Part shown: positions 1 to 35,867 of the stretch, piece after piece
Position numbering within the stretch: position 1 is the first letter of the stretch
Layout: each line of letters begins with the position of its first letter
DNA from: a virus
Virus record (IMG/VR): IMGVR_UViG_3300045988_113479
Location: 1-35,867 of that record
Length of the DNA: 35,867 bases
Strand: one strand, 5' to 3'
Made by a program: the position numbers and the translations under genes
Notes under the pieces: model-generated
What the model saw: the letters and a program-made list of their open reading frames with translations, nothing else
The model's database searches: none
What the model was told of the DNA's origin: nothing

Positions 1-55
1 GTCGACGGAGACGAGGACGGCGCTCGCGGCCTCCCCGAGTGGGTCCTGGAGTTCC
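1..55. repeat. 55-bp terminal overlap, identical to 35813-35867 (closure of a circular contig)
   Basis: gtcgacggagacgaggacggcgctcgcggcctccccgagtgggtcctggagttcc occurs at both window ends. The overlap lies inside one continuous reading frame. Unique genome length is 35,812 bp. Confidence 0.9.
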
Positions 56-1392
56 ACCTCCACCCCAAGACGGGCAAGCCGCTGGACGACGTGCATAACT
101 GGGACCTTCTGATGAAGCATGACCCCGTGCTGCGTGCCCTGGCCCGTAACGACATGGACCTGACGACGGTCACGCGCCGCCAGTTCCCGTGGCGGACGGT
201 GGAGGCGGGTAAGGACGACGCGCTCACTAACGCCGACCGCGCCCAGATCAGCGCGCATTTGCAGCGCGCCTACAACATGCCCCGCCCCGCGCAGGAGCAG
301 CTTAACGGTGTGATCGACATGGTGGCGCAGGACAACGCTTTCCACCCCGTGGTCGAGTACCTGGAGTGCCTGGAATGGGACGGCATCTCGCGTGTGGAAA
401 CGTACTTGCCGGGCGCGCAGGATGACTACACGCGACGGGTGGCTCGCCTGGTGGCGGTGCAGGCCGTGGCCCGCGCCCTCGACCCCGGCGTGAAGGTGGA
501 CAACTGTCTCATCCTGACCGGGCGGCAAGGCCTGGGTAAGTCGTGGTTTGTCGAGACGATGGCACGCGGGTGGACCTGCACACTCGGACCAATCGAAGGC
601 GGCGGCCTGCGCGATACAGTCATGGCAATGACCCGCTCCTGGGTTACCGTCGCGGACGAGGGTTTCGCCATGAAGAAAGCCGACGCTGAAGCCCTGAAGC
701 AGTTCGTCACGCTCACGCACGACGTTATCCGCCTGCCCTACGCTAGGGAGCACGTGAAGCTCCCCCGCCGACAGGTTATCTGGGGAACCACCAATGATGC
801 CGTCTTCCTACGCGCGCAGGAAGGCAACCGCCGCTTCCTCATCGTGGAAGTGGCCGAAAAGCTGGACTTCGGTAAGTACTCGGACGAGTACGTGAACCAG
901 GTGTGGGCCGAGGCCGTCCACATCTGGAAGACCAGCAAGGCCCAGTATGGCCTGAAGGACAACCCGGAGTTGTTCTTGTCCGCGTCGGAGGAGGCGGCGG
1001 CGGAGTCCGTGCGCTCGATGGCGACCGAGGAAGACTCTATGACCGGCCTCATCCAGGCCTACCTGGACACGCTCGTCCCGGCCAACTGGGTGGAAATGTC
1101 GCCCGAAGAACGTATCAGTTGGCTACGCGACGCGGAACAGGGTATAGTGAGCGGTACGCACCCGATTGACGTGGTGTGCTCGCTTGAAATCTGGGAGATA
1201 GCGCTAGGCCGTGAGCGCGGGAAGCACTCTCGCGTGGACATCCTCCAGATCACCAACGCGCTGAAGCAACTGCCCGGCTGGTTCGGCCCCATGCCGAAGC
1301 CGACCAGGCTCCCGTTCTACGGGCCTCAGCGTGTGTTCGCCCGCATGGACGAACCCACCGACGTGAGCGACTCGCCCGAGTCACTCATCTAA
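1..1392 (+). CDS. DNA primase/helicase, C-terminal part (VirE/D5-like P-loop NTPase); continuation of the ORF starting at 34841
   Basis: Frame 1 is open from base 1, so the track start at GTG 91 is a linearisation artefact. P-loop LTGRQGLGKS and a VirE-like core (WGTTNDAVFLRAQEGNRRFLIVEV). In frame with ATG 34841 through the 55-bp overlap, giving 787 aa in total. Confidence 0.85.
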   Translation, partial: VDGDEDGARGLPEWVLEFHLHPKTGKPLDDVHNWDLLMKHDPVLRALARNDMDLTTVTRRQFPWRTVEAGKDDALTNADRAQISAHLQRAYNMPRPAQEQLNGVIDMVAQDNAFHPVVEYLECLEWDGISRVETYLPGAQDDYTRRVARLVAVQAVARALDPGVKVDNCLILTGRQGLGKSWFVETMARGWTCTLGPIEGGGLRDTVMAMTRSWVTVADEGFAMKKADAEALKQFVTLTHDVIRLPYAREHVKLPRRQVIWGTTNDAVFLRAQEGNRRFLIVEVAEKLDFGKYSDEYVNQVWAEAVHIWKTSKAQYGLKDNPELFLSASEEAAAESVRSMATEEDSMTGLIQAYLDTLVPANWVEMSPEERISWLRDAEQGIVSGTHPIDVVCSLEIWEIALGRERGKHSRVDILQITNALKQLPGWFGPMPKPTRLPFYGPQRVFARMDEPTDVSDSPESLI

Positions 1393-1423
1393 CCGATCAA
1401 CGATCACCAGGGAGAACCGGATC

Positions 1424-1885
1424 ATGGAAATCAACATCACTCTCGACGTGCAGGGCGCGACCGTGGAGGAGGTGCAGTGGCTGGCCGGTCTGCTGGCCGC
1501 GCAGCGCACCGCTCCCGCGCCGATCACCGTCGAGGTCGAGAAGGCAGCGCCCATCGCCCCGGCGGATGAGGAGAAGCCCGCCCCGAAGAAGGCGGCGGCG
1601 AAGAAGCCAGCCAAGAAGACGGCGAAGAAGTCCGACCCCGAGCCGGAGCCGACCCCCGAGCCTGCCCCGGCGGAGGACGAGACCGGCGGCGCGACCGTCG
1701 AGGACGAGACGGTCACCCCCGAGGCCGACCTGCTGGCGGTCGCCGTCGCGCGAGCCACCGAACTGATCGGCGCAGGCGAGCAGGACGCGATCAAGACCGC
1801 CCTCGAGGTGGCAGGCGCGCGCCGCGTCGGCCTCCTCAAGGGCGACCAGATTCAGGCCTTCCTCGACGCTCTCCCGGAGGCCTGA
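1424..1885 (+). CDS. hypothetical protein with a histone-H1/Hlp-like basic Ala/Lys/Pro tract followed by an acidic Pro/Glu tract
   Basis: ATG preceded by GGGAGAA. Central KPAPKKAAAKKPAKKTAKK followed by DPEPEPTPEPAPAEDE. Sits between the primase and the DUF2800 nuclease. Confidence 0.65.
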   Translation: MEINITLDVQGATVEEVQWLAGLLAAQRTAPAPITVEVEKAAPIAPADEEKPAPKKAAAKKPAKKTAKKSDPEPEPTPEPAPAEDETGGATVEDETVTPEADLLAVAVARATELIGAGEQDAIKTALEVAGARRVGLLKGDQIQAFLDALPEA

Positions 1886-1888
1886 CCA

Positions 1889-3043
1889 ATGCCTCCCAAG
1901 GGACACGCGAACCTTGGGCCGTCGAGCGCGGCGCGCTGGCTGGCCTGCCCGGCCAGCGTGCCGCTCGCAGCGGCGGCCCCCACCCCGCCCGAGTCGCCCC
2001 ACGCGGCGGAGGGCACGGCGGCGCACGCGCTCGCGGAGATCGTCGCCCGTTTCGAGCTGATCGACCACGACGAAGCCGCCCGCGACCACGCCCTAAACCA
2101 CTGGACGGCGAAATACGGCGAGACCTACGACATGGTGGACATGCTCCGCCATGTGGGCAAGTACGTGGACCAGGTGCGCGCCGACCTGGACGCTGAACCT
2201 CACTCCGTCCTGCTCCTGGAGCAGCGGATGGCGACCGGGATCCCCGGCGTGTGGGGGACAGGCGACGCGGTGGTGGTCTCACCTCGCGCCGTCCGCGTCC
2301 TCGACCTCAAATACGGTCAGGGCGTGCCAGTGAACGCGGTCGGAAACCCTCAGCTCCGCCTCTACGGCCTGGGTGCCCTGAACGAGTTCGGGGACCTCCT
2401 GGGCACCGTCGAGGAGGTCAGCGTGACTGTCGTCCAGCCTCGACTAGGGTCCGTCTCCTCCGAGACGCTCACCGTCCAGGAGCTGCTCGAGTGGCGCGAC
2501 ACCGTGGTGCTGCCCGGGGCCCAGAAGGTCGAGGACGGGTCAGATGAGTTCGGTCCCGGCGAGGCGGCTTGCCGCTGGTGCCCCGTGGCTGGCGAGTGCC
2601 GGGCGCGTCGTGACTTCCTCGTCGCCCGCGACTTCGGAGACCCCGGCCTCCTAGACGACGAGGAGGTGGGCGCGGAGCTGGAGCGCGTCGCCCAAATCCG
2701 CCACTGGTGCGACGCACTGGAGGGAGTCGCCTTCGACCGCATTTACACCGAGGGCCGGACCATCCCCGGCTTCAAGGTGGTGGCTGGCCGGGGTCGCCGT
2801 GTGGTGACTGACCCGGCGGCGGCTATCCAGACGCTGATCGACAGTGGATACCAGCCCGAGCAGGTGGCGGAGTTCAAGATTCTACCGCTTGGCAAACTGG
2901 AGAAGCTGGTGGGCAAGTCTGACCTCCCCGATCTGATCGGGGACTACATCACCAAGAAGGAGGGCAAGCCCTCCCTGGTGGGGGATGCGGACCCGCGTCC
3001 ACCTCTCACAGCCGCCGCGAGCGCTGCGGCGGACTTCGGGTAG
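1889..3043 (+). CDS. DUF2800-type PD-(D/E)XK (Cas4/RecB-like) exonuclease
   Basis: N-terminal HANLGPSSAARWLACPAS signature and a C-terminal Cys cluster (CRWCPVAGEC). Lies directly upstream of the DUF2815 and PolA genes, the canonical module order. Confidence 0.75.
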   Translation: MPPKGHANLGPSSAARWLACPASVPLAAAAPTPPESPHAAEGTAAHALAEIVARFELIDHDEAARDHALNHWTAKYGETYDMVDMLRHVGKYVDQVRADLDAEPHSVLLLEQRMATGIPGVWGTGDAVVVSPRAVRVLDLKYGQGVPVNAVGNPQLRLYGLGALNEFGDLLGTVEEVSVTVVQPRLGSVSSETLTVQELLEWRDTVVLPGAQKVEDGSDEFGPGEAACRWCPVAGECRARRDFLVARDFGDPGLLDDEEVGAELERVAQIRHWCDALEGVAFDRIYTEGRTIPGFKVVAGRGRRVVTDPAAAIQTLIDSGYQPEQVAEFKILPLGKLEKLVGKSDLPDLIGDYITKKEGKPSLVGDADPRPPLTAAASAAADFG

Positions 3044-3069
3044 ACAACCCGGAGACTAAGCGCTACACT
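3041..3069 (+). promoter_or_regulatory. putative promoter TAGACA-17-TACACT upstream of the SSB gene
   Basis: TAGACA 3041-3046 (overlaps the stop codon of the nuclease gene), a 17-nt spacer, then TACACT 3064-3069. The context gcgcTACACT resembles the gcgcTATACT of the five early cassettes. Confidence 0.35.
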
Positions 3070-3076
3070 ATGGGGT

Positions 3077-3107
3077 GTGCCGGGGCCTTGAGCCTCGGCC
3101 CCGGCAC
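3077..3107 (+). terminator. GC-rich hairpin (11-bp stem) between the nuclease and SSB genes; terminator and/or 5' leader hairpin
   Basis: GTGCCGGGGCC 3077-3087 pairs with GGCCCCGGCAC 3097-3107 across a 9-nt loop. It starts 7 nt after the TACACT hexamer, the same gap as in the five-copy early cassette. Confidence 0.5.
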
Positions 3108-3145
3108 GCTCACCGATTCACGATTACACGAAAGAGTTGATCACA

Positions 3146-3706
3146 ATGGCTAATCCCCGCAAGGTTGTCACCCGCGCCGACGAGAACATTCGCCTCGGCT
3201 ACGTCCACCTGCTGGAGCCATACACGGCCTCCACGGAGCAGGACCCCAGGTTCTCGTGCATGCTGATTATCCCCAAGACGGCGAAGCGCACGCTGGCGGC
3301 GATCAAGGCCGCGCAGGCCGCCGCTATCGAGGAGCAGAAGGCGAAGTTCGGCGGCAAGGTGCCGAAGAACCTGAAGTCCACCCTCCACGACGGCGACGAG
3401 GACGCAGACCTGGAGCGCAACCCGGAGCTTGAAGGCTGCTACTACATGAACGTCAGCGCGAAGCGCCGCCCTGGTGTCGTTGACCGCGACCTGAACCCGA
3501 TTCTGGACAGCACTGAGGTGTACTCGGGCATCTACGCCCGCGTCTCGATGTCCGCCTACTGCTACAACACCAACGGGAACCGGGGCGTGACCTTCGGCCT
3601 GGAGAACGTGCAGAAGGTCCGCGACGGCGAGATGCTGGGCGGCGGAGCGTCCCGCGCTGAGGATGACTTCGACGTTCTGGAGGACGACGAGGACGACATC
3701 CTGTAA
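3146..3706 (+). CDS. DUF2815-family single-stranded DNA-binding protein
   Basis: Start moved to ATG 3146 (GAAAGAG SD at 3131-3137). IRLGYVHLLEPY N-terminal signature and an acidic SSB-like tail, DDFDVLEDDEDDIL. Confidence 0.75.
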   Translation: MANPRKVVTRADENIRLGYVHLLEPYTASTEQDPRFSCMLIIPKTAKRTLAAIKAAQAAAIEEQKAKFGGKVPKNLKSTLHDGDEDADLERNPELEGCYYMNVSAKRRPGVVDRDLNPILDSTEVYSGIYARVSMSAYCYNTNGNRGVTFGLENVQKVRDGEMLGGGASRAEDDFDVLEDDEDDIL

Positions 3707-3726
3707 CATAGGCCCTGATGGGTCCC

Positions 3727-3771
3727 GACCCCCTCACCACCTTCTTGGTCCTGGTGGTGAGGGGGTCTTTT
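3727..3771 (+). terminator. canonical rho-independent terminator after the SSB gene
   Basis: GACCCCCTCACCACC 3727-3741 pairs with GGTGGTGAGGGGGTC 3753-3767 (15-bp stem, 11-nt loop), followed by TTTT 3768-3771. Confidence 0.8.
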
Positions 3772-3782
3772 CATCCCCTGGC

Positions 3783-3836
3783 TTGCATCGTAGCGCTTGG
3801 GTGCGCTATGCTGGTTCATGTCACCGCACGGGTGAC
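3783..3836 (+). promoter_or_regulatory. early cassette copy 1: promoter TTGCAT-18-TATGCT plus GTCACC/GGTGAC hairpin
   Basis: TTGCAT 3783-3788, TATGCT 3807-3812, a 7-nt gap, stem 3820-3825/3831-3836, then GAAAGGA 3846-3852 and ATG 3862. Confidence 0.65.
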
Positions 3837-3861
3837 CCCTGAACTGAAAGGACCAAGACCC

Positions 3862-4215
3862 ATGCCCCGAACACATGGACTGCGTTCCACCTACGTCGCC
3901 GGGTGCCGCTGCGACCAGTGCCGCGCCGCCAACCGCGAGTACGGACGCAAGAAGTCGCGCATCACCGACTTGACCCCTGCTCACCGGGAGGCGCAGCGCG
4001 CCGCCCAGGAGGCCAGCGTGGAGGCCGCCACCCGCTCACACCGCCCCTGGGAGCAGTGGGAGGACGAGGCGGCCGGAGACTACTCCAGATCGATCTCGGA
4101 GATTGCCGCCGACCTCGGGCGCACCGTCTCCTCGGTGCGCAACCGCCGCGCCGTGAAGGGCCTTCGCGCCAAGTGGCACGCCGCCCACGTCCTCGAGGGA
4201 GGCGAGCAGGAATGA
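3862..4215 (+). CDS. putative DNA-binding regulator (N-terminal GCRC-x2-C zinc-ribbon-like motif, C-terminal HTH-like segment)
   Basis: Start moved to ATG 3862, 9 nt after GAAAGGA; the upstream part of ORF 3718 covers a terminator and a promoter. Motifs STYVAGCRCDQCRAANREY and SISEIAADLGRTVSSVRNRR. Confidence 0.6.
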   Translation: MPRTHGLRSTYVAGCRCDQCRAANREYGRKKSRITDLTPAHREAQRAAQEASVEAATRSHRPWEQWEDEAAGDYSRSISEIAADLGRTVSSVRNRRAVKGLRAKWHAAHVLEGGEQE

Positions 4216-4412
4216 AGAAGTACCAGATCGACTGGGTGCAGTTCATCTGCGCCCTGATCACCGTCGTGAGCTTGGTCGGTGCCATCGTCGCCATGTTCAT
4301 CTTCCCGCGCCAGCCCTGGCCGGTCGTCTTCCCGCTCCTGTGCGTCGCCGCCCTGTTCTCGGTGATCGTTGACGCGCGTATGGAGGGGCACGGGCGGAGG
4401 GGCCGGAAATGA
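4212..4412 (+). CDS. small two-TM membrane protein (66 aa)
   Basis: ATG 4212 overlaps the upstream stop (ATGA) and its own stop overlaps the PolA start (ATGA). Hydrophobic spans WVQFICALITVVSLVGAIVAMFIF and VVFPLLCVAALFSVIV. Confidence 0.6.
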   Translation: MKKYQIDWVQFICALITVVSLVGAIVAMFIFPRQPWPVVFPLLCVAALFSVIVDARMEGHGRRGRK

Positions 4413-6289
4413 TTCCTCCCAGCCTTATCACCCCTGCCCCGGCCCCTGTCGTCGCGCTCCCGCACGACCTCTACGTGGACATTGAGACGTACTCGACCAC
4501 CGATATTAAGCGCGGGGTCTACCGCTACAGTGAGGACCCGGAGTTTCTCGTCCTCATGTGTGCGTGGGCGCTGGACGACGGTCCCGTGCAGGTCGCCGTC
4601 GGACGCGACGAGATCATGAAGATTCCCCACCTCCTCGACGGCTCCAACGTCGTCGTGAGATTCGCCCACAACGCACAGTTTGAGCGCGTTTGCCTCTCTC
4701 GATTCCGCGGACTACCGACTGGTCAATATCTCCCGCCTGAAGCCTGGGAGGACACGATGGCCCACATGGCGGAATGGGGATACCCGCAGTCCCTGGAGGG
4801 TGGGGCGAAGGCCCTCGGGGCCGACCCAAAGGACGGCGCGGGCGCGGCCCTCATTCGTTGGTTCTGCCAGCCGGACAGGAGCGGCAAGCGCCGCCTGCCC
4901 GAGGACCACCCCGAGAAGTGGGCGCAGTTTGTCGAGTATTGCCGCCAGGATGTGGCGACGATGCGAGACATGCGCCGCCGCCTCCTGCGCCGTCACGGTC
5001 AGGACTGGCCGACCGATCACGAGCGCCGTGTGTGGATTGCCGACCAGAAGGTCAACGACCTGGGCATTAGGGTGGACCTCGATATGGCCGCGAGCGCGGT
5101 CGAGGCGGCGAGCGAGAACCTCGCAGCCGACAAGGCCGAGGCCAAGGCCATCACCGGAGTGGAGAACCCGGGGAGCACGGCTCAGCTTCTCTCCTGGTTC
5201 GGTGGTCTCCTGCCTGACCTGAAGGCGGAGACGGTGCGCCAGGCGCTCACGCGCGACGATCTGACCGCCGATCAGCGGCGCGTCCTGGAGCTGCGCCAGA
5301 GCATGGCCCTAACAGCGCACAAGAAGTTTCAGACAGCGCTCGACGCGGCGAACACCGACGAGCGCCTGCGCGGTGGCTTCAGGTTCTTCGGCGCGCACAC
5401 CGGGCGGTGGGCGGGCCGGGGCCTCCAGCTCCAGAACCTGCCTCGCGCTGGCTTCTCGTCCGAGGCCGCTCAGGACGCGGCTATCCTTGACCTGACCCTG
5501 GGCCTCGGAGCCGACCCACACACGCTGAAGTCCCTCGTCCGCCCCATGCTGGTGGGGCCGTTCACCGTGTGCGATTACAGCGCGATTGAGGCGCGCGTGG
5601 TCGCCTGGTTGGCCGGGGAGGAGTGGGCGCTGGAGGCGTTCGCCAATGGCCGCGACATCTACGTGGAGACCGCCAACCGTATGGGCGGTGGCATGGGACG
5701 CAAGGAGGGCAAGGTGGCCGTCCTCGCCCTCGGCTACAACGGAGGCGTGGGGTCGCTCCAGGCTATGGGCGGCGCGGCGCTCGGTGATGAGACTGTCCTC
5801 CAGCGGATCGTCGACCAGTGGCGAGCCGCCAACCGGAATATCGTCCGTTTGTGGGGCCGTGTGGAGCGCGCGTTCTATTACGGCGGGCAGGCGGGCGAGC
5901 ACATTCGTGTGGAGGCCAGCGGGTCGGATCGTCTGGTGCGTCTGCCGTCTGGGCGCGCCGTCGTCTACCACCAGGTGCGCGCATCTCGGGACGGTCGGCT
6001 GTCCTTCCAGGACCCGAGGCAGCGGTGGCGCACGGACACCTACGGCGGGCGGCTCGTGGAAAACATCACGCAGGCGGTCGCCCGCGACGTGCTGGGCGCG
6101 GCCCTGGTACGTCTGGACGAGGAGGGCCACCGGGTGGTCGGCCATGTCCATGATGAGGTGATCGTGGAGGCTGCGCCCGGCTCGACGGTGCAGGCGGTGC
6201 ATGACGTGATGGTGCGGCCCCTGGATTGGTCGGAGGGCCTGCCCTTGGAGGCGGCGGGCTACGTGTGTAATCGGTATCGGAAGGATTAG
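4409..6289 (+). CDS. family A DNA polymerase with 3'-5' exonuclease domain (no 5' nuclease domain)
   Basis: Exo I DIETYS; motif A DYSAIEARVVAW; motif B RKEGKVAVLALGYNGG; motif C HVHDEVIVE. Confidence 0.95.
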   Translation: MIPPSLITPAPAPVVALPHDLYVDIETYSTTDIKRGVYRYSEDPEFLVLMCAWALDDGPVQVAVGRDEIMKIPHLLDGSNVVVRFAHNAQFERVCLSRFRGLPTGQYLPPEAWEDTMAHMAEWGYPQSLEGGAKALGADPKDGAGAALIRWFCQPDRSGKRRLPEDHPEKWAQFVEYCRQDVATMRDMRRRLLRRHGQDWPTDHERRVWIADQKVNDLGIRVDLDMAASAVEAASENLAADKAEAKAITGVENPGSTAQLLSWFGGLLPDLKAETVRQALTRDDLTADQRRVLELRQSMALTAHKKFQTALDAANTDERLRGGFRFFGAHTGRWAGRGLQLQNLPRAGFSSEAAQDAAILDLTLGLGADPHTLKSLVRPMLVGPFTVCDYSAIEARVVAWLAGEEWALEAFANGRDIYVETANRMGGGMGRKEGKVAVLALGYNGGVGSLQAMGGAALGDETVLQRIVDQWRAANRNIVRLWGRVERAFYYGGQAGEHIRVEASGSDRLVRLPSGRAVVYHQVRASRDGRLSFQDPRQRWRTDTYGGRLVENITQAVARDVLGAALVRLDEEGHRVVGHVHDEVIVEAAPGSTVQAVHDVMVRPLDWSEGLPLEAAGYVCNRYRKD

Positions 6290-6292
6290 CGC

Positions 6293-6345
6293 TTGCACGA
6301 GGTCGCCGGGTGCGCTATACTGACTTTTGTCACCGCCCCGGTGAC
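6293..6345 (+). promoter_or_regulatory. early cassette copy 2: promoter TTGCAC-17-TATACT plus GTCACCG/CGGTGAC hairpin
   Basis: TTGCAC 6293-6298, TATACT 6316-6321, a 7-nt gap, stem 6329-6335/6339-6345, GAAAGGA 6356-6362, ATG 6370. The cassette starts at the PolA stop codon (TAGCGCTTGCAC). Confidence 0.7.
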
Positions 6346-6369
6346 CCGAACCCCCGAAAGGAACCCATC

Positions 6370-6720
6370 ATGCGTACCGTTATTGCCGTCGATCTGAACA
6401 CCATGCGCGAGCTTGCCGACGAGGAGGCCGCCGTCCGCTCCGAGAAGACCGACTGGTGCGAGGCCGCCTACCGTGAGGAGGCCGTCCGCCGCGTCGAGGA
6501 GCGCCGCGAGACCCAGAAGATGATCGAGACGTGGGAGGCCCGTTGCCTCGCCCGTCTCCGTGCCATCGAGAACAAGGCCTTTGGGGCCATGACCGACATC
6601 TACATGGAGACCTCCTGCTACAGCTTCAGGGACTCCGCCCACGTCGGTAAGCTGGTGAAGGACGCGCAGGAGGCGCTCGCGGCGTTGCAGCGCTACGCGC
6701 TCGCGGAAATCACGAAGTAG
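6370..6720 (+). CDS. hypothetical early protein (116 aa, predicted helical/coiled)
   Basis: ATG 6370 lies 7 nt after GAAAGGA. The gene is flanked on both sides by cassette promoters. No motif recognised. Confidence 0.6.
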   Translation: MRTVIAVDLNTMRELADEEAAVRSEKTDWCEAAYREEAVRRVEERRETQKMIETWEARCLARLRAIENKAFGAMTDIYMETSCYSFRDSAHVGKLVKDAQEALAALQRYALAEITK

Positions 6721-6723
6721 CGC

Positions 6724-6778
6724 TTGCACACCCCGCGCGGGTGCGCTATACTTAAACATGTCACCGGGAAACGGTGAC
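6724..6778 (+). promoter_or_regulatory. early cassette copy 3: promoter TTGCAC-17-TATACT plus GTCACCG/CGGTGAC hairpin
   Basis: TTGCAC 6724-6729, TATACT 6747-6752, a 7-nt gap, stem 6760-6766/6772-6778 (loop GGAAA), GAAAGGA 6787-6793, ATG 6802. Again begins TAGCGCTTGCAC at the upstream stop codon. Confidence 0.7.
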
Positions 6779-6801
6779 CCCATCCAGAAAGGACCAAGAC
6801 A

Positions 6802-7140
6802 ATGACCGCCACCAGCATCTACCGCACCAACTGGGACCACACCAGCCTCCTGACCGCCAACCCCACCGGAAAGTGGGCCACCAACTTCGCCGCCGACCTC
6901 CGCCACCGTCGCTTCAACGGCGACTTCGGAGGCTACCGCCGCACTGGTCGCCTGATCGTCGTCTTCGAGAAGGGCATCGGCTACCGCATCATCTTCAAGA
7001 ACGAGGCCGGGGACCGCATGTTCAGCCACATCGAGGTCAACTGCCCCAGCCTCGACCACGCGCTGGACATCGTGGGTAGCTGGATGGGCCAGCCCGACAA
7101 CGTCCACATGTTCGCGCCCGTCGACCTCATCAACAACTGA
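6802..7140 (+). CDS. hypothetical early protein (112 aa)
   Basis: Consensus GAAAGGACCAAGACA-ATG initiation region and normal amino-acid composition. No motif recognised. Confidence 0.65.
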   Translation: MTATSIYRTNWDHTSLLTANPTGKWATNFAADLRHRRFNGDFGGYRRTGRLIVVFEKGIGYRIIFKNEAGDRMFSHIEVNCPSLDHALDIVGSWMGQPDNVHMFAPVDLINN

Positions 7141-7148
7141 TCAACCCA

Positions 7149-7178
7149 GGGAGGCCCCACCACCCGGCGGGGCCTCCC
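7149..7178 (+). terminator. GC hairpin of the type II intergenic module (10-bp stem)
   Basis: GGGAGGCCCC 7149-7158 pairs with GGGGCCTCCC 7169-7178. No T-tract. Near-identical to the hairpin at 30868-30895. Followed by CCACCC..GAAAGGAC..CATCATG. Confidence 0.5.
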
Positions 7179-7205
7179 ACCCAACACCCCTGAAAGGACA
7201 CCATC

Positions 7206-7511
7206 ATGGCAAGCAAGATCGAGATTCCCGTCAACGGAGGGTCCGGCAAGCTCATTTACTGGCTTCGTCAGCACAAGCTCGGAGTGCCCGGCAAGTTCGG
7301 CCTCATCCCCGCCGAGAAGATCGACCAGATCAGCATCGACCACCGCGCCGTCGACGGCGCGCCCGGCTGGCAGATCATCCACGTGCTGGCCGAAGGCATC
7401 CTCTACGCCTACAGCATCTCCGAGGCCAGCCTGAGCGACCTCAACGCGATTCGCCTCCAGGTGCAGGGCGCGCGCGACATCGCCCGCATCAACCAGCAGC
7501 TTGGAAACTGA
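7206..7511 (+). CDS. hypothetical early protein (101 aa)
   Basis: GAAAGGA at 7192-7198 sits 7 nt before the ATG. No motif recognised. Confidence 0.65.
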   Translation: MASKIEIPVNGGSGKLIYWLRQHKLGVPGKFGLIPAEKIDQISIDHRAVDGAPGWQIIHVLAEGILYAYSISEASLSDLNAIRLQVQGARDIARINQQLGN

Positions 7512-7527
7512 GAAAGGACCAAGACCC

Positions 7528-7890
7528 ATGAACTTCACCGACCAGCTCCAGGACGGCCTGGACCAGCTCAGGGATGCCCTCGAGGCCTTCGCCTTCGCCC
7601 TGAAGGCGGTCCCGATCCAGCGGGGGCACCTCACCGTCCCTAACGACGAGGTGACCGGCGAGTACCTCGCCAGCCTCCCGGTCGGTCTCACCCTCCACGA
7701 GCGCGAGCTTGCCGCCGCCCGCCTGGACAACCTGATCACCATCCGACGCGAAACGAGCTGCTTCGTCCGCCTCCCGCTCAGCAACGAGCACAGCGGCAAG
7801 CTCATCACCTACGAGCTGAAGGCCCACGACGGCCACACGCACGTGGCGTTTAACCTCGCCGCCCGTCCCGTCGATCCGGAAACCCTCTGA
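7528..7890 (+). CDS. hypothetical early protein (120 aa)
   Basis: Start moved to ATG 7528 (GAAAGGACCAAGACCC-ATG). The upstream stop TGA 7509-7511 abuts the SD. Confidence 0.65.
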   Translation: MNFTDQLQDGLDQLRDALEAFAFALKAVPIQRGHLTVPNDEVTGEYLASLPVGLTLHERELAAARLDNLITIRRETSCFVRLPLSNEHSGKLITYELKAHDGHTHVAFNLAARPVDPETL

Positions 7891-7904
7891 AAGGACCAAG
7901 ACAA

Positions 7905-8423
7905 ATGACCTCACGACAGATCGACATCCACGACCGCCGAAACCTGGCCGACCTCATCCGCCGCGCCGCCTACGCGGAAACCGTCTACCTGGGGGCCGCC
8001 GTCCTCCATCAGGACATGAACGTTGGCTACGCCGTCGCAAACATGTTCCCGGACCTCTGCGCCGTCGACCGGGGGATCATCGACGTGACCGTTAACGGGG
8101 CCGTCGAGCGGATCGCGCGGGAAGGCTCCGGCCTCGAGGAGACCCTGGTCTTTGACATCCCCGCCGACGAGAGCCACCACCGCGAGCCGCTCCTGGCCGT
8201 TGTCGAGCTGTACGGGTACGAGCCGATGGCCCCGAACGTGAACAAGGGACTCAGGACGCAGGTCCTCGTCCGTCTCACCCAGGCCAACCCGGACATGCCC
8301 GGCGTGAACGAGCAGACCGTTCAGGACATCGTGAACATGCTGAACGTCTCGGACAAGATGCGGGCGGGCATGTCCGCCTACACCCTCACCGGCAACGCAC
8401 AGTCCATCCGCGACAGCTTCTAG
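7905..8423 (+). CDS. hypothetical early protein (172 aa)
   Basis: The upstream stop TGA 7888-7890 is embedded in TGAAAGGACCAAGACAA-ATG. No motif recognised. Confidence 0.65.
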   Translation: MTSRQIDIHDRRNLADLIRRAAYAETVYLGAAVLHQDMNVGYAVANMFPDLCAVDRGIIDVTVNGAVERIAREGSGLEETLVFDIPADESHHREPLLAVVELYGYEPMAPNVNKGLRTQVLVRLTQANPDMPGVNEQTVQDIVNMLNVSDKMRAGMSAYTLTGNAQSIRDSF

Positions 8424-8468
8424 TCCGCGGACTCCGAAAACTGACCACACCTGAAAGGACCAACCATC

Positions 8469-9026
8469 ATGACCGACTACGGCACCACACCCCAAGACCT
8501 CCTCCTGCGCGTCGCCTCCGAGAAGGCCGCCGTCTACGGCATCTCCTGGCGCAAACGCGGCGAGGCCTTCTCCATCGTCCCCAACATCGCCAGGAAGGTT
8601 GACCGCCTGGGCGCGCCCGGCGCGGGAGACACCGAACTAGACACGAGGATGGACCTCGTGAACTACCTCGCCTTGTACGTCGGTTGGACGTGGCGAAACA
8701 TTGTCGGCTCCTACACCGCCCACGCCCCGGCCCTCGTCGCCCGCCCCGCCCGTATGGGCGACCTCGATTACGAGACAGGCGCGAACTACGACGTGGCAGC
8801 CGCCGCCCGGGTGATCGAGCGGTGCGCCGCTATCGTTAGGGTCCCCCGCGTCACCTGCCCGGACGAGCAGCTTATCAAGCTGGTTCAGCTCACCCTCGAG
8901 GAGCTGTGTGACGAAGTGCTGAGCCGCGAGCGCAGCATGGACCGCAGCTTGGTGATCCTGAGCCGCCTCCTCGGGCATGCGTGGGAGCTATACCGCCGCG
9001 AGTGGGACATGGCTGTGGTATCGTAG
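8469..9026 (+). CDS. hypothetical protein, possibly DUF1599/MazG-like all-alpha fold (weak)
   Basis: GAAAGGA at 8453-8459. The segment KAAVYGISWRKRGEAFSIVPNIARKVDRL resembles the DUF1599/MazG-like helical signature, judged from memory only. Confidence 0.5.
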   Translation: MTDYGTTPQDLLLRVASEKAAVYGISWRKRGEAFSIVPNIARKVDRLGAPGAGDTELDTRMDLVNYLALYVGWTWRNIVGSYTAHAPALVARPARMGDLDYETGANYDVAAAARVIERCAAIVRVPRVTCPDEQLIKLVQLTLEELCDEVLSRERSMDRSLVILSRLLGHAWELYRREWDMAVVS

Positions 9027-9030
9027 CCGC

Positions 9031-9085
9031 CACACAAGACGAGGCCCCTCCAACCGGACTGGTTGGAGGGGCCTCGTCTTGTGTG
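9031..9085. terminator. bidirectional terminator at the convergence of the two arms (25-bp perfect stem)
   Basis: CACACAAGACGAGGCCCCTCCAACC 9031-9055 is the exact reverse complement of 9061-9085, with a 5-nt loop. It sits between the plus-arm stop (9026) and the minus-arm stop (9089). Confidence 0.8.
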
Positions 9086-9088
9086 TGC

Positions 9089-9499
9089 CTACAGCTCGTC
9101 CCAGCCCTCCGGAAGCGGGGGAGGAGGCCCAGGCTGCGGCGCTAACCCAGGCGAGGGCGCAGGCGTTACGCCCGGCTGCGCTCGCGGCTCAGGCTCAACA
9201 GCAGGCGACGCTGGGACCGTGGTCGGCTCCAGCAGCTCCGCGATAGTCACGTGCTGGCCCTCCACCAGGTCCATCTCGCGCTCAGCCAACAGGCCCGATG
9301 GTGTGTACACACGGAGCCTGTACCGCCCAGGGTGCAGGCTGGCCGAAATCGGCGTGCGAACACCCGCCGCGAGATTACCCGCGACGAGCACGTTCCCGTC
9401 GGCCATCCGCGCCGGGTCCGGGATGGGCTTCGCGTGAACCGTCATGGGGACGATACGCCCGGTGGGGGTCTGCACGGACCCCTCGATGAAAGCAGTCAT
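9089..9499 (-). CDS. lysis-cassette protein 4: beta-sandwich-like N-domain with a Pro-rich tail (136 aa), function unknown
   Basis: Start moved to ATG 9499 (AGGAG SD; ATGA overlap with the upstream stop). A GRYRLRVYTPSG segment resembles carboxypeptidase-regulatory-like folds. C-terminal tail PAPSPGLAPQPGPPPPLPEGWDEL. No signal peptide. Confidence 0.55.
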   Translation of the reverse strand: MTAFIEGSVQTPTGRIVPMTVHAKPIPDPARMADGNVLVAGNLAAGVRTPISASLHPGRYRLRVYTPSGLLAEREMDLVEGQHVTIAELLEPTTVPASPAVEPEPRAQPGVTPAPSPGLAPQPGPPPPLPEGWDEL

Positions 9500-10014
9500 G
9501 ACGACGCTCCTATGGTCGAGAGCGTATCCCGGAGCGCCTCGTGCTCCGCCCACGCCGTCTCCTGAATATTGTCAATCCGAGCGCCCAGGTCCCGCATATC
9601 GCGGTCCTGGCGCTCGGTAATATTGGTGAGCACCTGACCATGAGAAGCAAGCACCTGGCCGTGCGCGTCCAACGTCGAACGGAAACCCTCTTGGTTCTGC
9701 TCGATGCGGCGCACCGCGTCCTTGATGCTGCCCCCATGATTCGGGGTCACCTCATGGTGTACTTCTGACAGCGAGGCCTCCAGCGCGTCCAGACGCTGGT
9801 CGATCTTCCCCGCGATAGCCTCCAGCGCGGCCGATGTTTCGGCCTGCTCGCGCTCGGCGCGGGCCTTGCCGACCTGCTCCCGGACCAGGAGCGCCTCCGC
9901 CTTAGCCTTCTCTCGCCCCCACTTCATGCCAGCGAGGACGGACACGGCGGTCACCAGGCCCCCGAAGGCGACTCCGGAGGCGCTGATGACGGCCACGACC
10001 TCGCCGGGATTCAC
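9496..10014 (-). CDS. lysis-cassette protein 3: N-terminal single-TM plus long coiled-coil protein (172 aa)
   Basis: TM span VVAVISASGVAFGGLVTAVSVLAGM followed by a charged helical region. The start overlaps the holin stop. Confidence 0.6.
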   Translation of the reverse strand: MNPGEVVAVISASGVAFGGLVTAVSVLAGMKWGREKAKAEALLVREQVGKARAEREQAETSAALEAIAGKIDQRLDALEASLSEVHHEVTPNHGGSIKDAVRRIEQNQEGFRSTLDAHGQVLASHGQVLTNITERQDRDMRDLGARIDNIQETAWAEHEALRDTLSTIGASS

Positions 10015-10283
10015 TGGGGCGAGTCCTCCAGGTCTCGCTCACCGTAGATCGGGGCCTCGTAGACCCCGCCCGTGTGGGAGGCGGCAAGCACGAGGGCGAT
10101 AAGACCCAGCGCCTTATCCGCCACGTCGAGCCAGTGCGTGGACTGTTCCGGCGTGACCAGGCCGTAGGCCATGCCCACCGCCAGGAGCGCCGCCACAATG
10201 CCGTAAATGGCCTTGCGGCGCGGCGGCGTAAGAGCCGCCCACTTCGTGCGATCAGTCGTGAGAGCATGCTTCGGAGCACCCAT
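10011..10283 (-). CDS. holin-like protein with two TM segments (90 aa)
   Basis: Start moved to ATG 10283 (GGAGGA 8 nt upstream). TM1 AIYGIVAALLAVGMAYGLV and TM2 ALGLIALVLAASHTGGV. Lies immediately downstream of the endolysin gene. Confidence 0.7.
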   Translation of the reverse strand: MGAPKHALTTDRTKWAALTPPRRKAIYGIVAALLAVGMAYGLVTPEQSTHWLDVADKALGLIALVLAASHTGGVYEAPIYGERDLEDSPQ

Positions 10284-10285
10284 GA

Positions 10286-11332
10286 TTACCATCCTCCATT
10301 CAGCAGCGCCTGCTGCATTGCTTCGACCGTGGGAGACGGGGCATCCAGGCACCCGTCGCCCTCCAGTCCGTACCGTGCGGCGAGTGCGTTCGCCGTGTCC
10401 GGCCCCATGAGGCCGTCAGCCTCCACGCCGAGGGCCGTCTGCATGGCCTCGATGAGGAGGGAGCCTTCCGCGACCTCGGTGGGCACAAACTCCCAGCCGG
10501 ACGTGCAGGCAGGAAGCGCGTCGCGGTTCACCGCCGCCTGGGACGACACCACGCCGTCCACCGTCGTGCCCAGGACACCCTGGAGGAGGCGCGTCGTCGC
10601 CTCGCCCCAGTAGCCGTCGACGGCGGGCTGGTGGGCTGCGGTGGGGACGATGCTCGCGCCGCGCAGCGCAGCCAGCGTCTGGGGACCCGGGATACCGTCG
10701 ATCTCCAGGCCACCGTTCGCCTCCTGGAAGGCCTTAATCGCGGCGTAGGTGTTCTCGCCCAGGATGCCGTCTGCGCCGTCCTCACCCAGGTCGTAGCCTC
10801 GCGCCAGGAGCTGCTGCTGGACTTCGCGCACGTAGTCCTCGCCGTACCCGTTGGCGTTGTAGCCGGAACCGTGGCCGTAGGTGGACACGCCGCCCGTATC
10901 CGACCCCGTGAACCTGAGAACACAGTCCCACGGGTAATCGTAATAGCGGCGGATGTTGGTCTCGTTGGCCTGGTCGCCTGCCTGGCCGCCCGCGATCTCG
11001 CCGCGCTCGTCAATCGAGGCCTGAGCGAGAAGACCGCCACCCAGGTAGACCGCGACGTGGTTGGCGTGGTTGAGCAGGATGTCGCCGCGCTCCAGGTCGG
11101 TATCGGGGTCGAGCAGGTCCCAGCCGCGAGCGGTCAGCTCGCGGGCCATGTTGCCCGTGTACGTCGCGTTGCCGGTGTCAAAGCCGCGCGCCTTCAGCAC
11201 GCCGATAACGAGCGCCGAACAGTCGGTCTCGCCACCCACGCGCAGGTCCCAGCGGTTCCACTGGTCGTAACCCAGGTCACCGTACTGGCACCACCACTGC
11301 ATGTCATATGCAAATGCGTCAATATCTGGCAT
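10286..11332 (-). CDS. endolysin: N-terminal Cys/His peptidoglycan hydrolase (Amidase_5 / NlpC-P60-like) plus repeated PG_binding_1-like domains
   Basis: Catalytic-type motifs GGETDCSALV and NHANHVAVYLGG. C-terminal repeats of the type DGILGENTYAAIKAFQ, VDGYWGEATTRLLQ and ADGLMGPDTANALA. Confidence 0.85.
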   Translation of the reverse strand: MPDIDAFAYDMQWWCQYGDLGYDQWNRWDLRVGGETDCSALVIGVLKARGFDTGNATYTGNMARELTARGWDLLDPDTDLERGDILLNHANHVAVYLGGGLLAQASIDERGEIAGGQAGDQANETNIRRYYDYPWDCVLRFTGSDTGGVSTYGHGSGYNANGYGEDYVREVQQQLLARGYDLGEDGADGILGENTYAAIKAFQEANGGLEIDGIPGPQTLAALRGASIVPTAAHQPAVDGYWGEATTRLLQGVLGTTVDGVVSSQAAVNRDALPACTSGWEFVPTEVAEGSLLIEAMQTALGVEADGLMGPDTANALAARYGLEGDGCLDAPSPTVEAMQQALLNGGW

Positions 11333-11334
11333 GG

Positions 11335-11646
11335 TTAGTTCTCCTTCTTGTCCTTCAGTGCTTGCCGGAGGGCGAACAGCAAGTGCTCGTCCGTCACGGC
11401 GGATAGGTCCTCGCCCACCTCGGGCGGGACCTTGGCAAGCGCCAGGTACCGCTTCTCGAACGCGTCTTCGTACACGTCCGCGATAGCCTGCTTGCCCGTG
11501 TTGTCGGCATTGGAGACGACGATGTTACGCCAGGAGGCCTCCACCTCGTTCTCCGTCATGCCCAGCGTCGCCGCCAGGGCAACGGCGCGCTCCTTCAGCG
11601 CGGCATCCTTCGTCACCGCGATCAGTGCCCGGCTTGTTGCAGCCAT
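11335..11646 (-). CDS. hypothetical protein (103 aa) between the fibre and endolysin genes
   Basis: Start moved to ATG 11646 (GAAGGGGG SD after the fibre stop). The upstream part of ORF 11832 overlaps the fibre gene. Confidence 0.55.
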   Translation of the reverse strand: MAATSRALIAVTKDAALKERAVALAATLGMTENEVEASWRNIVVSNADNTGKQAIADVYEDAFEKRYLALAKVPPEVGEDLSAVTDEHLLFALRQALKDKKEN

Positions 11647-11659
11647 GAAAAGCCCCCTT

Positions 11660-12394
11660 CTAGGCCTTGATAATGTAGCCCACCGCGTAGAACGGAGGGA
11701 GGTTGTTGTGCGGCTTGTTGCCGCCCGTAGCCGCCGCGTCCAGGTAGCCAAGCTGGCCCGAACCGGACCCCGCCGCGACGGTCCACTTGCCGCCCGAGCC
11801 CGCATCCGACCGCCAGATACCCACGCCGCCAAACCACGAGCTGTCGTAACCCTGGCCGATCACCTTGTGGTTGTGGAACGGCATCTCAGCGGTGGTCAGG
11901 GTGTGGGTCTCCTCGCCGCCCGTCTGCGCTCGCGGGTGGGTGGCCGACGTGCCCATGAGGAAACGGCCCCGAAGGTCAGGCACGGCGAAGTCCGCGCCCG
12001 TCCCTGTCGCGCCGAGGACCGCCGCGAGCGCCGGATACTGCGCCTTCTTGTAGGCCGTCCCATCACACAGGAGCCACCCGGCGGGAGCCTTCACCCCCGC
12101 ATAGGCCACGACGGTGCCCACCGGGGCGGAAGAACCGCCGTCGCCCGTCTGCGTCTCCCGCACCGTCCCCAGAAGGTAGAGACGGCGGTTGACGCTGACC
12201 GTCCAGACGCGGCGGCCCGTCTTCAAGTCACCCGCAAAGTTGATCGGGTCAGCGGACAGGGGCGTTGCGTCGCCGTCAAGCTGCACGCGCAACGGGTCGG
12301 TGCCGACCACGACGGCCCACCGGAAGACGGGAGCGAGGTCGAGGCGCGAGCGCAGGCCCGCGACAACGTTCATGAGGTAGTCGAGCGTCGTCAT
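11660..12394 (-). CDS. tail fibre / receptor-binding protein with phage tail-collar domain
   Basis: Collar-domain signature APAGWLLCDGTAYKKAQYPALAAVLG...FAVPDLRGRFLMG...GGEETHTLTTAEMPFHNH. ATGA overlap with the upstream gene. Confidence 0.8.
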   Translation of the reverse strand: MTTLDYLMNVVAGLRSRLDLAPVFRWAVVVGTDPLRVQLDGDATPLSADPINFAGDLKTGRRVWTVSVNRRLYLLGTVRETQTGDGGSSAPVGTVVAYAGVKAPAGWLLCDGTAYKKAQYPALAAVLGATGTGADFAVPDLRGRFLMGTSATHPRAQTGGEETHTLTTAEMPFHNHKVIGQGYDSSWFGGVGIWRSDAGSGGKWTVAAGSGSGQLGYLDAAATGGNKPHNNLPPFYAVGYIIKA

Positions 12395-13434
12395 AGGTCG
12401 GTCACCTCCAGGAGCTTGGTTTTCACGAGCGCGGTGGGGTCCAGCGTGTACTCGATCTCCTTCACGACACCCTGCGTCGTGTGCCCCTGGCTGGAGAAGC
12501 CCGCCACCTGGTTGGGCTGGAGGGGCACCGGCATGTGCTGGATTGTGATCGACGCGGACGGCGTGGACACGTCGATGAGGCGGCGGCGCGCCTGCGAGTC
12601 GATGGACTCTTGATTAGCGGCCTCCACGCCCGTCTGGGTCTCGACAATCCACCGTCCGCGCGCCTGGAATGAGTAGGCGCTGGCGGGGTCCTCGTTGGTC
12701 GCCACGCCCACCAGAGCCGCCTTATCCTGGCTACCCTCGGACACCAGGACCACCTTGTTGGGGACGCTGGCCGCGTCCAGTTCACGCTCCCACTCGGGGA
12801 GGTGGATAGCCCTCGCGCCCTCCCGGAAGTCGTAGGCCACGCCGCGCGCCGCCGGACGCACGTAGGGGTCCAGGTGGACCTGCCCCTCACCGTCCGGGTG
12901 CGCCGACCAGTAGCCCGCCGCCGAGAGTAGCTCGTTGGCTATGGTCAGCTTGGACTTGCCCGGATCGTACACGATGTCGGACGACGCGGTGGCCGTCGAC
13001 GGCGTGATGGACAGGCGCTCCAGGCCGGTGTCGCGCAGCAGCCCCGCCGCCACGTCGATCAAGTTGGACCCCGCCTTCACCACGTAGGTGCGGTCCACGC
13101 AATCAGCATCCGGGAGGGCCAGCGGGGACGACAGGTCAACGTCCCACGTAGACCCGGCCTCACCGTAGGAGCGGGTGGGCGCAGACAGGAGGAACACGCC
13201 CAGGCCCCAGGTCTGGCCGGGCGTGGCGTAGTCGACGCGGACGCGCTGAGTCATCCAGTCGATAGGCCCGCACGCCTCCGTGAGACTCAGGCTCCCAGAC
13301 GCACGCAGCCTCGTGGAGTTGCTAAGCGTTATGTTCCCGCCAGTCACGCCGTCCAGACGACGGATTACACGGTCCTTGGAGTCCAGGAGAGTGACCGTGT
13401 AATCCGCCTGCCTATGGGTGTCGAGACCGCTCAC
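12391..13434 (-). CDS. minor tail protein (Tal / baseplate-hub-like N-terminal type)
   Basis: 347 aa in the position after the distal-tail-like protein and before the fibre. GTGA coupling to the upstream gene. The call rests on synteny. Confidence 0.6.
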   Translation of the reverse strand: MSGLDTHRQADYTVTLLDSKDRVIRRLDGVTGGNITLSNSTRLRASGSLSLTEACGPIDWMTQRVRVDYATPGQTWGLGVFLLSAPTRSYGEAGSTWDVDLSSPLALPDADCVDRTYVVKAGSNLIDVAAGLLRDTGLERLSITPSTATASSDIVYDPGKSKLTIANELLSAAGYWSAHPDGEGQVHLDPYVRPAARGVAYDFREGARAIHLPEWERELDAASVPNKVVLVSEGSQDKAALVGVATNEDPASAYSFQARGRWIVETQTGVEAANQESIDSQARRRLIDVSTPSASITIQHMPVPLQPNQVAGFSSQGHTTQGVVKEIEYTLDPTALVKTKLLEVTDL

Positions 13435-13670
13435 TCGTCGGTCTCCTTCACCGTCCGCGCGAGCACGTCACGAGACAGCTCGATCAGGCCGCGACGGGTA
13501 ATCAGGGACCCCCGGCCCTCCAGGAACCACAGGGCGCGAGAGTCCCCGTCCGCCTCCGTGGTCAGGACCTCGCAGGAGACGGTCCACGCGCCAACCAGCG
13601 CACCCTCCGGATACTTCTCCCTGATCAGCTCCGCGAGCGCGTTTTCCACGTGGTCAAGCCGGTTACTCAT
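13431..13670 (-). CDS. small hypothetical protein (79 aa) inserted between two tail-tip genes
   Basis: Start moved to ATG 13670, which overlaps the end of the upstream gene. Its stop overlaps the downstream GTG start. Confidence 0.5.
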   Translation of the reverse strand: MSNRLDHVENALAELIREKYPEGALVGAWTVSCEVLTTEADGDSRALWFLEGRGSLITRRGLIELSRDVLARTVKETDE

Positions 13671-15828
13671 GGTCCACCTCCTCGACCTCCAGCTTAACAC
13701 TCCACTTGCCCGACAGCGCCCGGTCAGCGTTGAAGTCTTTGACCGAACAGTAAACGCGGCGGCCCATCGGGTCGCGGTACAGGAACGGCCCCGCCATGTA
13801 GGACAGCTCCTCCAGCCGCTGGATCATCCAGAAGTCCTCATCAAACAGGGTCGCGGACAGGCTCAGGGTCTTCTGGCGGTGTCGTCCGGCCATCTCCACG
13901 GCCTTCTCCCGGCCCGCGAAACGGTACAGCTTGCGGTTGGCGAGGCCCGTCTTGCACGAGTGCAGGGGGTCCCACCGCAGGGGCACGGTGAAGCCGAAGT
14001 TCTGGCCCCCGCCAATCCACATGGCCCACGACTCCAGGACCATCTCCTCCGTCGTGACCGCCGACGACGGCAACGTCGACGTGGCGGTCACGCGGTATGC
14101 CGCCGCCCCATGACTGACCGACTGGTAGTCGAGGAGCTGGCCGGACACGGGCAGGTCCTCGGTGATCGTCGTCCAAGACCTACCGCCGTCGTCGCTGCGC
14201 TCCACCCTGTTGCGCACAGCGGCGGGCTTACCCGCCTCCGGGGCCGGGTTCACCACGCGGACACGCACGCATCCCGCCAGGTCGTCCCACTCCGGATACA
14301 CGCGCGGGGCCGGAGGCTTCTCATAGGCCACGGCAAACGTCTGGTTGGTGATCCTGGACTGCACTCCGTGTGCGTTCGTCGCAACCACGACCACACGGTA
14401 AGTGCGCCCATTCTCCAGGTAGGTGTTCAGGCGGACGCGGGTCAGCGGCCCGCGCACCTCCTGCGTTTCCACAAGGTTGTTGCCGCCCAGGTACAGCTCC
14501 ACGCGGGCGCTCGACTGCGCCGGGCCACCCTGCGACGAGTACGACCACGCCACCTCCACGAACGAGGTCTTGACCGTCTGGGAGGGGGACTGAATCGACA
14601 CGACGGGACGCGGCTCCACGTAGAACGTCGCCCGCCTGGAGACCGGGGACGCATCCGCGTGCAGACCCCAGGTCTTCACCCAATACTCGTAGGTGCCGAC
14701 CTGGAGCACGCCCACCGTCGCCTGCTGCGCGGTGTCGCGGCGGTCGAACGTCGGCCCCGGCGCGCCCGTCGCCTTCTTCTGATACTGAAGGCTGTAACGG
14801 GTCTGCGGGCTGGAGTCGGTCGGATTATGCCGCCAGGTCAGAATCACGGGGTCGTCGGACGGGAAGTACACGCCGTCCGAAGTCGGCTCCGGCGCGTTCG
14901 GACGCGCCAGGAGCTGCACAACGTTGGACGGAGCCGACTTCGGAGACTCCACAGTGCCGCCGACGCAGACGACGCGGTACTGGTGGGCCACGTCCAGGCG
15001 CGGGTTCCGGTGCTTGAAGAACGGCTCATCCGTTTTGAGGGGGAGCCTGACGAGCAACTGGTTGCCGTCGTAAACATCCCACCTGGTCGGAGTATACGGG
15101 GCCTTATTCTCCCACGTGATCAGAATGTCGCCGTCCGCGTTCTTCTCTGCATGGACGTTGATCGGCGCGGGCGGAGTCGTGTAGACCGGCTCCGCCTCCG
15201 CGTAGGCCGAACCTCCCGCGCTGTTCTCCGACTTCACGCGGTATGCGTACTTATGACCAGCGGTCACGTTGAAGGTTGCCAGGGAGACCGCATTTTTGAC
15301 CGGAGCGACAACTTCCCAGTCCGCGGACTCATCCTCCCGCCGCTCGACCACATAGTTGTCGATGGGATTAGCCTCGCCCTGGGGCGGCGCAATCCAGTCA
15401 ACCGTGATCTGGGAGTCGCTGACGCGGGTGGCGCGGGCGACCGTCGGAGCGTTCGGAACATTGACTGGACGTGCAGGCAACGTCAGGTAATTTTCTACCG
15501 CCGGGTTGCCGCCGTTCCAGATCGGCCCCAGGCTCGCGCCAATGCCAATCGTGGTCTCCGCGCCGTACTTCAGCGGGACGTTGAAGCTCCACTGCGACAG
15601 TTGCTTGTAGACCGTCTGGCCGTAGCCAGACGAGAAGCTGAACGACTCGGAGCCTTCGCCCGAGTAGCCCCACCAGCGCCACCTGTTGGTCCAGTTGTGG
15701 CCGTACCCGTCGGAACAGGCGGTCACGGTCGCCGTGACCGTGACCGACCCGCTGGCCGGGTCGCCCGACCAGTCCAAGGCAATGCCAATGAACATGTATC
15801 CGCTAGAAGCGGACCATACGGTAGCCAT
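13663..15828 (-). CDS. large minor tail protein: N-terminal beta-domain, about five FN3-like repeats, C-terminal distal-tail (Dit/Sipho_tail)-like domain
   Basis: FN3-like units (for example PNAPTVARATRVSDSQITVDWIAPP...YAYRVKSENSAGGS). The C-terminal roughly 150 aa (FAGREKAVEMAGRHRQKTLSLSATLFDEDF...) lies in the Dit position directly after the tape measure. Confidence 0.65.
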   Translation of the reverse strand: MATVWSASSGYMFIGIALDWSGDPASGSVTVTATVTACSDGYGHNWTNRWRWWGYSGEGSESFSFSSGYGQTVYKQLSQWSFNVPLKYGAETTIGIGASLGPIWNGGNPAVENYLTLPARPVNVPNAPTVARATRVSDSQITVDWIAPPQGEANPIDNYVVERREDESADWEVVAPVKNAVSLATFNVTAGHKYAYRVKSENSAGGSAYAEAEPVYTTPPAPINVHAEKNADGDILITWENKAPYTPTRWDVYDGNQLLVRLPLKTDEPFFKHRNPRLDVAHQYRVVCVGGTVESPKSAPSNVVQLLARPNAPEPTSDGVYFPSDDPVILTWRHNPTDSSPQTRYSLQYQKKATGAPGPTFDRRDTAQQATVGVLQVGTYEYWVKTWGLHADASPVSRRATFYVEPRPVVSIQSPSQTVKTSFVEVAWSYSSQGGPAQSSARVELYLGGNNLVETQEVRGPLTRVRLNTYLENGRTYRVVVVATNAHGVQSRITNQTFAVAYEKPPAPRVYPEWDDLAGCVRVRVVNPAPEAGKPAAVRNRVERSDDGGRSWTTITEDLPVSGQLLDYQSVSHGAAAYRVTATSTLPSSAVTTEEMVLESWAMWIGGGQNFGFTVPLRWDPLHSCKTGLANRKLYRFAGREKAVEMAGRHRQKTLSLSATLFDEDFWMIQRLEELSYMAGPFLYRDPMGRRVYCSVKDFNADRALSGKWSVKLEVEEVDHE

Positions 15829-15848
15829 ACGCTAACCGTCCCTTCCTG

Positions 15849-18800
15849 TTAGAAGCCTGCGCCGAGGAGATCACGGGCGCGCGTGCGAGAAGCCGGAGCC
15901 AGCGCGTCATTCACCGCGCCCCTGGCCGCGACGCGCATCCGCGCCATGAGCTGGCCGTCCTCGTCCACGACCACCAGCGTATCCGGCCCGCTGGTCGCTG
16001 CGACGCGGTTCTGAAGCGCGTCCCACTGACCAGACGTAAAGACCGGCTCAGGCTTACCCGTCTTGTTCAAGACCGTGGTCAGGCCCGGCTGGAGATAGCC
16101 CCCATTGTCGAACTTGTAGGTGCCCGCCGTGGGGGACCCCCAGATGCCGGTCTCGCGCACGAAAGCGCCGGGCTTAGGTGCCTCCACCATCATGCCGTTA
16201 CCGGACGAAATGGCGACGTGCCTGGCGGGGTTGCCCCAGTACAGGAGCGTGCCGGGGACGTTGACGTTTCCCGCGCTGGAGCCAGCCTGGTAGCCCGCTG
16301 CCGTCAGGCGGGGAATCGAGCTGCCCATCTGGTGGGCGGCCCAGTAGACCAGGCCGGAGCAGTCCAGGCCCGGAGGAATAGAGCTGCCGCCCCACACGTA
16401 GGGCACGCCGATAGCCTTACGGGCGGCGTTGACGATGCCGACCGCGCCCATCGTCTCCGTCTTGCCCTTCAGCCAGTTGGCGAAACCGTCGATCCAGATG
16501 CCAGGGACGGCCCTCATGGAGTCCGAGATCATGCCAGAGCCAGGCAAGTTAGCCATCATGGCGTTGACCGGGGCCTTGATGAAGTTCGCCACCGCGCCAA
16601 TCGGGTCGGCAATGATCTTCCCCATCGTGTCGGCTGCGTCCTTGATCCAGTCCCAGCCGCCCTTCACAGCACCCCAGATACCGCCGTTCGCGTAGGCCGC
16701 GAACTTGACCCCCGTGTCCCCGCCGGGGATGTAGGAGGAGTGCGCCCGGGCGGCGGCGTTCATACGCGCCACGGCCTCGGGACCACCCACCGCGCGCACC
16801 CACTCGGGGCGCATAATGGCCTCGCCGCCGGACAGGGCGAGCGCGCCGCCACCATCCGGGGAGAAGAAGTGATAGATGTCCCGGCCCGGCGTGTATCCGG
16901 GGAGGACACCGCCCGAGGCGTACTCGGCGATAGGCGAGACCGCCGGGAGACGGAAGGACAGGCCGAGCTTCTCGGCCATCGAATCCGCCGTCTTCTTGAT
17001 GCCCGAGGTGTAGACCGTGTTGATGATGAAGTTGATGGGCTTGGCGACCACGGACTTGACCGAGCTCCAGATATTCGCCACGCTGTCCTTCATCGACTGG
17101 AAGGCGCTCTGGATACCGCCCGTCACCGTTGAGATGATGGACTGGAGGGTGCCACTCATCCAGGTTGCCACGGAGTTGATGGAGGACTTGATGCCTTCCC
17201 AGATGGAGGTGATGGCCGTCCAGAGTGCCTGCGCGCCGGACTTGATGCCTTCCCATACGGTCGAGATCACGGGCAGCACGTAGGACTGGAACCAGCCCGT
17301 CACCGTCTGCACCGTCGTCTGGATGCCCGTCCACACGGTCTGAATACCCTGCCACAGGAGGCCCGCGCCCGCCTTGATGCCGTCCCACACGGCGGTAATC
17401 ACCGGGAGGACGTAGGTCTGGAACAAATCGGCGGCGACCTGCACGCACGTCTGGATGTAGTTCCAGTAGGCCTGGATGCCGTCCCACAGGAGGCCCGCCC
17501 CGGCCTTGATGCCGTCCCACACGGCGACGATCACCGGGAGGACGTAGGCCGTGAAGAAGTCCGCCACGGTCTGCACCGCCGTCTGGATGCCCGCCCAGGC
17601 CGCCTGCATGTACTCCCACAGGGTCGCCACCCCGGTCTTGATGCCCTCCCAGGCGGTCTGAATGTAGGGCCACACGTAGGTCACGATGAAGTCGGCAATC
17701 CCCTGGAGGACGGCCTTCCACGCCTCGATGTACAGGGCAATGGCCGTGACGACCACCCAGACGGCGACCTTGATCCCCTCCCACACGGCCTCAAAAACAG
17801 GCAGGAGGTAAGTCTGGAACCAGTCGATGACCGAGCCGACGGCGGACTTGATGCCCGCCCACATGCCGTCGATGAAGTTCCTGAACGTCTCGGACTTGTT
17901 GTAGGCGACGACGAAGGCCGCGACCAGCGCGCCAATAGCGACCACAATCAGACCGATCGGGTTCGCGTCCATAGCCGCGTTCAGCAGCCACTGGGCGGCG
18001 GTGTATGCGCCCGTGGCGACCTTGCCAGCCACCATAGCGCCCTTCTGGGCAACCCAGGCGGCGGTCGTGCGGCCAACCTGCACGCCCTGCTGCACGATGC
18101 TACGCAGGAAGTCCCCCGCGTACATGGCCTTCAGCGCGACGGTCTGCGCGAGGTCTTCGGCCTTGGCGACCTTCGCCGCCGTCCAGGCCGTCACCTGGCC
18201 CCACACCTGAGTCGTCAGCGCGACAAGGCTCATGGTGCCCGTGACCGTCTTCCAGGCGATAAAGCCGCCCACGACGGCCTCCAGGATCACCTTATTCTGC
18301 ACGAGCGCGCCGAAGAATGACCCCAGCACGCCCCAGAACGGGGACGACACCACGCTACCCAGGAAGTTCGCCACGCCAGGGATAACCGTCGTGGACATAA
18401 AGCCCCAGATGTCCATGACGTTATCCCTGACCGATAGGATAAAGTCGATAAGGCCGGAGTCCTCCTGGACCCCGAAGAAGTTCCCGTCGAAGTTGCCGTT
18501 GACCGCGAGGTCAAAGAAGGACTGCACGCCAGGGACGAGGGTACCTGTCACCCAGTTATACAGGTCCAGGCCGGCGTCCTTGATCGTGGTCAGGGCAGTG
18601 ATGACCCCCGAGTCCGACGCGAGGCCGAACAGGTTCCCGTCGTAGGAGCCGGTGGTTACCAGCGTCCAGATCGACTCCAGCGCCGGGAACAGGCTCCCGT
18701 TAATCCAGCCGAAGGCAGCGGATGCGCCCTCGGCCACCACGCCCATGAAGTCGGTCAGGGCGGGCTTGATGCGGTCCACGATCTCCATACCGCCCGTGAC

Positions 18801-19574
18801 GAGCGCCGCCTGGAGGTTGCCCCACGCGCCCTCAATCGTGCTGGTAGAAGTTGCCGCCTCCCGCGCCACGTCGGTGAAACCAAGGTCCAGAATCGCCTGG
18901 TTGAATTCCTGGGCGGTGATCTCGCCCTTCGCCATCGCATCCCGGAAATTCCCCGTGTACGCGCCGTTCTTCTCCAGGGCCTCCTGGAGCTTGCCAGACG
19001 CGCCCGGAATTGCGTCGGCCAATTGGTTCCAGTTCTCAGTGGTCAGTTTTCCCTGCCCAGCCGTCTGGGTCAACACCATACCCACCGACTTGAAGGTATC
19101 CGCATTGCCGCCCGCGACGGCGTTGAGGTTACCCGCCGCCTCGGCAAGCTGGTCGTAGCCCTCAACACCATTCGCGGCGAGCTGCGCCGTGATGTTCTGG
19201 ATATCGGCCAACTCGTAGACCGTGTCGTCCGCGTACTTCTTCGTACTAGCGGTCAGCTTCTCGATCTCATCCGACGCGACACCAGCGAAGGACAGCGTGT
19301 TCTTGAACTTGTCGGTCGCGTCACTAGCCGCCAGCGCCTCCCTGGCGACATCCGCGAAACCCACCACCGCGCCGATGGCACCCATAGCGCCGAGGGCGAG
19401 CGCACCGGCCTTGGCCGCGCTCTTGAAAGCGCCGCCAAGGCCGGACTCGATCTTCTTCTCAGCGGGCCTGGTATCGACGTCGCCCAGCTCCTTGCGGACG
19501 GAATCGTTCAGGCCCTTCAGGGACGGCGCGATCTGAATCCACGCCGTACCCAGGCTAAAGCCGTTTTCCGCCAC
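15849..19574 (-). CDS. tape measure protein (1241 aa) with C-terminal NlpC/P60 peptidase domain
   Basis: GTG start with AGGAG SD. Gly/Ala/Trp-rich helical repeats. NlpC/P60 motif GVPYVWGGSSIPPGLDCSGLVYWAAHQ...HVAISSGNGMMVEAP at about 16098-16445. Confidence 0.9.
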   Translation of the reverse strand: MAENGFSLGTAWIQIAPSLKGLNDSVRKELGDVDTRPAEKKIESGLGGAFKSAAKAGALALGAMGAIGAVVGFADVAREALAASDATDKFKNTLSFAGVASDEIEKLTASTKKYADDTVYELADIQNITAQLAANGVEGYDQLAEAAGNLNAVAGGNADTFKSVGMVLTQTAGQGKLTTENWNQLADAIPGASGKLQEALEKNGAYTGNFRDAMAKGEITAQEFNQAILDLGFTDVAREAATSTSTIEGAWGNLQAALVTGGMEIVDRIKPALTDFMGVVAEGASAAFGWINGSLFPALESIWTLVTTGSYDGNLFGLASDSGVITALTTIKDAGLDLYNWVTGTLVPGVQSFFDLAVNGNFDGNFFGVQEDSGLIDFILSVRDNVMDIWGFMSTTVIPGVANFLGSVVSSPFWGVLGSFFGALVQNKVILEAVVGGFIAWKTVTGTMSLVALTTQVWGQVTAWTAAKVAKAEDLAQTVALKAMYAGDFLRSIVQQGVQVGRTTAAWVAQKGAMVAGKVATGAYTAAQWLLNAAMDANPIGLIVVAIGALVAAFVVAYNKSETFRNFIDGMWAGIKSAVGSVIDWFQTYLLPVFEAVWEGIKVAVWVVVTAIALYIEAWKAVLQGIADFIVTYVWPYIQTAWEGIKTGVATLWEYMQAAWAGIQTAVQTVADFFTAYVLPVIVAVWDGIKAGAGLLWDGIQAYWNYIQTCVQVAADLFQTYVLPVITAVWDGIKAGAGLLWQGIQTVWTGIQTTVQTVTGWFQSYVLPVISTVWEGIKSGAQALWTAITSIWEGIKSSINSVATWMSGTLQSIISTVTGGIQSAFQSMKDSVANIWSSVKSVVAKPINFIINTVYTSGIKKTADSMAEKLGLSFRLPAVSPIAEYASGGVLPGYTPGRDIYHFFSPDGGGALALSGGEAIMRPEWVRAVGGPEAVARMNAAARAHSSYIPGGDTGVKFAAYANGGIWGAVKGGWDWIKDAADTMGKIIADPIGAVANFIKAPVNAMMANLPGSGMISDSMRAVPGIWIDGFANWLKGKTETMGAVGIVNAARKAIGVPYVWGGSSIPPGLDCSGLVYWAAHQMGSSIPRLTAAGYQAGSSAGNVNVPGTLLYWGNPARHVAISSGNGMMVEAPKPGAFVRETGIWGSPTAGTYKFDNGGYLQPGLTTVLNKTGKPEPVFTSGQWDALQNRVAATSGPDTLVVVDEDGQLMARMRVAARGAVNDALAPASRTRARDLLGAGF
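17124..17783 (-). repeat. five tandem 44-aa (132-bp) coding repeats inside the tape measure
   Basis: W(E/D)GIK units start at aa 598, 642, 686, 730 and 774 (for example WDGIKAGAGLLWxGIQ...YVLPVI.AV). DNA-level repeats such as gccttgatgccgtcccacacggc recur 132 bp apart. Confidence 0.8.
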
Positions 19575-19583
19575 GTCAAGCTC

Positions 19584-19970
19584 CTAACTGTGCGCCGCGA
19601 TCCAACGTCGCGCCCGTTCATCACGCCTCTGGGCCTCTGCCTCCGCCCGCTCGAACCAGCCAGGCTCAGGCGGGGCGACAGGCTTGGGCACGTCGCCCTT
19701 CTTGCCACCCAGGGACGTAATGATTATACCCTCCAGACGGTGGTTAGCGGCGAAGGTAGCCGCCACCTCGTCCGTCCAGGCCGCTGCTCCGCCCATGCGT
19801 TTGCGGAGCAGCGACCCGGAGGGCAGGTTGTCGATCAGCACCTTGACACGACGCAGCGACAGGCCGCCGGTGAAAACCTCCGTCAGGTCAAGGTTGTAGG
19901 TCATCTGGAAGTCGGCCTCCAGCACCTCCCAGTGGTCCTCCAGGAAGGTGGCGAGGCCGATCAGTTTCCC
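19584..19970 (-). CDS. tail assembly chaperone, -1 frameshift extension (gpT-like part of the G-T fusion)
   Basis: The -1 frame is open from the slippery GGGAAAC (19970-19964) to stop 19584. It contains the typical RRVKVLIDNLP segment. Confidence 0.7.
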   Translation of the reverse strand, partial: GKLIGLATFLEDHWEVLEADFQMTYNLDLTEVFTGGLSLRRVKVLIDNLPSGSLLRKRMGGAAAWTDEVAATFAANHRLEGIIITSLGGKKGDVPKPVAPPEPGWFERAEAEAQRRDERARRWIAAHS

Positions 19971-20314
19971 TGTCGGAGAGACCGGAAAACCGACTGGACA
20001 AACTCGACCACCTTGGAGTATCGGAGCTTGCCGGACTCCTCACGGAGGGCGGTCAGCGCGGCCTCGCGCTCGCCCTCATCCGGGATAAGTAGCTCCAGCA
20101 TGGGGCGGTAGTCGCCCTGCTCCATTGCCACCATTGCGTCGAAATCATCCACGTCGGTGGGGTCAACGTCGAGGGCAACGCCCATGACCTCGACGTGAAC
20201 GGGCTGGGGCGCGCCAGTGTCGCGCTTGGACTGGGCCTCACGGCGCGCCAGCTCAGCGGCGGACGGTGCCTTACGGGCGGCGGGCTTACGGGCGGTGGTG
20301 GTCTTGGTAGCCAT
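19961..20314 (-). CDS. tail assembly chaperone (gpG-like, 117 aa)
   Basis: Start moved to ATG 20314 (AGGAGAACAG SD). Lies between the major tail and tape measure genes and ends at the slippery site. Confidence 0.75.
   Translation of the reverse strand: MATKTTTARKPAARKAPSAAELARREAQSKRDTGAPQPVHVEVMGVALDVDPTDVDDFDAMVAMEQGDYRPMLELLIPDEGEREAALTALREESGKLRYSKVVEFVQSVFRSLRQGN
19964..19970 (-). other. -1 programmed ribosomal frameshift slippery heptamer G_GGA_AAC
   Basis: On the minus strand, cag GGA AAC tga. The X_XXY_YYZ heptamer ends 1 nt before the gpG stop, and the -1 frame continues GGG AAA CTG ATC... Confidence 0.7.
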
Positions 20315-20376
20315 GATCTGTTCTCCTAAAAATTGGCTATCGGTTAAATTGGCCTGTTCTCCAAAGGGGTGTGATG

Positions 20377-20418
20377 CCCACCCGCGCGCCGGGAGAACAG
20401 ACACGGCGCGCGGGTGGG
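20377..20418 (-). terminator. hairpin (15-bp stem, 12-nt loop) downstream of the major tail protein gene
   Basis: CCCACCCGCGCGCCG 20377-20391 pairs with CGGCGCGCGGGTGGG 20404-20418. No U-tract. The loop carries the complement of the downstream SD. Confidence 0.6.
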
Positions 20419-20428
20419 AGACCAGGGG

Positions 20429-21004
20429 TCAGACGACCTTCAGGCCCTCCTCATCGGTCAGGAGGACGTAGCCGTCCAAGACCTCGAGGTTGTATTCGTA
20501 CACGGTCAGCTCGCCGACCTTGTACGAGATGTCGGAGCGCTCGCCCAGCTCCAGGCGCTTGAAGACATAGCGCCTCTGCTTTCCGGTGGACACGTCGAAA
20601 AGGTCGGCAACGCCGACGAGGCCCTCAACCTTACGGGAGGTCGAAACCTCCATGCGAGTGATCGAGGACGTGCCAGCCGTGACCTTCTCGGTCTTCAGCA
20701 CGCCCAGGTAACGCTTCAGAAGCTCGAGCTTGCTTTCAAGAAGCGAGGCCTTGAACGTCGTGGACGACTCAGACATGTACGTGCGGACAACGCCGTGGCC
20801 CTGATGGCCGCGAACCTTGTCCACCGAGTCGGACATGCCAAGGCCCATGCCGTCCTCGGACAGCCAGCCCACGTCGATCATGCCCGTGGGCATGGGAGTG
20901 GTCAGGTTGGTGATCGTGGACAGGTCGGTATTCGCAGGGCCGAGATAGAGCGTGTCCTTCTCGGAGCCTGCCATGAACGCGAGATCGGCGTTAGTATTAC
21001 TCAC
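20429..21004 (-). CDS. major tail protein
   Basis: 191 aa directly upstream of the G/T chaperone genes. GTGA coupling to the upstream gene. Followed by a strong hairpin, as is typical for highly expressed structural genes. Confidence 0.8.
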   Translation of the reverse strand: MSNTNADLAFMAGSEKDTLYLGPANTDLSTITNLTTPMPTGMIDVGWLSEDGMGLGMSDSVDKVRGHQGHGVVRTYMSESSTTFKASLLESKLELLKRYLGVLKTEKVTAGTSSITRMEVSTSRKVEGLVGVADLFDVSTGKQRRYVFKRLELGERSDISYKVGELTVYEYNLEVLDGYVLLTDEEGLKVV

Positions 21005-21414
21005 GGTGCAACTCCTAATTTTGCGGTGACTTGGTACGTCGCAGTGTAGCGACGCAGATCGGTGTCAGGATCGGGCAGTTCCGCCGGAGCGGGAGACTGC
21101 ACGACCGCCACCGGGCCGTCCGCACTCGGGAGAGCGTGGACAGCATCCCCCACGCGGCGGGCAAGCTCGCCCGCCCACCACGAGGTGGGCGCGTAGGAGT
21201 CGATGGTTATCTGAGCGGTGTAGAGGACGCGATCATGCTGACCGGGGCCTCCCGTCGCCAGAACGAGGACGTAAGGATGGGGGTCGCCCTCGGTGGAGGG
21301 GCGCACGCCGCCCACCGTGGTGCCCGCCAGCTCGCCCTCAAGGCCCCGGACAACGCCGGGCCGGTTCAGGTAGTCGATCACCAGCTTCTGGAGATCGGGG
21401 AGTGGGTGGCTCAT
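21001..21414 (-). CDS. tail terminator / tail completion protein (DUF3168-like position)
   Basis: 137 aa immediately upstream of the major tail protein gene. The call rests on synteny. Confidence 0.6.
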   Translation of the reverse strand: MSHPLPDLQKLVIDYLNRPGVVRGLEGELAGTTVGGVRPSTEGDPHPYVLVLATGGPGQHDRVLYTAQITIDSYAPTSWWAGELARRVGDAVHALPSADGPVAVVQSPAPAELPDPDTDLRRYTATYQVTAKLGVAP

Positions 21415-21416
21415 GA

Positions 21417-21656
21417 TTAGCCCCTTCCTACGGCGCGCTCCAGCACGTGGTCGCGCGCCTGTCGCTTACGGGCCTTGTACGTTTCCGGGAGGACGTATGC
21501 TCGCGCGCGGTCCTTACCGACCCGCACGCCAGACGTGAAGCCTTCCCCGGCGCGCGCGGCCACAGCCGCCGCCTTCTGGGCAAGCAGGGCCTGCACCTCT
21601 GACCCCTTCAGGATGGCCTCCGCCGTCCTCTTATTTGGCTTGAACTTAACGCTCAC
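21417..21656 (-). CDS. head-tail joining protein (small, 79 aa)
   Basis: GTG 21656 with GGAAGGAGG SD. Lies between the head-closure and tail-terminator genes. Confidence 0.55.
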   Translation of the reverse strand: MSVKFKPNKRTAEAILKGSEVQALLAQKAAAVAARAGEGFTSGVRVGKDRARAYVLPETYKARKRQARDHVLERAVGRG

Positions 21657-21996
21657 GCGGGGCCTCCTTCCTGAGTCGCAGATATACCCCCAGGGGGTAC
21701 CCTACCAGGGAGCCGACCGGCTCCCACACGCCACCACGCAGACGCACACGGTCACCAGGCAGGACGGAGGCCGGAGCCTCGTCCCGATTATCCCAGTAGA
21801 TCGTCACGTCCTCACGGGTGCCGTAGTCCTCGCCCGTATCCGGGCGGTTCTCGGACTCCGTGGTGGCGACCAAGACCGGGGCCAGCGCGATCTCCTGAAC
21901 GTCATGCGTCCGGAAAGCGACCCCCAGGGGGTCACGCTTCGGCTCCGACCTGCGCAACAGCGTCGCCGGTTCCTTCCATGCCTCCATGACGCTCAC
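21646..21996 (-). CDS. head closure / head-tail adaptor protein
   Basis: Start taken at GTG 21996 (GTGA overlap with the upstream stop); ATG 21987 is the alternative. About 116 aa, with typical size and position. Confidence 0.6.
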   Translation of the reverse strand: MSVMEAWKEPATLLRRSEPKRDPLGVAFRTHDVQEIALAPVLVATTESENRPDTGEDYGTREDVTIYWDNRDEAPASVLPGDRVRLRGGVWEPVGSLVGYPLGVYLRLRKEAPRER

Positions 21997-22391
21997 GAGC
22001 GACCCCCAAACAGGGTGTCCGCGCACCCGAAAAACGAGGCCGTCGCACCGTTGATGTCGTCGCGGTCCTGCCTCGTGAGGAACATATCCCCGCTCGGGGT
22101 CGACCACGACGTGGACATGGTGAACGGGCCGGTGGTCTGGGTGACCTGGGAGGCATCCCCGGCCACGCCCGCCGGACGCTGACGCAAAGCGCGGGCGACG
22201 ACGCGGCACACGACCGCCACCCGCACCGACTCCGGCGCGCCCTCCCAGCCCGCGCAGCGGTGCCGGATGAGGTCGCTCGCGTCCTCCAGGAGGACCTGAG
22301 CGCGCGCCGGGGCCGCGTCCACCACCCGAAGGTCCTCGGGGGACAGACGGTCGCGCAGATCGTCAAGCGTGGCGAAGGCGAGGGCGGTCAC
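21993..22391 (-). CDS. head-tail connector (gp6-like) protein
   Basis: Start taken at GTG 22391, just after the upstream stop. The N-terminus ATLDDLRDRL...DASDLIRHR resembles gp6-like connector proteins. Confidence 0.6.
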   Translation of the reverse strand: MTALAFATLDDLRDRLSPEDLRVVDAAPARAQVLLEDASDLIRHRCAGWEGAPESVRVAVVCRVVARALRQRPAGVAGDASQVTQTTGPFTMSTSWSTPSGDMFLTRQDRDDINGATASFFGCADTLFGGRS

Positions 22392-22392
22392 G

Positions 22393-22623
22393 TCAAACCA
22401 GCTCCTCGTCGGCCTTCTTGCCGGACTTCTTGCCCTGCTTCTCGTCCTCAACGGGCGCGGCCTCGGGAGCGATCAGACCCAGGTCCTCCGCGCGAGCCGC
22501 CAGCTCGAGGACTTCGCCCGCCAGCTTCTCGTCGGTAACCGTGGCCGACCCCTCGGTGAACTGGATACTGCCCGAAGGCAGGACCAGAAGCAGCTCAGGG
22601 TAGATGCTCGAGTAGATGTTCAC
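22393..22623 (-). CDS. hypothetical small structural-module protein (76 aa)
   Basis: GTG 22623 with GAGGAGAAC SD. Lies between the capsid and connector genes. Lys-rich C-terminus. Confidence 0.55.
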   Translation of the reverse strand: MNIYSSIYPELLLVLPSGSIQFTEGSATVTDEKLAGEVLELAARAEDLGLIAPEAAPVEDEKQGKKSGKKADEELV

Positions 22624-22646
22624 GGTGTGTTCTCCTCACAGTTGAG

Positions 22647-22683
22647 CCGGAGGCGGGGCCGATGCTCAAGGCCCCGCCTCCGG
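22647..22683 (-). terminator. hairpin (14-bp stem) immediately downstream of the major capsid gene
   Basis: CCGGAGGCGGGGCC 22647-22660 pairs with GGCCCCGCCTCCGG 22670-22683, with a 9-nt loop and no U-tract. Confidence 0.6.
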
Positions 22684-22689
22684 AGTCGG

Positions 22690-23643
22690 TCACGACAGCT
22701 TCAGCTTGCCGTGGTGCTGCTCAGCACCGTACTTGAGGCCGATCTCGCCGTAAATCTGGACGCGATCAAGCGCGCCCGTCTTGGCGAGAGGCTCGGCAAA
22801 GAACGTGCCCTTGCCCGGAATCTCCAGGAAGACGGGCACGCACTCCTCAAGCGACACGACCAGGAGGGTGTCGGCAGGAACATCATTGTCTAGCATGATG
22901 TTGCACTTGCCAAAGTCGGTCTCGATGGCCTGAACGTCCACGCCGCCGACCGTGCGGGAAGACTCGCGGTAGCCGTTCTCCTTGATGAACACCTTGGAGA
23001 GGGCACGCTTCATCTTCGCACCGACCAGGATCGTGCGGGTCTCGCCCTCACGGATGCCGCCGTGCTCCCACACCTTCTGGAGGGTGTCCAGCACGAGGTC
23101 CTCGGTCAGGTTGCCGGTGCCCGCCACGACGTTCGTCGTGATGGCATCGACAAGACCGCGCGTCTTTCGAGGCGTGGTGTTGTCGGTGGGGTTCTGGTAG
23201 GTGCCCGTGATGAACGCCTTGTTCACGTCCAGGGCGACCTGCTTCAGGGACAGGTCGATCTGGTGCTTCAGCTCGGACTCGGGCATGGTCGTGGTGCCGA
23301 TGGTCACCAGCTTCTCGCCGTCGGTCGAGCGCATACGAGTGGTGGCCTGTCGCGTGTAGGACAGCTCCACGACCTCCTGGTGAATCTCCAGGACGTTGGA
23401 CACGCGAGAGCGCACGCGCTCCTCACCCGTGGGAGCCTGAGCGCCCTCGGTGCGCTGGCGGGTAATATCCGCGTCGCGCAGGTCCTCGGTCTGCCACTCG
23501 ATGAGGGTGGCCCCTGCGGTCTCGCCGCCGGTCAGACCGCCGATAGCGGACAGGAAAGGCGTGTCATCCTTGGAGACCAGGAACAGGTCTCCTGTGTAGT
23601 TGGGCAGATTGTAGGTCGTACCCTGACCAGTAACGCCGGTCAT
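22690..23643 (-). CDS. major capsid protein
   Basis: 317 aa directly after the scaffold gene, with the strongest SD in the window (AGGAGGAAAC-ATG) and a following hairpin. Confidence 0.85.
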   Translation of the reverse strand: MTGVTGQGTTYNLPNYTGDLFLVSKDDTPFLSAIGGLTGGETAGATLIEWQTEDLRDADITRQRTEGAQAPTGEERVRSRVSNVLEIHQEVVELSYTRQATTRMRSTDGEKLVTIGTTTMPESELKHQIDLSLKQVALDVNKAFITGTYQNPTDNTTPRKTRGLVDAITTNVVAGTGNLTEDLVLDTLQKVWEHGGIREGETRTILVGAKMKRALSKVFIKENGYRESSRTVGGVDVQAIETDFGKCNIMLDNDVPADTLLVVSLEECVPVFLEIPGKGTFFAEPLAKTGALDRVQIYGEIGLKYGAEQHHGKLKLS

Positions 23644-23651
23644 GTTTCCTC

Positions 23652-24305
23652 CTAGATGAGATTGGACGCAGCCGAGAGCTTCGCCAGCTTGAGGCTGGAG
23701 AGCGCGGCGTGGTCGCCGTTCGCCTCAGCGCGGGCGATCATCTCGTCAACGCTGAGCACCTCCCCGCCGAGGTTCTTCGTCCCCACGGTGGGGAGCGTGG
23801 ACGTGGAGGCAGCCCCGGCGGGTGCCGGGGTGGACTTAGCGAGACCCTTCAGGGCCTCATTCAGAGCCTCGAGGTCCGCGTCATCGCGGATGAAAGACCC
23901 AAGCGTGGCGGGGATGCCCGCCTTCTCCAGGCGCTGCGCGCGCTTCGCCTCGCGCTCGCGGGCCTCCTCACGGTCGCGCATCTCCTGGAGCTGCGCCTGA
24001 AGGGCCTCGACGCTCGCCTGGAGCGCCTTCACCGCGTCCTGAGCGTCCTCGGAGGGCGCTTCAGTGGCCGCCTGCGCGTCCTCAGCGGGTGCCTCGGGCG
24101 CTTCAGGCGCTTCGGGGGAGTCCGCGGACTCCTCGGAGGCCTCCTCAGCCGGTGCCTCGGGCGCTTCAGGGGCCACCGGAGCGTCCTCAGCGGGTGCCTC
24201 GGGCGCTTCGGGAGCCGCCGGAGTAGCCTCCGGTGCCTCGGGGGCCTGATCGACAGCGGGAGCGGCCTCCTGGACCGCCTCCGTGGCCTTAGCCTTCTTC
24301 TTCAT
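23652..24305 (-). CDS. scaffolding protein with an acidic PEAPEAPAE-repeat N-terminal region
   Basis: Start moved to ATG 24305 (GGAGAAGGAGAACAGGA-ATG). APEAPEAPAED repeats followed by a coiled-coil region (QASVEALQAQLQEMRDREEAREREAKR). Located upstream of the capsid gene. Confidence 0.8.
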   Translation of the reverse strand: MKKKAKATEAVQEAAPAVDQAPEAPEATPAAPEAPEAPAEDAPVAPEAPEAPAEEASEESADSPEAPEAPEAPAEDAQAATEAPSEDAQDAVKALQASVEALQAQLQEMRDREEAREREAKRAQRLEKAGIPATLGSFIRDDADLEALNEALKGLAKSTPAPAGAASTSTLPTVGTKNLGGEVLSVDEMIARAEANGDHAALSSLKLAKLSAASNLI

Positions 24306-25122
24306 TCCTGTTCTCCTTCTCCCGAGAAGCCGCGAGCTTCTCAAGCCTGCGCGAGCGGAGCGCCCGCGAAGGACGATCCACACCCTGACCATCCGAGAAC
24401 ATTTCGGGGTGGCCGTCCCGCATATACGCCGTAATTATACGCCCAGATGGTGCCTTCACACCATCTTTCACCGCAGCACGGCGCGCCGACAGGTACGCCG
24501 CGTACATATCGTCCGGATGGTAACCAGGGAGCGCCTTGTGCTCCCAGTCCGGCACAATGCGACAGTCGCACGAGTCGTGGTACTCGTGCCCCGCCCCGCC
24601 CGCCAGGTCCTTCGAGTGATACACCCAGCCGCGCGAGGCCAACAGCGTGCAGAACGCACACGTCTTTCCGACCGGGACGCGGGCAAAGCGCGGGGCGCTC
24701 GGGTCCAGGTCCGCCGCCCGCAGGATCGACCGGCGCGCGCCCGTCTGAATCTCACGCCCAATCGCGCCCGCCACGACGCGGATCGCCTTCCCCGGGTTGT
24801 CGTGGCCCAGGCCCGCCGCGTAGCGGCTCAGCCGGTCGATCCGCTCCGCAGAGTTCGCCGGGATCAGCGCCTTCGGCGTGTACGCCGTCTTGTACGCAGG
24901 GCGCAGCTCCTGATACCAGTCGAGCGCGCCCTGCGTGAGCGCAGGGCCGTAAGCGTCAACGAGGCTGCTCAGGAAACGCTTCATCTCCTCACGCGACAGC
25001 GGCACGTCCTCGAAGTTCAGGACGCGGAACAGGCTCACCAGCTGGTCCTCCGCGCCCGTGAGCGTCGCCCTGACCAGCTGATCGTAGACCTTCAGCTGCT
25101 CAGATGAGGTCAAAATCACCAC
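24289..25122 (-). CDS. MuF-like / SPP1 gp7-like minor head protein
   Basis: Follows the portal gene. Start approximate (GTG 25122 or 25119, or TTG 25113). C-terminal motif RFARVPVGKTCAFCTLLASRGWVY...HDSCDCRIVP is typical of MuF-like proteins. Confidence 0.7.
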   Translation of the reverse strand: MVILTSSEQLKVYDQLVRATLTGAEDQLVSLFRVLNFEDVPLSREEMKRFLSSLVDAYGPALTQGALDWYQELRPAYKTAYTPKALIPANSAERIDRLSRYAAGLGHDNPGKAIRVVAGAIGREIQTGARRSILRAADLDPSAPRFARVPVGKTCAFCTLLASRGWVYHSKDLAGGAGHEYHDSCDCRIVPDWEHKALPGYHPDDMYAAYLSARRAAVKDGVKAPSGRIITAYMRDGHPEMFSDGQGVDRPSRALRSRRLEKLAASREKENRNEEEG

Positions 25123-26554
25123 CCCCGGCGGCAGGGCCGCGAGCGCCACGCAGAATCGCGTCCAGGTTATCCCGGCCCCGCGTCTGCTCGATCTGCGCCC
25201 GCATCCGCGTAATCTGCTGGCGCGTGTAACCCAGCTCCTCCAGGGCGACATCCGTCTTCCCAATCTCCGGGATAGCCTGAATCTGCTTGATCATCGCGTC
25301 CGACTGGGAGACAATCGACGGGCGAGCCGGGTTGCGCCAGTGCGTCGAGATACGCGCCGCGTCCTCGGGCAACCACCCGTCACGCAGCATCAGAATGTTG
25401 CGATACACGCGGTTAAGCGCGTAGCTGTTCGCGTCGTTGAAGTCAGAGGCTTCGGTCACCAGCTCCTCGCGCGCCGCGTAAATCGCGTCCGCCGAGGATG
25501 GGTTGTCCTGGACGATGCCGAGGGACCCCACCGGGAGGGACAGCGCGCCCGCCATCTCCTGCGCCAGCTCACGGAGCTGGTCGACGTAGGGCTGCATGGA
25601 CTGCTGGGGGATCATGTCGACCTCGGGGAGGTCGCCTTCCTCGTCGCGGGAGATGCCCTTGACCGACCCGAGTCGCCAGCTCCAGGACCCCTTAATCTGG
25701 TCGAACGTCGTCTTGTCCACGCCGCGCAGGAGCAGGCCAGGCGCGGTGAAAAGCTCCGAGGACACGTCCATGCGCATCGAGGCGCGCACGGCGCGGTCCA
25801 CGATGGACAGCACGCCGTCCGTGAGCCTGGACCTCCCCAGCGGTCGATCCAGGTTGCCGCGATAGACAAGCGCCTCCATAGGCGTGCGGCCCAGGTGGTG
25901 CTCCACATGCCCCGTGACAAACCAGCCCTGCGCGCCCAGGGGAGCCATGCTCACCATCACGTGCGGGGTGAGCAGGATCAGCTCCGTAGGCCTGCCCAGG
26001 TAGTCCACGTCGTTGATGAGAAGCCCGGCGCGGATGCCCCGTCGACGTCGGTCCCACAGCGCCGCCGCCGTCATAGCCGAATAGGGCAGGACGAGGACCG
26101 GCGGGTCACCCGCCGCCACGTCGCCGGGGAGCGTCGTCAGGAAAGCCACGCCGTGCGTCGCCGCGCTGGCGACCGCCTGCCCGATCTCCGTCGAAAACCT
26201 GTTCTCCTCCAGGATCGAGGCCAGCCCGTAAGGGTCCTCCGACCCATCCGGAGCCACCACACCGTCCCAGTGACACCGGGAGGTGAGCGAGAAAACGGCC
26301 TTCTCCGGCCACGTGGACACTAGGCGCAGGTCGCGCGCGATCTCCCGAGGCAGCGCAATGTCCAGACTGTCGACGTACACCTTGCAGTCGAGATAGGCCT
26401 GGCGGCGGGCATTGCCCGGATAGCGGGCCTGCCAGGTGTTCACCAGCTCCTCCAGCGTCGCCTGGAGATCGTCAGGCAGGCCCGCCACAGTGGGCGCGGT
26501 GAATAGCTGGGGTCCCATGCCCGCGATCAGACGCAGGTCGACGTTGGTGGTCAT
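25100..26554 (-). CDS. portal protein
   Basis: 484 aa with an ATGA overlap to the large terminase stop. Size and synteny are canonical. Confidence 0.85.
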   Translation of the reverse strand: MTTNVDLRLIAGMGPQLFTAPTVAGLPDDLQATLEELVNTWQARYPGNARRQAYLDCKVYVDSLDIALPREIARDLRLVSTWPEKAVFSLTSRCHWDGVVAPDGSEDPYGLASILEENRFSTEIGQAVASAATHGVAFLTTLPGDVAAGDPPVLVLPYSAMTAAALWDRRRRGIRAGLLINDVDYLGRPTELILLTPHVMVSMAPLGAQGWFVTGHVEHHLGRTPMEALVYRGNLDRPLGRSRLTDGVLSIVDRAVRASMRMDVSSELFTAPGLLLRGVDKTTFDQIKGSWSWRLGSVKGISRDEEGDLPEVDMIPQQSMQPYVDQLRELAQEMAGALSLPVGSLGIVQDNPSSADAIYAAREELVTEASDFNDANSYALNRVYRNILMLRDGWLPEDAARISTHWRNPARPSIVSQSDAMIKQIQAIPEIGKTDVALEELGYTRQQITRMRAQIEQTRGRDNLDAILRGARGPAAGGGDFDLI

Positions 26555-28086
26555 GCGAGGGCCTCCTGGCTCCTATTCGGGCGGCGGCGCGTCGTCCGCG
26601 CCATCCACAGCGCCACGCTCACGGCCTCCAGGGGCACCTCGTCGCCCTCCTGGGCCGTCGAGTGCCACCCCCACGCGCCGTCCGTGGTCCTGATCTTCTT
26701 GTCTGACACCCCCACAGACGCATCCAGGGGGTCGCTATCCGCATTATACCCGCCCGGGTGCGAGACCGTGCGACCCCTGACCGCGTTCAAGAAGCCCGAG
26801 CAGGCCGTGAAGTACTCCGCGTTGTCCAGGACGTGCAGGTAGCGGCGCGGCGGACGCAGCGCGCGCAGGTCCTGCTGGAGCGCCAGAGCGCCCGAACGGC
26901 CCGACACGCCCACCGCCGAGTAGCGGCCCCGCCGCTCGTACAGCCATTCCGCGAGCGCCGCGCTGTTCATGTTGGAGAAATCGCCGGCTTCGAGGTCGAT
27001 CAGCTCCACGTGGGACACGCCAGCCTTGCGGTCGTGCAGCGCGCCAGCCACCGCGACGCGCCGCCCATCCTTCGAGAACGCCACCCCCAGCGCCCGCACG
27101 GCGCGATCCGTGGTCAGCTCAGGGGCAAGCTCGGTGACCCCCGTCGCCTCCCAGTCATCCAGGCCAATCAGGCGGCGCGTGTTGTCATCTGAGGCCCACC
27201 AGCCTAGGCGCTCGCGGGCGAAACCATCGTCCGAGTACCGCTTGCGCTCAGCCTCAATCACGCTCAGCTTCAAGCGACCAGACGCGACCGCCGGATTGGT
27301 CCGCACCCACAGGTCCCGGTCATCCAGATCGACCTCAGCCAGCGACCTGGGCAGGCCAGGCGGAGACCACTCATCCCAGCACGTGCGCGAAGACTCACCG
27401 CTCAGCGCGTCGCGGCGCACGCGCGAAAACACCTCGCCCTCCGCCGTCGGACCCGGCGGCGTGCCCGTGTAAATCCACTGCGGGTCACCCAGCGGGGCCG
27501 CCGACGTGGTGGACAGAAGCGCCTCCAACGCCTCGTCCGTGAGCTGCTGCGCCTCGTCCATGACGAGAATATCGACCGTGAAACCACGGCCCGACCCCTT
27601 CGAGCGGGCGGCGATCTCGATAGACCCGCCATTCTTCAAGAAGATGGCCTCCTGGCCGTTCACGTTGCGGATGTTCTCCACGAGGGCGTTCAGCTCGGGG
27701 AACTTCGCGCCTGGGTCGTTCGTCTTCTGCCCGAAAAAGTGCTTCAGTCGGCGGAAATGCTTCTGCGCCGTCTTCACCTCGTGCGCCGTATGCAGGATGC
27801 GCTCACCGCGCCCGATCACGCCGAACAACTCCCTGATCTCCAAGGCGGCGTTTTTGCCATTCTGGCGGGGCACGGCCAGCCCGCATGTGAGGTTGGCCCA
27901 GCTATCGCCCGCCGTCGCCAGCCAGTTGTCCAGGACCCAGGCCTGCCAGGGGTCTGGAACCAGCTTGTAGTCGGCTGCCAGGGATATGGCGAGGTCCCCC
28001 AGCGAGTCAATCGAGGGGGACGTGATGGTCACGCAGGGGCGCTGGGAGGCCTCCAGCGCCTCCCGGCTAGGAGGCGCGGGTGTCAC
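26551..28086 (-). CDS. terminase large subunit
   Basis: Walker A-like VPRQNGKNAALE, Walker B ILVMDEAQQL, and a C-terminal nuclease-type region. 511 aa. Confidence 0.9.
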   Translation of the reverse strand: MTPAPPSREALEASQRPCVTITSPSIDSLGDLAISLAADYKLVPDPWQAWVLDNWLATAGDSWANLTCGLAVPRQNGKNAALEIRELFGVIGRGERILHTAHEVKTAQKHFRRLKHFFGQKTNDPGAKFPELNALVENIRNVNGQEAIFLKNGGSIEIAARSKGSGRGFTVDILVMDEAQQLTDEALEALLSTTSAAPLGDPQWIYTGTPPGPTAEGEVFSRVRRDALSGESSRTCWDEWSPPGLPRSLAEVDLDDRDLWVRTNPAVASGRLKLSVIEAERKRYSDDGFARERLGWWASDDNTRRLIGLDDWEATGVTELAPELTTDRAVRALGVAFSKDGRRVAVAGALHDRKAGVSHVELIDLEAGDFSNMNSAALAEWLYERRGRYSAVGVSGRSGALALQQDLRALRPPRRYLHVLDNAEYFTACSGFLNAVRGRTVSHPGGYNADSDPLDASVGVSDKKIRTTDGAWGWHSTAQEGDEVPLEAVSVALWMARTTRRRPNRSQEALA

Positions 28087-28315
28087 GCTTGCGCATCCTC
28101 GCCTTGAAGATGTCCACGGCGGTCTCCTCGCGGCCCTTGGGAGGCGTGGGGGAGGCCGAGGGCACCGGGTTTTCCAGCTCGTAGAGGTCGCGGGACAGCT
28201 TGTTGGCGGCGTTCAGGAGCGCCGACAGGCTATCGGGCTTCGCCACCCGGATGGCCTCCCGTGCGGTGTCCAGGAGGTCGCGCAGCTCCGCTTCGCGGTC
28301 GTACTTCTCGGGCAT
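28067..28315 (-). CDS. putative terminase small subunit (82 aa)
   Basis: Helical protein with a basic tail that overlaps the terminase large subunit start by 20 nt. The call rests on position only. Confidence 0.4.
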   Translation of the reverse strand: MPEKYDREAELRDLLDTAREAIRVAKPDSLSALLNAANKLSRDLYELENPVPSASPTPPKGREETAVDIFKARMRKRDTRAS

Positions 28316-28316
28316 G

Positions 28317-28679
28317 TCAGATCAGCCCCGCCGCGTCGGCTGGCAGCACCTCGTGGATGCCGGACTTTTTCAGGCACGTTTCCATGAGGTAGGAGACGTT
28401 CACGCCGGGCGCGATATAGGCCCTGACCGCGCCGTCGATGGCGCGGTTTCGGTTCGCAGCCGTGATCTGCTTGGGTGTGCGCAGGTAGACGCGGGCGCGG
28501 CGCTTGCGGTCCTCCAGGTACTCGGCACGGTGAAGCGAGTGGGTGCGGTACGTGGGGTCGTACTGGCCGACGAACGGCTGGAATTTGCGGCGCAGAGCGT
28601 CGCGGTTCGGGAAGATCACGACGGAGTATGCCCCGTTGGGGGTCTCGTCGAGCAGATCGAGCAGGTCAAAGTCGTTCAT
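28317..28679 (-). CDS. hypothetical protein (120 aa); first gene after the HNH-proximal gap and an alternative small-terminase candidate
   Basis: ATG 28679. The stop abuts the next start. No motif recognised. Confidence 0.55.
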   Translation of the reverse strand: MNDFDLLDLLDETPNGAYSVVIFPNRDALRRKFQPFVGQYDPTYRTHSLHRAEYLEDRKRRARVYLRTPKQITAANRNRAIDGAVRAYIAPGVNVSYLMETCLKKSGIHEVLPADAAGLI

Positions 28680-28948
28680 GGGGCCGATTATAGCATATCC
28701 GGGTGGTTTTAGCGCATGACGTGTTTAGCGCTTAGGGGCGGTTTCGGGTACCCCAGGGGGGTATTTCGCTTGGGCCTCTGGGTGTTCCTGGTTGTTGGGG
28801 GAGGGGATACCGCCCCTTGTCAAGTGGTAAGTATTGGTTTCGGGCGTGAGGTTTGCCACATCTGGGGTGCTGGTTGTAGCAGTTCCCGGCACTTCGGTTC
28901 GGATGGTGCTCCCCATCCACTCACGAACGGGCTTCGGGTAGGTGGTGT

Positions 28949-29263
28949 TCACCATTGGATGCCTCCGACGGTGTGGGGCTGGGCTGGCCTGGGCTGACTT
29001 GGGATGGGTTTGGAGCCGCGCTTCTGGTTGCATTGGCGGCAGGTGACGCGGGCGTTGTCGATGGTGTCGCCCCCACCTCGTGCCACCGGGACCACGTGGT
29101 CTGGCTCTGGGCTGCGAGGCTGGAGCGTGGTCCCCCAGGCGAGTGGTTGCCCGCAGTCTGGGCAGTGAGTTTGTCCGTTGGCCTGTGCGAGGTGGAGGAC
29201 GCGGACGCGCCACCGCTTGTGCCGGGCGGTGCCGGTGCGGGAGGTGCCGGGTCTGGGGGTCAT
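28949..29263 (-). CDS. HNH endonuclease (terminase-associated type)
   Basis: Zinc-ribbon CPDCG, then DHVVPVARGGGDTIDNARVTCRQCNQKRG (H-N-H core). Located upstream of the terminase genes. Confidence 0.85.
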   Translation of the reverse strand: MTPRPGTSRTGTARHKRWRVRVLHLAQANGQTHCPDCGQPLAWGTTLQPRSPEPDHVVPVARGGGDTIDNARVTCRQCNQKRGSKPIPSQPRPAQPHTVGGIQW

Positions 29264-29374
29264 GGGGTGAGTGTAGCACGCGGGGCCTACCTCGCGTGGC
29301 CCGATGCGCCTACCTCGTGGTGTGCGTGGGGCCGGGCGGCGGGGTGGTGGGTGTCAAGTGTTTAGCGGTTTCGT

Positions 29375-29468
29375 CTTGTTACAGCGTGGTTTCAACGTTT
29401 GTGGGGTGGGGTGGGGTCTTGTTACATCTTGTTACGGGCTTGTTACAACCTTGTTACGCTTTGTTACG
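29375..29468 (-). repeat. left iteron array: six GTAACAAG sites on the minus strand (TTGTTAC on plus), five of them phased at 10-11 bp
   Basis: TTGTTAC at 29376, 29419, 29429, 29440, 29451 and 29461. Spacings of the last five are 10, 11, 11 and 10 bp. Confidence 0.85.
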
Positions 29469-29499
29469 TGGGTTTTTCGTTGGTATTCTGCGGAACTTT

Positions 29500-29640
29500 A
29501 CACTCTTGTAACGAGATGCCTTATATCCCTATATAGAGCAGATTCTTAGCAAAGTTGTTCAATAGTATTGCATGCTAACGCGTTACTGATCATCTTTTCG
29601 CTATTTAAAGTAAATAGGATTTCTTGATACGGGGCGCGAG
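29500..29640. other. AT-rich island in the divergent intergenic region
   Basis: My hand count over 29521-29620 gives 32 G+C out of 100, against a genome that is roughly two-thirds G+C. Contains palindromes CTATATAG (29529-29536) and CTATTTA-aag-TAAATAG (29601-29617), and TTTTCG repeats. Confidence 0.8.
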
Positions 29641-29724
29641 CGCTTTTCGCCGTTTTCGCTGCGATACCAAGGCAAAACAGGTGTAACAAGGGTGTAACGA
29701 GAAGTTGTAACGAGTTTTCGTTAC
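29508..29724 (+). repeat. right iteron set: GTAACGAG/GTAACAAG sites on the plus strand
   Basis: GTAACGAG at 29508, GTAACAAG at 29683, GTAACGAG at 29694 and 29707 (spacings 11 and 13 bp), plus inverted GTTAC at 29582 and 29720. Confidence 0.75.
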
Positions 29725-29821
29725 ACCCCGTTTCGGGTGTCTACTACTGTGCGACCTTCGGCGGCGGTGGCACACGAGGTCGGCCCCGGACGCCTCGACA
29801 CCGCACCATTCAAGCGCTAAC

Positions 29822-30265
29822 ATGGGGTGTATGGAATGTTTAGAACCGTGCGGCAAGCGCCGCCCCTATGTCATTGACCATGCCCTCATCCCTGAGCCGG
29901 GCGGTGATCGTCGGCTCCTCGTGGGCCTCGACTCGTGCGGCCACGTGTGGGTGAGCCTCACCGACGCGCTGCGTAACAGCGGCCTGTCGGATGCGCCGCC
30001 GACCTATCGTGCGACGGTGATCGGCCTCGGTGGTGGCCGCGTCGTGCGGCCTCGTCTTGCGCCTGGTCGCATCCGTGCCATGCTCCCCCTCATGGTGGAC
30101 GCGCCCGCGTGCGTCGCGCTGATTGCCCACACAGGGCGCGCCGGACTGCTGACCTACCGCTCCGACGTGCGTCGGTGGATCGACCACACGCTGGGCATCT
30201 ACTCGCTGGTGGGCGTGAACGCGGCCCCCGTGGTGTATCCCTGGCCCGAGGAGGTGGCAGCGTGA
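29822..30265 (+). CDS. hypothetical Cys-containing protein (147 aa), first gene of the plus arm
   Basis: ATG 29822 (or 29831) with no clear SD. N-terminal CMECLEPCG...SCGH suggests a zinc ribbon. Its stop overlaps the next start (GTGA). Confidence 0.5.
   Translation: MGCMECLEPCGKRRPYVIDHALIPEPGGDRRLLVGLDSCGHVWVSLTDALRNSGLSDAPPTYRATVIGLGGGRVVRPRLAPGRIRAMLPLMVDAPACVALIAHTGRAGLLTYRSDVRRWIDHTLGIYSLVGVNAAPVVYPWPEEVAA

Positions 30266-35867: not shown

Follow-up and report, generated by a model that had tools for sequence, protein, structure and literature searches.

Promoter-linked hairpins, predicted to lie at the 5' ends of early mRNAs, form a five-copy repeat in the genome of an uncultivated actinophage

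The DNA stretch analyzed here (the window, 35,867 nucleotides) is a complete circular phage genome of ∼35.8 kb. It belongs to an uncultivated, apparently virulent actinophage whose hosts are high-GC, probably oral, bacteria, and neither a repressor nor an integrase was detected in it. Megablast gave no cultured-phage match for the window and the best matches of its PolA (gene 4409-6289) were only 51% identical (Glutamicibacter phage Montesquieu and Brevibacterium phage LuckyBarnes), which rules out a known cultured phage as its identity.

The window contained exactly five copies, all on the plus strand, of an ∼80-bp direct repeat unit. Each unit consisted, in order, of a TTGCNN -35 hexamer, a 17-19 nt spacer ending in GGGTGNNC, a TAT(A/G)CT -10 hexamer, 7 nt, a hairpin of the form GTCACC(G)-loop-(C)GGTGAC, the Shine-Dalgarno (SD) sequence GAAAGGA and an ATG start codon. 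The parts of the five copies were located as follows.

Copy 1, 3783-3812, plus strand: promoter, -35 TTGCAT at 3783-3788, 18-nt spacer, -10 TATGCT at 3807-3812
Copy 1, 3791-3806, plus strand: spacer content, TAGCGCTT at 3791-3798 and GGGTGCGC at 3799-3806
Copy 1, 3820-3836, plus strand: hairpin GTCACC-GCACG-GGTGAC, 6 bp stem and 5-nt loop, 7 nt past the -10 box
Copy 1, 3846-3864, plus strand: GAAAGGA at 3846-3852 and ATG at 3862 of gene 3862-4215
Copy 2, 6287-6321, plus strand: promoter, -35 TTGCAC at 6293-6298, 17-nt spacer ending in GGGTGCGC, -10 TATACT at 6316-6321
Copy 2, 6287-6294, plus strand: TAGCGCTT, containing the TAG stop codon of PolA
Copy 2, 6329-6345, plus strand: hairpin GTCACCG-CCC-CGGTGAC
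Copy 2, 6356-6372, plus strand: GAAAGGA at 6356-6362 and ATG at 6370 of gene 6370-6720
Copy 3, 6718-6752, plus strand: promoter, -35 TTGCAC at 6724-6729, 17-nt spacer with GGGTGCGC, -10 TATACT at 6747-6752
Copy 3, 6718-6725, plus strand: TAGCGCTT, containing the TAG stop codon of gene 6370-6720
Copy 3, 6760-6778, plus strand: hairpin GTCACCG-GGAAA-CGGTGAC
Copy 3, 6787-6804, plus strand: GAAAGGA at 6787-6793 and ATG at 6802 of gene 6802-7140
Copy 4, 30606-30611: inverted TAGCGC core upstream of the promoter
Copy 4, 30616-30646, plus strand: promoter, -35 TTGCAC, 19-nt spacer ending in GGGTGTGC, -10 TATACT at 30641-30646
Copy 4, 30654-30672, plus strand: hairpin GTCACCG-AGAGA-CGGTGAC
Copy 4, 30680-30697, plus strand: GAAAGGA and ATG at 30695 of the 54-aa gene 30695-30859
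Copy 5, 31895-31935, plus strand: promoter, TAGCGCTT at 31895-31902, -35 TTGCGT at 31907-31912, 17-nt spacer with GGGTGCCC, -10 TATACT at 31930-31935
Copy 5, 31943-31959, plus strand: hairpin GTCACCG-CCC-CGGTGAC
Copy 5, 31970-31988, plus strand: GAAAGGA and ATG at 31986 of gene 31986-33224, whose 412-aa product has a signal-peptide-like N-terminus

The five copies had been noticed earlier, in a sequence-only reading of this DNA, and their positions were confirmed: the window held five GTCACC-N(5-7)-GGTGAC palindromes, where 0.02 were expected from shuffled sequence. Searches of the window with the promoter pattern TTGC(A/G)(C/T)-N(17-19)-TAT(A/G)CT and with GGGTGNNCTAT(A/G)CT each returned the five unit sites only, and all of these were intergenic and oriented with their genes. 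The same reading had placed an upstream stop codon at the start of copies 2 and 3, and the TAG inside TAGCGCTTGCAC indeed terminates PolA and gene 6370-6720, respectively. The gap between the -10 box and the hairpin was 7 nt in every copy, and all but one of these five gaps ended in CAT; 7-10 nt separated the hairpin from the SD, and 7-9 nt the SD from the ATG. A single half-site sequence was present in the genome, with the 7-mer arms separated by 3 or 5 nt.

GAAAGGA had been read as a component of the unit. It was present in all five copies, but it was not specific to them, occurring 12 times on the plus strand and never on the minus strand of the window, in front of early genes both with and without a unit. 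Late genes carried GGAGG-type sites instead. All early genes use GAAAGGA as their common ribosome-binding site.

The pairs of hexamers, 17-19 nt apart, intergenic and facing their genes, fit promoters of the sigma-70/sigma-A type, and each unit would act as a strong housekeeping-sigma promoter of the early, replication-gene arm. As the hairpin begins 6 or 7 nt past the -10 box, transcription is predicted to start at the G that opens GTCACC or 1-2 nt upstream. Every message would then open with a G+C-rich stem-loop of 6-7 bp and continue through an unstructured C/A-rich leader to the ribosome-binding site GAAAGGAC. We infer promoter activity, start position and any effect on mRNA half-life from sequence comparison. 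When the predicted leaders of 51-53 nt were folded, the hairpin was the dominant structure in all five, with energies of -11.5 to -13.8 kcal/mol (-12.6 kcal/mol for the 52-nt leader of copy 1; about -10 for the copy 2 hairpin by itself). The z-scores of copies 4 and 5 were -2.8 and -3.3, and those of the other three leaders were modest (-1.4 to -1.6). The SD was wholly unpaired only in copy 4; in the other four predicted folds it was partly paired in a weak secondary helix of 2-4 bp. No Rfam family matched anywhere in the window at gathering score. An intrinsic terminator of the upstream gene was ruled out, as the hairpin has no U tract and lies downstream of the promoter.

Related metagenomic phages supplied ∼200 further copies of the unit. 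Across all loci collected, 212 of 215 GTCACC..GGTGAC palindromes were situated 6 or 7 nt past TAT(A/G)CT, and two of the remaining three came after TATTCT. The gap, described earlier as an invariant 7 nt, is so in the window copies but not in the relatives, where it measured 6 nt in 98 copies and 7 nt in 114. Among ∼100 distinct units, column entropy was 0.007 and 0.015 for the two arms, 0.042 for the -10 box and 0.015 for the SD, as against 0.40 for the gap, 0.20 for the loop, 0.34 for the post-stem segment and 0.45 for the -35 box. Within the lineage of the window, the arms were thus conserved on a par with the -10 box. The -10 box and the GGGTG element were nearly invariant in these ∼100 distinct relatives and the flanking bases drifted, which strengthens the promoter assignment. 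No conserved partner motif was found between hairpin and SD in the same set. Outside the related metagenomic phages, 50,697 phage records contained no meaningful match to the promoter-hairpin unit; LuckyBarnes was considered as a phage sharing the hairpin and rejected, having its own repeated promoter (..GTGAGTTATAGTTATTACATCA) without one. The pattern CTATACT-N6-7-GTCACC-N5-7-GGTGAC was also scanned against 185,579 bacterial and archaeal genomes, one per species. None of its 17 matches was actinobacterial or related, which rules out a generic host promoter element, raised earlier as a possible objection, and likewise a prophage.

In more distant relatives the promoter and the 6-7 nt offset were kept and the stem sequences differed. 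Two of these genomes (L195 and L199) each combined three stems, GTAACC/GGTTAC, ATACCC/GGGTAT and TCCTC/GAGGA; L200 had two, ATCACC/GGTGAT and GTCACC/GGTGAC, and the stem of L108 was GTCGCC/GGCGAC. In all four genomes the alternative stems followed a TAGCGCTT..TATACT promoter. The stem, which had been called invariant, is therefore constant within the lineage of the window and diverges beyond it through compensatory substitutions: 90.8% of cells were paired, four of the seven stem pairs were altered on both sides, and the covariation score was 0.269, compared with 0.097 in shuffles (none of 500 reached 0.269) and at most 0.065 in slid controls. Singleton arm variants comprised three G.U wobble pairs and four A.C mismatches and, with no excess of G.U, were uninformative. 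Compensatory change is equally expected from a symmetric DNA operator that co-evolves with its protein. The 6-mer arms were spaced by 4, 5, 6, 7 or 9 nt across relatives. Loops were of at least 14 types and 3-9 nt long. Their variability, already remarked on from the five copies, was upheld, and their composition was strand-asymmetric: sense-strand loops contained 43% A and 3% T, and the untranscribed gap just upstream 33% A and 38% T. The hairpin can be dispensed with, as one orthologous unit lacks it in both L195 and L199.

The units also coincided with sites of gene turnover. In relatives, the presence or absence of the genes after PolA changed precisely at unit boundaries, as the earlier description of the unit as a module boundary had anticipated, and gene 6370-6720 was missing from several of them. 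Three deletion junctions fell in the loop, and L195 carried near-identical duplicated units. Homologous recombination between the ∼80-bp repeats would add or remove the intervening genes.

We give an even chance to the reading that joins these observations, namely that the five units are early sigma-A/sigma-70 promoters, that a hairpin placed directly at the 5' end stabilizes the mRNA, and that the repeats recombine. Such a hairpin would shield the 5' triphosphate or monophosphate from 5'-end-dependent decay, blocking the RNase J 5' exonuclease, the RNase E 5' sensor and pyrophosphohydrolase, and with the 5' end hidden the early phage mRNAs would be stabilized and insulated. Short stable hairpins at the 5' terminus or a few nt from it, with a strong ribosome-binding site behind them, are known as mRNA stabilizers from the ompA 5' UTR of E. 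coli, the aprE leader of B. subtilis and the gene 10 leader of phage T7. The unit resembles these in the predicted position of its hairpin, in pairing maintained by compensatory change and in a loop whose sequence is free; it differs from them in being repeated five times per genome together with a promoter and in having a stem that is fixed within the lineage. Pure structure does not require arms that remain invariant across five paralogues with diverged flanks, and this hints at sequence-specific recognition.

Recognition could take place on DNA. The palindrome would then be a double-stranded operator with its center near +10, through which a dimeric regulator encoded by the phage shuts off or times the five early promoters. 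The site covers +1 to +19, a classic repressor position, its arms are as invariant in the lineage as the -10 box, and copy 1 itself would drive a conserved gene for a candidate helix-turn-helix (HTH) regulator of 117 aa (3862-4215). Symmetric compensatory changes between lineages would fit co-evolution of operator and protein, but the candidate protein is ∼50% identical, with its HTH conserved, across lineages whose stems differ. Half-site spacing, rather than being fixed, varies by 2 bp within one genome and over a range of 4-9 nt among all units, L195, L199 and L200 each have two or three unrelated stems behind the same promoter, the center of the palindrome is strand-asymmetric in its A and T content, and the genome has no detected repressor. 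We regard such an operator as unlikely. The earlier preference for an RNA hairpin over a fixed-spacing dimer operator is supported by the variable spacing, the four compensated pairs, the mixture of stems within genomes and the strand-asymmetric loops, and the sequence data favor an mRNA hairpin located 5'-terminally that most likely acts as a stabilizer.

Recognition could also take place on RNA, with the hairpin as a tag for a phage protein that loads an antiterminator in the manner of N and boxB, regulates translation, or marks phage mRNAs as exempt from the decay of host mRNA induced by the phage. In the N-utilization system of lambda, the loop of the boxB hairpin is conserved and recognized. 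Like boxB, the units would place a short hairpin close to where early transcripts begin, and the purine pentaloops AGAGA, AGAAA and GGAAA, of which two of the five window copies have one, resemble boxB loops. The determinant in boxB is the loop, whereas here the loop varies within one genome (CCC, purine pentaloop, GCACG) and it is the stem that is conserved. That stem is invariant in a lineage-specific manner, which suggests a sequence-reading partner; the product of 3862-4215 has an arginine-rich N-terminus, and a strong terminator-like hairpin lies at 30868-30895, a short way past copy 4. However, several stems coexist in L195 and in L200, Rfam gave no match, and neither a boxA-like partner motif nor an N-like or other RNA-binding protein was identified, and a recognition tag appears rather improbable to us.

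TAGCGCTT/TAGCGCTA, a motif separate from the palindrome, is a better candidate for a protein-binding DNA site. In L195, L199, L200 and L108 the conserved 8-mer TAGCGCTT preceded a good -10 box at a fixed distance of 15-16 nt, in the place of the -35 element; in the lineage of the window it occurred at variable distances and a TTGCAC -35 was present. The HTH of the 3862-4215 product is C-terminal; its Pfam match to Sigma70_r4_2 (E 0.016) was below cutoff and its top Foldseek matches, GerE/LuxR/sigma-r4, were all non-significant (E >0.7). T4 middle promoters have a MotA box in place of the -35 element. The TAGCGCTT promoters of the four relatives are similar with respect to this box only, as no MotA or AsiA homologue was found and the lineage of the window retains its TTGCAC. 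We consider it doubtful, and hold it more tentatively still, that the hairpin is a protein-read lineage tag, for antitermination or translation loading or for decay exemption, and that the 3862-4215 product is a sigma-region-4-like activator that binds TAGCGCTT and replaces -35 recognition; a protein-read tag would explain why the stem sequence, beyond its pairing, is frozen within each lineage.

A DNA-level hairpin without a dedicated protein, be it a cruciform or single-strand signal for recombination or priming or a hitch-hiking sequence spread by duplication and gene conversion, agrees with the gene turnover at unit edges, the junctions in the loop and the duplicated units of L195, but is very improbable, as the arms are conserved far above adjacent bases, which is hard to obtain by short-tract conversion, and the offset from the -10 box is fixed across lineages even where the stem was replaced.

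The predicted 5' mRNA hairpin with its promoter can be compared with repeats of other actinophages. The start-associated sequences (SAS) and extended SAS (ESAS) of Cluster K mycobacteriophages and Cluster EF Microbacterium phages comprise a conserved ribosome-binding-site motif, of unknown function, on a subset of non-structural genes only; about half of the SAS are preceded by an inverted repeat whose spacer varies and whose consensus differs by subcluster. In ESAS the inverted repeat is imperfect, has 17-bp arms separated by 4-13 bp, and directly precedes the SAS, which has the motif GGGATAGGAGCCC (PMC3203893, PMC7302621). GAAAGGA is likewise an over-conserved ribosome-binding motif restricted to non-structural genes, and the EF consensus GGGAAAGGACCCC has GAAAGGAC in common with this phage. 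The Cluster K motif has no sequence homology to the unit and is similar in architecture alone. Unlike ESAS, for which no abutting promoter is described, the unit has perfect arms of 6-7 bp, located 6-7 nt past a -10 box. Palindromes of 17-18 bp lie between genes in Cluster O mycobacteriophages (TGTTCGGNNNCCGAACA) and in Cluster EG Microbacterium phages (GATCAACCNNGGTTGATC) (PMC4351075, PMC7302621). They too have invariant arms, of 7-8 bp, and occur many times ahead of start codons, and the phages that carry them have no detectable repressor or integrase. Their spacers are fixed (3 or 2 bp) and their orientation is inconsistent, whereas in the present phage spacing is variable and no copy lacks a promoter. 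Most Cluster O sites have no associated promoter, and a dimeric DNA-binding protein is predicted to bind them (PMC4351075).

On the whole, none of the inferences drawn earlier from the five copies was contradicted, and comparison with relatives strengthened the main ones. The unit is a testable variant of a known route for protecting or marking mRNA, not a new kind of system. Conserved inverted repeats by start codons are known in actinophage clusters K, O, EF and EG, none with a known function, and this lineage offers an unusually clean case, in which the repeat is always at the predicted first transcribed base, the stems co-vary and ∼200 natural variants are at hand. With its promoter, 5' hairpin and ribosome-binding site, the unit would constitute a compact expression part for high-GC Gram-positive bacteria, and it illustrates how short repeated regulatory units may act as break-points for the gain and loss of genes in phage genomes.

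The window has exactly five copies of the palindrome GTCACC-N5-7-GGTGAC, where 0.02 would be expected, and each lies within an ~80-bp unit on the plus strand (-35 boxes at 3783, 6293, 6724, 30616 and 31907). Upstream of each palindrome stand TTGC(A/G)(C/T), a spacer of 17-19 nt ending in GGGTGNNC, TAT(A/G)CT and 7 nt; 7-10 nt, GAAAGGA, 7-9 nt and ATG follow it. Re-location of the palindromes and their flanking elements confirmed the coordinates that a sequence-only reading had given for the five copies, and no partial copies were found on either strand of the window. The 51-53 nt leaders had predicted folding energies of -11.5 to -13.8 kcal/mol, and the hairpin was the dominant predicted structure in all five. 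Part of the Shine-Dalgarno sequence (SD) was paired in a weak secondary helix in four of these predicted folds and was fully unpaired in copy 4 only. The unit matched no Rfam family.

Positions 1-55 and 35813-35867 are identical, and the window is therefore a complete genome, circular or circularly permuted, of ~35.8 kb. It has a G+C content of ~66%, with the early and replication genes on the plus strand from ~29.8 kb across the junction to ~9.0 kb:

Early arm, plus strand: VRR-NUC nuclease
Early arm, plus strand: SNF2 helicase
~34841 to 1392, across the junction, plus strand: primase-polymerase/VapE fusion
Early arm, plus strand: DUF2800 nuclease
Early arm, plus strand: gp2.5-like SSB
4409-6289, plus strand: family A DNA polymerase (PolA)
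9.5 to 28.7 kb, minus strand: late genes (endolysin, tail genes, tape measure, portal, terminase)

Neither an integrase nor a repressor was detected in the window. No close cultured phage was found, the best PolA match being 51% identical; relatives are plentiful in IMG/VR and metagenomes, and many matching contigs come, judging by their names, from human-associated samples. Between the late and early arms (29370-29730), an AT-rich core (~29490-29625) is flanked on the left by about six direct TTGTTAC repeats and on the right by inverted GTAACA/GTAACG repeats. The region resembles an origin of replication or a regulator array, and the related phage locus L195 has the same layout at 1-601. Where the arms converge, a 25-bp perfect inverted repeat (~9032-9086) is probably a bidirectional terminator. 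A strong G+C hairpin at 30868-30895 (GGAGGCCCCG..CGGGGCCTCC), which has no U tract, immediately follows the 54-aa gene led by copy 4 and may be a terminator or attenuator within the early arm. In another relative, L186, the place of this gene is taken by a similar hairpin.

GAAAGGA had been described as part of the cassette. It does follow all five hairpins, but it is not specific to the repeat: GAAAGGA(C) stands before 12 early genes, of which seven lack the promoter and hairpin, and does not occur on the minus strand. The early genes use GAAAGGAC(C) with ATG (12/12 on the plus strand), while the late genes have GGAGG/AGGAG-type sites, GAAAGGA in none, and GTG or TTG starts in 9 of 18. This split between the arms resembles the start-associated-sequence (SAS) dichotomy. 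Two leaderless promoters were also predicted:

29795-29833, plus strand: early promoter TCGACA-17-TAACAT, with ATG 29831 seven nt past the -10 box
28677-28695, minus strand: late promoter TGCTATAAT, with ATG 28679 seven nt past it

The predicted late promoter is without a good -35 box and has two GCGCTAAA repeats upstream. A second motif, the 8-mer TAGCGCTT (core palindrome AGCGCT), has seven occurrences in the window (0.46 expected), all of them in promoter regions:

3058-3065, minus strand: over the -10 box of predicted promoter 3041-3069
3791-3798: within the copy 1 spacer
6287-6294: abutting the copy 2 -35 box
6718-6725: abutting the copy 3 -35 box
28726-28733: near the late promoter
29812-29819, minus strand: over the -10 box of the leaderless early promoter (29795-29823)
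31895-31902: upstream of copy 5

In L195 (463-12794) the motif occurs eight times against 0.36 expected, seven of them exactly 15 nt upstream of -10 boxes without a -35 element, and five full palindromes TAGCGCTA are clustered at the first early gene. TAGCGCTT is a better candidate than the hairpin palindrome for a protein-binding DNA site and is likely a regulator-binding box. Gene 3862-4215 encodes a 117-aa protein and directly precedes PolA in every lineage examined; the protein keeps ~50% identity between lineages whose stems differ. It has an N-terminal motif HGLRSTYxxGCRCxxCR, possibly zinc-binding, and a confident C-terminal helical HTH-like domain; all matches to GerE, LuxR and sigma region 4 were below significance, and a homologue is annotated as 'RNA polymerase subunit alpha' in one public record.

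The spread of the unit was investigated by a locus scan in which only GGGTGNNCTATACT and GAAAGGA were fixed and the hairpin was unconstrained, which matched 51 viral loci and more than 118 from metagenomes. A profile made from the five window copies found 201 units, ~100 of them distinct. Among 215 GTCACC..GGTGAC palindromes in all DNA collected, 212 follow TAT(A/G)CT and two of the remaining three follow TATTCT, so the hairpin is never found away from the promoter. The gap after the -10 box, first read as an invariant 7 nt, is so in the five window copies but is 6 nt (98) or 7 nt (114) among relatives. Column entropies within orthologous groups were lowest in the stem arms (0.007 and 0.015) and the SD (0.015), followed by the -10 box (0.042), GGGTGNNC (0.073), the loop (0.20), the post-stem (0.34), the gap (0.40) and the -35 box (0.45). 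When bacterial and archaeal genomes were scanned, one for each species, no related copy was found, which indicates that the unit is phage-specific and not a host promoter element.

Downstream of PolA, relatives showed one of four arrangements of two unit-led genes: both, the second only (the 6370-6720 equivalent being absent, in at least seven contigs), the first only, or neither. A single intact or hybrid unit stands at the junction in each arrangement, and in three contigs the deletion junction lies within the loop, which bears out the proposal that the unit is a module boundary. Gene presence and absence with a unit at each junction indicates that the units act as recombination break-points. 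Window genes 7206, 31156 and 33287 have no unit; in other relatives their orthologues are unit-led.

Over-conserved ribosome-binding motifs of unknown function, preceded by inverted repeats whose spacing varies, have been described as SAS/ESAS in Cluster K (PMC3203893) and in Cluster EF (PMC7302621), and the architecture of the unit is similar; the Cluster EF SAS, GGGAAAGGACCCC (PMC7302621), has GAAAGGAC in common with the early sites of the window. Its perfect short arms resemble the invariant, fixed-spacing palindromes, also of unknown function, of Cluster O (PMC4351075) and Cluster EG (PMC7302621). Unlike all of these elements, the unit is tied to the start predicted for a near-consensus promoter, and by sequence it belongs to none of the four groups. 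The related locus L197 (PolA 60% lineage) has another repeated intergenic element (4385-4468, 4751-4833, 5629-5718), with inverted repeats of 8-14 bp arms differing per copy around a conserved GCTGGCATAGTT loop. The early arm of Brevibacterium phage LuckyBarnes carries a promoter of its own in five copies, TTGnnn..(A/G)GTGAGTTATAGTTA(A)TTACATCA (6887-6993, 11571-11659, 17953-18020, 20280-20413, 20678-20805), in which GTG precedes the -10 box by 3 nt, as in GGGTGCGCTATACT, and which has no hairpin. In L195 (11845-15556), L197 (11842-15470), L199 and L200, PolA is adjoined by genes for an HMUDK-like kinase, thymidylate-synthase homologues, dCTP deaminase and glycosyl or amino transferases, which suggests hypermodified thymidine or cytosine in the DNA of these lower-identity relatives; none of these genes is present in the window's lineage.

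Inside that lineage the arms show no co-variation, which taken alone would suggest sequence-specific recognition, and more distant relatives were therefore gathered via PolA homologues. L195 and L199 have PolA 71-72% identical to that of the window, 51-52% G+C and the same gene order. The L195 unit (seven copies) consists of TAGCGCTT, exactly 15 nt, TATACT or TAATAT, 6-7 nt, the hairpin (missing from one unit) and GAAAGGAC, with stems GTAACC/GGTTAC (four copies), ATACCC/GGGTAT and TCCTC/GAGGA. L200 (PolA 76%) has ATCACC/GGTGAT and GTCACC/GGTGAC on a single contig, and in L108 and L161 the stem is GTCGCC/GGCGAC and the loop is 9 nt long; the stem sequence, initially called invariant, is not so beyond the lineage. 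Over 28 distinct hairpins, 90.8% of cells were paired, both sides changed in four of seven pairs, and the covariation score was 0.269 against 0.097 shuffled (reached by 0 of 500; slid controls at most 0.065). Singleton arm variants (3 G.U, 4 A.C) had no wobble bias and were uninformative.

Compensatory change by itself cannot discriminate between an RNA stem and a symmetric operator that co-evolves. The distinction comes from three other features: arm spacing is 4, 5, 6, 7 or 9 nt and differs by 2 nt among copies of one genome; one genome can carry unrelated stems behind the same promoter; and the palindrome centre is strand-asymmetric (A 43%, T 3% on the sense strand; A 33%, T 38% in the untranscribed gap directly upstream). 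These favour an RNA-level element over a fixed-spacing operator, as had been proposed. Structure alone does not explain the lineage-level invariance of the stem sequence, and two alternatives that this invariance supports were therefore kept: that the palindrome is a double-stranded DNA operator, which we regard as unlikely, and that a phage protein reads the hairpin as an RNA tag, which appears slightly more doubtful still.

The hairpin lies 6-7 nt from the -10 box in every lineage. Since actinobacterial promoters are expected to start at a purine 6-8 nt after the hexamer, the predicted start falls on the opening G of the stem or 1-2 nt upstream. The unit would be a repeated early promoter that gives each of its transcripts a stem-loop flush with the 5' end. 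The ompA, aprE and T7 gene 10 leaders are known cases of protection by such a structure. In the most economical role, to which we give about even credence, the stem-loop would guard early phage mRNA against 5'-end-dependent decay and would insulate the ribosome-binding site from upstream sequence.

Follow-up and report, generated by a model that had tools for sequence, protein, structure and literature searches.

A probable iteron-type replication origin at the divergent gene junction of an uncultured high-G+C phage

Between the two divergent gene arms of the phage genome described here lies a 558-bp non-coding gap (29264-29821), in which short repeats in opposite orientations flank an AT-rich island. 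Is this gap a replication origin and, if so, which protein reads its repeats? The window, meaning the whole stretch of 35,867 nt that was analyzed (IMG/VR virus record IMGVR_UViG_3300045988_113479), has identical first and last 55 nt and forms a circular assembly of 35,812 bp with a G+C content of 66% (0.664). The plus-strand arm runs from 29822 over the assembly junction to ~9.0 kb. The genes of the two arms are arranged as follows.

28086..26551, minus strand: large terminase, followed by portal, head, tail and lysis genes down to ~9.1 kb
Between HNH and the large terminase, minus-strand arm: genes for a 120-residue protein (p120) and an 82-residue protein
29263..28949, minus strand: HNH endonuclease, then a 270-bp gap before the p120 gene
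29822-30265, plus strand: p147, a Cys-rich protein of 147 residues, first gene of the plus arm
30268..30597, plus strand: VRR-NUC nuclease, separated in the window from the array by p147
After VRR-NUC, plus-strand arm: three small proteins (one with DUF2786/DUF7168), a secreted protein of 418 residues and the small p69
33493..34821, plus strand: SNF2-family helicase, a member of the replication module
34841..1392, plus strand: primase-helicase of 787 residues, crossing the assembly junction (5′ part 34841..35812, 3′ part 1..1392)
Downstream of the primase-helicase, plus-strand arm: DUF2800 nuclease, Enc34-type SSB and family-A DNA polymerase (PolA)

The gap behind the primase-helicase stop codon measures 31 bp. 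With the large terminases of Cutibacterium acnes phages, that of the window shares 45% identity. Megablast with the region and with 25 kb of the genome gave no match among GenBank phages, and a TerL scan of the genome collection for a host found no relatives. Actinomyces phage xhp1 was followed up as a possible relative and showed no link. The arrays are intergenic, the open reading frames that run over the repeats carry no coding signature, and Rfam returned no match for 28500-30000 at E values up to 1.

The repeats had been described in a sequence-only reading of the same DNA, whose coordinates are all correct to within 1 nt and whose length of 558 bp for the gap is confirmed. The repeat unit is a site of 8-9 bp, (T)GTAAC(A/G)AG, and the elements of the region are, from left to right:

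29375..29382, minus strand: outlying iteron GTAACAAG, 36 bp beyond the left block, of which most type-A relatives keep a copy
29418..29467, minus strand: left iteron block of four GTAACAAG (29418-25, 29428-35, 29439-46 and 29450-57) and one GTAACAAA, with starts 10, 11, 11 and 10 bp apart
29500..29640, no strand: AT-rich island of ~140 bp, G+C 0.38, the presumed DNA unwinding element
29508..29515, plus strand: solitary inner iteron GTAACGAG on the border of the island, its GTTACAA invariant in alignment A1
29683..29724: right iteron block, with GTAACAAG at 29683 and GTAACGAG at 29694 and 29707 on the plus strand (spacings 11 and 13), ending in a degenerate inverted copy, GTAACGAA, at 29717-29724 on the minus strand

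The sites are confined to this region to a degree that chance does not reproduce. All nine matches to GTAACRAG in the 35.9-kb window fall within 29375-29714 (0.79 expected), and none of 100 shuffles reached nine. Once the degenerate copies at 29460-67 and 29717-24 are counted, 29375-29724 holds 11 GTAACRAR sites, and a two-mismatch search of the rest of the window with TGTAACAAGG added nothing convincing. The six minus-strand sites first reported comprise five perfect copies of GTAACAAG and a sixth, at 29460-67, that is imperfect (GTAACAAA; TTTGTTAC), whereas the spacings claimed for the last five of them are exactly as found. The plus-strand sites at 29508, 29683, 29694 and 29707 are all present, as are the inverted GTTAC at 29582 and 29720. 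Taken as a whole, two opposed blocks flank the AT-rich center, the left side with five copies on the minus strand and the right side with three on the plus strand.

The island between them is the least G+C-rich part of the genome. Its lowest 100-bp value is 0.31 (29530-29629), against 0.48 for the next lowest outside the region and a genome mean of 0.664; the 32% counted by hand for 29521-29620 proved exact (0.32). Folded as single-stranded DNA, the island gave a z-score of -1.2, which is not significant and indicates no structured element or small RNA. Five plus-strand TTTTCG repeats had been listed, and there are indeed five, the window's sole plus-strand copies, although three of the positions were off by one (they start at 29474, 29595, 29644, 29653 and 29715); in the whole window TTTTCG occurs 12 times against 6.3 expected. 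The inner iteron at 29508 overlaps a weak promoter-like match, TTGTAA-18-TATATA, which was read by eye and was missed by the promoter scan.

If the repeats have a function, relatives of the phage should preserve them. A protein-guided scan of IMG/VR yielded 50 related loci, and the arrays are kept in all loci with a terminase identity of 88-98% that extend to the region. In 23 distinct sequences, three sites in one orientation are followed by 205-225 bp containing the AT island and then by three to five sites in the opposite orientation. The island is found in all these relatives, with a G+C minimum of 25-34%. The aligned sequences show little or no variation in the GTAAC cores, whereas the spacers of 2-4 nt vary: in the left block (the ‘right block’ of the reverse-complement alignment) identity across 21 distinct relatives is 0.87 in the cores versus 0.52 in the spacers, and in the right block 0.75 versus 0.56. 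Because the layout is kept in 23 distinct regions and the cores are more conserved than the spacers, the alignments indicate that purifying selection acts on the sites. Two sequence types differ in copy number and even in the orientation of single copies, which is how functional repeat arrays evolve. A 13-bp palindrome of the type-B relatives is degenerate in the window. The interval between the blocks (~215 bp) also holds further conserved blocks, an observation that sits less easily with the origin reading.

The next question is which protein could recognize such sites. Only VRR-NUC, SNF2 and the primase occur in every genome that carries GTAACAAG, joined by PolA, SSB and DUF2800 where the locus reaches that far. 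Among them, the primase-helicase alone has a homologue with demonstrated iteron binding. The sequence-only reading had held that no origin-binding protein could be assigned; this is incorrect, for the phage encodes a primase-helicase resembling Rep1 of the SaPIs. Pfam identifies a VapE-like domain in it (5e-53), and the 3′ part of its gene (1..1392) encodes an SF3 helicase core and a C-terminal domain. Searching the PDB with a profile made from the window protein and two relatives gave 7PDS, the SaPI1 Rep1-DNA complex, as the sole match (E 7e-83), with profile positions 365-797 aligned to Rep1 residues 16-464 of 477. The match spans both the helicase and the C-terminal domain. An AlphaFold model of the C-terminal domain made from the single sequence had a pLDDT of 57 and was unusable for a fold search.

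SaPI Rep is the initiator as well as a self-loading SF3 helicase, and its C-terminal winged helix recognizes short iterons; in SaPI5, primase and Rep are fused (PMC9371898). The SaPI origin consists of 6-12 iterons directly downstream of rep with an AT-rich center and two or more iterons on either side that point opposite ways, on which two hexamers are probably loaded, one per side (PMC9371898). By homology, the primase-helicase of the window probably reads its iterons. We therefore favor, as the likely explanation, that the region is a replication origin whose iterons would be read by the C-terminal domain of the primase-helicase; its type would most likely be the iteron origin of self-loading SF3 initiator-helicases, as in SaPI Rep and phage P4 alpha. 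The original suggestion that iterons plus an unwinding element amount to a replication origin thus gains support from the comparison with relatives.

A variant of this explanation keeps the origin and assigns the iterons to a host factor or to another phage protein. The Cys-rich product of 29822-30265 had been named as one candidate binder, and it is disfavored because L026/L050 (terminase identity 88%, 59% G+C) have the GTAACAAG arrays and lack p147; p54, p73 and the DUF2786 protein are absent from these two as well. The other candidate, the regulator at 3862-4215, is disfavored in the same way by its absence from L072/L239, two phages with the same motif from which gp3718/3862 is absent. The restriction of an iteron-binding homologue to the primase-helicase among the shared proteins also speaks against a different reader. 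In its favor, the array does not lie beside the primase gene in the window, and two comparisons described next loosen the tie between motif and primase. We consider a different reader quite unlikely. Adding its probability to that of the favored explanation makes it very probable that the region is an origin, whichever protein reads the iterons.

More distant relatives extend the comparison beyond the phage's own branch. An exact-pattern scan of IMG/VR for GTAACAAG-N2-4-GTAACAAG hit unrelated contigs for the most part; once filtered, which alone made it useful, it yielded L072 and L123/L239, phages at 46-48% G+C. They share with the window only DUF2800, SSB, PolA, the primase-helicase (35% identity to the window's), VRR-NUC and SNF2. 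Beginning 18-24 bp past the primase stop codon, they carry 10-14 copies of GGTAACAAG with AT-rich stretches between. The C-terminal domain of L072 is ~30% identical to that of the window despite the common motif, whereas L192-L197, with primases 61% identical, are without it. Specificity is therefore not simply readable from overall primase similarity, and both comparisons leave some room for another reader.

We also collected loci encoding related primase-helicases, both in IMG/VR and in bacterial genomes, and located the strongest array at each; to count as an array, a 7-mer had to recur five or more times inside 250 bp. In 53/85 loci (23/46 viral and 30/39 prophage) the strongest array lies within -60 to +350 bp of the primase 3′ end, a slot for which position alone predicts ~3% of loci. 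Hosts include Listeria, Enterococcus, Veillonella, Clostridia and Bacteroidota. A CTCAGGC ‘array’ behind the primase gene of L193 turned out to be a coding Pro-Glu repeat of the next open reading frame and was dropped, as were similar cases. The motifs are lineage-specific (GTGACAA, GGGACAA, TGTAACA, GTTAACA, GTAAACA, GGAAACA, GTACCCA, GAGCATG and others), and both orientations are usually represented among the copies. Many of these motifs are versions of TG(T/G)(A/G)ACA, and their presence in many lineages fits a slowly drifting conserved domain. Two phages in culture have comparable features. Staphylococcus phage phi12 has TGATGCAACA repeats following its virE gene. In Glutamicibacter phage Montesquieu, the closest isolated phage by its primase (41% identity), four plus four opposed GAGCATG sites with 11-bp spacing and an AT-rich center lie immediately upstream of VRR-NUC.

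Two gene orders emerge. Class I loci read DUF2800-SSB-PolA-primase-[array]-VRR-NUC-SNF2, and the high-G+C branch, or class II, to which the window and Montesquieu belong, reads [array]-VRR-NUC-SNF2-primase-DUF2800-SSB-PolA. Every relative examined has an iteron array ahead of VRR-NUC. Across 45 non-redundant primase/array pairs, motif similarity follows C-terminal-domain identity when the helicase core is controlled for (partial r 0.23, permutation p ~0.001); in the reverse control the value is -0.01 (p 0.54). The test is of the Mantel type, which is liberal for related sequences, and the effect is modest, which again leaves some room for a different reader; the covariation of motif and C-terminal domain lends support to the favored explanation and falls short of proof.

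The fixed position ahead of VRR-NUC could also be read in terms of transcription. Two promoter-like elements lie at the edges of the region:

29795..29823, plus strand: promoter-like TCGACA-17-TAACAT, both hexamers kept in at least 90% of relatives; outside the right block
29270..29275, minus strand: -10-like TACACT, 6 nt ahead of the HNH ATG (29263); outside the left block

The first is a putative leaderless promoter for p147, starting at ATG 29831 (or 29822), and the second a putative leaderless promoter of the structural arm. The scan for promoters and terminators found one promoter-like and two terminator-like sites, no more than in shuffles. Since both promoter-like sites are outside the iteron blocks, the origin would lie between two outward-facing promoters.

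With such elements at both edges of a region between divergent arms, the arrays might be operators at which a transcription factor controls the divergent promoters or the VRR-NUC/SNF2 operon, with no origin present. The constant place of an array directly upstream of VRR-NUC would suit this, as would the spacing, direct repeats with an 11-bp period being typical of some transcription factors. The predicted promoters, however, flank the blocks instead of overlapping them, and the sites of the window are all gathered at one place and not spread over several promoters. No regulator gene is conserved together with the arrays. Moreover, class I arrays lie within a co-directional string of genes right behind the primase gene, and the motif covaries with the primase C-terminal domain. 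We regard the operator explanation as unlikely. VRR-NUC/SNF2 is nonetheless the one invariant neighbor, which weighs somewhat on the other side, and promoter control of that operon is conceivable.

For the origin read by the primase-helicase, the homology with SaPI Rep suggests the following course of events. The C-terminal winged-helix domain would bind the iterons, one hexamer being loaded per block, and the AT-rich island between the blocks would melt. The N-terminal primase would then lay primers, and the family-A polymerase, the Enc34-type SSB, the DUF2800 nuclease, VRR-NUC and SNF2 would carry replication on, probably in both directions. As the blocks are opposed, the two hexamers would face opposite ways and produce bidirectional forks. 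From an origin at ~29.55 kb, the left arm measures 20.5 kb and the right arm 15.3 kb, and the two converge near 9.06 kb. With the origin where the divergent arms meet, genes would mostly be transcribed co-directionally with the forks.

The nucleotide composition was examined for traces of such replication. In either arm the plus strand has more C than G (net -754), and the skew forms no genome-wide V; the genome-wide skew inflection for which a check had been proposed is not seen, and the skew reverses only locally within 27947-30671, from 27947 to ~29500 and again at 30250-30671. The same skew pattern has been reported in C. acnes phages, where it was read as the mark of an origin (PMC3448167). 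The GC skew is compatible with an origin without being diagnostic of one, and it neither supports nor excludes bidirectional replication. Because the reversal is only local, it is from the opposed iteron blocks that we infer bidirectional firing.

How closely does the region resemble an established SaPI origin? The initiators are homologous, C-terminal domain included (SaPI1 Rep1, SaPIbov1 Rep and SaPI5 PriRep5), and the window protein, like PriRep5, fuses primase and helicase. As in the SaPIs, multiple short iterons surround an AT-rich center, with at least two opposed iterons per side. With these sites, the AT-rich center and the opposed blocks all present, the window shows the structural features of a SaPI origin other than adjacency to the initiator gene. 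There are differences. The iterons of the window are 8-9 bp long and those of SaPIs 5-6, and its blocks are ~215 bp apart, whereas in SaPI origins the distance is ~80 bp. In addition, the window is a complete phage of the lytic type that encodes a family-A polymerase of its own, known here from sequence, and not a satellite. The position differs as well: the origin lies 5.1 kb upstream of the initiator gene at the divergent junction instead of immediately 3′ of it. This adjacency is lacking in the window and in class II and is found in class I (23/46 and 30/39 loci). The distance of 5.1 kb and eight genes between the array and the primase start is itself a point against assigning the iterons to the primase-helicase.

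The two gene orders suggest a broader proposal, which we put forward tentatively and hold to be somewhat less than an even chance. An origin of the SaPI-like iteron type at a fixed slot immediately upstream of VRR-NUC may be a general rule of the DUF2800/SSB/PolA/primase/VRR-NUC/SNF2 module, which is widespread in phages and prophages, and its lineage-specific motifs would co-evolve with the C-terminal domain of the primase. Among high-GC members the origin would have moved to the divergent junction, where loading of the initiator could couple to the firing of both arms.

Since the region lies upstream of the HNH-terminase string of genes, the repeats might alternatively be recognized by the small terminase subunit as a cosB- or pac-like packaging signal, one of the uses considered in the sequence-only reading. 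Short repeats are indeed found on either side of the cut in the P1 pac site. The genome ends appear to be elsewhere, however. Contigs L017, L024, L025 and L027, each from a different sample, have their first nucleotides within ~25 nt of one another, at ~28766-28791 between HNH and p120; the closest iteron (29375) is ~600 bp away. One of the four opens with a 24-nt fold-back of the adjoining sequence, an artifact typical of real DNA ends. These starts coincide with the position of cos in C. acnes phages, in which the order is HNH-cos-TerS-TerL. The physical ends, whose location had been singled out beforehand as decisive for a packaging role, map to ~28766-28785 and are outside 29375-29724. Furthermore, the arrays of L072/L239 and most class I arrays lie between primase and VRR-NUC, inside the replication module and with no terminase near. 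A packaging signal is accordingly very improbable.

The symmetry of two repeat sets at ~11-bp spacing around a central region with promoter-like sequence also recalls R1 parC and its ParR protein, and a plasmid-type centromere could serve episomal maintenance of the phage, C. acnes-type phages being capable of persisting as pseudolysogens. This resemblance, too, had been noted before, but Pfam and PHROGs scans of the non-structural arm detected no ParM, ParA or ParR-like gene. The blocks are inverted rather than all direct, and throughout the family the arrays are linked to the replication module. We judge a centromere extremely unlikely.

Among other replication systems, the P4 alpha protein unites a primase and an SF3 helicase with a C-terminal domain for origin binding in one chain, and it recognizes octamer repeats, TGTTCACC, both direct and inverted, that lie in the P4 ori near an AT-rich stretch. 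The window is alike in its multifunctional primase-helicase and in repeats in both orientations by AT-rich DNA. P4 also requires a second, distant repeat cluster, crr, whereas the window has no second GTAACRAG cluster. An origin of the lambda type was considered and rejected: the arrays are not inside a gene, and no O-like initiator gene was found.

The kind of argument made here has been used before for a phage. In Enterococcus phage Abitsa (Efquatrovirus), an origin was predicted from a PriRep5-like self-loading helicase and seven 10-bp iterons around an AT-rich region (PMC13517437, 2026). Abitsa differs in phage lineage, motif and position, and its origin is likewise a prediction. As far as we found, neither the regularity of the arrays across the whole replication module nor the relocation of the origin to the divergent junction among high-G+C members has been described. 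For a high-GC family of uncultured phages known only from metagenomes, the comparison provides a testable origin and a named candidate initiator. It also provides dozens of natural pairs in which an iteron motif goes with the C-terminal domain of an initiator, from phages and prophages, spanning Listeria, Enterococcus, Staphylococcus, Veillonella, Clostridia, Bacteroidota, Corynebacterium and Glutamicibacter. Such pairs could serve studies of DNA reading by winged helices, origin annotation in such phages, and shuttle replicons.

Finally, the comparison bears on the C. acnes phages themselves. The map of phage P108C shows a leftward arm, a 2-kb non-coding region, HNH, cos, TerS and TerL, that is, the same two-arm architecture, with a non-coding region that separates the beginning of the leftward replication arm from an HNH gene by cos. 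That region is AT-rich and repeat-laden, and a skew anomaly is centered on it. It measures 2 kb versus 558 bp in the window and has no sequence similarity to it by megablast, and P108C encodes a DnaB-like helicase and a separate primase rather than a VapE/Rep1-type protein with PolA. The C. acnes region was proposed as an origin in 2012 from G+C content and skew (PMC3448167). Their origin, too, is a proposal, to which the arrays of the window lend indirect support at the matching position.

A repeat scan of the region recovered an imperfect inverted repeat, I2, with one arm at each iteron block. In each arm the innermost iteron of the block comes first and a 15-nt element after it. The two versions of the element (GTTTTTCGTTGGTAT and ATACCAAGGCAAAAC) are related and explain some of the TTTTCG copies picked out in the sequence-only reading. 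A second mirror-symmetric repeat, CGAGGT(A/C)GGC, precedes the predicted promoters of both flanking genes, and a 9-mer flanks the HNH gene. The repeats are as follows.

Repeats between and around the iteron blocks
29461-29486 and 29664-29689: arms of I2, a 26-nt imperfect inverted repeat
29285-29294 and 29308-29317, minus strand: CGAGGT(A/C)GGC, two copies before the HNH promoter
29775-29784, plus strand: CGAGGT(A/C)GGC, one copy before the promoter of the Cys-rich gene p147
28818-28826 and 29352-29360, plus strand: exact 9-mer TGTCAAGTG, one copy on each side of the HNH gene

In relatives carrying the type-B array region, the left I2 copy is apparently reversed in orientation (alignment A1). 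The AT-rich island of the window holds only short palindromes (TAACGCGTTA and GCATGC); the corresponding position in contig L004 and other type-B relatives (columns about 330-380 of A1) is occupied by a perfect 13-bp palindrome, TTGTTCAGTAGTA...TACTACTGAACAA, with an A/T run alongside. A cruciform or a terminator-like role is possible for this palindrome, which falls within the presumed unwinding region.

The window has four exact copies of CGAGGT(A/C)GGC, three of them at the listed sites, and the related contig L003 carries three ahead of its HNH promoter; a regulator or sigma factor may bind the repeat. Overlapping one 9-mer, the sequence GGTGGGTGTCAAG (29346-29358) matches 12 of 13 positions of GGTGGMTGTCAAG, the mycobacteriophage L5 stoperator consensus. 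With one mismatch allowed, the number of sites does not exceed chance, and no repressor gene was seen.

The GC skew is reversed, with a G-rich plus strand, at 27947-29500 and 30250-30671; over the rest of the genome the plus strand is C-rich on both arms. The reversed stretch takes in the terminase gene at its 5' end, then the small genes, the HNH gene and half of the intergenic region.

A likely cos site lies next to the upstream region of the 120-aa gene that sits upstream of the large terminase gene.

Putative cos site and adjoining upstream region
28766-28791: putative cos site, placed by the start points of four contigs
about 28700-28740, minus strand: GCGCTAAA, two copies between the putative cos site and the promoter of the 120-aa gene
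28687-28695, minus strand: extended -10 promoter TGCTATAAT, 7 nt before the ATG at 28679 of the 120-aa gene

The four contigs (L017, L024, L025 and L027) come from four samples, and L024 opens with a 24-nt fold-back of adjoining sequence. At their widest the starts are about 19 nt apart (ACACCCAGAGGCCCAAGCG|AAATACC), a scatter that may bracket the single-stranded overhang. L024 has three copies of GCGCTAAA versus two in the window, and the repeat may be a binding site for terminase or another protein. GCGCTAAC is also found ahead of the p147 start, and the array motif of relatives L208 and L209 is CGCTAAA. The extended -10 is kept in relatives (alignment A2), and because it lies so close to the ATG, the predicted promoter suggests a leaderless transcript of the 120-aa gene.

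Identity over 55 nt between the two ends of the window, 1-55 and 35813-35867, points to a circular assembly. Running across this junction, the primase-helicase gene does not show up in an ORF list of the linear window.

In contigs L193 and L194, of the group with 61% primase and 77% terminase identity, the primase gene immediately precedes the terminase genes and shares their strand. The fetched DNA of these contigs contains no GTAACRA sites and no match to VRR-NUC, SNF2, PolA, SSB or DUF2800, and no origin was located there.

The replication arm also encodes a protein that differs among relatives or is missing from them.

Protein with a predicted sortase signal
31968-33224, plus strand: 418-aa protein

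A signal peptide and a stalk rich in Pro and Thr are present, and the LARTG motif at the C terminus precedes a hydrophobic stretch and a basic tail. This is a predicted LAxTG-type sortase signal, as is typical in Actinobacteria.
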